A stretch of 64,000 nucleotides of DNA from Raillietiella orientalis (taxonomy: Eukaryota): the NCBI GenBank assembly GCA_036172245.1, contig JAYWIR010000033.1:558001-622000 (forward strand), read 5' to 3'. The notes below the pieces were generated by a model, which was not told where the DNA came from, did not search any database, and saw only the letters and a program-made list of their open reading frames with translations. Below are positions 1-64,000 of this stretch, in pieces. The position numbers and the translations under genes are program-made. Within the stretch, counting starts at the first letter, position 1. The number at the start of each line of letters is the position of its first letter.

Positions 1-1419
1 CATGAAAAAAAGAACGAAGAACCTCCTGAGGATTGCACTTTGGGGAAGAGGGAGGCCTCGAGTCCAGTTGAAGGACTTGTGTGCTCCACGACGGGATACC
101 GGTCTGGGCCTCTTGACGGTGGAGAGAGTAGAAATCCAGCTGCGATGGCGCACCCTGGCCATCGCAGCGAAGTTATGGAGCACCCCATGGTGCGTTCCGG
201 CCCGACTCCTTGCCAGCCGTGTATCCGGAACGGAGGGTCTCGCGTCTCATCTTCTGTGCCGCGGCTCGAAGATCAAGAGATGCGGACTCCTCCTGGGACG
301 CATGGCAACCCTGGCAAAGGAAAACGGCTGGGTGGAATGCAGCCCCGCCAACTCCTCCGCATGGCTGGAGGAGACCGCTGGCACGTGGAGGAAGATAAAC
401 CAGAAGAACGGAGAGATATGGAAGTGCCTGCGACGCGGCGGCTATTCCCGCTGCACTCTGCGCAAGATACTCCAGTGTCCCGCTAGAAGCACGTGGGCAG
501 AGACAACCCCCCTAGCTACGGCGATGCCCTTCCTGAGGAAAGCGCTCTCCAGCAGCCGCAAGCCTAGGTGCCAAGTCTCCTGCCATATCGCAGGCAAGGA
601 GAAGTTGATAAGCGGCTGGTCCACGGGGTGACTGGCGGACGCCACTTCTCCCAGTGTCCAGCCGAGAGGACATCAGAGATGGGGCGAGCTACTCGGCATC
701 CAGCCGGATGACCTGAAGTGTCCCCCGGTATGAATTGGTTCTAGGGTCCAACCCCTGAAGTGGCAGGAGTCGGCGCTTCTGTTGTTGCATTGGGGTCTAC
801 CCTGCAACGCACGCCGCCACCACTGGACCCGGGGTCGAGTAGATCCTACCTGCATCAGGTGTGGGGAACGGAAAACTCTCCCCCACCTCCTTGTTGATTG
901 TGCTGCCCTCCGACCCCTGTGGGAACGTCTTCGTGCCTCCCTACGGATCCAGGAGGGCAGCCAGCGCAGAGACGTTTTTCGGCTTCTGTTCGTGCATGAT
1001 GCGCTGCGTCCAGCCGCTACCCTGGCTGCACTTTGCTGTGTACGCGGGATTGTGACGTGCTGGAGCAACGTCGGAAGACCGAGCCACGACAGGGATGCCG
1101 TCGTACTTGCAGTTCGCTACCTGCGGATTGTGACCATATGGCCCCACCTGGGAATTATACGGACGCACCTTGAAGGCATCCTGCGAAGGATGGACCCTCC
1201 TCCCAGTGGTCAGTGATCCCTCCCCAACCCTCCCAAATCTTTTTATTTTTATGTTTTGTTTTTCTTTTTGTTTTTTCCACCACCCCCTTCCGCTGCCGAG
1301 GAGAGTCGCGCCGGTCTGCGTACCGGCGACCCGGCAGGTCCAGTTGAGTTGGCCGTAGTGGGGCCTCGTATCACGAATCAAAGGGAATTTTTAATAAACG
1401 CCCCGGCGTGACCAAGTGG
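1..1419 (+). mobile_element. 3' part of L1/Tx1-like LINE ORF2 (family A), decayed, with 3' UTR and terminus
   Basis: ORFs 2-631 and 782-1216 give the post-RT region and CIRCGERKTLPHLLVDC zinc finger; T-rich 3' UTR; ends AATAAACGCCCCGGCGTGACCAAGTGG at 1393-1419. Confidence 0.85.
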
Positions 1420-4400
1420 CAACTAGTAACTTGGCGTTCGTATTCACGATCGTGATCCGACGCCAGTTCTTCAAATCTCTGAGGTCTCCCCTTTTCGGAA
1501 GACGCCTCACTCCCGCTGACCGAAACGAGGCGGGAACCTCGCCTTCGTCTCGTATCATCCTTGTCATCTGAAGCAGCAGGGGTGCCAGCTCTTCCGCGAA
1601 GCTCTGATAGAACTCCGCGAGCAAGCCGACTTTCTTAGGAGCTTTCCGCCTCTTGAGCCTTTTGATACCTAAGAGAATTTCGCCGGTGGTAAAAGGCTCC
1701 TCGAAGCTATTGCCGCGGCACCATCCGGAAGCAAGAGCCGAGAAGCATCTTGATCAGGGGGCGCCCTGGCGTAAAGGGAGGAATAATAACTCCGCACGAG
1801 ATGCCGTACCGACGCCGGGGACGAACACTCCCTGCCCTGATCGTCCAGCAAGCAGGCCGACCCGGATTGCCAGGCTTGACGTTCGGCCCCGGCGCGGTAC
1901 TCGGCCAGGCGACGGACATTAGGGGTTCGCTCGTACCTACGGACCTGTGAATAGACCCCATAATTGCGAGGACCCTCGACGAATCCGGGGGGCAAGCGGT
2001 CCAGGGAGAACTGCTCGCAGAAATCCCGGACCGAGGCCTTGAGAAGGTCCTTGTCCGTGAGTCTCTGGAGTGTGACTCCTCTAAGGAATTCGCGAAGGTG
2101 TTCCTTCGCACCTGTGAATCGCGTCGAGTCCCCCGGTAAACGCCTATCCCTGGATGGCGGTCCCTTGTCGCGAAGCCACATCTCGAAAATTAACCGGGAA
2201 AGCTCCGACAACGTCGACGCAACCCTCCCCGGTTTGCCGACCCGTGAACACAGGTCAGCGTCGTGGAAGACGTGGTCGATGCTGCGGTCCATTCATGTCT
2301 CATCCGCGAACAAGTTGCGGGCACGCATGGCGGCGCACGACTCGTTCATCGCGTTCACTTGTGTTTCCGGCTCACCTGTTAGCAGGTGGAGATTGAAATT
2401 TTTCACCCGGTCACGCCGGGGCGTTAACTAAAAATAAACCAGTCAAAGACGATGCTTTTAGCCAAAGAAATGACAAGTGTCAAATAGAAGTTACCGGCAC
2501 ACAGGCCTGGTTAACAAACCGCTTCCAACAACACTGAGGGAGTAGAGGGATAACAAACAAAAATGTAAATCTGGAGGGAGGTGTAACGGGTCTATGGTGA
2601 AGCTCCGTTCTAACGGGGATTCACATAGAGAGCTCCTGAAATGTTCGGGAGCCTAATAGGGCAGAAGTGGAAAAAAAAAGAAGAAAATATTTGAAGGGGG
2701 CGAGAGGAAAGGTTCACCGGGTGCGCTGTTGGATAGCGTCTGTAAACAGTCGGCGTATGCTAGCGAGATCCCTTTTCGTATCTTCGGTCAATTAGGGCCA
2801 TCTGGCGGCTTCTTTCATATAGGAAGATGCTTTGCCGATCACCTCTTGGTGCTGCTTGTTGATTATCAGCGCGTGGCGCCCGGAAACTATCGCGCGTATG
2901 CAACCGATGATTGCAATCCTTGCGCTTGTACACAGCCCGCTTGGCGTGAAGAATCGTCAAAGCAAGTCTCTTGCGGTGTCCACGCGATGCGAGAGTGCTG
3001 TTGCCAGCCTGCGCCACGGTCCTTGTAGGACACCGCAGTGCAGAAGTAGGTGCGGAATCGACTCCGTCGATCCGCACCGAACGCAGTTCGCAGACGCAAG
3101 TCCCCCGGAGTCTCGATGTCCACGCTCGTTGCACTGAAAACCCCAGAGAACGAAAAACCTCACGGCTTGCTTCCAAGCAAGGGGGAGCAGCGAACTGTTG
3201 ACACACTGTGGAGGGACTACAAGTTCTTCGGGGGTGGCACCAAGTTCTTCTGCCAACCGGAGGAGTCCCTTTGCAGTAACACGAGGAGTAGCGCCGTCCG
3301 CCAACTCACTCGTCTTCCAGGCGCCAAGGAGTTTTGTTTTTCCCGCTATCGTGCAGGGAACCTCCCACCTCGCCAGTTGCAAATGTCGCTTCTTGCCCTG
3401 AGAGCAGACAGCGCTGCGACAAGTGGCGTGGCAGCCAGGGAAGAACAATTCACCTCGTCCTGCAGTACTTCTTTCAAGGATAGGGGAAAAAATTGGCGCA
3501 GGGGGAGAAGATCTTCAGGGCGTATTCCTTGGAACGCCGCCCAGGATTCAACAGACTCCTGCTGTTAAGCTCCAAAGTTCATTGGGAGGCAGGAGATCCA
3601 CGAGTGAGCTTCCAGAAGTGCGATCAACAGCCGCAATGGAAACCCGACACCCCGCTTCCTGTATTGAGTGCTTGGCAAAAGCGAGAGAAATCCTCCGCTG
3701 CCGGCGCATCTGCGCAGGAGAATGCAAGCTGGCACACACGGAAGGGATGTCCATAGCTGGGCACACAGTGCCAGCAGTCGGAACTGCACCTGCAGTCCGT
3801 TTCGCTCCATTGTCAGGATACCCAAACCAGCATCCCGACGCGGAGCTAACAAATCTTTAAGGCGGATCCTGGAACTCGCCGGAACCAGAGAGCGTTCCTG
3901 AGCAGGCGTTTAGCCCGCTGTTTCGCCGCATAGGACGGGTCCAAAACAAAAAACAGGGGATGGAGGAGGGGGGCCACAAAGGTGTTCCAGATAGTCACCC
4001 GTTTCTGCAAGATAACCTTGCCGTTAATGAACGGGATGATGGCCAACTCTGCTTTCTGAAGACAGTCCGCCCACGCTTCGGCTGCGCCGACAGCGCCCAA
4101 AGGAACGCCAAGGTACTTAAAGTACCCGCCCGTGGGGATCCCGAGGCGGATCCAGTCGGACTGCCCCTCCCACGACGCACCCACAGTAACGACCACGCTC
4201 TTCTCTCTGTTCACGCTCACGCTTGCTTTCCGACGAATCAGGTCGAAGAAGTCCTCGACACTGGACGCCGGGGTGGACATGGGGATCAGAAGAAGCAGGT
4301 CATCAGTGTAGGATGCCACGGCAGGCGTACTCGGGGTGGAGCACGGGAAGTGAGACAGGGTCAGCCTGTACGCTCTCAGCACCAACTCAAAGAAGATGCT

Positions 4401-6905
4401 AAAGAGCAACGGCCTTAAGCTGTCGTCCTATCGGATGCCCCTACGCACGGGAATACCATACACGCGGCAGCCGCTGGAAGTGATGCAGGTTAGCGCGTGG
4501 CGCCAGCACGCGCGCAAATACAGCAGGAGTTTCGCCGGGAACCCAAGGCGTTCCATAAGTTCCAAGAGCAGCTTCTGGTTTACGCAGTCGAACGCCTAGA
4601 TTGAAATCTCCCGCTATCAGGTTAGCCTTCCGCACGCTCGTGTTCGCCAGCCAGTCGCGCTTCAGGGATTCAAGCAATCTGGAACGGTTGCTGTATCCCT
4701 TTTGACCGGTTGGGGCGTACACATTCATGACGATCAGATCCATCGTGTCGGACCAGCCGAGAATCAGCTAACCGACCCGACCGTCGTCATCGAAGCGCAC
4801 ACCCTTCACGGCAGCGTCGATGGCCGGCTTCACGAAGAACGCGACCCCGTAGGTGTTGCGGATGCCGCATTGCCAGTACAGCCGACCTCCCGCGATCGTC
4901 TCGATCTCCTGGACGTCTGCCGCGGTGATCACGTGGATCTCCTGCAACATGGCCAGGTCGAACTCCCGCAGGGTGTCGGCTGTATCTCGCCTGTTACCGT
5001 CGTCGCGCAGCTCGTTGACATTCCAACAGGCCGCACGAATCCGACGGCGACTGGCGAGCCCAGGTGTTACTCCTGAGAAGATGGCAGTGCGGCTTCCCCC
5101 ACCTGCTGGGGCGGGACGCTAGGTGGAGGATTAGGGTCAGGTGCTGAAGGCACCTGTTCCCCCTCCTCCATAGGTAACGGCGCGTCGAGCGGGTCACCCT
5201 CAGGTGGGGTCGCGCCTACCTGTTCGCCCTCCTCCATGGAGGCGGGCTGTTTAGGGTCGGCGCCTGCAGGGGGGATTTAACCCCCCTGTTCACCCTCCAT
5301 CATGGGGGTGGCCGGATCGACGGCTTCTGAGCGTGGGAATTCCTCCTGCGAACTTCCCACACTGGCGACGGCTTCCATCCTCTCCTCGTCGCTGGTGGAG
5401 GGGAGGCGCCTCCTGGGCTTCTAGGACTTGCGTCCCGACTTCCTGGAGGGTGCCTCCGAGGAGGAGGATGTACTTGCGGCCCCCAGGTCCAACTCACCTG
5501 TGGGGGCCTTCTTCGTCGGAGCCGGCCTTCGCACGGCCTTGCGCGAGGGGTTCTCACGCTCGGCCAGCGTGACCGCGAGCTCCTCCGCCGCCTGCGCGAA
5601 CGCGGCGTCCGCCGCTTCGACCGCCGCTATGTCGCGCGGCTCACCCTCTGTGTAAACAGAGGGTTCGCCGTCGCGAACCTCGGGCGCGGCAAAAACGGCG
5701 AGGGGAGACTCGTCTCTCCGGGTGGCAGCCTTGGGAACGACGATTCGTTCCAGTGCCACGGTGCACTCGTGCAGAGTTTTTGAGCGCGGACCGGGTTTTT
5801 TCGATTTACCCGCCGGCTTATGCTCTTTCTTCTCCGCGGATGGTCCTTTTTTAATTTCTCGGGCGGCAACAAGCTGCCAGCCCTGTTCTCCTCCCATTAC
5901 TTCGGAAGGTTTATCCTCCGGCTCATGCGCCGGAAGTTGCGGTTCTGGCAGCTTCTGCCAGACACTTTGCGCCTTAGGTCGTGGGACCTTCAAGGCATGT
6001 TTCCCCTTCGCTTTTATGGCGGCAGGGGGAACCGCAGTGGGGCGCTTGGGACACACACGCCGAACGTGGCCCTTCTCCCCGCACAGGTGGCACTGGATGT
6101 TAGGACACCTATTACGGAAGTGTCCCACGGCATCGCAGTATCCGCAGTATCGTGGTTTCCACACGTCCCAAAGGTCCACGCTTTCTTGCGCGACCTTCAC
6201 TTTGTGGGGAAGTCCACAATTCTCTTTGACGGTGACCCGCGCTGCAGCCTGACCACCAAAAAGGCTATTGTAGCCGTGAAAAATGGTGGATTTGGGCCAC
6301 TGTGCGTGCACCTTCCCGAACTTTCGTAGTTCTTCTTCGACCGCAGAAGGAGTCATGCGGCTGCTAATGCCGGTCATGTGGACCACCACGGAGCGGTCCA
6401 TTGACACTGGCAGGATCTTGCGGCAGTCAACGTTCAGCGGCGCATAAATCAGGCGGTGAGCCAAAGTGACGTTCTTACACACCACCTCGACCCGCTGCCC
6501 TCCGCTGAGGACGGAGAGGCCATCCAGATCCTTCTTAATGACGTTCGCGTCTTTCAGCGCTTTACTGAAGGCAAGCTCTGTCCGGCCGTCGAACAAGTTG
6601 CCTACCTGGTACACAGCGAAGTCTTGTACCCGGAGGCCTTGTATGCGGCCATCTCCGCCATGGCTTCCGCGGTGGGCGCGGCCACCATGGCACTCCATGT
6701 CCTCGGCGTGTCCGGGGATGATTCCGGGGCGGCTGCCCCTGCTCGAGTAGGCTGTGGGGGCGAACTAGGCTGCCCCACTCCTACCTCCATCGCGGTGCCC
6801 TCTGGCATCGTGGCCATTAAACACCGACGATGTACACAAAACTCCACACACAAGAAAAACGCTTTGCTACTACTCTTTCGGGAGTGAAGAAAAAAATACG
6901 TCCTC
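1420..6905 (-). mobile_element. Family A L1/Tx1-like LINE (ORF1, endonuclease, start of RT), interrupted by the 2400-4597 insertion
   Basis: ORF 5421-6698 has CGYCDAVGHFRNRC and CHLCGEKGHVRRVC knuckles; APE motifs LQEIH, NVYAP, IAGDFN, IDHVF; RT start RRLPKRGDLRDLKNWRRITIVNT. Confidence 0.85.
2400..4597 (-). mobile_element. 5'-truncated LINE (family D) inserted in the family A endonuclease with a 10-bp TSD
   Basis: AGATTGAAAT at 2390-2399 and 4598-4607; RT motifs ASYTDDLL and FKYLGV; zinc finger CVRCGSTESIPHLLLHC; terminal motif at 2401-2428. Confidence 0.85.
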
Positions 6906-6909
6906 TAAC

Positions 6910-8260
6910 TGGCCTTGGGGGCGGCCGGCTTCAACGAGGCAGCCAGCTGCTCCGCAACGCGCTCGAAGGCGTCGTCATCGAGAGTGGGCTCGATGACGCA
7001 CGCCGCCGCGTCGCTCCCCTCCTAGTTGACTTTGTCAACGGAGGGTTGAGCAGGGGCAGCAGCGAGTTCTTTAGCGCCGCATTCGTCGATGGAGGGAATC
7101 CGATCTACAACGACGCAGCAGCTTTTAATCTTTTCGCGGCGCAGAGCGGTTCCGCTCCGTTTCGCCACGTTCTTACCCTTCTTATGGAGGTTTTTCTTGG
7201 GATCGACCTTCTGCCACCCTGGCTCTTGACCCTCGCCCTCGACCTATTCGGCGTTTTTTGCCGGGGTCTCGGGGCTGGCCTTCACCTTGGTGGCGGAAGT
7301 GACCTCCTTAGCAGCAGCACGAGCTGCTAGCTTCTTTCTTTTTTTAGCCGCGCGCTTTCTCGCGTTTTTTGCGGACACGAAGCGGACTGTGTTTTGGGTG
7401 GCACACCAGACGCGTGTGCTTCGTTTGTTTGCATTGCCAACACTGCACGCTCGGACACCTCATTTTAAAGTCACCAAAGCTGCTGCAGCAGCCGCAGAAC
7501 TTGGGTTTCCCCACGTACCACACGTCAGCATATTCACCGTTGACGGTAAGTTTTTGGGGAAACTCACACCCTTGGCGAACGGTCACTCGCGCTGCACCTA
7601 GGTCTCCAAGCACCCCGTCGTAATCGACAAACGGAGTAGGTTTTCCCCACAGCGTGTGGACCGTTGCGAGTTTTTCTAATTGGTTCCGGACGGCCTCCTT
7701 CGTTATCCCGAACGTGATACCGGTCAGGTGAATGATCACCGACCGGTCTTCAGTAATTGTTGGAAGCCTCCGGCTGCCCATAATTACGGGGGTTCGCAGA
7801 GGTCTCTGCGAGAGAGTTGCCTCCTTGCAGATGACTTCTACAAACTGATCCCCGCTTCTGACGGACATAGCCACAAGCTCCTCTTTTTGTACGCCGAGAA
7901 TGCACATCGCCTGCGAGAAGGCGCGCGCGTTTTCGGGAGAATATAAACCGCCTACCTTATAAACAAGGGGTGAATTATACCCCTCCTACAGGTGAGCGCG
8001 CATTTCCGCCATAGCCGCTGGCGTAGGTGCCGCAGCCACGGCGTTCCAAGCCATGGTAGGGACGGGGGCGCATCCGTGCTGGTGGGAGCCCCCACTGATG
8101 CGGCATCTCCCACCTCCATCTCCTCCGGGGGCAATAAGGTCATCGCCCCCGGATCCTCACCGGTGGTGGTATCAAGCTTTGCTGCCTAATCCTCCACCCA
8201 CACCACGCACAAGCAACGACGGAAATGAAACTCAGGAGCAGCGAAAAGACACGTCCGCTC
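6910..8260 (-). mobile_element. Family B LINE 5' end and partial ORF1
   Basis: ORF 7344-7907 with KPKFCGCCSSFG and CWQCKQTKHTRLVC; homologous to ORF 35252-36892. Confidence 0.8.
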
Positions 8261-11200
8261 GACGCTCCAGAGTCTTAAGATTTGCGACCTAATTAAGGCC
8301 TCGCTCCGGAAGTTCTGCGAGCAGTTCCCCCTACACCGCCTACGCCTCGGATTCGTCGAGGGTCCTAGCAACCTTCGGGCCTATTTACAGGTCCGTCGGT
8401 ACAAGAGATCCCCTAATGACCGTCGTCTGGCCCAGTACCGCGGCGGAGCTGAACGCCAAGCACTGCAATCCGGGTAGGCAAGCTTGTTGGACGACAAGGG
8501 TCGGGAATGTTCGTCCCCATCATCGGTACAGCATCTCGTGCGAAGTTTTTATTCCTCCCTTTACGCCAGGGAGCCCCTAGATCGAGACGCCTCTCGGCGC
8601 TTGCTTCTGGATGGCGCCCCGGCAATAGGGGAGGAGGAGATGGAAAGCCTCGACGAGCCTTTTACCACCGGCGAAATTCTCGCCGGTATCAAAAGGCACG
8701 AGAGGCGTAAAGCTCCAGGGAAAGAAAGCTCGCCCGCGGAGTTGTTTCAGAGCATCGCGAAAGAGCTGGCAACCCTGCTGCTTCAGCTGACAAGGCGGAT
8801 ACGAGACGAAGGTGATGTTCCCGCCTCGTTTCGGTCAGCCAGAGTGAGGCTTCTTCCGAAAGGGAAAGAACTCAGAGATTTGAAGAACTGGCGTCCGATC
8901 ACGATCGTGAATACGGACGCCAAGTTAATAGAAGGGCTATGGGCTTCGAGTCTGGGGCAAGTGGCAGAATCCCTAATTCGCCCGGAGCAAAATTATGCTG
9001 TTCTCGAGCTAAGTATGGATGCCAACCTCTTCCTCGCAAGCACATGGGTGCACCTACAGAGACGAGAAAAGAAAGGGATAGGGAAAGTCGGCAACCCCAC
9101 ATTGGGGCCGCCAGCCGGGTTGGGAAGAGACCCCCTAAACGGGGAAGGGGGCCCTAGCGCTCCCAGTCGACCTCCACAACGCCTTTGACTGTGTAGACCA
9201 AAAACTACTCCTGGATCTCCTGGGACGCATGAACTTCCCACCCTCCCTGATTTCCTACCTGCGCTCTTGCTGGCGGAATGCGATGATTACGGTCTCTTTC
9301 AGCGGTCACAAGGTGTATGACGTGCCGGTGCAGCATGGCATGAGGCAGATAGATAGCCTCAGCCCCCTGCTCTTCAGCACCTACTTTGAATTGGTGCTGA
9401 GAGCGTACAGGGTGATTCTGGCCCCATTGCCGAGCTCGTACCCCGGCACGCCCGCCGTTGCAGCGTACGCCGACGATCTTCTGCTCTTGTTGTAAATGTT
9501 CACCCCGGCAAAGGCGGTAGGAGACTTCTTCGATCTGCTTAGCCGCGGGACCGGACTGCAGGTTAACAGGGCGAAGTCGTCGGTTGTGCCAATAGGTGCG
9601 GCGTAAGCAGGACAGCAGGACTGGGTCCGTCTGGGGATCTTCACGGCGAGGTGCTTCAAGTACCTTGGTGTGCCGTTAAGGGACTACTCCCCTGCGGAAT
9701 CGTGGTCCAGCTGCCTCCAAAAAGTCGAGACGGCGATCGGCCCGTTCCTGGGAGGCAAGTTTCACTTGCCGGAACGGGCCGCGGTTTGGAACGCCTCCGC
9801 GGACACCATCGTCCGCCCCTTGCTTTTTGTTTGTACTCCCACCGTGGAATCCAAGAAGAGGAAAAAGGACCTCCTTCGTATCGCCCTTTGGGGCAAGGGG
9901 AGGCCCCGTGTCCCTCTGACGGACTTGTGCGCTCCGCGTCGGGACGGCGGTCTTGGCCTCCTGACGCTGGAGCGCGTGGAGAAGCAGCTGCGGTGACGAA
10001 CCCTCGCCATCGCAGCCAAGATGTGGAGCACCCCATGGTGTACTCCGGCACGCCTCCTGGCCAGCCGTGTGTCCCGGTGCGATGGACTCGCGTCTCTTCT
10101 TCTGAGCCGTGGCCGGAAGATGCGAAGATGCGGTTTACTGCTCGGGCGCATGGCAAAATTGGCCAAGGAGAACAGCTGGATGGTTTGCTGCCCCGCTAAC
10201 TCCACCGCCTGGCTGGAGGAGAATATTGGAACGTGGGCAGCGGTTAACCAGAGGAGCCACGAAACGTGGAATCGTCTTCGATGCAGCCCCTACGCCCGCT
10301 GCACGATGCGGAATCCCCTGGAGAGTCCAGCAAGATGCACGTGGGCAGAGAAGACCTGCCTAGCTACGGCGCTGCCCTTCCTGTGGAGGGCACTTCACAG
10401 CAGCCGGACGTCAAGGTGGCAAGTCTCCTGCTGCATCGAGGGACGCGAGAAGTTGATCAGCGGCTGGAGAACAGGAGAACTGGCCGACGCCACGATTCCG
10501 AGCGTCCAACCGCGAGGATCATTAAGATAAGGCGAGCTGCTCGCCATCCCCAGGGATGAGCTGAAGTGGCCCCCGGTGATGAAGGAATCCAGGATCCTGC
10601 CCCTTAAGTGGAAAGATTCGGCGTGGCTTTTGTTCCACTGGGGTCTATCCTGCAACGCGCGCCGCTTCCACTGGACAAGGCAGCTGTGGATCCTGAATAT
10701 GTCAGGTGCGGAGAGCGGGAATCGCTCTTTCACCTTATTGTGGACTTTGCTGCCCTCCGACCCCTTTGGGAACGGTTCGGGATGACCCTCGGGCGCCCCA
10801 CAGGCAGCACCCCTAGAGACGTTCTTTGGCCCCTCTTCGTTAAGGACGCACTGCAGCCCGCCGCAGCCATCGCAGCCTTGTGCTGCGTCCGTGGCATCGT
10901 GGCGGCATGGAGCGACGCCAACAACGAAGGAGTGGGTCCACAGGCGAGGGTTGTCATCCCGTATGCCCAACGCTTCTTGCGGAGAGCTGCCGGATGGCCC
11001 CAATTGAGGAATATGCAGACAGACCTCGAGGGCTTCGTTCGAAGGATGGGCCCTCCCCACAGCGAACAGTGATCCCTTCCCTGCCCTCCGACTTCTTTTT
11101 GTTTGTTTCTTTTTATTTTTTCTTTTTATCTTATCCCCATCCCCCTTCGCTGTCGGGAAGTGCCACGCCGGGCTGCGTCTTGGTGTCCCGACAGGTCCAG

Positions 11201-11278
11201 TGTTTACGGCCGTGGTGGGGCCTTGTACCACGCATGTAGAGTTTATTAAGAAACGTCCCGGGCGTACCCGGGTGATGA
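8261..11278 (+). mobile_element. Family A LINE ORF2 (post-endonuclease to 3' end), pseudogenised
   Basis: NWRPITIVNTDAKL, AAYADDLL, KYLGVP and zinc finger in successive broken frames; terminal CCCGGGCGTACCCGGGTGA. Confidence 0.85.
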
Positions 11279-12620
11279 CGCCGAATACCCGGAGCAGATT
11301 TTGCACAGGAAATTGTTCGCAGAATTCCCGGACCGAGTCCTTAAATAGGTCCCGATCCGCGAGACTCTGGAGGGTGACGCCTTGCAGGAATTCGCGAAGA
11401 TGTTCTTTCGCTCCTGACAGGCGCGTCCAGTCCCCTGGCATACGCTAATCCATGGATCGCGGTCCCTTGTCGCGCGTGTGCATCTCGAATACTAACCGGG
11501 AATGGTCCGACAGCGTCGATCCAAGTGTCCCTCATTTTCCGACCCGTGTGCACAGGTCTTCGTCGAGGAAGACGTGGTCCACGCTGCTGACCATCCCGCT
11601 TATTTCTGTCAGCAAGTTGCGCGCGCGCATGGCGGCGTACAACTCCTTGATCGCGTTACCCTGTGCTCCGGGCTGATGTGAGAGCAGACAAACGTTGAAA
11701 TCCCCTGCTATCAGATGCGCCTTTCGCACGTCCGCGTCCGCCAGCCATTCGCGCTTCAAGGTTTCCAGTAACGCGTTGCGCTACTGGTATCCCCGTTTAC
11801 CGCTAGGAGCGTACACATTGGTGACGATGAGGTCGATCGAATCGGACCATCTGAGAGTCAGTTCGCCGATCCGTCCGTCGTCCCCAAAGCGCACGCCCTT
11901 CACGGCCGCGTTAATGGCAGGCTTTAGGAAGAACGCGACCCCAGCAGTGTTGCGGGCACCGCATCGCCAGTACAACCGCCCTCCCGCGATTGTTTCGATC
12001 TCCTGGGCGTCTTTTGCGGTGATCACGTGGATCTCCTGCAAAAGCACCAGGTCGAAATCTCGTAAGGTGGCGGCTGTATCTCGTCTGTTTCCGTCGTCGC
12101 GCAGCCCGTTAATATTCCAACTGGCCGCGCGGATCCGACGGCGACAGGCGAGTCCAGGTGTTATTCCTGGGAACCTGGCGGTGGTGCTCTTGCCACCTTT
12201 TGGGGCGGGTCGCTGGACGGGGTTGGCGTCTTGCCCACCAACTCCTCATCCTTCTTACGTGCCAAAGTCTCCGGCTGCGCGTGCGAAGGGGGTGTTGTTC
12301 GTACCTGTTGGCCCACATCCATTAGTGCGGGTGGTTCAGGTTCGGCGGTTTCAGAGGGCATTGCTGATCCCTGGTCACCCTCCTCCATTGAGGTCGCCTC
12401 CTTGTCGGCTTCCGCACGTGGGTAATGCCCGACTTGAGCTTTCACGCTGCCATCCACTGGTTCCTCCACCATTGCATCCCCCTCGCGCGGAGGCGGAATG
12501 CACCTTCGGGGTTTCTGGGATTTTCGCCACGCTTTCCTTGGTGGTGCTTTCGCAGAGTAGGATGCACTTTCGGCCTCCCGGTCCGACTCACCTAAAGGGG
12601 CCACTTTAGCCGCTGCCGCA
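11279..12620 (-). mobile_element. Family A fragment (ORF1 C-terminus plus endonuclease)
   Basis: LLQEIHVI, NVYAP, IAGDFN, VDHVF motifs; close copy of about 23185-24525. Confidence 0.8.
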
Positions 12621-15600
12621 GGTGCGCCAGAGTTCCCTGAACGCTCTCAGTACCAACTCAAAGTAGATACTGACGAGCAAGTGGCTCAGGCTGTCTCCTT
12701 GCCGGATCCCACGTCGCACCGGCACGCCGTGAGCAGTGTGCCCGCTAAAAGTTACATTGATTTGCGAATCGCGCCAGCTAGAGCGCAGATAGGACAATAA
12801 TGAAGCCGGGAAGCCCAAGCGTTCCAGAAGCTCCAGCAGGAGATTCTGGTCGACGCTGTCGAAGGCTTTACGCAAGTCGACAGCGACCGCAAGTGCTCCC
12901 TCCCCCATCCGACCATCCGCCACATGACTGACGGACTCACCGGAATTCCCGGTGCGCATCAAGCCCCTTTCGTGTTGGAGCCGTAGCCAGGTGGATGCGT
13001 GGAACAGGTTCGCCTCCATGCATCGCCCCGGAACAGCATACGTCTGTTCCGGGCTGATGAAGGCGTTTGCAACCCGTCCCAAGCGCTCAGCCCAAATCTG
13101 AGCTATCAACTTGGCATCTGCATTTACTATTGTGATGGGACGCCAGTTGTTCATGCTACTCAGATCTCCTCCCTTAGAAAGAAGTCGCACCTTTGCCGAA
13201 CGAAACGAGGCGGAAACGACACCTGTCTCGCGTATCAGCAAGGTGACTTGATGTACCAGAGGGGTTAGATCAGCCGCGAAAGTTTAATAAAACTCCGCGG
13301 ACAGGCCGTTCTCCCTTGAAGCCTTTCGCCTCTTGAGCTTTCCGATGGCCGAGATGATCTCGCCCATCGTGAAAGACTAGTCGAGGGACTTTTTCTCCTT
13401 TTCTCCGATCGCAGGAACGCCTTCCGGAAGCAGGATTCGTGAGAAATCCCGCTCGGGAGGCGTTCTTGCGTACAGGGAGGAGTAAAAACGCCGCAGCAGC
13501 CCGCGACTCTGAGCGGGTGCCGAATGCTCCTGGCCCTGATCGTCCAGCAAACTCGCCGATCCTGACTGCCAGGCTTGCCTCTCGGATCCCGCTTTGTATT
13601 CCGCCAGCCTGCGGATCCCGCTTTGTATTCCGCCAGCCTGCGGTTACGACAGGTCCTGTCGTAACCGCGAGTCTGCAGATAGGCTAGTTCGTTACGTACC
13701 CCTTCCCCAAATCCCGCAGGTAGGCGGTGCAGAGGGAACTGGTCGCAGAACTCCTGGACCGACCGTTTGCAGCGGTCCCAATCCTGAAGTGTCTGCATCT
13801 TAAAGCTCCGTATAAACGTGCGGAGATGTTCCGTCGCGTCCGGGAGCTTCTGCAGTTCCCTGGCAAACGCCACGCTGACGAGGAAGGGGCCCTGTCGCGC
13901 GGATGGATTTGAATCACGATTGGTCGATGTTCGGACAACTCGCACGGCAACTTGCAGCGACTGCCCACACGAGTACACAGGTGCTCGTCAAGGAACACGT
14001 GATCGATGTTGTCCTCCATCCCTGGTACACTGGCCAACAAATTACAAGTGTACACCGCCGCGCACACCTCGTTGACCAGGTCACGCTCGTGATTCGGCCC
14101 TTCCGGTTTCAGACGAACGTTAAAATCGCCTGCAACCAGATGGGCATTCCGCACGCCTGCCTCGGTCAACCAGTCGCGATGGAGGGCAAGAAAAAAATCT
14201 TTCCTGGCCCTCCTGTTCGTCAGGTCCGCTTCGCTTGGGGCGTAAACGTTCGTAACGATCAGGTCGATCGAGTCGATCCAACTGAGAGTCAGCTGGCCGA
14301 CACCACCGTGATCGTCGAAACGAACTCCACGGGCGGCGGCCTTGATGGCAAGCCGATGCAGGAAGGCGACACCACAACTTCTCGATGTTCCACACCGGAA
14401 CCACAACCGCCCTCCGTAGATGCGTTCGATATCCTGCGCTCGTACACTGCAGACGTATTTTCGCGTATATCCGCGCCAACGATCGGACAACTTTGTGCCT
14501 GCGTATTCGTTCGCACTTGTGTGTTCCTGTGCAATCTGCCAAGTAGCATAGTGGAACATGGCCAGTACGCAGGATAGTGTGGAGGAGCAAGCCACTGGAT
14601 GCACTTCAGCTGCACTAGAAGGGACCGCATCCTCCGTAATGGTTTCCTCGCCCTCGGTGAGGAGTTACGCCGCCGTTACCTCCCAAAGACCAGGACCCTG
14701 CGATGCGGAGTACCAGGCATATGTGTCATCAGGATACATGCCTGCACTCCGTTATAAGGTCAGTGGGCCCCTTAACGGGAGAATCGGTCGTGAGCTCAAT
14801 GATGAGCTTGTCCGGATCGGCGTTCGCGAGGAGGAACTCCTTGCCATAATGCCTGCTGGCAGGATGGAATATACGAAGATTCGGTGCAAGAACGCAGCAC
14901 TTGTGCAGCGCCTTCTCCGTACGCCGTTGACCATCAATGGCGAGGATGTCCTACCTACCGCGATAGACGACTCTTTTGTCGTTCAATTGTGCGACATCGA
15001 ACCGGAAATCTCCGACCGCGATGTCGTAAGTGTGCTGGCGAAGTTTGCCACCGTGCACGCTCTGTAAAGGAGGCCAAATCCTCTAAAGGATTTCCCCTCT
15101 GTCCACATTGGACAAGCGTCCGCGCAGATCACCGTCGCGAACAGGAGTGTTGTGCCTGAGCAGCTGCAGGTGAACGGCACGGTCGTTCACCTGTGGTTCA
15201 AAGGCCAGACTCGCGCGTGCGAGCAGTGCGGCAAGAAGGGGCACCGAACTAAGAAGTGCCCCTATCCAGGATGCCGCAATTGCAGAGATTCCGTGCACGA
15301 AATCAAAAAGTGCCCGGTACTTGCAAGAAAAAGAGCCGCAGCGGAAATTCGTCGGGTTCAAGAGACCACTGCACGAAAAGCCGCAGCGGCAAATAAAAAA
15401 CGTCGTCCGAAAAAACTCGCAAAAAACCACGAGCGATATGCGGATGAAAAGAAAGCATCCCCGCCCGCAACGCCCCGAAAAAGGAAAGTCACGGCGTGGA
15501 AGCCAATTAAAAAGGAGCGCGAGGGTTTGACGCGTGCCGTGCCTTCCCTCTCTGTCTAACTCGCAGGCACCTCTCCGAGCCAGGAACCAAAAAATCTCCG

Positions 15601-18600
15601 TAACACCCTGGAGGGAAAGGTAGGAAAACAAGAAGATCGCAACAGTGCGAAGACTTCTTGCCCCGTTCCGTTGTCCCTTCCAAGTTCCGGACAGCCCCAC
15701 TGCCGCGCAGGCCCCACTGCAAAGGCTACGAAAGCTGTAAAAAGCAGCGTCGAGACGAGCAAAAGCACTCTCCATGCATTCGTTCCATCGCCGACTCGGC
15801 AGGAGAGGAGCAATCTCCCGACTGTCGAGAAGGTGTCACCGTTGCCGCCTTTTAAAAACGTAGCGAAAGCAACGCCCTCAGAGAACGCAGCGAAAATCCC
15901 AAAGGTTTCCGCAACTACTGTCGCGGAAGCCTTTAAAAATCGCGTAGGGGAATGGAAGGTTGTGGAGAGGAGGAAAGAAAAATCTCCAAAAACACCTCTG
16001 CAACCTCCATTACTGAGCTCTTCCAAAGGAAAAAGCAGTCGCGGGAATACGAAAACACGTGCGGCTTGTGCCTCTTCCAAGGAAAAAGCCAGCGCCTTCA
16101 ACGCGTGCAAGTCCGCTTATGTGACCGCCAAGAACACCACTCCGGTGCAGTCGGACAGATGCAAGCGCACGTCGATCGTGCGAGCATGAGACTCCGCAAA
16201 GGAGTCAGATAGCGCCGCTGAACGACGCGTTACTCGCGCGGGTGCCAGCGCCCGCAGGGCTGAAGCCCTGAGGCGTGACACACTTGCCGCGGAACGGCGA
16301 GTGCTCACCCCGGAACCCACATGTTCTGCATCCGGGGAGGAGCACCCGATTACGTGCAGCACAGTTGAGGCCGGTGGCGAGCGCGCCCTTCAGCCCGTCG
16401 TGCTGCTTACTGCTCGCTCGCCGGGTGAGGCGAGCATTACTGCCTCGCTTTCTCAGCCGTGATGAGGGCAATCGCGTCTTCTCGTCGTGTTGCCGTAACG
16501 TCTTGGAACTTCAACGGGCTCCAACACGAGAAGAGGCGACTAGTGACTGACGCTCTGCCCGCCTTCGACTTGACGCTCCTGCAGGAGATTCACAGCATCT
16601 CCGGAGAGAAGGCTGCCGAAATCGAACGGCGCGCAGACGGAACGCTACTTTATAGGTGCGGCGTTGCACGAACGTGCGGCGTCCCTTTCCTCGTGCGAGG
16701 AACTTTGGCATGAGCGGTGCGCAGCTTTCGTTTCGTCACAGAAGGCCGAGTGGGACAGCTTGTACTCAAGTGGTCCTACTCGATCGACCTTGTCGTAACC
16801 AACGTGTACGCGCCGAGCGGTGCTGGACGATGGGCCGGAAGGATTGAGTTCTTCGGTACCCTTCAAAGCCAGTGGCTCACTCGATCTCACCCTACTGTGG
16901 CCCATCTCATTGCGGGGGACTTTAATGTCCACCTGCTTTCCGAGAATAGATCCCACAAAAGGGAAAAGTTTCTAGCGGAAGAGACGTGCGCGTCCGTGCA
17001 CGCGTGCAACTTGTTCGCTAGCGACCCTGTTATGGCATTAACGCCGGACCACGTATACCTTGATGAACACTTGCTCTGTCGATTGGGTCGGAGAGGTCCC
17101 GTGCCGTCCGTGCTTTCAGACCACAACAGGCTCGAGTTCGAGTTGCTCCCGCCAGGCAAGGGGCCTCCAAACTGTTTTTGGAGGATGCCGGCAGTCTGGC
17201 TAAGCCACCCGGAGGCGGCTGAGCATCTTCGCGAGTACCTCCTCGACTTTGCCATAAGTGAGCTCGAAGACTGGAACCATCTGAAAAGATCGGTCCGCGA
17301 GTTCTGCTGCCGGTTTCCTTGCACCAGCTTCCGCGCGGATTCGGAGAGGGCGTAGCCAACAGCAAAGATTTTCTGCAAGTTCGCACCTTTTCCAGGCGCG
17401 CGGACGTTGGTCGATTATCCGAGTACAAGGCCAAGGCCGAGCGCCAGGTCTGGCAGTCAGAAGCGACAGTTCTGCTCGACGACCAGGACCGGGAATACTC
17501 GGCTCCAGCCGACGTGCGACGGATAGTCAGGCGCTATTACTCTTCTCTGTATGCAGAGGCACCGACGGAACGCAGCTTCTCCCGGCTGCTTCTGCCGATT
17601 GATGCACCTGTTGTAGACGAGGAGGAACGCGCGCGTCTTGATGAGCCCTTCACGGCAGAGGAAATTTCTTCGGCCATCTCGGGGCTCAAGAGACGAAAAG
17701 CGCCAGGCAAAGATGGGCTCCCCGCGGAATTCTTTCATTGTTTTGCGGCGGAGCTCATCCCCCTGGTGCTCCAACTCTCGTCGCTGAGGCGAGACTCGGG
17801 CGATGTGCCCGCCTCGTTTCGCTCCGCGAAGGTGCGTCTACACCGAAAGGCGGAGATTTGCGCCAGCTGAACAACTGACGTCCGATCACATTAGTGAATT
17901 CGGACGTCAAGTTGTTCTCGAAACTTTGGGTGGCGTGGATGGGTAGGATCGCGGAATCCTTGGTAAGTCCGGAGCAGACGTACGCTGTTCCTGGGCGGTC
18001 CATCGACGCGAATCTCTTGTTTATCCACACATGGCTGCAATTGCAGCATCGTGTGGCGGTGGATCGTCGTAGGGAAGCGCCGCCTTCGATGTCTCACCGA
18101 CGGAGGCGCAGAACGCAAAGGGAGACACCGGCAGCCTTTGCGGTTGCAGTCGATCTCCACAAAGCTTTCGATTGCGTGAACCAAAAGCTTCTTCTTGAGC
18201 TTTTGGAACGTCTGGGTCTTCTGGCATTCCTGTTGGCGTACTTGCGCTCCTGCTGGCGCCACGCGATTACATCCATTGTTTTCAGTGGCTGTCGCGTGTA
18301 CGGCGTGCCGGTACGACGAGGAATCAGGCAGGGTGACAGCTTAAGCCCGCTGCTCTTCAGCATCTATTTTGAATTGGTGCTGGAGGCTTACCGGCTGACG
18401 CTAGCCAACCTGCCGAGCTCCTGTCCAGGTACGCCGGCCGTGGCAGCCTATGCCGACGACCTGCTCTTCCTGTTGCCCATGTCCACCCCGGCGACATCGC
18501 TTGAATTCTTCTTTGAGTTGATTCGTCGCGGTGCGGGCGTGAGCGTTAACAGCAGTAAGTGTATGGTTGTTCCGGTGGGTGCGACGTGCGAGGGGCAGTC

Positions 18601-21600
18601 CGACTGGATCGACCTGGAAATCCATGCGAACAGGTACCTCAGGTACCTTGGCGTGCCGTTGGGCGACTTCTGCATCTCAGAAGCGTGGTCGGATTGCCTT
18701 CGGAAGGCAGAGCGTGCACTTGCCCGTTTTCAGGAGGCGAGTTTGTCTTGCCGGAACGGGCCTGCATCTGGAACACCTTCGTTGCCCCCCTCCTCCGCCC
18801 CCTTTTTTTTGTTTGTCCACCCCCCCAGGAAGTCAAAGTCTGGGGGCAGCGCCTTCTACGCAAAGCGTTGTGGGGCGCTGCAAGATCCCGTGTTAGACTT
18901 AAAGACTTGGTGGCGCCTGGTCAGGATGCAGGCTTGGGCATCCTCGACTTAAACAGCATCGAACTGCAGGTGCAGTTTCGCATGCTGCGGCTCTGTGCCA
19001 ACCTGTGGTGGACGCCGTGGTGCTTAGCCGCACGCCTTATACTGAGGCGTTACACGGGAAGCGAAGGACTGCTTTTGTTGCTACCCCACATTCGGCACAG
19101 CAGAATAGGGTTTGGCTTCCCGCTGAGGCAGCTGTCCTCACTGCTGGAAGCCCAAAGCTGGATCTTCTGCCGCCTCATGAACATTAATGCATGGCGGCAG
19201 GAATCCTTTTCATCGTGGGCAGCTTCCGAAGGAACGCGCCCGGAAGATCTTCGATGCCTGCGACTTCTCCTCAGTCATCAAATGTACGAAATCATGCAGG
19301 ACAAGAAGTTGTCGGATCGTCTAGCCGCCACACCACTCGCCGCAGCGCTGTCTGCTTTCAGGGCAAGCAACGACGGTTGCCTACCGGCGGAATGGGAGTT
19401 CTCCTGTAAAATAGCGGGAGTCAGTAAGCTCCTCGGCAGCTGGACGATAAAGGAGCTGGTGCAAGCCGCCACACCTCGGAATCAAGCGAAGGACCTGCTT
19501 CGGTGGAGCGAACATTTAAGTGTGCCCCCCGGAGAGATAGTGGTTCCCCTGGTTTGTTTGGACAGCTCCGTGTTCCCTATTAAGTGGAAACAAGATGTGC
19601 TGCTCTTTTTACATTGTGCATTACACTTTAATAGGCAGCGAAGCATCGTTTCCGGGGGAGCTGCTTTGCCAAAATGTTTAAGGTGCGGAGAGATCGAGTC
19701 TTTTCCGCACCTTTTGCTGGACTGCGGTGACCTCCAAGAACTGTGGCGAAGCCTCACTTCGGCCATCATGCCACCAGGAGGCACTGCCATTGATGTGCTG
19801 CGGCGCTTCTTCAGCAGAAATGGACTTTCGGTTGGCGCGATTGTCGCAAACATGTGTTGCGTTCGCGCCATCGTGAAGGCCCGCTACGCCCTGGAGTTGT
19901 CATCGCAGCGAAGGGAGGCTCACCTGCTTGCAGCTCAATTCATGGAGAAGGCTTCAAGGTGGTCTCATCTTCGTGACAAGGTGAATGAGGACATCACCGG
20001 CATACATCGCCGGTTTACACACCTTTGAGAACGGCGTAATCCGGTGACCCCTGCGACCTCTCGCCCACCCATACCCCGTCCCCGTTCGCTCGGTAAAATT
20101 TCCGGTGCCCATGCTTTTATCCCCGTGTCTTCCAGAGCGATCCCAAAGACCCTTATCCCGTCCTCCTTATTCATTGTTTTTATTTTATTTTGGTTTCTTT
20201 GTGTTTCCCGCCCCCCACACCGTTCACAAAACTGTTACTATTGCCTGCGTGCCCGCAATATTCTCTTCATTCTTGTTCAGTCTTCGGTTGTGAGTTTGGT
20301 TCCCAACTGGTTTATTTTGTATAATTGCTTTTTTTGGTAATGTTATATGGAATAAACGCCTCGGCGTGACCGGGTGAGAAATCTCCTGCGCTTGTTCTGC
20401 AGAGATCACATGCATCTCCTGCAGCAGCACAAGGTTGTACGATCCCAGAATGACGGCCATGTCTCGTCTCCTGCCGGCGTCTGTCATGCCGTTCACGTTC
20501 CAAACGGCGATGAGCAGACGACGGCGGGAGGAGATTCCCGGCAATACTGTAGGGAAGATGACGGTGTGGGGGAACACGCCTCTTCCGAGACGGGTGAGAT
20601 GACCGTTAGGGTTTCAGCCTCCTCAGGCACCTTCGGTACCTTTCCGGCTTCAACCCGCTCCATCTCCTCCGTGTCTGTGCGTGGTGGTCTCTCGGGTGAC
20701 GATTCCCGGGATTCTCACACGCTCATGGCACCCTCGCAGTCGAAAGTCATCTCCAAGCCTTTGACCTGGAGAGGGGCTTTCCAAGGTTTGCTGGACTTCC
20801 TTCCAGCCTTCCCGCGGGGTGCCGCGGAGATGGAAACTTGGTTTCCGTCCTGCGCTTCGGGGTCGGAAGTTACCGACTCCTCGGTGGAGGCCGGACGCCT
20901 CACTGCCTTTTTGCCAGCCTTGCAGGGGTCTGGCTGCAATGATGCAGCCAGCTCCTCCGCCGCACGCTCGAAGGCGGCGTCATCGATCACGGTCTCGATG
21001 ACGGACGCTTCCGCCGGTTCGCTTCCTACGCTGTTGACATTTTCAACAGTGGGTTGCTCGTCGGTAGCAGCGATTTCTACCTTGCGGCGTTGGGCGGGGA
21101 CGCGTTCCACGACAACGCTGCATTCTTTTGAATTCTCGCTAACCTGCTGTTTTTTATTTTGGTAGGCGAGCTTTTTTTTGAATTCGTCGTTCTTTCTTCG
21201 ACTTTTTTTTCTTTTTCGCTGTGACTTCTTGCCATTCCGACACCTGGCCGCTTTTGTCGATCTTTCCGGCATTAGTTGCCGGGGTGTCGGCTGAGGCCTG
21301 GACAACGGGAGTGGGTGGCACAGCTTGAGCGGTAGCCTTCGCCACCAGTTTTTTCTGTAGCAGGCGCGCGCGTTTTTTTAGGTTCTTCGCGGAAACCACG
21401 CGCACAGCGGATTGTGGACACACTTCCTTCGTGTGGCCCATTGTCCCGCATACCAGGCACTGTACGTCGGGGCACCTCCTTTTGAGGTGTCCCGACGTGT
21501 TGCAGAAGCCACACTATTTGGGCTTCCCCACGTACCAGAAGTCGACGCTCTCTCCGCCGACCACCAGTTTGTGTGGAAGGGTAGAGCCCTCCCGAACGGT

Positions 21601-22352
21601 TACACGGGCAGCCGTGAGGCCGCACTCAACTGTGGTATAGTCCTCGAAAGACTAGGCTTGTTCCATACTGCATGCACCGTGCCTTCTTTTCCCAACGCGG
21701 CGCGTAACTGTTCGTTCCGCATCCCCGCGGTAACTCCTGAAAGGTGGACCACCATACTGTGGTCCGCCGTAACGGGAAGGAGCCTGCGTGTCCCCATTAC
21801 CACGGGGGTTTTAAGCAGACGTTGGGCCAGATCTGCATGTTAGCAGATCATCTCTACGTTCTGCCTTCCGCTACGAATGGTCATAGCGCAGAGCTCCTCC
21901 TCTTCAACATCGAGAGCGCGCATCCCCTTTGAAAAGGCGCGCGCACTCTCAGAAGAATACAAATTTCCTACCTTGTAGAATAGTGATGGGTTATACCCCT
22001 CTTCCACATAGGCAGATAATTCCGCCGCGGCTGCAGGCGATGGGGCCGACACGACGGCGCTCCACGCCCGCACTGCAGCGGGGACCGATTTTGTGATGGC
22101 GGACGCCCCCACCTCCTTCGCCACTTTAGGCGACGTTGCCGCCGCCTCCTGGCATTCCACCTTCTCTAGAGGCGACGTTGCCGCCGCCACCTGGCACTCC
22201 ATTTCCTCAGGAGGCCACGTTGCCACCGCCCCCTGACACGCAGTGATGGTCGTGTCAGGCATTGCTGCCTGATCGACCACCACCACACACGAAGCCTACA
22301 CCTAAGGACGGTTCCCGGCAGGAGGAGCACCGAGGAAACACGTCCGCTCTAG
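12621..22352 (-). mobile_element. Family B-like LINE (ORF1 ~22260-20560; endonuclease split at 20381/14440; RT to 12621) hosting the family C insertion
   Basis: Endonuclease reads VWNVNG..LQEMHVISAEQAQEI and resumes AQDIERIYGGRL at 14440; RT VDLRKAFD..GIRQGDSLS in ORF 12606-13241. Confidence 0.8.
14441..20380 (+). mobile_element. Full-length (~5.9 kb) family C L1/Tx1-like LINE with 12-bp TSD; ORFs disrupted
   Basis: ORF1 from 14558 (MASTQDSVEE; CEQCGKKGHRTKKC); ORF2 SWNFNG, NVYAP, GDFN, SDH, YADD, CLRCGEIESFPHLLLDC; ATATCCTGCGCT 14429-14440 vs ATCTCCTGCGCT 20381-20392. Confidence 0.88.
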
Positions 22353-22359
22353 CCGACGT

Positions 22360-25300
22360 AAAGCTTATGGAGGTCGACTGCGATCGCTAAGGCCCTTTCT
22401 CCCGCATGAGGGTCCCTACCCTGTCCCACTGGCGGCACCAAGGTAGGGTTGCAAATTCTTCCTTTCCCTTCTTTCTTACTCCGCTGCGCGTGCATCCATG
22501 TGCTCGCGAAGAAGAGGTTGTCCTCCATACTTCGCCCGGGAACAGCGTAATTCTGCTCCGGGCTAATTATGGTATTGGAGACCTGCTTCAATCGCGACTT
22601 TCACAGCCCGGGAATCACCTTGGCGTCCGTGTTCACAATCGTGATCGGACGCCAGTTGCAAAGTTTCCTGAGGTCTCCTCCCTTCGGGAGGAGCCTCACC
22701 CTGGCTGACAGAAACGAGGCGGGAACATCGCCGTCGTCTCGGATTCGCCTTGTCAACTCGAGCACCAGGGGGGCCAGCTCTTTCGCGGAACTCTGAAAGA
22801 ACTCCGCGGGCAAGCCGTCTTCCCATGGAGCTTTACGCCTCTTGAGCCTTTTGATACCGGCGAGAATTTCACCGGTCGTGAAAGGCTCATCGAGGCTTTC
22901 TCTCTCCTCCTTTCCTATCGCCACGAAACCACTCATGTGCATTCGCCACGAATCGTATTGTTTGGGTGGTGTTTTGGCGTAAAGGGAGGAATGAAAACAC
23001 CGCACGAGATTCCGTACCGCAGACAAAGACGAACGTTCCCGGCCCAGGTCATCCAGCATGCTGGCTGACCCGGATTGCCAGGCTTGTCGCTCGGCTCCAG
23101 CGCGGTATTCGGCCAGGCGACGGACATTGAGGTTCCTCACGTGACGACACGCGTGCAAATACGCGCGTTTGTTGCGAGTCTCTTCGCCGAATCCCCGAGG
23201 CACACGTTGCACAGGGAACTGTTTGCAGAACTCCCGGACCGAGTCCTTAAATAGGTCCCGATCCGCGTAACTCTAAAGGGTAACGCCTCGCAGGAATTCG
23301 CGAAGATGTTCTTTCGCTCCTGACAGGCGCGTCCAGTCCTCTGGCATACGCCGATCCCTAAATGGCGGTCCCTTGTCGCGCGGGCGCATCTCGAATAATA
23401 ACTGGGAATGGTCCGACAGCGTCGATCCAATTGTCCCTCGTTTTCCAACACGTGTGCACGAGTCTTCGTCGAGGAAGACGTGGTCCACGCTGCTGACCAT
23501 CCCGCTTATTTCTGTCAACAAGTTGCGCGCGCGCATGGCGGCGCACAACTCGTAAATCGCGTTTCCCTGTGCTCCGGCCTGATCTGAGAGCAGATGGACG
23601 TTGAAATCCCCTGCTATCAGATGCCTTTTTCGCACGTCCGCGTCCACCAGCCATTCGCGCTTCAAGGTTTTCAGTAACGCGTTGCGCGTCTGGTATCCCT
23701 GTTTACCGTTAGGAGCGTACACATTGGTGACGATGAATTCGATCAAATCGGACCATCTGAGAGTCAGTTCGCCGATCCGTCCGTCGTCCCCAAAGCGCAC
23801 GCCCTTCACAGACGCGTTGATGGCTGGCTTTGGGTAGAACGCGACCCCACAAGTGTTGCGGCCGCCGCATTGCCAGTACAACCGCCCTACCGCGATCGTT
23901 TCGATCTTCTGGGCGTCTTTTGCGGGGATTACGTGGATCTCCTGCAAAAGCACCAGGTCGAAATCTCGCAAGGTGGCGGCTGTATCTCGTCTGTTTCCGT
24001 CGACGCGCAGCCCGTTAACATTCCAACTGGCCGCGCGGATCCGAAGGCGACGGGCGAGTCCAGGTGTTATTCCTGGGAACCTGGCCGTGGTGCTCTTTTC
24101 ACCTTTCGGGGCGGGTCGCTGGACGGAGTTGGCGTCTTGCCCATCAACTCCCCCTCCTTCTTACGTGCCTACGTCTCCGGCTGTTCGTGCGAACGGGGAG
24201 TTGTTCGTACCTGTTGGCCCACATCCATTAGTACGGGTGGTTCAGGTTCGGCGGTTTCAGAGGGCATTGCTGATCTCTGGTCACCCTCCTCCATTGAGGT
24301 CGCCTCCTTGTCGGCTTACGAACGTGGGTAATGCCCGACTTGGGCTTTCACGCTGCTATCCACTGGTTCCTCCACCATTGCATCTCCCTCGCGCGAAGGC
24401 TGAATGCACCTTCGGGGTTTCTGGGATTTTCGCCCCGCTTTCCTTGGTGGTGCTTCCGCAGAGAAGGATGCACTTCCGGCCTCCCAGTCCGACTCACCTG
24501 CAGGGGCCACATTAGCCGCTGCCGGCCTACGCAACCCCTTTCGCGAAGGGTTCTCGCGTTCGGCAAGCGTTGCCGCAAGCTCCTCGGCGGCCTTCTCGAA
24601 GGCTGCGTCCTTGGTTTCGGCGATTTTGTCGTCCGGCTGACCCTCTTCGCAAGCAGATGGCTGGTTTTCGCGCGCATTCGTCGCGGCGGGAAAATCGATC
24701 GAAGCCGTATCGCCTCCGGTGGTGTCGGCGGGAACCTCAATGCGCTCCAGCGTAACCGTGCATTCTCGGAGAGTTCTTACGCGCGACACGGTTTGAGCTT
24801 TTGTTCCGGCCGCCGCCTTCTCTCCTTTCTTCGGGACATGCTTTTCCTTTTTCTCTTTTTTGGCTTTGACTAGCTGCCAGCCCTGTTCTCCCTCTGCGGT
24901 TTCGGGGAGATTTTTCTCCGATGCCGCGCTTGGAGCTTGGGTTATTGGCAGCTTTTCGCGGCCAGTTTCACGGTTTTCCAATTTTTCTTTCCCCGCGCGT
25001 TTCCCTTGCGCCTTTTTGGCGGCCGAGGAAATTGGGGTAGGGCGTTTAGGGCACACGCGACGGACGTGTCCCTTCTCCCCGCACAAGTAAAATACGATGT
25101 TTGGGCACCTATTACGGATGTGTCCGACCGCATTGCAGTAGCCGCAATACCGTGGCTTTCCCGCATACCAAAGGTCTACCGGTTCTCCCGCGACCTCAAG
25201 TTTGTGGGGTAGCTTCGCTTCGTCTTTTGAAGTTACGCGTGCCGCGGCGAGGCCCCCGAATTTGCGTTGTAGCCCTCAAAGATAGTGGGCTTCGGCCACA

Positions 25301-25915
25301 GCGCCTGTACGTCCCCGTACTTACTTAATTCTTCTTTTACGGCAGTGCGCGTCCTGCGCTTGGATATTCCTGTCAAGTGGACCACTATTAAGTGGTCCAT
25401 TGACACCGGGATGATTTTACGGCCGTTATGATCAGCGGAATATTTATAAGGCGGTCGGCTAGGCTGAGCTGTTGCACACCAGCTCAACTAGCTGCGCCCT
25501 GCTGAGAACGCACTGACCTTCCAGATCTTCCTCACGGACATTAGCATTTTGAAGCGCTCTGCTGAAAGAGCGCGCCGTGTTTCCTTCAAACAAAGGGCCT
25601 ACCTTGTATACAAGCGATGGCTTCTATTCAGAGGTTCGATAGGCGGCTTCCTCGGCCATGGCCTCCGCACTGGGGGCGGCGACCATTTCACTCCTAGTCT
25701 TCGCCGGCTGCGAAGACTTTCCAGGGACTATTGCCCGCATAGCTGTAGGTGTTGTGGAAGGACTTGCCTCCTGCACAACTACCTCCATCGCGGTGTCCTC
25801 TTTCACGGCTGCCATCGGACACCGACGACCCACAATTTACACCTGACTACACTTGAAACTCCGGTTGCTTCCCAGACAAGCGCTGGCGGAGCGACCAAAA
25901 GACACGTCCACCCAC
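22360..25915 (-). mobile_element. Family A LINE: 5' end, ORF1, endonuclease, RT N-half (truncated at VDLHK)
   Basis: ORFs 24316-25086, 23273-23971, 22601-23212, 22349-22591. Confidence 0.82.
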
Positions 25916-25924
25916 ATCGGTTTT

Positions 25925-28015
25925 CGGCGATACCACCCGGATTCGCCGGGACGTTCATTAAAAACATTTCGACAGTCGATACAGAACATGGTACAAGGCC
26001 CTACTGCCGGCCACGCAATGCCGTAACTGCCGGGACACCGGGACGCAGCCCGGTATGGCTCTCCTCGGCAGTGGAGGGGGATGGGGGAGAAAACAAAAAT
26101 AAAATAAAAGAGAAAAACAAACCACAAAAAAAAGTTTGCCGGGCCGGGAACGGATCACAGAAAACTGCTGGGAGTGCCCATACTTTGCAGGATGCCTGCT
26201 AGTACCATTTTCAGTTTTCCTAGATTGGGCAATCGGGTAGCTCTCTGCAGGAAGCGAGAAGCGTACTCGATGACGTCCCTCACGATGCATTCTTCATCTT
26301 CGGCATCACTCCAGGCCGCCACGATACCACGAATGCAGCAAAGTGCTGCCAGGGCTGCGGTTGGACTGAGGGCGTCCCGCAGGAAGACAACACTGAAGAC
26401 ACATCCAACATTGCCACCATCCGGTATCCGGAGGGCCGCTTTAAGACGATCCCAAAGAATATGGACGGCAGGGCATTCAACTAAGAGGTGGGGGAGCGAC
26501 TCCCGCTTCCCACACCTGGCACACGCAGGATTTACTCTTCCTCGCGTCCAGAGGAAGCGGCGCGCGTTGCAGGGTAGACCCCAATGCAGCCACAGAAGCG
26601 CCGATTGTTGCCACTTCAGGGGAAGAAACCTGGATCCAAGTAGAATGGGGGTCACTTCAGGTCATCCAATCGAATGCCGAGCAGCTCGCATCATCTTCTT
26701 AATCCACGCGGCTGGAGACTAGGGGTCCTTGCATCTGTCAACTCTTCCATGGTCCAGCCGATCATCACCTTCTCTATGCCTTCGTTACGGCAGCAGACTT
26801 GCCACCTTGGCTTCCGACTTTCGTGAAGCGCCCTTTGGAGGAAGGGCATCGCCGTAACAAGGGGTGTGCCTTCCGCCTACGTGCAACTCGGTGGAAATTC
26901 AAGAATTTCACGGAGAGTTCGGCGGGCGTAAAAGCCGACTCTCAGGCAGTTCATCCGGTTTTAGCACCTCTGGTTCTGCTTAGCCCAGGTGCCAGCAGTC
27001 TCTTCCAGCCAAGCGGAGGAGTTGGCAGGGCCACAAACCATCCAGTCGTTCTCCTTTGCCAGGGTTGCCATGCGGCCGAGCAGTAGACCGCATCTTCGAA
27101 TCTTCCTGCCAGGGCACAGAAGAAACGATGCGAGTCCTTCGCAGCGGGACACACGCCTAGCCAGGAGGCGGGCCGGAATGCACCAAGCGGTGCTCAACAT
27201 CTTCGCTGCGATGGCGAGGGTCCGCCATCGCAGCTGGATTTCCACGCGCTCCAGCGTCAGGATGCAGAGACCGATGTCCCGACGCGGAGCACACAAGTCC
27301 TTCAAATTGACTCGGGGCCTCCTTTTGCCCCAAAGAGCTATGCGAACGAGGTCCTTTGTCCTCTTCTTCGATTCCACGGTGGGGGGGCAAACAAAAAGCA
27401 AGGGGCGGAGGATGGGGGACTCGAAGGCGTTAAAAACCGTGGCCCGTTCCGGCAAGTGAAACTTGCCTTCCAGGTACGGTCCGATCGCCGTTTCGACTTT
27501 TTGGAGGCAGCTAGACCACGCTTCCGCCGGGGGAAGTCCCCCAACGGCACACCGAGGTACTTGATGCACCTCACCGTAGGGATTCCCAGACGGACCCAGT
27601 CCTGCTGCCCTGCCCACGTCGCTCCAACTGGAAACACTGACGACTTTGCCCTGTTAACCTGTAATCCGGCCTCACGGCTAAGCAGGTCGAAGAAATCTCC
27701 GACCGCCTTCGCCGGGGTGGACATAGGTAAGAGGAGCAGAAGATCGTCGGCATACGCCGCTTCGCCTGGCGTGCCGGGGCACGAGCTCGGCAAGGGGGCC
27801 AAAGTCTCCCTGTATGCTCTAAGCACCAACTCAGCGTAGGTGCTAAAACGCAGAGGGCTGAGGCTGTCGCTTTGCCTTATGGCCCGCCGCACCGGCACGC
27901 CATACACCTCTTGTCCACTGAAAGTAATCGAGATTATCGCGTTTTGCCAGCAAGAGCGCAGGTAGGTAATCAAGGAGGGTGGGAAGCCCATGCGGCCCAG
28001 GAGCTCCAAGAGGAG
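25925..28015 (-). mobile_element. LINE ORF2 3' half (RT to zinc finger and 3' UTR)
   Basis: AAYADDLL (ORF 27338-28111); CARCGKRESLPHLLVEC; terminal motif at 25933-25959. Confidence 0.82.
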
Positions 28016-29113
28016 TTCCTCGAACCCTTGGGATTTCCTGCCTTTTTCCTGGCCTACTTGCGCTTCTGCTGGCGTTTCGCGTTTATTAATATTAATTTCA
28101 GCGGCCGGCACGTGTTCGGCGTGCCGCTTTGTCGTGGTATCCGGCAGGTTGACAGTCTGAGCCCCATGCTCTTCAGCATCTACTTTGAGTTGGTGCTGAG
28201 AGCATACAGGGAGACTTTGGCAACCCTGTCGAGCTCGTATCCCGGCACGCCTGCCGTGTCGGCCTATGCCGACGATCTTCTGTTCCCGCTTCCCGGGTCC
28301 ACCCCGGCGTCGGCGCTCGAGGATTTCTTCGAGTTGCTATACCGTGGGACAGGCCTCCAGGTAAACAGGACGAAATCGTCGTTGCTTCTCACCGACTCGA
28401 CGAGGGCCGGACGGTCGGACTGGATCCGCTTGGGGATCCCCACGGGCAGGTACATCAAGTACCTTGGCGTTCCGTTGGGGGACTTCTGCTCTGCAGAAGC
28501 CTGGTCCGCCCGTCTACAAAAAGTGGAGCTGGCGATCGGCCCGTTCCGGGACAGCAAGTTTCACTTGCAGGAACGGGCCACGGTATGGAACGCTTTCGCG
28601 CCCCCATTCCTTCGCCCCCTACTTTTTGTGTGCCCTACCCCTAACCAATTTAGGACTCGGGATAGGGGCATTGTACGGAAAGCCCTCTGGGGCAACCGGA
28701 GGCCACGCGTTCGGCTCAAAGACTTGTGCGCTCCACGCATGGACGGTGGACTTGGTCTTCTGACGTTGCAGCGAATGGAGCGACAGCTCCAATTCAGAAA
28801 ACTTACCCTTGTGGCAAAGTTTTGGAAAGCACCCTGGTGTGCACCGGCAAGACTCCTTGCTCACAGGGCAACCGGCTGCTTCGGATTGACTCCAATCCTG
28901 GTAGCCAACGAACGCAGCCTCAACCGTTGTGGTTATCAGCTGCGGGATCTGGTTGCCCTCATGAGAGACAACCCTTGGATCTCCTGCATCCCATCGGACT
29001 GGACTACCTTACCAGAACAAAGAGTGACGCCAACAGCGAGAAGCCCGCTGCTTCTTCGTTGTCACGAAGAGCACGCTCTCAGACAGAAGCAGCTCAGAAA
29101 GGTCAAGAAATAG
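28010..29113 (+). mobile_element. LINE RT C-half fragment of a related family
   Basis: ORF 27872-29113: GIRQVDSLSP, SAYADDLL, IKYLGVP. Confidence 0.8.
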
Positions 29114-29149
29114 GTCTTCCCCTTTTATGGCCTCTTCCCTATCGTCCGC

Positions 29150-32100
29150 TAGGAGGCTGAACATCGCCTAATGGAATGTAAACGGTGTGGTCGACCAGGG
29201 AAAAAAAAAAGAATTGTGCGGACTATCGCACAAGAAGACATAGTGTGCCTGCAGGAGACCCACAAGATGGGTCTCGAGATTAGTCAGCAAATGGAACAAG
29301 GATTCAACAGGCAGATGTTCGTCAGCGAGGGAGAACGGAACACGCAGAGTGTGGCGTTCCTAATCAACAACAACTTGGCCTTCACTATTCTGGAAGTGTT
29401 CTCTCCCCAACCCGGACGAATCATCGGCGTGCGACTGGCCTGGTCTTCTACTGTTTACCTCATCCTGGTGAACGTGTACGGGCCGCACAGGCTAAAACAT
29501 CGTTGTGCGGAGGCGCTGCATGCAGCACTGCGTGAAAAAATTGCTTCCAAGGACGTCGTGATTGTTGCTGGCGATCTCAACATTTTGAATGTGATCATTC
29601 ATTCGGAAGACGCCAGAGGAAGGACGGCGTATTGACGGCTATCCGAGGAGTTCGGACTGGTCTGGCGAACAGCAAGCCACAAGCCAATCGATCACGTCCT
29701 GCACAGCACCGAACTTGGGAACCGCATCCAGGGGTTTCGCGACACTATGACCACGGTGTCCGATCACCCCCTGGTGCGGTTTTCCTTAAGAACGGAGAAT
29801 CATCGGCGGAGGCAAGTCGCCAGGGCGGCGCTCATCAGCATGCCCGCCTGGTTCGAAACCCATCCTGGACATCAGGCTGTCCTGGAGACGATTCTGAAGG
29901 CAAGAACAATCCGAAGAGTTGCCGATTGGGACAGCCTGAAACACAGGATACACCTGTTTGCAAACATACAGTTCGGGGATAGGCACTTCAGGCAGGAGGC
30001 GTACCAGGAGCTGAACATCCAAAATCACTCACTCTCAAAGTGCTTCGGTCAGTACGAGAGTCGGTACTTCTTCAACAGCATAAAAAAGGAAGTTGACGTG
30101 CTGGAGAAGGGAAAGCTGGCAACAGATAACTTCTGCATTCAGTACGACGGTCAAGAGCGACAGTCGTCCGAAGATATCGTGGAAGCCTTCCACAGGCATT
30201 ACACGAAACACTTCAGGCGACAACATCTCTGTCGCTCTTGTCAACAGGCCTTTCTCAGCTATCTCGAGAAGAGGACCGACGATCTCCAGCGGAACAGACT
30301 GGAGGAGGAGTTCTCCGAAGATTAGGTGAAGACTGCGTTTGGTCAACTACGCAAGGACGTGGCAGCTGACCCTGAGAGCGTACCCATCACTCACTATCAG
30401 CGGTACCTACAAGCCTAGCTGCGTTTGTTCTACCAGTTGACCCTCTGCATTCGCTAAGAAGGAAGACTTCCAGAGTCCTTCTACGAGAGTCGGATGAGAT
30501 TGTTGCCAAAAGGAGGCGACCTCGCTCAGGTGGCTCAATTGAGGCCAATCTCGATCCTGAACTCCGATGCCCAGTGGTTGGCGAAGATCTGGTCCAATCG
30601 CTTAGGCAAGGTCATGCCGAGGCTCATCTCTCCGGTCGAAACGTGTGCAGTCCCTGGACGTCACATGTCGGACAATGTCAAGTGTGCCCAAGCCACCGTC
30701 GGACTCAGCAAATACTTCGAAGAGAACCTGGCGCTGGTGTTCACTGACATGGAGAAGGCCTTCGACTCCATCGACCATGGGATGCTGCTGAAGATTCTGG
30801 AAAAGCTAGGACTTCCGGAACACTACAGCATCTTTGTGAGGGTGGTACTTCAGAACCAGTACTGCCGAATCAAAATCAAGGGCCAAAGGACGGCAGCAAT
30901 CCGGATGGAACGGGGAGTCCGGCAGGGCGATTCGCAAAGTCCGATGCGGTTTGTCATCTACATGAAAACGTTGTCATCCTTTATCGAGCAGAGCGGACGA
31001 CTGCAAGGCATAACAATCGATGGCCAGCGTCTTACCCATCTGGCATACGCTGATGATCTATGCTTATCAAGGGAGAGAGAAATCAACGAGCGTTTCTGGA
31101 TGTGGTAGACCTGATGGTTGAAGGCCGGGTCTAAAGATCAACGCCCAGAAAAGCCAGCTCTTGCCCGTTGGAATCCTCGATCTCTCCGCTCTAGCGGAAA
31201 GAGGATTCTCAACGGTGGACAAGGCCAAGTACCTGGGTGTCCACATTGGCGACGTCTCCGCGTCGAAGTTATTGTAGACCGACATCCTAGGGAAAACGGG
31301 CAAGGAAGCAGCCAAGTACACCCGAACGGACCTTGGAATGAAGTGAAAGGCCAACATATGGAACGGAGTACTGCTTCCAAAAGTGCTCTTCGGAGCGGCC
31401 TTGGCGAGGATGAACAAGGGCACCACGAGGGAGTTTGACAAGCTGAATAGAAAAACACTGTGGGACCACTATCGCCCAAGAGTTCGACTAAAACCCCTGT
31501 GTCGTCCCAGGGAAGAAGGCGATTTCGGGATGAAGTCACTTGCACACTCCATAGAAAACATGGATACGCGACACATCCTGGACATTGTTACTCACTGGGA
31601 TGACTGGCCGCATGCGGCGCCCAGGGCCTACCCGTTGTTGTTGAACAACTCGGAAGGCCTGATGACTGCGCTGCTAGGCCGAGCAGGCGAATGGAAAAAA
31701 ATCGAATCAACCTGGACGAGAAAGCAACGGCTGGTGCGAAAGCACAAAATCAAGATCGTGCCGAGAAGTAAGGAACTCTGGCAGGACAAGTCCATCCTGG
31801 TGATCCCTTGGATGCTTCCTGTCCCGCCAGACACGAGCAGCTGGATCCACCAGCGCTTCATAGTTACCCTACAACCAATCCAGGAGTGCAAACGAGGAGG
31901 GTACTCACATCACACTCGTATACTTAGGTATATAAAGATGATGTTAGGAAGGTTTACCCACATGAGTCGCAAAGTGTGGTTCAACCACAACGACATTGCG
32001 TGGTCCAGGGTAACCAAAACAAACGTCCGAAGACTAATTCAAGAAAACAGTGATATCAGTGCCCTCCAGGAAGCCGCCGATCGCTACGGGAGTGACCGGA

Positions 32101-32765
32101 TCAACCTGTTAGCCATTGCCACGACGCTCTGGACGAGTGACCTTTTGCCGGGCACCCAGGATGACCTCCTGATGTTTTATCATGGAGGAATCCAGAGTGG
32201 GACTCGATTGCAGCACTACACCAGAAGTAAGGATGACCGAGACTGCACAGCATGTGGAGACATCGACACGAGACTTCACGTCTTCACATGTCCCACATTG
32301 CTGCATGACTGGCTGATCCTGAAAAGGATCATCGGACTCACCACCAGGTCCGTAATGGAGATCCTCGCCGGGATGTTTCAGGGGGATGGTAATGTTCCCT
32401 GTTACAATCCCATGGTGAGGACGACCATCGCCCTCTTCATCACCGCCATACTTGTACGGTGGTGGAAAATGAGGAAAGCCAGAAGAGCCGCACCACCGAT
32501 GGAGATCCTACAAGGGCTCCTCAAGAGTAAAATCGGCATTAGAAACTGTAGGAAAATCCAAGCCTGGACGTACCGATTCATCCTGAAGAGGATAGAAGTC
32601 GACGTCCGGGACCAAACAGCAGGAAACCCACCATGACTGCAGAACTTCTGAACCCATAGACTTCAGAGTGGTAAAGATGTTATGAATGAGACTGTAGGGT
32701 GAATGTTTTGGTACAAAAATTTTCGAAAAATAAATTTACCCCACCCCTTGTGGGACTTGGGGAAA
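29150..32765 (+). mobile_element. Divergent family E L1/Tx1-like ORF2, near complete but disrupted
   Basis: CLQETH, NVYGP, AGDLN, SDHP, LRPISILNSD, DMEKAFD, GVRQGD, LAYADD, CTACGDIDTRLHVFTC. Confidence 0.85.
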
Positions 32766-34122
32766 CCTGCCGAGTTGGCGATGGGGCGACTGCATGCAGC
32801 GTGCTTTTGCTCGTCGCTGCTTTTACCGCTTTCGTAGCCTTTGCAGAGGGGCCTGCGCTGCAGTGTGGCTGTCCGGAACTCAATAAGGACAACGGAACGG
32901 GGCAAGAAGTCTTCGCACTGTTGCGATTTTCCTGTTTTCCTACCTTTCCCTCCAGGGTATCACGGATATTTCCTGGTTCCTCGCTCGGAGAGGTGCCTGC
33001 GAGTTCGGCAGAAAGGGATGGCACGGCACGCGTCAAACCCTTGCGCTTCTTTTTAATTGGCTTCTTCGCCGTGTCTTTCCCCTTTCGGGGCGTTGCGAGC
33101 GGGGATGCTTTCTTTTCTTCCGCGGATCGCTCGTTGTTTTTTCCGAGTTTTTGCTGTCGACGTTCTTTATTTGCCGCTGCGGCTTTTCCCGCAGTGGTCT
33201 CTTGAACCCGACAAATTTCCGCTGCAACTCTTTTTCTTACAAGTACCGGGCACTTTTTGATCTCGTGCCCGGAATCTTTGCAATAGCGGCATCTTGGAGA
33301 GCGGCACTCTTCAATTCGGTGCCCATCCTTGCCGCACTGCTCGCACGCGCGAGTCTGGCCTATGAACCACAGGTAAACGACCTTGCCGTTCACCTGCAGC
33401 TGCTCGGGCACAACATGCCTGTTCGTGACGGTGATCCGCGCGAAGGCTTGTCCGATGTGGACAGAGGAGAATTCCGTCAGAGGGTTCGCCCTCCTCCACA
33501 GGGCGTGCACGGTGGCGAACTTCACCAGCACGCTCACAACATCGCGTTTGGAGATTTCCGGTTCGATGTCGCACAATTGAACGACAAAAAAGTCGTCCAT
33601 CGCGGTAGGTAGGACTTCCTTGCCATTGATAGTCAACGGCGTACGGAGAAGGAGCTGCACAAGTGCTGCGTTCTTGCACCGAATCTTCGTACATTCCATC
33701 CTGCCAGCAGGCATTATGGCAAGGAGTTTCTCCTCGCGAACGCCTATCCGGACGAGCTCATCATTGAGCTCACGACCGTTTCTCCCGTTCAGTGGCCCAC
33801 TGACCTTATAACGGAGTGCAGGCATGTATCCTGATGACACATATGCCTGGAACTCCGCATCGCAGGGTCCTGGTCTTTGGGAGGTAACGGCGGCGTAACT
33901 CCTCACCGGGGGCGAGGATACCATTACGGAGGATGCGGCCGCTTTAAGTGCAGCTGAAGTGCATCCAGTGGCTTCCTCCTCCACACTATCCTGTGTACTG
34001 GCCATGTTGCACTATGCTACTTGGCAGATTGCACAGGAACACACAAGTGCTAGCGAAAACGCAGGCACAAAGTTGCCCTATCGTTGGCGCGGATAGACGC
34101 GAAAACACGTCTGCACTGTACG
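32766..34122 (-). mobile_element. Second family C copy (5' UTR and ORF1, 3' truncated)
   Basis: ORF 32680-34005 begins MASTQDSVEEEATG, nearly the same as the ORF at 14558. Confidence 0.88.
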
Positions 34123-34395
34123 AGCGCAGGAGATCGAGACAATCGCGGGTGGTCGTTTGTATTGGCGATGCGGCCTCCGCAACACCTGCGGGGTCGCGTT
34201 CTCCGTGAAGCCATCGATAGACGCTGCCGTAAAGGGCGTGCGCTCCGATGACGACGGTCGGGTCGTTCAGCTGATTGTCAGCTGGTCCGACTCGATTGAA
34301 CTACTTGTCACGAATGTGTACGCCCCAGCGGAAAACAGGGATACAGCGACCGCACCAGGTTGCAGGAATCCCTGAAGCGCGACTGGCAGGCGGAC
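34123..34395 (+). mobile_element. Family A endonuclease fragment (target of family C copy 2)
   Basis: AQEIETIAGGRLYWRCGLRNTCGVAF..NVYAP. Confidence 0.75.
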
Positions 34396-36973
34396 ACGAA
34401 CGTGCAGAACTCCTGGACCGACCGCTTGAAGCGGTCAAAGTCCTGAAGTGTCTGCATCCTGAAGCTTCAAATAAACGCGCGGAGGTGTTACGCCGCGTCG
34501 GGAAACCTTAGCCAGTCCCCTGGCAGACGCCACGCTGACGAGGAGGGGCCCTTGTCGCGCGGACGCACTTCGAACTTGATCCGACCATGGTCCGACAGCT
34601 CGGATGGTACCTTGCCGCGCCTGCTTACTTGAGAGCATAGGTGCTGGTCAAGGTACACGTCATCGATGCTGCGTTCCATGGTCGTATCCCCGGCCAACAT
34701 GTTGCGCGTGTTTATTTCAGCGCACAACTCGTTGACGCGCTCGTTCAGTGTATCCGGCGCACCTGAAAGCAGGCGCAGGTTGAAATCACCTGCAATCAGG
34801 TGCGCTTAGCGAACTCATGCATCGGTCAGCCAATCGCGTCTCAGGGCAAGGTAGAACTCCCTTCTTGCCTTCGCCCTCAACGCGGAGTTTCCGCTGGGAG
34901 CGTATAGGTTGGCGACGACCAGGTCGATAGAGTAGGACCAGCTGAGAGTCAGCTGACCGACGCGACCTGCGTCATAGAACCGAACGTCCTTTATTGCGGT
35001 CTCGATGGCTGGCCGAAGCAGGAAGGCGACACCGCTTGATTTCGCGGTGCTGCAACGCCGCAACAGCCGCCCACCCGACATCCGTTCGATCTCCCGGGCT
35101 TGATCTGCGGAGATCACGTGGATCTCCTGCTGCAGCACCAGGTCGAAGGATGCCAGGGTGGCGGCCACGTCACGCCTCTTGCCGTCGTCGCTTCGCCCGT
35201 TCACGTTCCAACAAGCGATCAGCAGACGACGGCGAGAAACTATTCCCGGCATTATGGCTGGGAAAGTGGCGTCGCGGCACCTGCCGCGGGGCAGGTGTAG
35301 AAAAAATCCATCGGTACGAGGACCATCGGAACGAGGACGGAGGCCTCTTCAGGCACCTGGGGTACCTGTTCGGCCTCCATCCCCTTTATCCCCTCCGTGT
35401 CCGAGCGTGGAATTCTCTCGGGCGACGGGTCCCGGGAGTTTCCCACGCTCATGGCACCCTCGCTACCGGAAGCCCTTTCTTCCCCTTCGTCGGGGCAGAC
35501 GATCTTCCGGGGCATTGTGGACTTTCGTCCTGCCTTTTTGCAGGGTGCCGCGGAAACGGATGCTGTATTTCCTGCCTCCACCTCGGAGTCGGAAGTATTC
35601 GACCCCTGAGGAGAAGCCGGACGCCTGACGGCTTTCTTCCCAGCCTTGGGGGTGGCCGGCTGCAACGAGGCAGCCAGCTCCTCCGCGTCGCGCTCGAAGG
35701 CGACGTCATCGAGCGTGAGCTCGGTGACGGACGCCGTCGCCTCGCTCCCCTCCTTGTTGACTTTGTCAACGGAGGGTTGAGCGGAGACAGCAGCGAGTGC
35801 ATTTGTACCGCATTCATCGATGGCGGGAATCCGCTCAACGACGACGCAACAATCTTTGATATTTTCGGGGCAAGGAGGGGTTTCTCTCCGTTTTGCCACC
35901 TTGTTTCCCTTCTTAGGGGCGTTTTCCCTAGGGTTGACCTTCTGCCACCCTGGCTCTTGGCCTTCTTCCTCGACCTTTTTGGCGTTTTCAGCCGGAGTTT
36001 TCGGACTAGCCTTCGCCTTGGTGGCGGAGGTGACCTCCTTAGCAGCAGCACGAGCTGCCAGCTTCTTCCTTTTCTTTGCCGCGCGCTTTCTCGCGTTTTT
36101 CGCGGACGCGACGCGGACTGAATTTTGGGGGCACACCAGACGAGTGTGCCCCGCTTGCTTGCACTGCTGGTACTGTACGCTCGAACACCTCATTTTGAGG
36201 TGTCCAAAGCTGCTACAGCAGGCGCAGAACTTGGGTTTCCCCACGTACCACACGTCGACGGATTCACCGTTGACGGTGAGTTTGTGGGGAAACTCACACC
36301 CTTCGCGAACCTTCACTCGCGCTGTTCCCAGGCCGCCAAGCAGCCCGTCGTAATCAGCGAACGGGGTTGGCTTCCCCCACAGCGCGTGGAAACTCGCAAA
36401 TTTATTTATTTCGTTCCGGACCGCCTCCTTGGTCATCCCGAACGTAATCCCGGTCAGGTGAATCATCACCGACCTGTCTTCCGTTATTGGAAGAAGCCTC
36501 CGGCTGCCCATCATTACGGGGGTTTGCAGAAGCCTCTGCGAAAGAGTTGCCTCCTTGCAGATTACTTCCGCGAATTGTCCCCCGCTTCTGACGGACATTG
36601 CAAGAAGCTCCTCCTTTTTTACGTCGAAAGCGCGCATCGCCTGCGAGAAGGCGCGCGCGTACTCGGGATAATATGAACCGCCTACCTTGTATAGGAGGGG
36701 TGGGTTGTACCCCTCCTCCAGGTAGGCCCGCATCTCCGCCACAGCCGCCGGCGTGGGCGCGGCAGCCACGGCGTTCCAAGCCCTGGGTAGGGCCGGGGAC
36801 GCATCAGTGGGGGCGGGAGCCTCCACTTCCATCTCCTCCGGGGGCCATGGGGTCATCGCCCCCGGAATATCACCGGTGGTGGAATCAGGCATTGCTACCT
36901 AATCCTCCACCCACCCCACACAAAACACCATTGGAAATCGAAACTCAGGAGCAGCGAAAAGACACGTCCGCTA
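34396..36973 (-). mobile_element. Family B LINE 5' end with open 546-aa ORF1 and endonuclease
   Basis: ORF 35252-36892 with knuckles CACCSSFGHLKMRC; ORF 34815-35252 CWNVNG..QEIH..NLYAP; ORF1 stop overlaps the ORF2 ATG at 35252. Confidence 0.85.
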
Positions 36974-37903
36974 GACGCTCCAGAGCCTTTCGGACTAAGA
37001 ACTCTTCAAGGCCTCGGTCCGGGAGTTCTGCGAGCAGTTCCCCTTGGACCGCCTGCCTCCCGGATTCGGCAAGGGTCCTCGCAACCATCGGGACTATTTA
37101 CAGGCTCGTAGGTACGAGAGAACTCCTAATGTCCGTCGCCTGGCCGAGTACCGCGCCGGGGCCGAACCCCAAGCCTGGCAATCCGGGTCGGCCAGCTTGC
37201 TAAACGACCAGGGCCGGGAACGTTCGTCCCCGTCTGCGGTACGGAATCTCGTGCGGTGTTTTTATTGCTCCCTTTACGCCAAAACACCACCCGAACAATA
37301 CGCCTCGTGGCGAATGCTCATGAGTGGTTCCGTGGTGATAGGGGAGGAGGAGAGAGTAAGCCTCGATGAGCCTTTCACGACCGGTGAAATTCTCGCCGGT
37401 ATCAAAAGGCTCAAGAGGCGTAAAGCTCCAGGGGAAGACGGCTTGCCCGCGGAGTTCTTTCAGAGCTTCGCGGAAGAGCTGGCACCCCTGCTGCTTAAGT
37501 TCATCAGGCTGATCCGAGACGAAGGCGATGTTCCCGCCTCCTTTTGGTCAGCCAGAGTGAGGCTCCTTCCGAAAGGGGGAGACCTCAGGGATTTAAAGTA
37601 CTGACGTCCGATCACGATCGTGAATACGGACGCCAAGTTGATAGCAGGGCTATGGGCTTCGCGTCTGGGGAAGGTGGCAGAGTCCATAATTAGCTTGGAG
37701 CAGACCTATGCTGTTCCCGGGCGAAGTATGGACGCCAACCTCTTCTTCGCAAGCACATGGGTGCACCTGCAGAGAAGAGAAAAGCAAGCGATAGAGAAAG
37801 TCGGCAACCCCACATTGGGGCCCCCAGCCGGGCTGCGCAGGGACCCTCGGGCAGGGAAAGGGGCCCTAGCGCTCGCAGACGATCTCCACAAGGCGTTTGA
37901 CTG
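36974..37903 (+). mobile_element. Family A ORF2 fragment ending at KAFDC
   Basis: ORFs 37044-37604 and 37620-37946 (KAPGEDGLPAEFF, DDLHKAFDC). Confidence 0.8.
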
Positions 37904-37904
37904 T

Positions 37905-40900
37905 CGTCCCTCCTTAGGAGAGCACACTATAAGTGGAAGCACCTAAACATGGACCGTGCCCTATGTGCGGCGAATGAAGCGCATTAGGATTGCGGACAAG
38001 TCATCGGGTTTCCCAACTCCTGGGACGAAGTCGACTATCCAAACTCGTCCAGCAGCTCGACGTCCTTACAGAACCTCAATTGGTTCAACTTGTTGCCTTC
38101 AAGTAACCACATCACCACGCAGCAAGACAGAATGACCACTGCAGCCCGGACGAAAATGGACAACGAAATGCCTTCAACATCGACGGCGGCTAAACATCAT
38201 CTCAGCCTGCTACATGCTCTGAGCGGGCCGCCTGTCTCGGTACCGACACGAGCTACAAAGGACCTAAATCATCAATATCAGCCCAGAGCACTTGTAACCA
38301 GGCTCTCCAGTGCTGAGATTGACTATTTTACTTGTCCACATCAGTGCAACGTGCCTCCCAGAGCCCTGACTCCTGTTCAATGGTCTCACAACTCCGGGCA
38401 CTCGACTCTGACCCTTGCCTCTCCCTCGCAAACTAGAGCTGATCTCCTTGAGCAACTCTCCCCGAGGGATTCTACCACAATACTGGTGCCTGGTTCTCCT
38501 CCATTCGCTCCTCCTGTGCATATCGCATATGTTCATGCAGTCGAGAGAAAGAAGCCTAGGCGCAGAAAACAGCGCCCGGTCATCCCACGGCTACAACGTC
38601 AAATGCGGCTCTCCCAGGCACATAATGGACAATTAGTGATGCAAGACTTAGATCTTTAACCTAGTGAGCGTGCACCAAATAGATTACCACCGCGGCCTCG
38701 CTCCTTAGCACACGAGAACCCGATCCCGGTCACACAGAGAGTGAATGAACCGCCTTTCCCTTCCCAGATAGAGAATGCCTCCTCGTCTACTACTTGACAA
38801 CCGGCACCTGTCGCACCTTCGATCCTGACTGAGCATGATGTCCTCCTGGTCTACCTCCCGAACAGCACCAGCATGCCCTGCCCACATCCACGATGCACAT
38901 GGAAGGCCACAACACAGCAAGCCAAGTCCACTCTAGGGTCGCTGCGCCGACAGCTTAAGATGGCTCATTGGATTACGGTACTTGGTTCTCTTCCCCAAAA
39001 CATTACTGCCCTCCCACGTTTGGACCTTTGTTTTGTTTTTTTTTTATCCCCACCCTGCGCATCAGAAGGACCTCGCCGGAATAGCGCCGGCAAGCAGCAA
39101 GCTGTTTTGGTGTGGTGGACCTTCGGGTTCGCCACGCGACAATTCTATGTATTTTTAGTTTCCATAAACAATTGCCCCGGCATATCAGGGTGTGAAGACA
39201 GCAGCGCTGTCCCTGCTTGCCCCGCAACGCCTCCTCACCAGAGATCTGCCTCGAGGAGCCAAAGGGAGGTTAGGAGAAGGTGGTCGGATCCCCTCAGGGG
39301 AACAGCCAGACTCCTTGAAGACATTGGGGCTCATCCACCAACTGTGGACAGATGAAGCCTCGCCATGCGTGCACTTGACTCTTCCTATAGCACAATCAGA
39401 GATGCTTTCGGACTACGCCCCTTTGCTGTGCTCACGATACATGTGAGACCCTCGAGTGTCACCTCGATCCCTCCAAAGGTTGTGCAGTCAGAACCGCCGC
39501 CGAGCCATTCGGCTCATATTGGACGGTCCCCCGGTTAAGTGCCATGTTGATCGGCAAGGAACACAGGCATACTTCGCCCATCTCCTTGCGGCTACGTCCG
39601 GGTTCCAGCCATTGAGCTGGAGCTCTGAACTTTCTGTGAACTATGAGACGGTTAACTTCTCTTCCTTCGACCCGAAGGAGATTGCCAGCTGCTTGCGGTT
39701 ATGTGAGAACACTGCTCCGGGAGCAGACGGCAACCTCTCCTCGGCTTTCCGCTTCCTTGACCCCGAATGCCGCTTCCTCACTGCAATCTTCAACATTTGC
39801 CTCGCACACCGCCGGATCCCGCCGGAACGGAAGGACTCGCGCACGACCCTTATTCCAAAATCGCAGCATGCCCAGCTGGAGCATCTCTCTCAATTTCGCC
39901 CGATTGCGATCAGTAGCACCATCGGAAAACTTTTTTCAAAGTGACTCGCAGGGCGAATGCGCGAATGGATCTTAGACAACCGGGCATTGGGGCCACATCA
40001 AAAAAGCTTCCTTCCCTATGATGGTGTCCTTGAGCACAATTTCATGCTGAGGCACCAGATGGACTACAGCAGGCGTTATCTTCGCACATTGTGCGTTGCC
40101 TGGCTGGACTTGAAGGACGCTTTTGCCTCAATCTCGCACTTCCAGCTCTTCTCCTCCCTCCAATGTGCTGGTGCTGACGATAGCCTCATAGAGCTTATCT
40201 GCCAGATGTACTCTTAAAACAACACCCAGATCGTCACCACCGAAGGCCTCACTGACCCCACTGCGGTCACCAGGGGCGTGAAGCAGGGATGCTCTCTGTC
40301 TGGCCTCCTGTTCAACATTGCCCTGGAACCGCTGTGTGTGCATCAAGCAGAACATTCCAGGCGTCAATGTGTTGGCCTATGCTGATGATCTCGTTCATTT
40401 GACGGAAGAGCCGGCTACTCTGCAACGAGCGCTTGACTGTGCGAGTGGGATGGCTAGCCGTCTTGGGCTTAGCATCAACACGAAAAAGTGTGCTTCTCTC
40501 CACCTAGACCCCCGTTCACCTTGTGCTACTGGTAAGCAACGATTTCGGGTTGCGGGTGAACCCATGCCTGCCCTCTCGGATGCCGGCACGTATAAATACT
40601 TAGGGCGACCGGTTGGCTTTGACGCCATCCACAGTGACTCCCTAGATGAGTCAATTTTAGCCAGCGTGACAATGGTGCTTGATGCTCCCCTTGTGCCATG
40701 GCTGAAGATCGATGCCATCAAAACTTTCATATTCTTATTCTTCGTCCACTCGTCACCAATTGGGTCCAAACCGAAAACTTTCTGCGCTGCTCTTGACAAC
40801 CTGATCATAAAAGCACTCAAGGAGGACATCCTCCCTCTCACACAAGCTTCCTCCACGGAAGACTTGTATAATTCCATAGCCCAAGGAAGCATGGGATTAG

Positions 40901-42163
40901 TCCTCCTAGCAGAGAAAGCCGAGATAATGGCCATTGATTCTGCCTTCAAATTGCTATCCTGCTCGGACTTCATCATCCCAGAAATGGCTTCGGAGTCCCT
41001 TTGCGAGACAGTCCGAAGGAAAATCAAACAAGAGCCCTCACCGGACCTCATATCGGGATACCTGAATGGCATCATTGCTGCACCCTTTGATCTGCCATCA
41101 CGTGATCCCAAGGAGTACTGGTCGCGAGCTCGTGAGGCCTCGAAACGGCTCCAGCACAAGTGAGTGTTTATGCTGACCAAGTCTCTTTACAGCTTGCCAC
41201 AAGAACCTTGCGTGAATCTTATCGGAAGATCGTAGCCCGGTCAATCCGTGGCCGACGTTGACTTAGACGCAGTGAAGCTTTCAAAGCCAAGCCTCATCAA
41301 TTCCAAATCATCGACTGTGTGGCCCTTCTCCCGGAATCTATGGTCTTTTTGGAGCGTCCAGATCTCATGAGATCCTAGTGGCTGGCGCTTCATTCACCGT
41401 GCGCGCCTCAACCAAGTGCACCTAAATGGTAATAGGAAGCGTCCCGACTTTCATGAGGCCTGCCGTCACTGCCCATATCCCAAGGAGACTCTGTCTCATG
41501 TCCTGTGTCACTGCACCAAGCACTTGGAGACCGGCATCATGGCACGACACAACCAGATCCTGGATCTAATCGATCCATTCGTTCGTTCGAAGTGGCGCCA
41601 CCTCGCCATCGAACGATCCGACCCGAGCATAAACAGCCCCCTGAAGGCAATCGCATACTGATCGTGGACGTCACAATTCCATTCGAGAACCGAAGAGACG
41701 CCATAGATACAGCAAGAAGCCCAAAGTTGGACAAATATGGTGGCATCAGCAGGGAATACCAAGCTCAGGGCTCCCAGGTTAAAGTGGAGGTGATCGTTGT
41801 CGGGTCGCTGGGAAGCTGGCACCCGAACAACGACGCCGTTCTCAGCTGTTTCGGCCCGAGTGCACAGGAAATAAAGGCGAGTCGCCCCAGGATCATGTGC
41901 TCAGTGATCCGAGCTGCTCAAGATATCTACTTTAACCACACCACCACTCGACCTACATCGACATTGAACCTGCTGCCCAGGAGCTCACTCCGGCAGCGCA
42001 TCCCTCGTGGTGTAGTGCGGACTTCAGGGACCGGATTGACCTGTGAGCTCAGTGTCCCTCCTTGACTTATTTGTGTCCCACCATTGCGAAAACCTGGGTG
42101 TCACCCAGTGCGTTTTCACTCTCTAGAGTTTTTATTGTTCAACCAAAAGCGTGGTAAATAAAA
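37905..42163 (+). mobile_element. RLE-type non-LTR retrotransposon (R2/NeSL/Utopia-like), decayed
   Basis: N-terminal CPHPRC..H finger; RT QKSFLPYDGVLEHNF, AWLDLKDAF, LAYADDL, KYLG; CRHCPYPKETLSHVLCHC, RHN, IVDVTIPFE, KLDKY nuclease motifs; ends GCGTGGTAAATAAAA. Confidence 0.88.
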
Positions 42164-42554
42164 CGTCGCCGCCACCGCGTTCGGACTGGTCGGTTGGTCA
42201 AGGTGGCCGCTATCTTAGTCGGGTCGCTGGGAAACTAGCACCCGAACAACGATGCGGTCCTGAGCTGCCTGGGCCCGAGCAACCCAGAAATAAAGGCGAT
42301 CCTTCCTTGAATCGTGTGCTCAGTGATCCGGGCGGCAAGGGATATCTACTTAGACCACACCACCAGCCGACCATCGGCGGACACCGAGCCGATGCTCTCG
42401 GCACCCTTGTCGTTTGCAGCTCATCCATCATGGTGCGGGGCTGCATTCAGAGACCCCATCGAACTATAACCGAGTGATCAATGAACTGCGAACTCCAAGT
42501 GCATCCAATCTCGTATGGCAACTATTGTAAAATAAGAAACGTGGAATAAATAAA
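42164..42554 (+). mobile_element. 3' fragment of a second, diverged RLE element
   Basis: VKVAAILVGSLGN*HPNNDAVL aligns with VKVEVIVVGSLGSWHPNNDAVL near 41780; ends CGTGGAATAAATAAA. Confidence 0.8.
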
Positions 42555-42990
42555 GTTACTCCCACTGTTTACTTGCACTTGGTTGAATCTCTTCACTTTG
42601 ACATTCAGAGCAGTGGACAGAAATCACATCGCGTCAACACCAGCAACGGCCATTGCGATGCTTTGTTTTAATTAGTCGGATTCCCCTTGCCCGTGCCAGT
42701 TCAGAGTCGATCGCTGCAAACCAGCCGAAACGCTCCGGGACCAAAGAGTCCGGTCGCGCGCAGGGCGACCACCGACCGGAACTTCAAGCGAGGCCGTTCC
42801 GGGGTTCGGAATCTCTAGCAAGAACGCCATGGGAGACCATCATCGCTACAGAAAAGGGCGCGCCATCAGAGTGCGCCGCGGGCCCAAGCGGAACCGCCGG
42901 CACGTACGCGCCCCGACCGAGCGGCAAAACGCCGATGTGCCGTTAGCCTGTTCTCTCGTGCCACCCTGCCACAGCTGACGCTGAAGCATC
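42554..42990 (-). rRNA. 28S rRNA: 28S/LSU rDNA pseudogenic fragment (conserved core 42554-42705; probable expansion segment beyond)
   Basis: Minus strand reads GGGGAATCCGACTAATTAAAACAAAGCATCGC..TGTTGACGCGATGTGATTTCTG..GCTCTGAATGTCAAAGTGAAGAGATTCAACCAAG..GTAAAC..GGGAGTAACT; right end uncertain. Confidence 0.85.
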
Positions 42991-43229
42991 GCCTCATGTT
43001 CTGACTTTCCTTTCCTCAATCAGGAGCATCTCCCATAACAATCGTGAAACGACTCCACCAAACTCTTCAGCAACAAATACACCTAGACCTTCAAGTGGCA
43101 CTGCTTTAAATACTCCAGTCAATTCTACGATCGATAATTTCCTCCGAGAAATCCACTCACCCTCGATCAACCCTACTTCCCAACTTCTCTGAACAATTAC
43201 GTGCCCCAATTTCCCAACCTGAAAAGAAA

Positions 43230-43575
43230 GATGAACAATAGAAATCCTGAAGTCCAAATTGATCTCCCTCCTCTTATGCTTATGATGTCGTCCTAATAGC
43301 GAATTCTCCCCGCAATCTTGAAAATGCCCTCAACCACTTTGCTGCGGCTACCAGCATAGCCCGTTTCACCATCAACCCAAAAAATTGTGCCCCTTACCAT
43401 TTCGTTTCTTTTCTTGAAAGGTCCTACATCGGGTTTGACCCTCTTATCTATGACAGTGCATCGGTAAATTTGCCCTCAACTTTTAAATTATTCTGCAATC
43501 TCCTCAAGCGCTGTGGAAGAAGTTGGATGCCATCAAAACGTTTTTCATTCTCTCCCTCGTACACGACCTTCGTTT
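43230..43575 (+). pseudogene. Highly decayed RLE-type RT fragment
   Basis: AYDVVLIANSPRNLENAL..TINPKNCA and WKKLDAIKTF resemble the RT of 40318-41163. Confidence 0.55.
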
Positions 43576-43599
43576 AGGTAACAAGCAATTATCGGCAAA

Positions 43600-44150
43600 C
43601 CTTCTCGCCAATCTACGTCTCAGAAAGCGGCAACTGGAACTCTTCGACGCCAACAAAAAACCAGCAAACCAGAGAACCATATTCTAGTTTTACGACACAT
43701 TTGGCAACGCAGGAAAAACTACGATGGTCAAATATCTATAAAGCAAAAAAGGAACCATCTACATGCATTTCTGCCGAAAAGCTGGCGCAGCCCATATCTA
43801 CAATGGGGAACATCGTTGTCACGTGACACACACGTGTCTTCACACGTGACAACCAAGAACACGTACAATATGGCTTTGTAGAATCCCTCAAAAATGGGAT
43901 ATTCGACTCCAAATATCAAGGATCGATGAAGTACTTTGACGTTGGAAACACTCATATTTGCGAACTGGGAGTCCGACAACTCAAAAATGAGTGCTGACAG
44001 ACGGTTTGCAAAAAATATTGGCAGACGTGCAGATTCCCAAGATACGAGTTGGAAAATGAATGGAAAAGGATCCATTCTCCCATGGGCTTCAAGCCCTAGA
44101 ACAGAGCAAGTGCATGACACGCCTGACTTCTCTTGAGCACGCTTTCACCA
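43600..44150 (+). pseudogene. rep: CRESS virus Rep helicase half (decayed endogenous viral element)
   Basis: FYDTFGNAGKTT, IYMHFCRKAGAAHIYNG, VQYGFVESLKNGIFDSKYQG, KMSADR; homologous to 62537-63085. Confidence 0.85.
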
Positions 44151-44204
44151 ATTTCTTTGAGTGATTTCGCTAGCAGCGAAATCACTCAAAGAAATTTTTT
44201 ACTA

Positions 44205-44305
44205 CTAGTATATTGCTAAATCTCTGTTCTGATTGAACTCCAAATAAAACATTTGGGTTATTCTATATAGAGAGTAGCCTTTTGTTAAAGTACCCTCCTT
44301 TGGAA
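44205..44305 (-). pseudogene. cap: CRESS capsid C-terminal fragment converging on rep
   Basis: PKEGTLTKGYSLYRITQMFYLEFNQNRDLAIY* vs PKNGNLTKGYPIFRITTRYYIWFKHLRDVSLY* at the end of ORF 62232-62513. Confidence 0.75.
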
Positions 44306-44314
44306 CCGGTTGAT

Positions 44315-47300
44315 AGGAAAATAACTATTCTACTAACCTCAAAATATTAACCATTGACTACTGCCTGATGAAAATACACAAACATCTTGCGTTGCACTGA
44401 ATTTTGCATGAATTTCTTGTCACCACGTTCTACCTAATTTTCCAAATACATATTTCGAATATAATGTAGTAACACGTGATTCCTTCAAAAACAAAAACTA
44501 GAAAACTGCCACGTGACAAAAAAACTAAATAAATTTTAGAATCTGAAGTAACAGCCAGTTACTTGAACAGCAAGATTTTAATTCGCACTAGTTTCACGGG
44601 AAAATTCCGCGATTTGCAATAGCAACCGAAAGATGTGCCAACATGCTAGTAAGCCATAGATACACTGAACATTCACACATACTTTCCAACCCTGGGTGCA
44701 AGCCCAACCTTGGATGGACTTACCGAAGCAGTTAGCACCTTCAAACATGCCCACCCCTTATATGGGCTCTTTTCATATTAGAATACAATCAGGGCGTCAT
44801 GAAAGCATTGCCAATTCCAAGATCTTAACATGTACAGATGATCTCCTGATCATTACCAGAAATCCAAACGATCTGCTATCGGCCTTAGACCTGACTGGGG
44901 CACTCACAAAATTAATTGGTGTACTGCCAAACACAAATTAGCGTAACTAACTTCACTGCCAAGCGAAAACACCGACATATCTGGGAATGACTTTCTTCTC
45001 CATTTTCAAGAGCCTCAAGTGTTGCATTCGACTACCACACCATGCATAATTTTGCCGTGCACACAGTACACTGCAATACGATGCGTGGTACACATTACAC
45101 GTGAATCATGTGCATGATGTTTTCAGATGTCGTGATGCGGTTTTTCAATGATATAACTTATATTGAAGAGATGCATACATGCAGATACATTTGCATAGTG
45201 AGTTCACAAGATGACATGTTGGCAACCACCTAAAACATCCGAGTCCTCACAAGCTTAGATTGCACCTACGATTTGAAAAAGTCAACTCAACTCTCAGCAT
45301 GCAACGAAATTACTAACAGCTTACACGTTAGACAACACTAGTGCATCAACTGCAACCCTACTGTCACATTTGACAGAATTGGCCATCCAGACTTCCCTCT
45401 GGCTGAATGTACATTACAAAACAGTTCAGCAACATGCACAAGCATCCCATGCACATCTCATCAGCACAGCAGGCCCTGATGTAACAAAGCATGGCATGAA
45501 CAAAAACGTTGCAATTCTCAACACTTTCACAGCAGTGAAAGTCCAACAGCTCCACAATCTTTCTTTCTAGAATTTACATCTCCAAGTCTCACTGAATCAT
45601 CTCATTACAAGCAGAACATCCACACATTTTTTTGCCATCCATAAACTCTCCTGTCAACAATCGCCATCACAGTAAACGTGCAAAGTGGAACGGGACCAAG
45701 ATGCAGTTCTCAAAACTCTAGTAGGTCGCTCTTCCATTGCTTCTTGACGACGTTCTCGATTTCTGATGACTGAAGAAAAACAACAACGACATTGCAAGCG
45801 AGTGCTTCCGTTCAACTCCTTTCTTTGTTCTGCATCACTGCAAAAGAAATCACAAGCATTCCAGCACCTTTCCTTTTTCCGATTCTCACAGCAATTTTCA
45901 AAAAAGCAAAAATTAATTCCTTTACCGTAAAGTGCTCACTGCTAACAGCACCTTCCTTTTCCCATCGATCACATACTCCTCGAATGCACACATGCCTTGC
46001 AACCCGACCATTCCACCATCCACACTTTGAGCCACAGCATTTCTTCCCACGTTCCAAACCGAAACTGAACCGTGCAGCGCCACACCCACTTCAACCAGAA
46101 AGCGCAGCCGCCCCTTTCCCCTCTTCCCGCTCTTTAGCCTCTTCCTGTGCGCTTCAAGATGTGCATTTCGAGGAGAAACAGACAGCGTGGAGTTCGATCT
46201 CCCCAAGTCTTTTGGCAACAACAGCTTCCCTTGAAATTGCACCTTTCCACTCTTCACCACTCTTCAATGATCCTTTCGCAATGATTCCCTTACGTCTTCT
46301 CCATTGAAGACATTCCTCGGTTCTTCCACCCATGTCGGTGTTCTTTTGCAATCTGAGGTCTCCGAATGCACAAGAGGCTTCTCACATTCTCCTATCGTCA
46401 CTTTTACGATTTGTTTGGGAAGTGTTTCATCAGCGGGCGCACTTTTTCAAAAAGTACTGCACATGTCCACGAAAATGAATCGAGTTTTAGATTCTCTTAT
46501 ACACAGAAAAGCTGCTTTCCATCGTGAGGACGAAACCAAACCTCGCATGGAAAGGGAGAACCCTTTCCATGCTTGGCTTTTCAAGATTGAAAATTCGCCA
46601 GGGCCTGCAGGGAGATTCTTTCACGGAGCTTCCAAGGATATCAATTTCAATTCAGAACGGTGGTGGAGACAGAACAGCAATCGGTCACGTCGGAACGAAT
46701 ATCTCACTTGTCCTGATGGAAGCAACACCAGGAATGAATTTTAAACAAGTTTGTGTTTGATTAAATTAGGCATAAATTCTACGGATATAAGAACGAAGGA
46801 AGGAATCTTTGCATAAATTGATCATTCATTGGAACTGCCTATGTTGCCTCCGGGACATCAGCCTTCCTGACTTGATGAGAGGACGAAGGGAAGTGCCAAG
46901 CTGAACTGCGACAGATGCGGGAAATTTTTCGTTAGACTGCAACTGTTTCTCTTTCCATGAAATCGAGAAAACTGGTCAAGAAAATAGCATTCTTGTAACA
47001 ACCACTCCTTCTCCTCATCACACAAATTCTTTCGAGACCGATGACTTTGCGAATTATTGTTTTTTTCTAACCACTGACAATATTTTGCTTCCTAAATGCT
47101 GTGCAGCTCCTTTCACATGCAAGAAATTCATATTCTTTATTTTGCTCTCCATGTGCAAGAGCATTGGTTCCTCCAGAAAATTGGAAGGATAGCCCTTGGA
47201 TGGATGCTTCCCTTTCTTTATCAAAACTTGGAAAAGCCTTCTCAATGAATTCGGAGATCACCATCTCACCTGCTCTTCAAATCGCCTCGATTGGCCATTG

Positions 47301-48420
47301 CAAGCACCAGGATTCGTGCTTCCACCTTTCTTAGGTGTGGATGAATTTCAATTAAAACTCACATCACAAGTTGGTTTCTTGGAATACGTGTTTTCCCGAG
47401 CTTTCAGTAAGCCTGCATTTCTTCTCCCTAATTTCTCCCCAGAGTTACGTGAATAAAAGAGGATGCATAAGCCTTTCGTTTTCTGATTTGAGATTTTTAA
47501 TTGCATGATGTTCAGTGTAAGAAGTCAGCTCGAGTGAAGAAGCTTCGTGCAGCTCATCAGATTCCACCGAAACCGAGGAAACGTGCCGTCCGACACACGA
47601 GTACATTTTTGATAACCTGGTTATTAAATAGTCTTGTAATTTTGAACATCTGTTTCAAAGCCATCTTCAAAATCCGAACCCATGTATCCAACAGATTTTC
47701 TTTTCGAGCTGATTTTTGTGTACATTTTTGTGGAATCGTCATCTTTAGATTCCTAAAGGAGGATTTTCCTTTCGATCCAAAAACTTTCCTTATATCCATG
47801 CAGGGCAACCGCGGCTGCAGGTTATTGCGCAACTGTTTTCTTACAAAGTTCGGTTTGATCATCCTTTAGAATTTTCCAGTCCGAGGCATTGAGAAACTGT
47901 GCTGAAATTCCACACCAAAGGTGAATGCTGCAGTTCTGCACTCCTGCCGTTCAGCTAAACGATTTGAATGCTATTTTGGCACAATGCTTTTCTCCGACGC
48001 CAACCCACTTGCCTTTTGTTTTTCGAATGCACTGAGAATCAGCACGTCTTTGCTGTCCTGAGTATGTTGATGACCTGTCCTAAATCAAACAGTTGCATTT
48101 ACTGTTCACTATTCCAAATTTCAGGCAGCTGCAACGTTCGCACTGGGGAAGTGCTCTTGAATGCACTGGGTTGATTGATTGCCTAGTGTGCTGCCAGACT
48201 ATGATGTTTCCCACTTCCAAAAATTCGAAAATGGGGATTGTCTGCAATTTTCAGCTGCATAGGAGAAATCCAGTTGTAGCAATCGAGCAATCTTTGGTGC
48301 TTCAAAGCAGGAGTTGAGGGTTCCCTGGGAACATGTACATGTTTGCTGTCTAGCTGTGTTCGATCATATGCTGCCCCCTTAGTCAGTTTCTCACATTTGG
48401 CGTTCCCTCAACCTAAATGT
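44315..48420. repeat. Left arm of large diverged inverted repeat
   Basis: Reverse-complement blocks: 44315-44550/59480-59720; 44560-44970/58430-58850; 45140-46410/57290-58350; 46420-46930/56270-56745; 47490-48420/53345-54290. Paired ORFs MKTFLGSSTH.. and MVKSGKVQF.. occur on opposite strands. Confidence 0.9.
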
Positions 48421-48429
48421 GGTGAGCGG

Positions 48430-48665
48430 GTCTCGGATGAAGCACTCCACGGGAAGTTGTGACGACGAAGACTGCAAGGCATATATGTTTACATGCCGAT
48501 CGATAAGAGTCTTCATGTCTTGAGGTGTCCCACATTGCTCCGCGACTGACTGGCCCTGGAAAGCGTCATTGGGCTGACCACCACTTCAGTCATGAGAATT
48601 CAAGCAGGGATGTGCCATGAAAACGGGAGCGTTTTCTTCTACAATTCAATGACCCAACCACGCCG
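48430..48665 (+). mobile_element. Decayed family E LINE zinc-finger fragment
   Basis: TGTCCCACATTGCT..GACTGG..CTG.AAA..TCAT.GG.CT.ACCACC matches about 32230-32415. Confidence 0.65.
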
Positions 48666-49344
48666 ACCAAGAAGTATGTTTAGTACGAAACAATATGCAT
48701 CTGAATGTCTCTACTAAACAAGAAATATATATATATTAGTTGTCAGGGAGCACATGAATCAATTGATATTTACAAATGATAGGATACTGAAGGTGATTGG
48801 TTACTCAGATAATTGCCAGGGTGAGAGTGAATCCACATCTGGATCTGTATTGATTACTACGAGTCTTGCAATATGTAAGAGTTGTACTGTGAGTGTCATT
48901 TTCCATACATAGACCAGAAATTGCTGCTGCCATGCTGTCAACACTGGTGAGAGAAAGCACTGTGCCATAATACAAAAGAGGTGATGCAACATGAAGTGTT
49001 AAATTTTTTTCCATTGCAGTGAAGGTAGCAAGACGTGCACCAACGTTTGGAGGCCACATATCACAAAAATGCCACCATATCTTTTAGCCAACTCCGTATG
49101 TTTTTCTCCTTCATTTCAAGTGTCACAAAAATATGAAACTGTGATTAGTATTTTCGGTTTGACCAAAGACTGATTCCTGAATTTTGTGTGAACGCAAGGG
49201 ACATATATCACTACTTCACTTACAGTTAATCTGTAGTACTCACTTGGTGAGTACAGAAAGTGTAACATCCAATTAATACAAAATCATGTGCAACATACGG
49301 CAATCTCTCTTTCTCCAAAGCATTCCTCACCGTTAGACAGATTA

Positions 49345-49480
49345 CGCCTAATCCCCAGTATTCCATCTCACCAATCCTTTGGCCACCAAAATGTGTTTTT
49401 CCATTAAGAAGCTATTGAGTAATCAAACTATAAGTGCGAGTAGACCTTGCGTGAATTTTATTCCAAGTATGATTCCAAGA
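49345..49480 (-). pseudogene. rpoB: Bacterial RNA polymerase beta C-terminal fragment, Rickettsiales-like
   Basis: [37 protein letters not shown] vs consensus DKIHARS.GPYSL.TQQPLGGK..FGGQRFGEME. Confidence 0.85.
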
Positions 49481-49724
49481 CTTAATAGACTGTAGAATCG
49501 AAAGCTTTATACCCACAGCATTGTTTGCATACGGTGATACGCAACATGCCGCTGCTCCCCATAAATCATTAGGAAAAATGTGACACTACCTCTTCACCAA
49601 CCTTAATTACATCTCCAGCACGCATGCTCACCTATGATATGTGAATCTATCTTGATATAACGCTTAAGCCATGCAATAGCGTCTTTTGTTCTAGGAATTG
49701 GCATGTCCCTCCTCATCGCCTGTT

Positions 49725-49930
49725 ATATTCTGAACATCATCATATTTTCCAAAATATCCATAAGCTTGATCATAGTTTTCAACTTGTCTTCACTAAGTGA
49801 TATTTGCTCATTAGGCTTCCAAATTAACTTTGCAACAGATGCTGTTCTCAGTCCAGATTGTAACCTCCCTTTTGTACTATGAAAACCTGTATGGTCACAA
49901 AAAATCCCACACCCGATTTCATACAATGTA
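49725..49930 (-). pseudogene. yebC: YebC/PmpR family C-terminal fragment
   Basis: AKLIWKPNEQISLSEDKLKTMIKLMDILE then, after a frameshift, DDVQNI. Confidence 0.65.
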
Positions 49931-50364
49931 CAACCCAAGGCTCGAGCATCATGTGCGATCTGCAGCATTCTGTCTTGCACAGCTTTTGAAGCAAAGTTAT
50001 ACTATTTTTGTTCTCACAAAATTTAATGAACTTTGTGCCAACACAGAGACATCTCTGGAATTATTTGGCATATTTTCTGCTGACAATACACATTCTTCTG
50101 CAGCCGCCAGATCACCATTGTAAACATAAATATCTGCTAATTCTTGATTTGGCCTAAGAACTTGCTTTTTTACAGCTGCTCTGTAATTTTGCCAGCTCAT
50201 CAGATGCTTCGTACCCATTAAGACTCGATTCAATTATATGCAAAAGATCAGACCTAAAATTTGCACCGAGCTCGGGTCTTTCACGCAACTCCTTAAACTC
50301 TAACACAGTAAATCGATTATCAAATTCAATCGTATTGCTCCCACTGATAGCTATTGTATTTTTC

Positions 50365-50630
50365 TTTGTTGTTTCTCCTTGCTGGCTCAATGCTTAGTGA
50401 TACCTGTGATCAAACTTGCTTTCTGTTTCAGATGAATTCTTTGAATGCCATGTTTTTCGAATGTATTTAGCAATATTCTGTGTCATCAACACACCATTAC
50501 CAAGGCTGTGCGTTTCTGGTGTAATTTCAGCGTTATCTGAGATGTTTTCCTCTGCTCTATACAAGTTTTCTAGAATCCGAACTAGTTCTTTTGAAAAATT
50601 TGCAATAGCATGCTTTTTGGCAGCATCGAG
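50365..50630 (-). pseudogene. grpE: GrpE nucleotide exchange factor fragment
   Basis: AKKHAIANFSKELVRILENLYRAEENI..GVLMT / LLNTFEKHGIQRI / KFDHRYH*ALSQ. Confidence 0.8.
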
Positions 50631-50639
50631 CTAACGTAG

Positions 50640-50845
50640 AAGATTGCAAAGTGTTACATCATTATATTGAAATGCCTGAAAATTGGTTTGGATGTCTTGG
50701 AGTGATACTGGCAACTTTGAATTCATCAGTAGATTGAATGTTGCTGTTGCAAGTAAACAAGGTAGCTTAGCAGAGTTAATCGCTGAAATGAACAGTGACA
50801 TCACAAATGTGAAGGTAAAATCCAGATTACAAAACTTCTTCACAA
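50640..50845 (+). pseudogene. RelA/SpoT C-terminal ACT-domain fragment, alphaproteobacterial-like
   Basis: DCKVLHHYIEMPENW / SW..FISRLNVAVASKQGSLAELIAEMNSDITNVKVKSRLQNFF. Confidence 0.65.
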
Positions 50846-51250
50846 AGCAGCCGGAAAAGCATATACCTCTTTGGTGAGAGAATTTATAGTGAAGGCTTTA
50901 TAAGAGCAAAGATGATCTGTATGCTAAATGCTTTGTACTCAGAACCAGGTGAGCTTGAAGTTGATATAATTTTAATTAAAGAGTCAGCTGCAAACATGCT
51001 TTACAATGACATAAAAATGTTGTGCAATACCAGAGTACAGCACAGACTGGAATAAAGATGATTGTGATGCGTTTTATGAGCAACTTCTTGCAAATTCAGA
51101 AAAATGCAGGAAGTCTTGAAATCGTAGCAAATGATGGGATTCATTTTGGATCTGGTGTGCAGGTTGAGATTGCCAACTAGACTCAATAAAATTTGCTGCA
51201 TGCGCATATTTTATTCTCAAAAAGTATCATCAGTGTCAGGGTTTCACAGA

Positions 51251-51360
51251 ATGGCTATAGCAGTTTTGATGCCAGCTCTTTCTCCTACAACGAGTAAAGG
51301 AAATGTTGCAAAATGGATCAAAGAAGAAAGTGATTTGTTAGAACCAGGACAGATGATCCA
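51251..51360 (+). pseudogene. Pyruvate dehydrogenase lipoyl-domain N-terminus (PdhC/PdhB type)
   Basis: MAIAVLMPALSPTTSKGNVAKWIKEESDLLEPGQMI matches the MPALSPTM.EG.LAKW.K.EGD pattern. Confidence 0.75.
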
Positions 51361-51589
51361 AGACAAAGATATTGGAGGCTATTCTGGAGTCAACTTCAAT
51401 CTTCGATATGCCAGGAACAGGTCTAATAAGTCAGCTATGTACTATAGAAAAGGTTTTATTTAGGTTTCCTGATTATTTTCCTGACATCACTTCAAAATTC
51501 GAAGCTATCAGAATTGATCTGCAAGTGGTTAACCAAGCAGTTGAGCGCAAAAGATCAGAACTCATTATTAATGAAGATCTTCATTTGCG

Positions 51590-51845
51590 TATGCTTCAAT
51601 TACTACATATCTAAAAAGATCAACTATCTCTGCTATGCTGGATTGGTCTTGGAAGAATTTTCTAATTTCTGCAGTAGTAATTGGTCCAAGTCCATTAATG
51701 TTTATCAAACCTTCCTCATCTGAAGTTTTCACAGCAGAAAAAAAAGTTGTCAACGTCACCGTAGTGAGTGGAGAGTAACTTTGCAGCTGATTTTCCAACA
51801 CTTCCAATGACAAGTGAGTATATAAAGTTCCCTAGAGAAATGTTT
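51590..51845 (-). pseudogene. ligA: NAD-dependent DNA ligase HhH fragment
   Basis: ISLGNFIYSLVIGSVGKSAAKLL / EEGLININGLGPITTAEIRKFFQD. Confidence 0.72.
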
Positions 51846-52084
51846 CTTGACTTCTGATTCATCCTTGATCATCCACGTATCCTGAATAGCCGACCTAGAT
51901 TTATTGATAGATAAAAGTGAATGGATCACTATGTGCAACCACGCAGTTTGAAGAGAAATAAGATTTGCACCAAGATCTTCATACAGCGTAATGAATATAC
52001 ACGAATCACGTTTCTCAGGATGTCAAGCGTCCAATTCCTTATCGAAAAATAATTTGTATTGCAAGCAGGAGCAAACCTTAGCGA

Positions 52085-52315
52085 ATTACGCTTGCTGGGG
52101 TTTTAGGGGAGCTTATGTGGATTATATTGCCTGCATATCTATTTTCTAAAAGACTAGAAATAGAATCTACTTTGCGCGTAAGAACCATTTTTGCTATTTC
52201 TGCATTGCTAATTGCTCGCTTTTCTAATAAAAGCTTCTTAAGGAGAGCACTTAATACGAGTCTTGCAGTCTCATTCCATATTTTATGATTCTGGATGATC
52301 TGGAATCAAGCTATT
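52085..52315 (-). pseudogene. F-type conjugative coupling protein TraD-like fragment
   Basis: LIPDHP / IWNETARLVLSALLKKL..SNAEIAKMVL..SSLLEN..AGNII..SPKTPASV resembles the TraD LIP..FW..AR..KTA.S.R segment. Confidence 0.5.
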
Positions 52316-53344
52316 GTCTTAATGTGGGCTAAGTGGTCTCTTTCACTAAGGAGTCCCCGGTTCTCAGCTCGCATGTCAAACAGATGTCAAACATGTCAAT
52401 ATAATTCGAGAATCAAGGCATTATCTTGTAAAAACTCTCTACCACTCTTTGGATAGTTCAATGCATTCCATATAATTCCTATACCTGAAGAGCCAGGCAG
52501 AGCCTTCTTTAAAAGCTCCTGAAACTGCTATAAACTTTGTATGCGCCAAGATTATCCAAGTTTCGTGCAATCTCCCCTGAAAGCTTATGTCGCTTGAATA
52601 CGGATATAGTAAAGTAATAAAGTAGTAATAAAGTAGTTTCCAGGAATTTACTTTTTAAAACATTCTCATCTCTATGTAACAGGGGTCCTTGCTTTCCAGG
52701 TTTTGGTCCCCTCCAACATCTCTGAACTTTACATTGACATCTGTAAAAATCACTTGTAGAAATAGTTTTTAAAGTTGGGAACTATTCTTACCGCAGTTGG
52801 AAATTCATGCGACTAAAATCCTTCACATAAAGTGGCTGTAGAATGCAAATTCTGCAACACCATTTTCCTTGAACTATGCAACTGTAGCAGGTGACCGAAG
52901 TGTGGAAAACAAACCTTCACAGATGCCTAAGAGATTTAGCTTGGTTTGCGAATTGCCACTTTAATCTTTGATAACTTCTGAACAAGCCATTCAGAATATA
53001 TGTTGCATACATATGAAATCCTGCACATGGTCAGCAAACTATTATGCTTCTGCATGTGCTGCAGCAGTTCCCAAACACAAGAGAAAGCGTGCATCACCCA
53101 TTCTTACACCAAGCATTTGGAAGTTGTATCAATGAAAAACATGTTCCAGCAGAGACTTACAATTCTGCAATCGAATATCCAGGTTTTGGAATATGTGCAG
53201 CCTCCCACAAACCGAGCTTGCAAAACTGGGCTTTAGGAACTCAGAAGACATGGAATGCTTCTTTGGAAAACACATCACGTCTCAAACACTGAGAGCTTCG
53301 TGTACTCCTTTCAATCCATAGAGTGCGAACTTTAACTGAAAGCC

Positions 53345-56300
53345 AACACATTTAGGTTGTGGCAACGCCAATTGTGAGAAACTGATTAAGGGGGCAGCAT
53401 GTGATCTCACACTGCTAGACACCAAACGGGTACATGTTCCCAGGAAACCGTCAACTCCTGCTTGGAAACACCAAAGATTGCTCGATTACTACAACTGGAT
53501 TCCTCCTATGCAGCTGAAAATTGCATACAATCCCCATTTTCCGATTCCTGGAGGCGGGAAACACCATAACCTGGCAGCACACTAGGCAAGCAATCAACGT
53601 AGTGCACCCAAGAGCACTTCCCCATTGCAAACGTTGCAGCTGCCTGGATTTTGGAATAGTGAACAGTATATGCAACTGTTTCGTTTAGGATAGGTCATCA
53701 ACATACTCAGGACAGCAAAGACGTGCTAATTCTCAGTGCATTCGAAAAACAAAAGACAAGTGAGTTGGCGTCGGAGAAAAGCATTCTGCCAAAATAGCAT
53801 TCAAATGGTTTAGCTGAACGGCAGGAGTGCAGAAGTGCAGTTTCCTCTGCAGCATTCATCTGTGGTTTGGTTTTTCGATGCCTCGGACTCGAAAATTCTA
53901 AGGGATGATGAAACGGAACTTTGGATGAAAACAGTTGCTCAATAACGCGGAGCTGCCGTCGCCCTCCGCGGATGTGAGAAGAGTTTTCGGATCCAAAGGA
54001 AAATCCTCATTTAGGAATCTCAAGGCGACGATTTCACAAGAATTCACACAAAAGTTAGCTTGAAAAGAAAATCTGTTGGATACATAGGTTCAGATTTTCA
54101 AGATGGCTTTGAAACATGCTCAAAATAACAACACCATTTAATAACCAGATTTTCAAAAATGTACTCACTTGTGTGTCGGACGGCACGTTTCCTCGGTTTC
54201 GGTGGAATCTGATGAGCTGCACGAAGCTTCTTCACTCGAGCTGACTTCTTACACTGAACATCATGCAATTCAAAAATTGAATTCTGAATTCAAAAAAAGA
54301 AAAAGCTGTTTGTCGATGATTGTTTCGCGTACGCTTGAGCACGTGCAGCATTTGAATAGTGAAGGGTAGTTTGGATTCGGATATTTTTCGTTTGTCTTCG
54401 GAAGAACAGCAATGATATCGATGAGAGGTTACCCGTTTACTGGATAGTCACTATATGTAATACATGTGGTGATTTCTTGTCTTGGTAATCCTGTTTTCTA
54501 CTGTAGCCACTTGAAGGCAGGTGAGTCCATTCAAAAGAGCAAGTGATTCTCCAGTGTTCTGAGATGCACTGTTCCTGAATGGTTTGGGAAGAAACACAAT
54601 AGGCATGTGGTGCCACAATTTGGGAAAGTAATGAGCACATCATAGCTAAAGCACTTTGGAAAGTTGATTTGCATCTATTATGCAGTGGATGGGTCTACTT
54701 TAGTTCATGGATTTCACACTGGTGACACAGCAAGAACAAAGAGCATTTCTTGCATGTGAAAGGTTTGAAACCCTCCAGCTGCACAGCATTTAGGAAGCAA
54801 AATATTCTCAGTGGTGAGAAACCAATAATAACTCGCAAAGTTATCGGTCTGAACAGAATTGCTGCGATGAGGAGGAGAGGTTGCTACATGAATGCCAGTT
54901 TTTGTGACCAGTGTTCTGGATTCCAAGGAAAGAGAAACGGCAGAAGATGGAAGGCATTGGTTCCAGGGGGTTCTGTAAACTGGAACACTATCATCTTGGC
55001 TATGCTGAAGATGCAGGAGCATCAAAGGTTGCTGACGTACGTTCAGGCAGGAAAAGGGAGAAGTTTTCAGGCTAAGGATAGGAATGTTAAAATGATTAGC
55101 GTAGATGACATCTGAGAAACGATTAGGAATGAACAAAAGCATTGGGCTGGAACTGCAAATAATGGTTTGATTTCCACTGTACATGTAGCATGTGCTTTGG
55201 GGGTAATAGGAAAGATGTGAGGCTCGGTGTAATCAAGCTCACCCTCAAGAAAAAAGCTAGAATGCTTCTAGCAAGCTGCGAGTCATTTTAGCAATGTGGA
55301 AACACAAGGTGAGCAGTTCAGTCTTTCAATGTGGGTAGACAAGTATAGGCCTACCAGCAACTTGGAAATGGTAGGACAGCAGAGTCTGTTAATAAGCTTC
55401 ATACATGGCTCCAAAATTGGCAGAATAGGCGGCTTGCCCACAGATCTCTCCATGCATGCAAGCAGGTCTTAAGGTGGTTTGGTTGCAATTCCATTCAAAA
55501 GTTTTTAGGTGTAGTTGCAAATAGTGCTGATGCAGCATACTTTAAAGCAATCACACATCCTGACCCTCTATGCATAGGTTGATCAATCTTTCACCTGGCC
55601 AAGTATCATGTCCTTCTGATTAGGGCAAGCACTGCTACACTGACTGAATGTTACAAATGCAAGGTTAAAGCATCCTTCGCAAGCAGAGGAAGCACCTATT
55701 CTTAGACATCAGATTTTACTGTTGCAGTCCAAAGAAAAAAGTTATTTTGTTATGATCATGGATGAAGTGAGTAAGTTGGAAAAGTAAGTTTCTTTGCTCT
55801 TATGGGTCCATTTAGCAGCACAGAGTGCTTGCAGACCAAAATGTTTGCTGGAAAACTATCAGCAGGAAAGAAGAATCAGGGAAGAAGAAAACTCAAGCAT
55901 TGAAGGAAACGGCTCTCTTTTGTAATTGTTTCCGAAGTTTGTGTTTCCACGTGCTGCACAAGAGGAAATGCTCCCTTGTTGCATGGAATTCCTTGTGTCC
56001 CAGCATCCCAAGAAAGGGGGTGCCTCTTATGCAGGGAAGAATCGTTCAGGAGAACGGAGGGAGGAGCGCAAATCCCTGCACAGTTGGGTCCTTCGCATTC
56101 CTTGCAATATGCTGGCGAGGTCCTCTGCATGACTTTCCAAGTGGAAGCACCTCGAGCCCACCTGTAAGATCCCGATGTGGAAATGAGTGACTGCTGCTGT
56201 GGAGTCCAAAGCAAGGGGGAAGGTTCCCCGGAGAGGAAGAGAGTGCACTAGAAGGTGCACGAATTATTCGATTTTCCAGCATGTGGCGCCGTTTGGTTTG

Positions 56301-59300
56301 GCGCTCCCCTGCGTCCTTTATAGCAAGGCTGATGTCCTGGAGGCAACATAGGCAGTTCCAAGGAACAGTCTCTTTTTGCTAGGATTCCTTCCCTAATTCC
56401 TCTACCCGCAGAATGTATGCCCAATTCAATCACACACGAACTTGTTTCAAACTGATTCCTGGTGTTGAGATATTCGTTCCGACGTGCTCGGCTGCTGCTC
56501 TCTCTGCACCACTGTTCCATGATTTGAATTTCACATCCATGGAAGCTTCGTGAAATAATCTGCTTGCAGACCCTGCCGAGCATGAATTCTTGAAAAGCCA
56601 AGCGTGGAATAGGGAGAAGGTTTGGTTTCGTGCTTACGATGGAAAGCAGCCTTTCTGCGTATAAGAGAGCCTAAAACTCGATTCATTTTCGTGTACATGT
56701 GCAGTGTTTTTTGAAAAAGTACGTCCACTGATAAAACACTTCGCATGATTCCAATTCTTTTTCGTACAATAGTCGTTACCTAGAAACTAATAGTCATCTA
56801 TACGCGAACACTTCAATGCTAGACAGTGGATCTTTAGAAGGGAGTGGGCATTGACGAGTCCACTGGGACGCACCTTCAGAATCATAAGAAGTGTTCAGAA
56901 AACTTTCTGGAAGGTACTCCGTTTCGGATAGCGGAGGATCGAAATGCACCAACGGCCATGATGGAGACATTGGTTTCAGTCGACGCGACTCCAATGAGCC
57001 ACGTTTGGGAAATATGATCCATTCCAGGAGTCGGCATGATCCCTAGCCGCGTGGCTGAGCCACACCAAGTATGAGAAATGCCAAGTTGTCATTGTAATAC
57101 TACAAATGGGAAAGATTCCGCGATGCCATGGGCATCACTTGAAGAACGACGAATTCGGAAAGACGATTGCTGAATGTGCAGTGTCGGCTTTGTGGTGGCT
57201 TTGAAGATTCTCGTGGGAACAACGGTTGAACAACGCGGCATGCAAGACGAGCCGTTTGTGGCCGGAAAGTGTGGAAAGCAGAGGCCACAAATCGTAAAAC
57301 TGACGATAGGAGAACGTGAGAAGCCTCTTGTGCATTCGTAGGAGACCTCAGATTGCAAAAGAACACCGACATGAGTGGAAGAACCGAGGAATGTCTTCAA
57401 TGGAGAAGACGTAGGGAAATCATTGCGAAAGGATCATTGAAGAGTGGTGAAGAGTGGAAAGGTGCAATTTGAAGGTAAGCTGTTGTTGGCAAAAGACTTG
57501 GTGAGATCAAACTCCGCGCTGTCTGTTCCACCTCGAAATGCACATCTTGAAGCGCACGGGAAGAGGCCGAAGAGCGGGAAGAGCGGTAGAGGGCGGCTGC
57601 GCTTTCCGGTGGAAGTGGGCGTGGCGCTGCACGGTTGTGTTTCCGTTTGGAAGAAATGCTGTGGCTCAAAGTGTGTATGGTGGAATGGTCAGGTGGCAAG
57701 GCATGTAGGCATTCGAGGAGTATGTGATCGCTGGGAAAAGGAAAATGCCGTTAGCAGTGAGCACTTTACGGTAAAGGAATTAATTTTTTGCTGTTTTGGA
57801 AATTGCTGCAAGAATCGCGAAAAAGAAAAGTGCTGGAATGCTTGTGATTTCTTTTGCAGTGATGGGGATCAAAGAAAGGAGTTCACTTGCAATGCTGCTG
57901 TTTTTTTTTTTTTCACTCATGAGAAATCGAGAATCGTCAAGAAGCAATGGAAGGGCGACCAACTAGAGTTTAGAGAACTGCATTTGTCCCGTTTGTTCCT
58001 CCTTGCACGTTTACTGTGACGGCGATTGTTCACAGGAATGCTCATGAATGAGAAAAGGGTGTGTTGATGTTCTGATTCTTGTGGTGAGATGACTTGGGAT
58101 GTTATGAGTTTTAGCAGGAAAGGTTTTGGAACTGTTGGACTTGCACTGCTGACAAAGTGTTGAGGTTTGCAACGTTTCTGTTCATGCCATGCTTTTTGAC
58201 AGCAGGGCCTGCTGAGAGTAGAGTTGACTTTTTCAAATTGTAGGTGCAATCTAAGGTTGTGAGCACTCAGCTGTGCAGGTGGTTGACAACGTGTTGTTTT
58301 GTGAAGTTACCATGCAAATGTAACCTCATGCAGGTATCTCTCCGATATGAGTTATATCATTGAGAAGAAGTTGATATGCAAAGATACTCGTATGTGAAAG
58401 CATCTCACAATAAGTCGTTCCTGGAGATGTTGTTTTCTCTTGGCGGTAAAGTTAGTTACACTAATTTGTTTAGCAGTATGCCAAGGCATTTTGCGAGTGC
58501 CCCTGTCAGGTCTGAGGCTGATGGCAGATCGTTCGGATTTCTGGTTACAATCACGAGATCGTCTGCAGATGCTAAGACCTTGGGATTGGCAATGCTTTTC
58601 TGATGCCCTGTCATAGTGATTGGATCCCAATATGAAAAGAGCTTATATAAGGGGTGGACGTGTTTGGGGGTTGTAATCTCCTGGGTAAGTCCATCGAAGG
58701 TTGGGCTTGCACCCAGGGTTCGAAAGTATGTGTAAATGGTATGGTTGACATCGTTCAGTGTATCCATGGCTAACTGGCATGTTTGCACATCTTTTGTTTG
58801 TGATTGCAAATCGCGCAATTTTCCCTTGAAACTAGTTTGAAATGGAATCTTGCTGTTCAGGTATGGATGAGGAAATTTCGAGATGAGTATCATCACCTGT
58901 AGATTGGAGTGTGATGTAAGGAGATGGTCTGCTTGTGGGATGAGAGTAGTTCTTGCAGAAGTGGGAGTTGGTGCAGTTTGTTGACTTGTAGCAAGTGGCA
59001 TGCTTGCTCTCTGGCGGATGAGGAATGTGAATTTGTGAGGATGTTCTTGGAGAGATCCCATTATTTGAGAGATTTGACAAAGGAACTACAGAATGGTACT
59101 TCATGTCTAAAGGGCTAAAGAAGATGTCCTGTTTGAGATTTGATTGCCAAGGTTCTTACTTGATTTGGTACTTTCGATTAGCATCTCATCTGATCCCATC
59201 CACAGTCGACTTTGCTCCCAGGATGGAGTGTTTCAGTCTGGGAGTTTCGTACTGTGGATTCTGGGAATGCTAACCCTTTCCAGATAAGACGCGAGTAATA

Positions 59301-59720
59301 GGTAGTCCTTTGCTCCGAGCTTGTGCAATAAGTTTATCATGTATCTGAACATCATTGTTTTATTATGACATCTGCCTGGAAATACCAAAGCTTATGTGGT
59401 GTTCTGCAAGGTGCTTCAGAGTTTATAGTCCTTCATGAAGTGCATAGATAAAGGGATTCAAACAATTTGTTGCAGAGTTTTTTTACTTCAGATTCTAGAG
59501 TTCATTTCATTTTTTTGGCACATGGCAATTTCTTAACCTTAGTTTTTAAAGGAATAACGTGTGACCCCATTATATTTGAAACATGTATTTGTAAAATAAG
59601 GTAGAACGTGGTGACAAAAAATTCATGCAAAATTCAGTGCAACGCAAAATATTTGTGTATTTTCATGAGACAGTAGTGAATGGTTAATATTTTGAGGTCA
59701 GTAAAATGGTTATTTTCCTG
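53345..59720. repeat. Right arm of large inverted repeat (with extra internal blocks)
   Basis: Reverse complement of 44315-48420 in collinear blocks; contains unpaired segments such as about 54950-56250 and 56750-57290. Confidence 0.9.
54770..55775 (+). pseudogene. RFC1: Replication factor C large subunit-like remnant with short apparent introns
   Basis: AAQHLGSK; VFVTSVLDSKERETAED; EDAGASK; KMISVDDI (BRCT); WVDKYRPTSNLEMVGQQ; NKLHTWLQNW; MIMDE followed by GTGAGT. Partial mirror copy at about 46940-47140 (-). Confidence 0.7.
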
Positions 59721-60768
59721 GTTTTCCATTTTATGGTCCCCAAAATGTTTCAGTGCATTTTCATAAAGTCAAATATGGGAAAGAAATGAAATACCAAGCC
59801 AATTTAGATTGAATTCTTCGAAGTTTGGGAAAGTGGGAAATTCTCTTATTGTGGAGAGTTTGTTCTTTCTGGAATAGGAAGGCCCTGCAAAGTGGAAAGT
59901 AGGGTTATGGATAGTATTTAAACAGCAAATACAAATAGATAAGAGGAAAACACAATAAGGTTAACAACGCAATGGGAAACTAAATTGCTTATTTGACTCT
60001 ACAGACTGGGCACTAATGTGTTCTGTGATGAAAATGTGAAAAAGAGTGGTGATGTTTTGTGATTTACTTTTGTCATTCTAGTATTCGTCTTGAGGTAATC
60101 TGAAATGCAGCGAGTTTATTATTATGAAAACTGACTGCAATGTTTTGTAGATGTCAAAGCAAAGAAAGTTCTTGGAAATTCTAATATGGAATTGCTGATA
60201 TGGAGACTGCCTTTTCAGTTTGAAAGTTAAATTTTCCTTGTTCAAATTGATAAGAGAAGTAACGCAGTTTTCCAGACTTGCATCTTTCAGTTTGGGCGTT
60301 TCTGCTGTGGTATTCGTTTGGAGTGGAATGTCATGCATTGAAGTGTACTGTGATATTGTTGCATGAAAAAATTCCAAAATGCAACTATTTACTCATTGCT
60401 GATTGTTGTTTAAATTATTCTCATGGCAATTATGATGATAGAAAGTCTGCAGTTATTCAATGTTTGAAGCTAAATCAAAATCTTTGGATCTTTAACATGA
60501 TGTGTTATGAATCTTGATTTATAATTTCAACTTTTTTGAGGTTTGTGACAGATGTTGCACTGAAAGTTGACTGTGCATAAATTTCCATACAGCAAAGGCA
60601 AGATTTTTTCTTCTTGTTTTTGCTAATCGGTATGCTTGGAATCAGAAGTTCCGAAATATGTTGCCTACCCATCTTACTGAACTGCAAATTGTTTTCTTGA
60701 AAAGCATTTGTTAGTATCCTGGAGTTAATTTGGGGTGAGGGCCAAGTCATCATTATGAATGTGGTGAG

Positions 60769-61286
60769 GGGGTTGGGGTGTGCTCTGCTTCGTGTAAGGC
60801 GGAGGCATTCTTTTACAAAATTTATGTTTTTACTATAAAATTTGGTGTGGTTGTTGAGTATGAAGAGTTCGTCGGCGCCATCTTTTATGAGTTGGAGTAT
60901 CTAGCGGGTAGATGATTTTCGATGTTTTTGTTAAAAATTTTAGGCTTACCAGGTCTTGGTAGTCCTGAGGCTCGTTGGCTTCGTGTAGTTTGCCGAATAT
61001 CTAAGCTTGTTTATCTTCCTTTGTGCAGTACCGTAAGTTGCTCTGCGGACTGCCTCCAGCTTTTTCAAGATGACTTTTTTGGAAAGTTTTTCTTTTTAAT
61101 CCTGGTAGTGTTCGAGGTTCTTTTAGTTGGAAGAATCCTTGAAGGTGTGGTGTTCGGGTTTTTGCGATCTCTGCCTATGCATGCGAAGAGGCAGTTAAGT
61201 CGGCACCGGTTCATGATTTCTTTTAAGTCGTCTTCGGTGAAGTTGCACAGGGTAAAGCACCAGTTGAAGAAGAGTGCGTAAGGCAT
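60769..61286 (-). pseudogene. rep: Rep HUH endonuclease half
   Basis: Motif I WCFTLCN, motif II TPHLQGF, motif III NLRYCTKE (frameshifted); ends ECLRLTRSRAHPNP. Confidence 0.88.
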
Positions 61287-61337
61287 CTTGAAATTCACTG
61301 TAAGTGCGACTTGTTTGTGGTTGTCTGCGTGTTGGTA

Positions 61338-61343
61338 TTTATA
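61338..61343 (-). promoter_or_regulatory. Candidate TATA box for rep
   Basis: TATAAA on the minus strand about 50 nt upstream of the rep ATG, next to the origin. Confidence 0.45.
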
Positions 61344-61362
61344 CTGCGTAACTGCGCAGAAG

Positions 61363-61397
61363 ATGCAATCTGGTAAATAGTATTACCCAGATTGCAT
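61363..61397 (+). other. Rolling-circle origin stem-loop with nonanucleotide TAGTATTAC
   Basis: ATGCAATCTGG-TAAATAGTATTAC-CCAGATTGCAT: perfect 11-bp stem, nonamer at 61378-61386. Confidence 0.93.
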
Positions 61398-61643
61398 TTC
61401 GCTGACAACGCAAAACCTTGGGAAATTCGTTATGTTGTAATAGATATGTTGGGTGGCTGGTCTTTGTCCGCAATCGTGGAAGACTTTGGAATGCGGAACA
61501 AGCTGTTGCTGTCCACGTGGGAAGTGCGTGGGCGTGATCCGACCTCGTGGAAGGCTGATAAAGTCGGATGGGCGTGCCCACCAGCCAGACTTAAAAAGGG
61601 AGGGGGGTTAGTGTAGGTCGCCAGTACGCTGTCAATCAGCAGA

Positions 61644-62513
61644 ATGGCGTAAGCTCGCGCTGTTCGTTCTAGAAAACGAAAGCGTGTAGTATCTTCTGGT
61701 TATGTAAAGCGTCGTCGTTGGAATGTCCGTCGTCGTAAATGGAGGCGTTTGCGTGGTTCACGTTATCGTTTAGTGAGAACAACGCGTGTAGTTGTGAGGG
61801 ACCAAACGCAGGGTGCCACGCATTATTCGTCTTTGAGGACTGCCGACGGGGATGCAGTAAATTGTTCTTGGATGTTTTGTTATTTGGAGGATGAACCTTA
61901 TGTGAAAGACTTGTTGAGGAATCGTAATTTGGAGCAATTCGCAAGATATAGGTACATGCGGGTAAAAGGCTTGTCTGTAAAGATAGAGCCCTTATCTTTG
62001 GGCTTAACAATTGGCAACATGGGTGAAGAGTTCGGATGAAAGTTTCGTATCGAAATATGTTGTATCAAAGTCATAAGCAGGGCGAGACTTTTGGAAGTTT
62101 AACTGGAATGCCTTATAGCAGGGTGGAAGATGTTATTGCTGGTCATGTCGAAACTTCTGGTTGTTTTGATCGTTATTTCGGTGTACGTGGATTGAGGTTT
62201 TACTCCATAGCATATATCCGGGATACGCTGTTTGAGGAAGGAGGAAACTTGTACAGATTTCGGCGTTTCCCTTGGATTGATTGTTGGCAAGATTGATTCT
62301 TTGGATCCGGAAACTTCCTGTCGTGTGTGTTTCCATAGGATGCATGTATTGAAGCATATGTCAGGTGTGGATATACCTGATGAATTGAAGGAAGCTTGTC
62401 AGTCTGGTGTATGTCCCAAGAATGGAAACCTGACCAAAGGCTATCCGATATTCAGAATAACCACAAGATACTATATATGGTTTAAGCATCTGAGAGATGT
62501 TAGTTTATATTAA
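61644..62513 (+). pseudogene. cap: CRESS capsid protein (stop at codon 3, two frameshifts)
   Basis: Arg-rich N-terminus RSRKRKR..KRRRWNVRRRKWRRLRGSRYR; FARYRYMRVKGLSVKIEP strand; about 290 codons. Confidence 0.8.
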
Positions 62514-62536
62514 ATGAATGAATTGCAAAGAGCTAT

Positions 62537-63131
62537 TTACGAATCTTGGTTTATTTCATCAAAAAATGGGGAAATGGGTGACAATGAGGAATCAGGCGAG
62601 TCGCGGGCTTGCGCTGTACTAGGGCTTGAAGTGCAAGCCCAAGGGAGAATGGTTTCATCATGGATCATCATCATCCAATCGGTTAATTTACTGGAACTAG
62701 ATGTGGATATATCTCTGACAACCCATCTATCAGAACTCATCTTATCATAGTTGGGTTCACAATTACTGAAAACCATATGTGGTGGCTGGAAGTATTTTAT
62801 AGAGCCTTGATACTTGGAATCGAATATAATGCCATTTTTTAGACTCTCTATGAAGCCGTATTTCACGTGTTCCATGTTGTCCTTGGTGAGGTCGACTACA
62901 ATGATCCTTTCCCCGTTGTATATGTGAGCGGCGTCAGCTGTTTTGCAAGAGTGCATGTATATTGCTCCCTTTTTAAGATGTAGGAATGTGGCCATAGTTG
63001 TTCTGCCAATTTCTCCGATTGGGTCAAAGAACCAATGGATCTTGCGGTTGTCTGGATTATGACGTATGAGTTTGAGGATATCCATTTGCCCTGTTCGAAG
63101 TTGATGATTGGCGATGGGGTTGGGGTGTGCT
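62537..63131 (-). pseudogene. rep: Rep SF3 helicase half (nanovirus/alphasatellite-like motifs)
   Basis: WFFDPIGEIGRTT (Walker A, K to R), IIVVDLTK (Walker B), YGFIESLKNG, DSKY, VFSN (motif C), KMSSDRW. Confidence 0.88.
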
Positions 63132-63169
63132 GATAGATCTTAGTGGAGGAGTTGTAGATTTCGAACGAA

Positions 63170-63350
63170 TGCGTGGTCCATCTGTTTGGCGTTCTCGCGC
63201 GAATGCGCTGGGAATTCCGTGCCGCTCTCAAACAATATGGTACCGTTCACGCGCAGCAGTTCAAGCCTTCTGTGGATTTTACTGTACATCAGTGCGAACT
63301 CTCGGCCACGCGTATTTGACTCGTACCCTGGAATCGGCTCGTACGGAGAT
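63170..63350 (+). mobile_element. Short LINE ORF1-like fragment between two viral units
   Basis: VVHLFGVLARMRWEFRAALKQYGTVHAQQFKPS resembles VVHLSGVTAGMRNEQLRAALGKEGTVHAVWNKPS (ORF 21600-21803). Confidence 0.55.
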
Positions 63351-63364
63351 GAATGCGAAGGTGA

Positions 63365-64000
63365 TACCATTTTTTAGTGTTTTTATGAAACCGTATTGCA
63401 CGATTTCCTGGTTATCTCTGGTGAGATCTACCACAATGATGCGTTCTCCGTTGTAAATGTGTGCGGCGTCTGCTTTCTTGCATGAATGCATGTAAATAGC
63501 CTTTTTTTTTTTGAGATATAAAAACTTGGCGAAGGTGGGTTTGCCGTTTCCTCCGACTGGATCATAATACCAGTAAATTTTGGGGTTGTCTGGTTCAGAT
63601 CGTATTAGTTTAAGTATGTCCATTTGCCGGCTGCGCAATTGTAAGTTTGCCATCGGATTTGGGTGGTTTCTGCTTCGTGTTAACCTGAAGCATTCTTTAA
63701 CGAAATTGATGTTTTTGCTGTAAAATTTAATATGGCTTTGTAGGATATCTAGTTCTGATGCTCCGTTTTGGATTAGTTGTAGTATCTTGGGTAGAATAAA
63801 GTAATTAAGTAATTTAATTTTGCTTACCATGTCTTGGTAGTCGTTTGTTTCGTTTTGTTCTTGTATCATGCCAAATGTCCGCGCTTGGTGGTCCTCTTTG
63901 GTGCAGCACCGTAAGTTGCTACGTGGACTGCCTTTTGCCTTTTCCAAGTGTGCCTTTTGGAAAGGTGTTCTTTTTAAACTGTGCTGTGTTCTGGGATCCT
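63365..64000 (-). pseudogene. rep: Additional diverged CRESS Rep, 3' truncated; 5' part runs off the window
   Basis: ORF 63279-63947: EKAKGSPRSNLRCCTKE..RLTRSRNHPNPMANLQLRSRQMDIL..YDPVGGNGKPT..IIVVDLTR..TLKNG. Confidence 0.88.

Follow-up and report, generated by a model that had tools for sequence, protein, structure and literature searches.

Known target-specific LINEs insert into RNA genes or simple repeats, into DNA or LTR transposons, or into copies of themselves. For the Tx1 clade, the available part of PMC4494074 describes a range of targets: Tx1D for Tx1L (Xenopus), Mariner-N4_AMi for the crocodilian Tx1-Mar, LTR elements for Tx1-8_Crp and Tx1-4_AMi, and Harbingers for Tx1-9_AMi. Zepp (Coccomyxa/Chlorella) and ZeppL (Chlamydomonas) are L1-type LINEs which form nested clusters in existing LINE copies (PMC3446292 and PMC8226300, available parts). 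In R2 elements whose RNA retains 28S sequence from upstream, this target-derived 5' extension has been postulated to anneal and so to yield uniform 5' junctions (PMC3774820, available part); R1Bm reverse transcription is accurate only if target sequence lies downstream (PMC7265360, available part), and SART1 and TRAS1 have DPE promoters (PMC4748587, available part).

We analysed a window of 64,000 nt (the whole stretch of DNA under study) together with the 210-Mb assembly to which it belongs. Family C is a 5.94-kb L1/Tx1-like, APE-type non-LTR retrotransposon of an animal genome. It is very likely a sequence-specific LINE which enters, by target-primed insertion, one site in the endonuclease gene of its sister LINEs and whose RNA starts within the target, the loss of the host ORF2 being a by-product. 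Like the Tx1 clade, C is an APE- and RT-bearing LINE of an animal (several Wnt genes are present in the genome) with a preferred site in another transposable element, and 88/100 of its 5' flanks lie in one sequence type, where more than 20% is taken as target preference in that clade (PMC4494074, available part). Unlike the elements known from the Tx1 clade, it inserts into coding sequence of sister LINEs (whose RTs are about 58-65% identical to that of C), and several families are involved; against Tx1-like matches the RT identity of C is only about 30%, and in a quick tree its RT did not group with them. Whereas Zepp, as far as the available text goes, hits its own family and is mostly 5'-truncated, C spares its own site, is mostly full length and hits other families; self-insertion of the Zepp type was not found at C's own homologous site among 88 5' flanks, and tandem copies of C (8/100) join at the duplicated target and not inside C. 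R2 shares with the proposed C RNA the target-derived 5' extension (PMC3774820, available part) but cuts with a restriction-like endonuclease, carries an HDV-like ribozyme and targets rDNA, whereas C has a DPE-like motif and no Rfam match at its 5' end. R1Bm, SART1Bm and TRAS1 (R1 clade) are, like C, APE-type and sequence-specific, but they belong to another clade and use rDNA or telomeric-repeat targets. The C system is a variant within the target-specific LINEs, not a separate category. A literature search (outside whose scope lay most subscription papers, Repbase and the PMC4494074 supplements with Tx1 targets, which may bear on novelty) returned no report of LINEs aimed at fixed codons of sister LINEs.

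Make-up and relatives of family C

Copy 1 of family C and the host element split by it, which runs on the - strand, occupy the following positions of the window:

12639..14428, - strand: remainder of host B, comprising the rest of the endonuclease and the RT to about residue 645
14429..14440, + strand: 5' copy of the 12-bp target duplication, ATATCCTGCGCT
14441..20380, + strand: family C copy 1, full length (5940 nt), decayed (stops, frameshifts), colinear at 93-95% with other genomic copies
14451..14458, + strand: DPE-like motif with a putative promoter role (PMC4748587, available part), lying 10 nt into the element, at +23 counted from where the 12-mer begins
14558..16461, + strand: ORF1, gag-like, with CCHC zinc knuckles (PF00098); 634 aa in the intact copy
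15788..15803, + strand: empty family D insertion site in ORF1 (C positions 1348-1363)
16462..20028, + strand: ORF2, AP endonuclease and reverse transcriptase (PF03372, PF00078); 1191 aa in the intact copy L071
16611..16622, - strand: C's own homologue of the target, ATTTCGGCAGCC, 6/12 off pattern; none of 88 5' flanks is >67% identical to it
20351..20380, + strand: 3' end; contains AATAAA and a short inverted repeat, closes with GTGAGAA and lacks poly(A)
20381..20392, + strand: 3' copy of the target duplication, ATCTCCTGCGCT, which is the allele native to host B/H0
20393..22360, - strand: 5' part of host B, comprising the 5' UTR, ORF1 and the first ~55 endonuclease codons

Copy 1 is 95% identical to young copies of family C, which are 98.6% identical among themselves. 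The DPE-like motif reads RGACGTGT in most copies (copy 1 has one change), and RGACGTGT lies 10-12 nt inside the 5' boundary both in family C and in its sister families. L1 elements usually end in a 3' poly(A) or simple-repeat tail. Of the features of the L1 group, C has a target-site duplication (12 bp) and no LTRs but not the L1-type tail; GTGAGAA sits directly on the target in all inspected 3' ends. Pattern counts gave 127 5' ends (at <=2 mismatches) versus 161 3' ends (at <=3 mismatches), so that family C is mostly full length. A ribozyme at the 5' end was considered but found no support: Rfam gave no match at E <= 1, including the HDV-like ribozyme, in window 14300-14800 (the C 5' end), and RNA folding of the 5' and 3' ends of family C was no better than that of shuffles.

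The closest solved structures to the ORF2 of family C are those of human L1 ORF2p, and its RT is about 24-38% identical to database relatives. In a quick RT tree with long branches and without curated references, C and its hosts formed one well-supported genome-specific branch (RT identity about 52-65%), family D appeared as a long-branch sister to that branch, and C, hosts and D together (SH-aLRT 98-100) stood apart from the sole Tx1-named match and its fish relatives.

The target site and its occupancy

Read antisense, the flanks of copy 1 run ...LQEMHVISAEQAQE / AQDIERIYGGRL and belong to one single host family, B/H0, whose empty sites they match at 0.93 and 0.95 identity; 6/7 of these empty sites carry the native allele ATCTCCTGCGCT. 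The 5' end of copy 2 (34122, -) adjoins AGCGCAGGAGAT (34123-34134) inside AQEIETIAGGRL of a family A endonuclease. Copy 2 is interrupted by a family D LINE, and its 3' junction lies outside the window. The features around copy 2 and the empty C targets of the window are:

4904..4915, + strand: empty C target, family A, ATCTCCTGGACG
11998..12009, + strand: empty C target, family A, ATCTCCTGGGCG
23904..23915, + strand: empty C target, family A, ATCTTCTGGGCG
29021..32765, + strand: family D LINE, 3' two thirds, antisense in the ORF1 of copy 2; 87.9% identical to the full-length D of locus L074, with an ORF2 match
32766..34122, - strand: family C copy 2, C positions 1-1363 only
34123..34134, - strand: 5' 12-mer of copy 2, ATCTCCTGCGCT, two positions off the native 12-mer of family A
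34135..34409, + strand: stretch of family A endonuclease lying downstream of the target, 85% identical to the family A element at 4628-4911
35089..35100, + strand: empty C target, host family H4, ATCTCCCGGGCT

The original prediction placed copies 1 and 2 antisense at the same site in the endonuclease genes of two LINE families, and both junctions are present in the window with the sequences it gave. The two bodies are 91.0% identical over 1341 nt but the 260-nt flanks only 58.9%; therefore copy 2 did not arise from copy 1 and its flank by duplication or recombination, which the original prediction had named as a refuting case. The reading of the identical motif at copy 2 as an identical target was not supported, since three empty family A sites read ATCTCCTGGGCG, ATCTTCTGGGCG and ATCTCCTGGACG; the 12-mer of copy 2 is partly donor-derived (see below), and its perfect motif thus overstates target identity.

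The census was made over the 210-Mb assembly. Among 100 distinct 5' junctions, 88 were antisense at the host endonuclease site (84 placed by blastx and four by translating the short flank), eight were C-C tandems sharing one 12-mer between units, and four, copies of one event, lay in non-LINE DNA. The flanks are hence not random, 96/100 being in a host site or in a tandem, and antisense, site-specific insertion into the endonuclease of other LINEs extends beyond the two host families first claimed to at least four (B/H0, H1, H4, A) plus diverged ones. With queries without flanks, all of the best 30 5' ends were at the motif (30/30), while the best 30 3' ends comprised 24 in hosts, four in tandems and two others, with the site present in 28/30. 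Over the assembly, 121 3' ends were followed by the 12-mer pattern. For 85 distinct 3' junctions (sets of 45 and 40), 61 were in hosts, 11 in tandems and 13 elsewhere, i.e., 72/85 on target. The 13 off-target cases, which mostly share only ATC(T)C, include the four copies of the non-LINE event, one junction reading into C itself and one doubtful end. Within the set of 40, all copies at >=92% identity to the reference were on target (27/27), whereas 5/12 diverged relatives and one 76-nt fragment were off target. Specificity is therefore not absolute, and weaker in related subfamilies.

The target comprises codons 52-55 of the host endonuclease, in a helix 9-12 codons past the catalytic Glu43; the site is not itself a catalytic motif. 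The bare 13-mer has 333 matches compared to 21 for the reversed control, host and chance sites being mixed in these counts. For the pattern fitting H0, H1 and H4 we counted 322 empty sites and about 121 filled ones, so that about one quarter of the counted sites is filled; the share would be smaller if family A were counted. The homologous site of C itself received no insertion among the 88 5' flanks, and it departs from the target at synonymous positions too.

It is very improbable that the pattern goes back to one old insertion, or to a few, multiplied by segmental duplication or carried from host copy to host copy by recombination or gene conversion and not by repeated targeting, although duplicates do exist: the off-target event is present in four copies, five clusters of the host insertions look alike, a few copies have mismatched host flanks, and composites of C and D recur in different hosts. 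However, near-identical C copies occur in hosts 25-40% apart (113 pairs of C at >=98% identity have flanks at <=75%), merging of look-alikes leaves at least 76 clusters of the 88, one 12-mer joins the C-C tandems, and the switch between hosts is confined to 12 bp at the 5' end. The 12-mer switch and the flank and cluster comparisons largely refute this explanation. Distances of C bodies and flanks correlate weakly (rho 0.35), and some copies carry flanks from two different hosts, so that recombination and duplication raise the counts somewhat. A tree of 84 5' parts of C was mostly unresolved, with no clustering by host or 12-mer allele. At L072-L073, L086 and L136, the two sides of the C copy differ in the host family of their flank or 12-mer, which suggests recombination between insertions or assembly joins.

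Copies of C cluster on short LINE-rich contigs, which could point to a preference for LINE clusters at the chromatin level combined with purifying loss elsewhere. We regard this as extremely improbable and, as a sole cause, refuted, because it gives no account of the base-exact place and the single orientation in 88/92 non-tandem 5' junctions; it may still contribute.

The insertion breaks the host ORF2 near codon 55, and in this respect the idea that C disables competing LINEs stands; a purpose is not supported, only one in about four counted sites being filled. Targeting selected for the disabling of rivals, and not only for harmless multicopy landing sites, seems unlikely. The split ORF2, the number of filled relative to empty sites and the synonymous differences in C's own site are in its favour, but most host sites are empty and the hosts have young copies, any insertion within an ORF disables it, and target-specific LINEs are usually explained as seeking a safe haven in multicopy DNA (PMC4640811, available part). 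A safe-haven reading fits as well as purposeful disabling of competitors, and C and its hosts provide a test case for competition versus safe-haven ideas among transposons.

The 5' 12-mers and the proposed insertion mechanism

Host families differ in their 12-mers: H0 has mostly ATCTCCTGCGCT, H1 ATCTCTTGCGCT (11/11), H4 ATCTCCCGGGCT (10/10 empty sites) and family A ATCTCCTGGGCG or close to it. In host H4, the 3' 12-mer of C was of the native type in 14/14 cases (12 exact), whereas the 5' 12-mer was native in only 5/22, 13 being the exact H0 or H1 allele and four mosaics (Fisher p = 3e-6; some copies are possibly related). The switch between hosts occurs inside the 12 bp beside the 5' end only, none being found at the 3' end, and paired junctions had identical 12-mers in 8/34 cases, a set in which tandems, swapped flanks and a doubtful end are also counted. 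The non-LINE insertion event shows a perfect 12-mer on the 5' side only, the 3' side reading ATATCCTAGGTA. The 5' 12-mer of C is thus often derived from the donor and the 3' 12-mer is that of the host. The 76-nt off-target copy has an exact 13-bp duplication beginning with ATCTC, after CTTCA, which fits a stagger of ~12 bp and recognition of bases upstream of ATCTC.

For target-primed insertion by a sequence-specific endonuclease, which we favour, the junctions suggest the following steps. ORF2p would nick the coding strand of the host at about 5'-GGAGAT/CGAA-3', with a second nick on the other strand about 12 bp away. During target-primed reverse transcription the RNA, which would lack poly(A), would probably pair through a read-through ATCTC. 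As judged from motif and spacing only, the internal DPE-like motif may set the start of transcription a few nucleotides ahead of the 12-mer: in insect LINE promoters the DPE is found at +28 to +32 (PMC4748587, available part), a spacing that would place the start about 17 nt upstream of the C boundary. The RNA would then begin with target sequence, and the end of the cDNA might pair with the new target and so serve as primer for the second strand, by analogy with R2. Annealing of this kind would explain the asymmetry of 5' and 3' 12-mers, the uniform 5' junctions and the high share of full-length copies. The ORF2 of the host copy is lost as a by-product, and C, which spares its own diverged site, is itself a hotspot for family D. 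Since the hosts differ within the 12-mer, the junctions show the RNA-derived strand, which makes priming of the second strand directly testable.

The endonuclease of family C has all catalytic residues. Its model, with a mean pLDDT of 91, aligns well with L1-EN (Z 25, rmsd 2.2-2.6 over 205-211 residues); TRAS1 and R1Bm endonucleases were not among the fold matches listed for this model, which is uninformative on likeness. From GDFN to the second catalytic Asp motif there are 39 residues in C and 35 in D versus 44-73 in 67 database homologues (those in which the motif was found), and relative to L1-EN, C lacks ~16 residues in the interval from the aligned positions 186/178 to the catalytic Asp. 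In the model, a short helix (pLDDT about 88-92) takes the place of the betaB6-betaB5 hairpin, and by this comparison the L1 hairpin is absent from C (16462-17170) and from all sister families examined. In L1-EN the hairpin enters the minor groove (PMC1950540, available part). It sets the selectivity of L1-EN, and in Tx1L, L1 and R1 endonucleases a hairpin loop of this kind reads the target; its absence from C counts against the reading that we favour.

The same observations could be accounted for by RNA- or homology-guided targeting, in which the seat of specificity differs: the endonuclease would loosely prefer TTCR/ATCTC, and precision would come from target-derived RNA ends pairing with the nicked DNA. 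We consider this possible but doubtful. The missing hairpin in C and the sister families examined, the ATC(T)C kept at off-target ends and the donor-derived 5' 12-mer agree with it; however, a look-alike in the QEIH codons, 24 nt off and with 9/12 matches, was not used among the junctions, although rare sites with five matches were, and in known LINEs the pairing of RNA and target follows nicking.

Family D and other sister LINEs

Family D is a 5.65-kb LINE which lies antisense at C positions 1348-1363, in ORF1, in 59/84 scorable C copies, including copy 2 (32766/32765). The duplication is 15-16 bp long, and its copy at the 5' end of D had the same one-base difference in 4/4 inspected junctions. 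The D parts show twice the divergence of the C copies that carry them (median 12.3% vs 6.1% in 39 copies; distances correlate, rho 0.36) and belong to more than one subfamily; the C site was therefore hit repeatedly by D, and the difference in divergence rules out, as a sole cause, a single D insertion that spread along with C. D is not an exclusive C specialist either: its 3' motif has 418 matches, and only four of the first 30 sampled lie in C, while among the matches sampled that are >=87% identical to the reference D, 4/8 are in C. Two young D copies (L149 and L161) have the same non-C flank, i.e., a second recurrent site or a duplication. Near-identical composites of C and D occur in different host families (L085/L124 and L098/L104, one with the same truncated D) and may derive from retrotransposition of the composite or from recombination between C copies.

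Host family H4 is itself found antisense at residue ~266 of the ORF2 (the ORF2 linker) of another family in 8/8 non-tandem 5' ends plus two tandems, counts that rest on partial loci:

36969 and 8256 of the window, - strand: antisense 5' ends of H4 at ORF2 residue ~266; also at L062, L065, L067, L068, L070 and L105

Further fixed sites were observed beside these. Elements of the B/H1 type lie at the RT motif DLHKAF (HKAF), antisense at L075, L109 and L071 and in sense in the copy at window 22345 (-), from partial loci. Another family ends antisense at host RT residue 488 in six places, likewise from partial loci: window 1393 (+), L029, L176, L183, L187 and L189. Sense 3' ends and one breakpoint fall at the GDFN codons of the endonuclease (window 2400 and 4595, and L089). 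In partial loci, 3' ends with a common GGGCGTACCCGGGTG tail occupy a fixed sense site in ORF1 (nine cases) and a fixed antisense site past the endonuclease, in the ORF2 linker (six cases):

GGGCGTACCCGGGTG-tail loci: L057, L174, L176, L179, L180, L184, L185, L187, L188; L007, L010, L070, L190, L196, L199

It is conceivable, as a tentative picture, that a radiation of hairpin-less LINEs, each with a fixed site in a sister family and with RNAs beginning (perhaps also ending) in the target, forms a self-avoiding food web of retrotransposons, in which target choice is easily re-set and maybe guided by RNA ends. Mobile elements that serve as each other's fixed landing sites are an unusual case. Close LINEs (about 60% RT identity) with different, precise targets in each other's genes offer a natural series of enzymes and targets, from which it may be learned how APE-type retrotransposons shift their specificity, a long-standing question and one useful for site-specific gene insertion, and specificity exists here without the hairpin thought to set it.

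Three other parts of the window deserve mention. AT-richer DNA at 43717-48424 and 53344-63002 forms a long patchy inverted repeat (65-86% identity), in whose tested ORFs Pfam gave no match. A decayed RT-bearing element of another LINE type (about 30% to P0115) lies at 39456-41939. At 27241-28779, two related RT regions stand head to head and are joined at 27994-27998, which is probably an inversion junction.

Follow-up and report, generated by a model that had tools for sequence, protein, structure and literature searches.

Bacterial gene pieces, two of them Lariskella-like, at the centre of an inverted repeat in Raillietiella orientalis: a probable nuclear fossil

How pieces of unrelated bacterial genes came to lie between the arms of a host repeat is the question raised by a region of Raillietiella orientalis contig JAYWIR010000033.1, of which a stretch of 64,000 nucleotides (hereafter, the window) has been analysed. 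The patchwork has a eukaryotic host context: of 90 long upstream ORFs, 11 carry LINE endonuclease or RT domains, a eukaryotic LSU rRNA fragment is present in the window, and around the bacterial block the window shows the arms of the host repeat, a LINE scrap as well as LINEs, and this rRNA fragment. The region, a repeat graveyard, is plainly insertion-tolerant. Its low-GC core is best explained, with better than even confidence on our part, as the nuclear fossil of a Rickettsiales endosymbiont akin to Lariskella, whose DNA would have been shredded, end-joined, and left to decay neutrally.

The patchwork lies in a spacer (48425-53343) that forms the 4,919-bp centre of an old inverted repeat. 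The initial annotation had placed the fragments inside such a repeat, and it proved to be real: 24 collinear inverted pairs with 73–95% complementarity were found, the innermost ending at 48424 on the left and starting at 53344 on the right, and gapped blastn of the arms gave eight collinear HSPs (43717-48424 versus 63002-53344; 3,948 nt, mean identity 81%). The likeness between the two arms is 81–86%, and insertions near 54.9-56.3 kb and 59.7-62.6 kb have made the right arm longer than the left. The features are listed in Table 1.

Table 1. Features of the spacer and of the arms that enclose it; positions are those of the window.
Feature	Position	Strand	Description	Evidence
Left arm of inverted repeat	43717..48424		Host repeat, GC 0.39-0.46	Inverted-pair search, blastn
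LINE scrap	48425..48613	+	69% identity over 189 nt to 32196-32376, within LINE ORF 31347-32633	
Low-GC stretch without family match	48614..49348		GC 0.37-0.41	Pfam and NCBIfam scans
rpoB piece	49349..49462	-	38 codons, 1 in-frame stop; profile positions 996-1033 of 1096	
dapE-like 28-aa ORF (doubtful)	49510..49593	-		NCBIfam NF009557 alone, E 0.0032
yebC piece	49724..50001	-	Residues 142-234 of 248; N-terminal 141 residues missing	
F-type TraC-like piece (tentative)	50220..50342	-	Profile positions 593-633 of 800	TIGR02746, E 0.0013
grpE piece	50349..50636	-	Residues 83-180 of 203; start may be residue 74 (50663)	
spoT/relA C-terminal (ACT-region) piece (tentative)	50686..50814	+	Profile positions 613-655 of 702	NF008303, E 7.4e-4
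Pyruvate dehydrogenase E2 N-terminal lipoyl-domain piece	51251..51364	+	Profile positions 1-38; starts at own ATG	
ligA helix-hairpin-helix piece	51634..51856	-	Profile positions ~495-570 of 664; one frameshift	
traD (type IV coupling protein) piece	51858..52380	-	Residues ~237-419 of 638	
Stretch without family match, up to right arm	52381..53343		GC 0.34-0.46	Pfam and NCBIfam scans
Right arm of inverted repeat	53344..63002			Inverted-pair search, blastn

In the Pfam scan of the spacer, 12 of 98 stop-to-stop ORFs showed some family at E ≤ 0.05, and three families (YebC, GrpE, and TrwB/TraD) reached Pfam's own cut-off. NCBIfam models matched 9 of 87 ORFs at E ≤ 0.01, the families being rpoB, dapE, yebC, TraC_F, grpE, spoT, the PDH E1b/E2 N-terminus, ligA, and TraD_F. 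When the six frames were read through with stops taken as X, NCBIfam matches appeared in four of the six frames of the spacer and in none of the six frames of either flank of equal length (43516-48429 on the left, 53344-58257 on the right). Pfam gave no match at E ≤ 0.001 for any of 106 ORFs of at least 62 aa in the repeat arms and the right flank. The pseudogenised bacterial pieces sit in the low-GC block of the spacer (GC 0.34–0.41); those matched span about 114–520 bp, and none is complete, each being internal or terminal-only. The bacterial patchwork extends over approximately 3–4.5 kb. About 1.7 kb of the low-GC block match no family in Pfam or NCBIfam; the stretch between the LINE scrap and the rpoB piece is possibly of bacterial origin, and an Atlas search with an ORF on its minus strand (48808-49083) gave no usable match.

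Most of the gene fragments named in the initial annotation (rpoB, yebC, grpE, PDH lipoyl domain, ligA, and traD) were recovered by profile or tblastn searches. For yebC, Pfam and NCBIfam agree, and tblastn with a full-length relative (P0001) gave 62 identical residues of 86 (E 9e-37); there is one frameshift near 49742, with the DDVQN motif running on in another frame. The two libraries agree also on grpE, for which tblastn with full-length P0007 gave 61 identical residues of 103 (E 2e-30); this piece carries two in-frame stops and one garbled stretch, and its match stops exactly past ...NTIA. The rpoB piece is recognised by NF001616 (E 4.3e-13 with stops read as X), has a blastn match to a Neisseria chromosome at 49362-49459, and shows 66% identity to rpoB in a metagenomic locus (L052). 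The lipoyl-domain piece, matched by NF008854 (E 1.5e-8) and TIGR01349 (E 8.7e-7) and recovered again in the read-through scan, comes from E2 or, alternatively, from a lipoyl-bearing E1 beta. In the ligA piece (NF005932, E 2.1e-5), one ORF matches the first half of Pfam HHH_2 (positions 2-28) and another, in a different frame, carries on with the second (28-61); phmmer against PDB gave no match. The traD piece is spread over three frames by two frameshifts, with up to three stops; it was found by TrwB_AAD_bind in Pfam (29 bits), by TIGR02759 TraD_Ftype in NCBIfam (E 2.9e-5), and by tblastn with full-length relatives P0019 and P0016 (E about 1e-17 to 3e-18), and an 11-bp tandem duplication (52373-52393) is located at its break.

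The relA/spoT fragment fared less well: an NCBIfam match exists, weak at E 7e-4, and PDB searches gave no support for the spoT-like, traC-like, or dapE-like pieces. The NCBIfam E-values for these three apply to a single protein; over the 87 proteins scanned, the chance matches expected are ~0.06 for spoT, ~0.1 for traC, and ~0.3 for dapE; by their profile matches, the first two are tentatively identified, and the dapE-like match, near chance level for 87 ORFs, is doubtful. The LINE scrap of the initial annotation is confirmed by its likeness to a LINE ORF of the window, and it begins exactly where the left arm ends internally.

Candidatus Lariskella belongs to the Midichloriaceae, Rickettsiales, and is a symbiont of insects and nematodes. 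It is to this lineage that the relatives found for two of the pieces belong, in keeping with the Rickettsiales-like origin proposed initially. In two word-index searches over few candidates (28 and 24), the sole relative found for the yebC piece was YebC of Candidatus Lariskella (72% identity), and the sole cluster found for grpE was GrpE of three Lariskella records (59–62%). Of 80 metagenomic YebC loci, 44 match the yebC piece, none of them with an identity above 38%. The pieces are of bacterial origin rather than host or mitochondrial; ligA and traD are bacterial-only families with no known eukaryotic counterpart. Among 1.84 billion representatives searched, the best relatives of the traD piece are unnamed metagenome proteins only 35–41% identical to it, and plasmid records gave no match; judging from these identities, traD may have come from another donor or a mobile element. 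The GC content of Lariskella genomes is given as 0.35 in the available text of PMC13289439, as compared to 0.34–0.41 in the spacer block.

The pieces have decayed. Six stops in 504 aligned codons suggest ~0.085 substitutions per site since transfer (95% CI 0.03–0.19), a level close to that by which the two arms have diverged, and frameshifts are present in the yebC, ligA, and traD pieces. Stops, frameshifts, and truncation of this sort would not be expected of a live bacterial contaminant. Another DNA run (X1) yielded small contigs of depth 2–6 over parts of both arms and of the spacer, with similar depth over the two; 10 of 12 are at least 95% identical to the window, although they may represent paralogous copies instead of the same locus. 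One of them covers the frameshifted part of traD (51924-52191) gap-free, and others in the spacer cover 48878-49043, 52444-52629, and 52815-52965; none of the X1 contigs was shown to bridge two gene pieces or a bacterial/host junction.

The way in which the pieces meet is informative about how they were assembled. At two junctions they abut within ~1–6 bp, the traD piece ending at 51858 and ligA starting at 51856, and the grpE piece ending at 50349 and the TraC-like piece starting by 50342, with the frame continuing across; no host DNA separates the pieces at either of these placeable junctions, and the remaining ones are placed to no better than ~50–250 bp. Such abutment favours unrelated fragments joined end to end, as in "complex" numt/nupt insertions, and agrees with the end-to-end joining suggested in the initial annotation. 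The patchwork is probably the trace of symbiont DNA that entered the host chromosome long ago. According to the proposed scheme, lysed symbionts would have released DNA that reached the host nucleus as fragments of ~0.1–0.7 kb; end-joining repair would have ligated them end to end in mixed orientation, together with a host LINE scrap, and the concatemer would have served to close a broken chromosome where repeats abound. This may have been the very break behind the flanking inverted duplication, so that the insertion and the origin of the inverted repeat would be linked. We infer a single insertion event by end joining, of pieces that would be non-collinear in the donor; since then, the insert would have undergone neutral decay with no function.

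It might be supposed instead that a whole donor stretch of 10–20 kb was inserted contiguously and that later deletions left gene islands, which we consider unlikely. Seven of the nine matched pieces do lie on one strand, with only the spoT and pdhC pieces on the other, and the gap between spoT-3′ and pdhC-5′ (~440 bp, 50814 to 51251) could be a native gene boundary; counting an unverified extension of spoT to ~51055, the gap shrinks to ~195 bp, and the two could form one contiguous donor piece. The insert is also old, at ~0.085 substitutions per site, so there was time enough for deletions. However, at least eight deletions of ~0.5–4 kb each would be needed within 3 kb of sequence that survives, each taking a gene boundary, and after two of them unrelated genes would have to lie 1–6 bp apart. 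The donor stretch would further have to interleave traC-like and traD conjugation genes with four housekeeping genes, while the filler also includes a host LINE scrap. As a proxy for gene neighbourhood, and a weak test given the distance of the bacteria, 80 metagenomic yebC loci were inspected: rpoB was found within 10 kb of yebC in one, which is compatible with a contiguous donor, whereas grpE and traD were found in the flanks of none. Serial insertion of separate fragments, perhaps from more than one donor, that arrived one after another over time in a single fragile or tolerant locus would account for the contrast between traD (relatives at 35–41%) and yebC or grpE (72% and 59–62%), and a repeat graveyard tolerates insertions. 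Yet host sequence is lacking between the pieces at both placeable junctions, GC is uniform (0.35–0.41) over 48.6-53.0 kb, and no piece is obviously young and intact, the stops and frameshifts being distributed among them; we hold serial insertion to be quite improbable.

A misjoining of reads of a bacterium in the sample into the host contig deserves consideration in a repeat-rich window that is hard to assemble, the more so as no read was seen spanning a host-bacterial junction among the X1 contigs. Reads of a live symbiont would, however, yield intact genes and not truncated and frameshifted pieces with stops, about nine unrelated pieces of 0.1–0.5 kb in 3 kb do not resemble a misassembly, and run X1 has several pieces with the same defects at a low depth equal to that of the arms, so that such an artefact appears the least credible of the explanations. 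Scarcely more credible is a functional small-RNA locus resembling a piRNA or hairpin-RNA cluster, where transcripts of the inverted repeat and of its centre would be processed to small RNAs. We give equally little credence to its extension, a small-RNA trap archiving symbiont DNA and transposon scraps as a heritable record against, or regulating, the Lariskella-like symbiont. What speaks for it is the layout alone, with mixed-orientation foreign and transposon fragments between long inverted arms in a transposon graveyard. Against it, arms only 81–86% alike are poor for a long hairpin, and host small RNAs would, on general reasoning, not obviously be directed at bacterial transcripts inside a symbiont; among the papers listed in a literature search on bacterial DNA, lateral gene transfer, and endosymbionts, none contained the term "piRNA cluster". 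The "archive of foreign DNA samples" envisaged in the initial annotation thus found no support, and no feature of the sequence calls for a function.

A fossil of end-joined symbiont DNA has known counterparts. In the portions of the literature available, nuclear Wolbachia transfers (nuwts) and other transfers from Rickettsiales to hosts have been described (PMC4046930, PMC12693587, PMC3849323), as has a near-complete Rickettsia africae chromosome within a tick genome (10.64898/2026.09.16.751987). Like nuwts, which according to these texts can outlast the infection as "genomic fossils", the patchwork would represent pseudogenised DNA of a maternally inherited Rickettsiales symbiont in a host chromosome amid repeats. 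Unlike them, it has a donor closest to Ca. Lariskella (Midichloriaceae), neither Wolbachia nor Rickettsia, and is small (~3–4.5 kb), with many very short pieces. Simple, complex, and mosaic numt/nupt insertions were defined in PMC6215612, whose available text also reports NHEJ signatures. The patchwork resembles the complex and mosaic classes in that several fragments appear joined directly before or during integration at a break, and differs from them in its bacterial symbiont source and the co-inserted host LINE scrap; non-contiguity in the donor, moreover, is here deduced. A rickettsial region with 16S rRNA, murB, ddlB, and ftsQ in near-native synteny is described for the nuclear genome of Volvox carteri (PMC4324946, as far as its available text goes). 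Both loci hold a few kb of rickettsial remnants amid host-specific repeats, and Volvox may lack the symbiont, whereas the pieces considered here are far shorter, adjoin one another, and belong to genes without a functional relation. Finally, F-type conjugation genes are typical of the Rickettsiales amplified genetic element, RAGE (PMC10732058, available text). The traD piece fits the F-type TraD model (E 2.9e-5) and the TraC-like piece fits F-type TraC weakly (E 1.3e-3); unlike RAGE, there are two short pieces only, one of them tentative, and the best TraD relatives reach 35–41%.

The patchwork would belong to a known kind of transfer, from a donor lineage for which no earlier report was found. 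Judged by the titles listed, papers on Lariskella and horizontal gene transfer include no report of a Lariskella-to-host transfer; in the available text of the 2026 Lariskella genome paper, "host genome" is absent, and "integrat" and "horizontal" do not refer to host integration. If the favoured explanation is true, the symbionts that have contributed DNA to host chromosomes include, besides Wolbachia and Rickettsia, a member of the Midichloriaceae near Lariskella, and the patchwork marks an old infection of the host lineage; screens for the symbiont by PCR or metagenomics could also pick it up as a false positive. Located precisely in the middle of an inverted duplication of about the same age, the closely joined pieces of unrelated genes and the LINE scrap would offer a compact natural example of bacterial DNA serving as break-repair filler. 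If donor mapping confirms the shredding, it would parallel complex numts and nupts and could be used for studying how symbiont DNA enters nuclei.

The spacer at the centre of the old inverted repeat (48425–53343) carries short, pseudogenised remnants of bacterial genes, and the patchwork proposed for it in the initial annotation is borne out by family matches in both Pfam and NCBIfam. The curated Pfam cut-off is reached in the spacer for YebC, GrpE, and TrwB/TraD, and consecutive halves of the HHH_2 domain are matched by two spacer ORFs in different frames. NCBIfam matches at E ≤ 0.01 were obtained for 9 of the 87 spacer ORFs, the families being rpoB, yebC, grpE, the N-terminus of PDH E1b/E2, ligA, and F-type TraD, with weak matches to spoT (E 0.00074), F-type TraC (0.0013), and dapE (0.0032). 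Since these E-values are per protein and, with 87 ORFs, roughly one match at 0.01 would arise by chance, dapE is taken as doubtful and traC and spoT as tentative. The pieces rpoB, yebC, grpE, PDH, ligA, and traD stand as originally named, while relA/spoT is tentative and lacks PDB support. A phmmer search of PDB gave nothing meaningful for 50000–50233 (−), both ligA ORFs, the spoT ORF, or the traC ORF, and Atlas returned no usable match for ORF 48808–49083 (−).

When read through in six frames, the spacer gives NCBIfam matches in four of six frames, and equal-length flanks give none in six on each side. The identified pieces occupy 49349–52380, and the surrounding low-GC block (0.34–0.41) extends over ~48.6–53.2 kb, with ~1.7 kb of it unmatched. 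The PDH piece begins at its own ATG, and the yebC piece continues past a frameshift to a DDVQN motif. The LINE scrap, likewise predicted from the sequence, was recovered and starts precisely where the left arm stops on its inner side. In blastn against plasmid records, the spacer matched only at the conserved stretch of rpoB, and the record concerned is a Neisseria chromosome placed among the plasmids.

Features of the spacer and its surroundings (window positions)
Feature	Position	Strand	Details
LINE endonuclease/reverse-transcriptase domains	~11.8–14.7, 17.9–18.9, 23.3–24.2, 27.3–31.1, 34.8–35.3, 40.3–41.2 kb	both	
Decayed eukaryotic LSU rRNA fragment	42481–43012	−	model positions 1906–2346 of 3401; 80.6 bits
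Inverted arms, gapped blastn	43717–48424 vs 63002–53344		8 collinear HSPs; 3,948 nt; mean identity 81%
LINE scrap	48425–48613		69% identical to 32196–32376, inside a LINE ORF of the window
rpoB piece	49349–49462		NCBIfam match rises to E 4.3e-13 when stops are read as X
DDVQN motif of yebC	49724–49741		
yebC piece	50001–49744		residues 142–227; 62/86 identical to full-length relative
grpE piece	50636–50349		residues 83–180 of 203; 61/103 identical to full-length relative; 2 in-frame stops
traD piece	52380–51858		residues ~237–419 of 638 of full-length relative; three frames
Tandem duplication, 11 bp, perfect	52373–52393		ATGTCAAACAG x1.9
Direct repeat pairs, 133 and 177 nt	60770–61120 and 63655–63998		71–72% identical; ~2.88 kb apart
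X1 contig cover in spacer	48878–49043, 51388–51574, 51924–52191, 52444–52629, 52815–52965		

For two pieces, the only relatives found belong to Candidatus Lariskella, a Rickettsiales symbiont of the Midichloriaceae. In a word-index search of longer proteins, the single relative of the yebC piece among 28 candidates was the YebC protein recorded for ‘Candidatus Lariskella endosymbiont of H...’, with 72% identity across 93% of the query. The grpE piece drew a single cluster out of 24 candidates, and the GrpE proteins named in it come from L. arthropodorum and from the Ca. Lariskella of Epinotia ramella and of Hedychridium. When metagenomes were scanned with the Lariskella YebC, 80 loci were retained, each at most 57% identical to the query; the yebC piece itself matches 44 of them at no more than 38%, far under its 72% to Lariskella, and a single scan of genome contigs with this decayed piece gave only a spirochaete yebC at 38%. 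Judged by composition, the GC of the spacer block fits the 35% reported for the 1.5 Mb Lariskella genomes (PMC13289439). The proteins WP_339041605 and WP_339040481 are encoded by one complete Ca. Lariskella genome of 1.59 Mb, and WP_339051962 and WP_339052446 by a second.

The exception to this closeness is traD. It has no relative among 305 candidates in the word-index search of longer proteins and no tblastn match in plasmids; among 1.84 billion representatives, four matches were found, three of them true TraD proteins at 35–41% identity. The fourth, P0017, a repetitive Chironomus riparius protein of 1,240 aa, was rejected as a chance match without a TraD domain; it had scored E 1.5e-7 in phmmer against the 75-aa traD piece via six repeated stretches, a case of phmmer scores inflated by repeats. 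To our knowledge, ligA and traD are families confined to bacteria, and the reading as a numt or host gene was rejected on this restriction together with the 72% identity of yebC to Lariskella.

Unrelated genes meet directly, without any spacer, at no fewer than two junctions: the grpE match stops right after ‘...NTIA’ at 50349, where the same reading frame continues directly into traC-like text, and traD ends at 51858 while ligA starts at 51856. The perfect 11-bp tandem duplication lies exactly where traD homology stops and may be a trace left by the joining.

It is probable that DNA fragments of a Lariskella-like symbiont and the LINE scrap were strung together by their ends; they would have filled a break in the chromosome and decayed after insertion. 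The case for such shredding rests on evidence internal to the spacer, since every piece is short and comes from the interior or an end of its gene and unrelated pieces abut, since conjugation-gene pieces interleave with housekeeping ones, and since a host LINE scrap is part of the same filler. A single contiguous insertion that later decayed is unlikely. If the putative spoT piece runs via a frameshift to the C-terminus, spoT-3′, ~195 bp, and pdhC-5′ could form one native donor fragment of ~0.7 kb. As a weak proxy for gene order in bacteria, the metagenomic scan (80 loci, 808,162 bases including flanks) shows rpoB in the flank of one yebC locus; full-length queries found grpE and traD in none of these flanks, again as a weak proxy, and short queries of little power found ligA, PDH, spoT, and traC in none. 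When the spacer was compared with these loci by tblastx, rpoB and yebC were matched and nothing further. Somewhat less likely still are successive insertions into a tolerant site, with more than one donor possibly involved. It is very improbable that the locus is an ‘archive’ of foreign DNA samples, as had been suggested at first, that yields small RNAs.

Misassembly is given even less credence than the archive. X1, a separate DNA run, contains 12% of the sampled words of the stretch and yields 12 contigs of 151–268 nt on 46–55 kb (two at ≥99% identity, eight at 95–99%, one at 90–95%, and one below 90%). Their depth of 2–6 is alike over arms and spacer, and the contig at 51924–52191 spans the frameshifted traD without gaps, which shows that decayed pieces occur independently of this assembly, at a depth like that of nuclear DNA. 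Half of the bins (15/30), including 49.3–51.1 kb, are without X1 cover, which is uninformative at such low depth, and none among the contigs listed bridges a junction. The X1 contigs may be paralogous copies of the locus.

The arms themselves comprise 24 collinear inverted pairs in a repeat search, the innermost ending at 48424 and beginning at 53344, and their innermost 0.95 kb are 86.5% identical in gapped blastn. No Pfam-recognisable ORF was found in the arms among 106 scanned, nor any tandem repeat of note, and the first 42 kb of the window hold no further copy of them. The repeat underlying the arms is strand-asymmetric, C-rich on one strand. Their GC skew forms a strong mirror image, reaching −0.27 on the left (44000–48400) and +0.29 on the right (53300–63000). 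Two direct repeat pairs, located in the right arm's outer end and just past it, may mark both ends of an inserted element or reflect a tandem duplication.

Six stops in 504 codons of aligned frames, two of them in a short traD segment of uncertain frame, correspond to ~0.085 substitutions per site (95% CI 0.03–0.19), taking account of the number of single changes able to make a stop in those codons. The arms differ by 13.5–19%, i.e., ~0.07–0.10 per arm, and the inverted duplication is therefore comparable in age to the insertion; this agrees with one repair event without proving one.

GC is 0.52–0.64 over the first 43 kb versus 0.36–0.48 over the last 21 kb. Of the 90 upstream ORFs of at least 150 aa, 11 encode LINE endonuclease or reverse-transcriptase domains, and these domains, together with the decayed eukaryotic LSU rRNA piece, mark the setting as eukaryotic chromosomal DNA rich in repeats. 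In Atlas, one of the LINE reverse transcriptases has eukaryotic clusters of mixed phyla as its neighbours. Positions 1–42000 are a graveyard of GC-rich non-LTR retrotransposons on both strands, and the rRNA fragment marks the exact meeting point of this field with the GC-poor repeat region; a LINE that targets rDNA could have brought it there as a scrap, or it could be one more fragment that was captured. Rfam (E ≤ 0.1) shows no piece of bacterial rRNA or other RNA over 42–64 kb, and no tRNAs were found in the window.

Nuclear Wolbachia transfers and their fossils are known from the available passages of earlier reports (PMC4046930, PMC12693587, PMC3849323), as are a near-complete Rickettsia africae chromosome in a tick (preprint 10.64898/2026.09.16.751987, in part) and a rickettsial region in Volvox. 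Identity of the spacer with the Volvox insert was rejected, since the genes and arrangement in the accessible text differ (PMC4324946). Complex and mosaic numts and nupts joined by NHEJ have also been described, and, as far as the available text goes, their likeness to the spacer is one of architecture (PMC6215612). A text search of the open-access literature found no report of Lariskella or Midichloriaceae transfer to a host, which is not proof of absence, and the 2026 Lariskella genome paper contains no relevant passage on such transfer. This kind of finding, symbiont DNA in a host nucleus, is already known; the Lariskella-like donor lineage appears to be new, and the same holds for a patchwork of such fine grain in the middle of a palindrome.

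Follow-up and report, generated by a model that had tools for sequence, protein, structure and literature searches.

A probable endogenous copy of a whole CRESS-DNA virus genome, opened within the Rep linker and lying beside related viral fragments

In cyclovirus-type (type II) CRESS-DNA viruses the genome is ambisense: rep and cap point away from each other on either side of an intergenic origin, and their 3' ends converge. Endogenous elements that hold whole genomes or integrated units of circular single-stranded DNA viruses have been described in animals and plants. Complete circovirus genomes lie in tandem as endogenous elements in cyprinid fish (carp and golden-line barbel; Dennis et al. 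2019, PMC6372831), and integrated geminiviral units are represented by EGV1 in yams and GRD in Nicotiana (Filloux et al. 2015, PMC5014472). Circoviridae-like EVEs also occur in crustaceans and other arthropods (Metegnier et al. 2015, PMC4573495; Dennis et al. 2018, PMC6069186); the set described in PMC4573495 consists mostly of short rep pieces averaging 128 aa, for which, in the account given there, no insertion signature was found. Going by the elements presented in PMC6372831, a whole integrated CRESS-type genome is a rare, yet previously known, kind of fossil.

Within the window, the whole stretch of 64 kb that was analysed, the viral unit at 60769-63131 (hereafter copy 1) probably represents a single whole genome of an unclassified CRESS-DNA virus (Cressdnaviricota, with a circovirus-type Rep), present as an endogenous copy that has since decayed. 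The unit measures 2347 nt and has an ambisense layout in which the cap-sense strand carries the nonanucleotide; across it follow the 5' half of rep (-), the origin stem-loop, cap (+) and the 3' half of rep (-) (Table 1). This is the order of a circular map opened within the Rep linker, at the endonuclease/helicase boundary, with rep, origin and cap present once each. The original prediction had read the region as a unit-length CRESS-DNA genome opened inside rep, and this reading is borne out: all parts are single and collinear with a circle, and the ends overlap by 16 nt. The same single, collinear parts and terminal overlap support its further proposal that a whole genome comprising rep, cap and origin was captured. 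Its word "complete", however, holds for the structure and not for the coding capacity. The permuted order, the 16-nt overlap and the 2347-nt unit together suggest that the captured genome was circular; the unit falls within the small-circular-genome size of CRESS-DNA viruses (about 1.7-3 kb), and the nearest library relatives sit on contigs of 0.9-3.9 kb. With rep, origin and cap surviving in their native order, the genome plan of the virus is visible. As a germ-line fossil, copy 1 would link an unclassified virus lineage with a host lineage, in a group most of whose members are known from metagenomes alone and have no assigned host.

Table 1. Features of copy 1 and of the related viral fragments, in positions of the 64-kb window.
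Feature	Position	Strand	Description
EVE3, third fragment	43568-44303	+ and -	Rep helicase half and cap tail, tail to tail as in copy 1
EVE3 Rep helicase half	43568-44133	+	three frames, 2 stops
EVE3 cap end	44208-44303	-	last 32 codons of cap
rep 5' half, copy 1	60769-61286	-	HUH endonuclease and oligomerisation region to linker ..SRAHPNP; ATG at 61286
Left 16-nt terminal repeat	60769-60784		codons for AHPNP of Rep (minus strand); left viral end
Candidate Rep-binding iterons	61343-61356	+	two ACTGCG with a start-to-start spacing of 8 nt, immediately 5' of the stem
Replication-origin stem-loop	61363-61397	+	11-bp stem ATGCAATCTGG/CCAGATTGCAT, 13-nt loop with TAGTATTAC
Putative capsid gene	61644-62513	+	about 289 codons, arginine-rich N-terminus
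rep 3' half, copy 1	62537-63131	-	linker AHPNP and superfamily-3 helicase; stop at 62537-62539
Right 16-nt terminal repeat	63116-63131		right end of viral unit
Filler between copy 1 and rep2	63132-63356		225 nt, without viral similarity, unique in the window
rep2, neighbouring Rep fragment	63357-64000	-	endonuclease motif III through helicase to ..KNGITF

The 5' half of rep carries the HUH motifs CFTLCNF, HLQG and YCTKE, which align with motifs I, II and III of library Reps, and its segment at 61004-61174 matches Pfam Viral_Rep PF02407 (E 5.2e-10, 39.9 bits; cut-off 26). It reads in three frames, over which the endonuclease domain is split: the frame changes near 61137-61174 and again between 60944 and 60904, and stops lie at 61001-61003 and 60901-60903. 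The 3' half is open for 200 codons from 63131 and contains an ATG-started ORF of 182 aa at 62537-63085. Its helicase motifs (Walker A GEIGRTT, Walker B IIVVDL and motif C FSN) align with those of library Reps; the Walker A lysine, which is kept in rep2 and EVE3, is arginine in copy 1. Searched alone, the helicase half found no Pfam family, no match in a word-index protein search within the near length band, and no solved Rep chain in a PDB sequence search, where two matches at E 0.12 were due to chance; Pfam RNA_helicase was not significant for rep2 (E 0.053) and gave nothing for copy 1. On a 306-position Rep profile, the pieces of copy 1 fall at positions 8-48, 41-96, 116-164 and 159-303. This profile reaches eight solved Rep chains (best 7lar_A, E 4.6e-34); it was built from library Reps, rep2 and the copy-1 helicase half, so that the matches of these sequences to it are partly circular.

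Between the start of rep (61286) and that of cap (61644) lies the intergenic TAGTATTAC, a nonanucleotide of the NANTATTAC type, at 61378-61386 of the plus strand and flanked by the stem arms at 61363-61373 and 61387-61397. The DNA fold of this stem-loop has an energy of -17.6 kcal/mol, compared with -6.8 +/- 1.9 for shuffled sequences (z -5.77), and none of 200 shuffles folded as well. The ACTGCG pair beside the stem may represent iterons. Another TAGTATTAC, at 57094 on the minus strand, has no surrounding stem-loop and was treated as a chance occurrence.

The gene on the other side of the origin is probably cap, judging from its arginine-rich start, its expected position and strand, and the homology of its end to the EVE3 tail, the family matches being weak. 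Its reading is broken three times, first by a stop in the third codon (61650-61652) and then by shifts of frame, one near 62027-62036 and the other within 62211-62293; the three open pieces, 128, 89 and 100 aa long, lie in successive frames. One of them matches Circo_capsid weakly, at E 0.0016 and with 19.3 bits where the cut-off is 36.2, and Pfam found no family for the other two. The last 32 aa are 50% identical to the cap tail that lies beside the Rep fragment of EVE3. An Atlas feature search with cap returned viral capsid clusters, which we regard as leads only.

Among 1.84 billion library proteins, the best Rep identity is 37%, to metagenomic proteins, and the lineage is therefore treated as unclassified: it appears to have no close known relative, and we do not file it in Circoviridae. 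When rep2 was used as the query, 2086 library proteins were returned at E<=0.001; of the top matches scanned, seven of eight contained Viral_Rep (E<=0.001), six of them above the cut-off. A protein scan of IMG/VR found no relative, and nucleotide look-ups there with the origin 21-mer and with a back-translated Rep motif gave 0 matches each. A shorter back-translated motif hit two loci in JGI metagenomes, on contigs of 8 and 11 kb; tblastn matched the motif alone, and these hits were set aside as chance.

The 16-mer GGGGTTGGGGTGTGCT, which had been noticed at both ends of the unit 2347 nt apart, was confirmed by exact matching. It occurs exactly twice in the 64-kb window, at that start-to-start distance, and none of 100 shuffles gave two matches, even with up to two mismatches. 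Both copies align onto one stretch of the unbroken neighbouring rep, rep2, where base 63655 corresponds to the end of the copy-1 5' half (60770) and base 63665 to the beginning of the 3' half (63127); the overlap is thus true homology. Extending the repeat to 23 nt (21/23 identical) was not better than chance, and the flanks showed no likeness to the viral continuation past the 16-mer, with 1669/2000 and 1997/2000 shuffles scoring equally well. Neither a target-site duplication nor flank homology was found around copy 1, and there is no poly(A) at either of its ends. A clean 16-nt overlap without target-site duplication may be a rare direct footprint of the opening of a single-stranded DNA circle and its joining to a chromosome.

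In the assembly, copy 1 is joined on both sides to sequence without viral similarity, namely the left flank and the 225-nt filler; the right junction thus adjoins this filler and then another viral fragment, rather than plain host DNA. A stretch of 34 nt of the filler (63316-63349) recurs in a different sequence context on a 643-nt contig of DNA run X1. A protein match between the left flank and 48340-48447 (E 0.004) was rejected, being 28% identical over 36 aa and failing at the DNA level. No contig or read bridging the junctions was seen in one shallow DNA run with partial coverage of the locus, whose contigs cover only 60333-60491, 60592-60763, 62527-62726 and 62739-62908 in addition to two short partial matches, and which may derive from the same sample as the assembly.

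The fragment on the far side of the filler, rep2, is open for 239 codons and runs off the end of the window; read on the minus strand from 63998 to 63357, it is uninterrupted across the junction position. The original prediction, which placed this rep at 63279-63947, was right about the read-through but not about a start at 63947, since the frame stays open to the end of the window. At the amino acid level, rep2 is 72.8% identical to the copy-1 helicase half and 66-76% identical to the pieces of the 5' half. Differences between copy 1 and rep2 are distributed over the three codon positions as 23/16/51 in the 5' half and 17/17/50 in the 3' half, with pN of 0.178 and 0.153, pS of 0.71 and 0.74, and pN/pS of 0.25 and 0.21, respectively. 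The third fragment, EVE3, lies 17 kb away, and relative to the opening point of copy 1 its start is some 16-20 codons further upstream; its differences from copy 1 are distributed as 31/25/56. From these codon-position patterns and, for rep2, the pN/pS values, we infer that rep2 and EVE3 are separate captures of related viruses. EVE3 was also considered as the inverted-repeat twin of copy 1, and this was rejected: the arms of the inverted repeat are 76-86% identical, whereas the viral pieces are only 64-65% identical and show a third-position excess. A weak Rep-profile match at 45657-45935 (E 4.6; tblastn E 0.71) was likewise discarded, as its translation has no Rep motif and it is part of the inverted repeat. 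ORFs for reverse transcriptase (LINE RT) crowd the GC-rich part of the window. Separate captures of related viruses would mean that the locus records repeated germ-line contact between the host lineage and one virus clade. Three separate captures of one clade in 20 kb, beside fragments of symbiont genes, would further point to a site at which foreign DNA accumulates.

Copy 1 carries at least seven disruptions, comprising two stops and at least two frame changes in the 5' half of rep and one stop and two frame changes in cap; the Walker A change from Lys to Arg comes on top of these. The stops and frame changes, together with the non-viral sequence on both sides, make it likely that the copy is endogenous and not a contaminant. 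It is dead: because its genes are broken, it can neither replicate nor produce particles. An assembly artefact, in which a host contig took in reads from a free virus, is extremely improbable. Such an artefact would agree with the lack of a junction-spanning read or contig in the one shallow, partially covering DNA run, and circular genomes often show a short terminal overlap in assemblies; but a free virus would have open genes, here there are stops and frame changes in both rep and cap, and the same 20 kb contain two other relatives, also decayed. To our knowledge, moreover, 16 nt is not a usual assembler word length, which also counts against an artefact. A mosaic of two viruses joined during or after capture, whether between the rep halves or between the left and right sides of the unit, is hardly credible either. 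The material for it was at hand, with three related but distinct viral fragments close together; however, 60769-63131 is collinear with a single circular map and has no internal junction, and the two rep halves are equally far from rep2 (71.3% nucleotide identity for the 5' half and 73.0% for the 3' half, with similar pN and pS), so that the outcome which would have contradicted the original prediction, two halves from different viruses, was not seen. In a tree of unjoined and partly non-overlapping pieces, of which only the nearest-row identities were used because few branches were supported (4 of 48 starred), rep2 is likewise the nearest row to each half.

As to how a single endogenous genome arrived, we lean, given a real element, towards a chromosomal break having taken up a viral DNA molecule of slightly more than unit length, with no target-site duplication. 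This molecule could have been broken off a rolling-circle multimer, or have been copied by a polymerase that travelled just over one turn round the circle during break repair, and copy 1 would have decayed neutrally since its insertion. Uniform neutral decay is an imperfect fit in that the seven disruptions fall in 461 codons and none in the 197-codon helicase half (Poisson P about 0.05). A random multimer piece would seldom overshoot a full unit by only 16 nt (overlaps of <=23 nt have a chance of about 1 in 100), and this rarity favours routes that inherently give short overlaps. Campbell-type entry would expect the short overlap that is a coincidence for a random multimer piece; here, the circular double-stranded form would enter by one recombination at a chromosomal site already holding the 16 nt, with the 16-mer shared by chance, or by single-strand annealing or microhomology repair. 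It predicts what is seen, a single permuted unit bounded by short direct repeats of identical sequence, outside which homology is lost abruptly, and by arithmetic estimate many 16-mers should be common by chance to a virus of 2.3 kb and a genome of roughly a gigabase. We nevertheless consider it unlikely: 16 nt is very short for homologous recombination, and the filler followed by a viral fragment on the right suggests end-joining of loose pieces. The near-exact unit length and the 16-nt overlap could also be read as the footprint of a copy-round mechanism: a broken chromosome end would have primed synthesis on the viral circle, and the polymerase, having gone slightly further than one turn, would have displaced a few bases of its own start before switching back. 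This is rather doubtful. Were it the case, the EVE would have been made by repair synthesis and not by ligation of viral DNA, and entry would have occurred preferentially at the Rep linker, a possibility hinted at by EVE3, which starts within about 20 codons of that place. An RNA route, in which a read-through transcript slightly over one turn was reverse-transcribed and inserted by a LINE, is very improbable despite the abundance of reverse-transcriptase ORFs in the GC-rich part of the window, as poly(A) and target-site duplication are both absent and no ordinary viral message would extend over all that the unit contains, namely an origin region that is not transcribed and two genes, of which one is antisense. 

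Cyclovirus-type genomes resemble copy 1 in layout, with divergent rep and cap, converging 3' ends and TAGTATTAC on the cap-sense strand. The likeness is one of layout, in view of the 37% identity of the best library relative and a helicase half that finds no solved Rep chain. Like the cyprinid elements as presented in PMC6372831, copy 1 is a whole chromosomal genome with rep and cap that exceeds one unit; unlike them, it is a single unit with a 16-nt overlap, its Rep lineage is unclassified and does not belong to the genus Circovirus, and it is set apart from the elements described there by a documented origin stem-loop. EGV1 and GRD, according to the description in PMC5014472, share with copy 1 an origin hairpin with nonanucleotide, a (partial) rep and repetition past one unit. 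These elements have plant hosts, geminivirus Reps and long tandem arrays, and EGV shows signs of expression and selection in that description, whereas copy 1 comprises one unit only, its Rep is of circovirus type and its genes have decayed. The arthropod EVEs, as reported, are likewise Rep-related CRESS fossils, often several per genome and from several lineages; set against the short rep pieces that make up most of the collection in PMC4573495, copy 1 stands out as a whole unit with a clean terminal overlap.

Copy 1, the integrated CRESS-DNA virus unit at 60769–63131, carries its genes in the arrangement that an ambisense circle would show once opened within rep and made linear; reading in all frames recovered the predicted succession of rep 5' half, origin hairpin, cap and rep 3' half (table). 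Within the 64-kb window there are just two exact copies of the 16-mer GGGGTTGGGGTGTGCT, lying 2347 nt apart from start to start as anticipated, and two such matches were found in none of 100 shuffles, even when up to two mismatches were permitted. When the two halves were aligned to rep2, the neighbouring Rep fragment that reaches the window end, the 5' half stopped aligning at 60770, opposite rep2 base 63655, and the 3' half started at 63127, opposite base 63665; both 16-mer copies are therefore homologous to one rep site, and the viral sequence therefore amounts to one unit plus 16 nt. The same alignment bore out the continuity of rep2 across the junction point. These observations support the original prediction that a whole circular genome with rep, cap and origin was captured. 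A longer, 23-nt version of the repeat (21/23 identical) is not supported: the flanks are unlike the viral continuation past the 16-mer, 1669 and 1997 of 2000 shuffles scoring as well.

Features in and around the integrated viral unit (window coordinates)
Feature	Position	Strand	Detail
EVE3, third CRESS fragment	43568-44303	+/-	Rep part (+), cap codons (-)
Inverted repeat, arm A (left)	44315-48424
TACO1/YebC fragment	spacer 49726-52305	-	E 2e-6
GrpE fragment	spacer 49726-52305	-	E 8.7e-6
TrwB/VirD4-type coupling protein fragment	spacer 49726-52305	-	E 5.9e-7
HHH_2 fragment	spacer 49726-52305	-	E 8.6e-4
Inverted repeat, arm B (right)	53344-59719
16-mer copies	60769-60784; 63116-63131		exact
rep 5' half	ATG 61286 to ..SRAHPNP 60769	-	all-frame reading
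Viral_Rep match	61004-61174		E 5.2e-10, 39.9 bits (cut-off 26)
ACTGCG hexamers	61343-61348; 61351-61356		candidate iterons
Intergenic region with stem-loop	between rep 5' half and cap		all-frame reading
Origin stem arms	61363-61373 / 61387-61397		11 bp
TAGTATTAC	61378-61386	+	in 13-nt loop
Putative cap	61644-62513	+	all-frame reading
rep 3' half	AHPNP 63131 to stop 62537-62539	-	lies 23 nt past cap; all-frame reading
Filler	63132-63356		225 nt
rep2	63998 down to 63357	-	239 open codons, runs off window

The origin nonamer TAGTATTAC lies on the cap-sense strand in the loop of a stem whose DNA fold reaches -17.6 kcal/mol, against -6.8 ± 1.9 in shuffles (z -5.77; 0/200 as good), and the two hexamers immediately 5' of this stem may be iterons. 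A second TAGTATTAC at 57094-57102 (-), with neither a stem-loop nor Rep or cap nearby, was treated as chance. Besides the Pfam Viral_Rep match, alignment of the copy 1 pieces with the best Reps from a library of 1.84 billion protein representatives brought motif I (CFTLCNF), motif II (HLQG) and motif III (YCTKE) into register, followed by an oligomerisation stretch, a linker and a helicase with Walker A, Walker B (IIVVDL) and motif C (FSN). A 306-position profile was derived from 30 library Reps together with rep2 and the copy 1 helicase half, and on it the pieces occupy positions 8-48, 41-96, 116-164 and 159-303; the 5' pieces were absent from the profile, and the inclusion of the helicase half makes its own match there partly circular. 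This placement puts the cut in the linker just ahead of the helicase domain. The assignment of the cap is a probable one that draws on position and strand, an arginine-rich start, a weak Circo_capsid match and the identity of its tail: the match (E 0.0016, below cut-off) fell on one of three pieces, Pfam gave no family for the other two, and the last 32 residues are 50% identical to an ORF at 44208-44303, tail to tail with the EVE3 Rep. An Atlas feature search returned capsid-like clusters, which serve as leads only.

Copy 1 is structurally whole but functionally dead. The frame of the rep 5' half shifts first around 61137-61174 and a second time within 60944-60904, where alignment to rep2 takes gaps of 2, 3, 6 and 2 nt, and this half carries stops at 61001-61003 and 60901-60903; in the cap, codon 3 (61650-61652) is a stop and the frame shifts twice. 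The rep 3' half retains 200 open codons (62537-63139), including an ATG-started ORF of 182 aa, and its Walker A reads GEIGRTT, with Arg where rep2 (GGNGKPT), EVE3 (GNAGKTT) and library Reps have Lys. The other 461 codons of copy 1 hold seven disruptions versus none in this helicase half (Poisson P ~0.05), whose openness could be chance or could reflect a retained, ATPase-dead Rep fragment.

A search of the whole library with rep2 gave 2086 matching proteins at E<=0.001; stricter thresholds left 301 at E<=1e-10 and only one, P0001, at E<=1e-30 (37% identity, E 3.2e-32; next best 33%). Ten of these relatives were inspected; they are unnamed or annotated "hypothetical", and their contigs measure 0.9-3.9 kb. 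Of eight relatives scanned, seven match Viral_Rep at E<=0.001, and six of the seven exceed the cut-off. In P0001 (354 aa), which lacks a Viral_Rep match, an oligomerisation-like stretch sits between two helicase-like ones; a small contig with a permuted or repeated sequence may be its source. The Rep profile matches eight solved Rep chains, the best being 7lar_A (E 4.6e-34), which we take to be the Rep of porcine circovirus 2. Word-index protein searches, IMG/VR and motif scans yielded no closer relative. The lineage is a circovirus-type Rep group without a close known member.

The two rep halves, compared like all pieces here in their unrepaired state, are similarly far from rep2: the 5' half shows 71.3% nucleotide identity over 341 nt (pN 0.178, pS 0.71, Nei-Gojobori), the 3' half 73.0% over 311 nt (pN 0.153, pS 0.74). 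A tree that included 45 library Reps has few supported branches; in it the most identical row for each copy 1 piece is the matching part of rep2 (71-78%). Grouping of the halves with different viruses was thus absent, and a mosaic of two viruses is highly improbable. Differences between copy 1 and rep2 fall 23/16/51 by codon position in the 5' half and 17/17/50 in the 3' half, which, with the pN and pS values, shows divergence under purifying selection; the two diverged as viruses rather than as decaying chromosomal duplicates, and so represent separate captures. EVE3, which joins a Rep helicase half (three frames, two stops) tail to tail with the last 32 cap codons, differs from copy 1 by 31/25/56 over 105 codons and likewise stems from a related virus captured separately. 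Its left end lies ~16-20 codons upstream of the copy 1 opening point (profile ~143 versus 159-164), a closeness expected by chance ~5% of the time. Between its rep and cap 3' ends, EVE3 has a 47-nt near-perfect palindrome (44150-44196, 93.6% self-complementary), whereas the 23-nt gap in copy 1 has no such hairpin.

The GC content of the window falls sharply from 52-61% in the first 42 kb, which carry reverse-transcriptase and zinc-knuckle ORFs, to 37-48%, the change beginning near EVE3. The AT-rich part contains EVE3 and a large inverted repeat with arms 76-86% identical in seven blocks, whose spacer has the window's lowest GC content (37%) and holds bacterial gene fragments in short ORF pieces. 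EVE3 stops 12 nt short of arm A's outer end; beyond arm B, an unassigned stretch of 1049 nt precedes copy 1, which is followed by the filler and rep2. The filler sequence is unique within the window, and 34 nt of it (63316-63349) recur in DNA run X1, in a 643-nt contig whose sequence differs on both sides of them, which suggests that the filler includes part of a host repeat.

The insertion comprises one unit plus 16 nt with abrupt ends, no poly(A) and no target-site duplication common to both flanks (1985/2000 shuffles as good), and its right end adjoins the filler and then a second viral fragment. We favour a reading in which loose viral DNA of just over unit length, either a rolling-circle product or a repair-synthesis copy run once round the circle, would have been end-joined into a break. 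Had the chromosome already contained the 16 nt, a single crossover or annealing there would give exactly the observed arrangement, and since a random piece of a multimer seldom ends 16 nt past one turn, we put real weight on this route while considering it unlikely. Entry through RNA, like the two-virus mosaic, ranks lower still and is very doubtful. So does an assembly artefact, which we regard as scarcely probable; the stops and frame changes in copy 1 argue against contamination by free virus. In the only sequencing run found, a shallow DNA run (contigs 151-643 nt) possibly from the sample behind the assembly, contigs match portions of the left flank and of the rep 3' half with 98-100% identity but bridge neither junction.

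Endogenous CRESS elements are commonly rep-only, as originally stated and as PMC6372831 confirms, rep and cap occurring together in only four vertebrate cases. The consulted parts of PMC10193959, PMC6069186 and PMC3198968 added nothing further on whole-genome copies. According to PMC5014472, yam EGV1 consists of tandemly repeated 2.6 kb units with an origin hairpin, and a crustacean survey (PMC4573495) describes 46 Circoviridae-like EVEs with a mean of 128 aa and no transposition or microhomology signature. The kind of element is thus already known and the virus lineage is new, and the terminal overlap of copy 1 provides a clue to the mechanism of entry.
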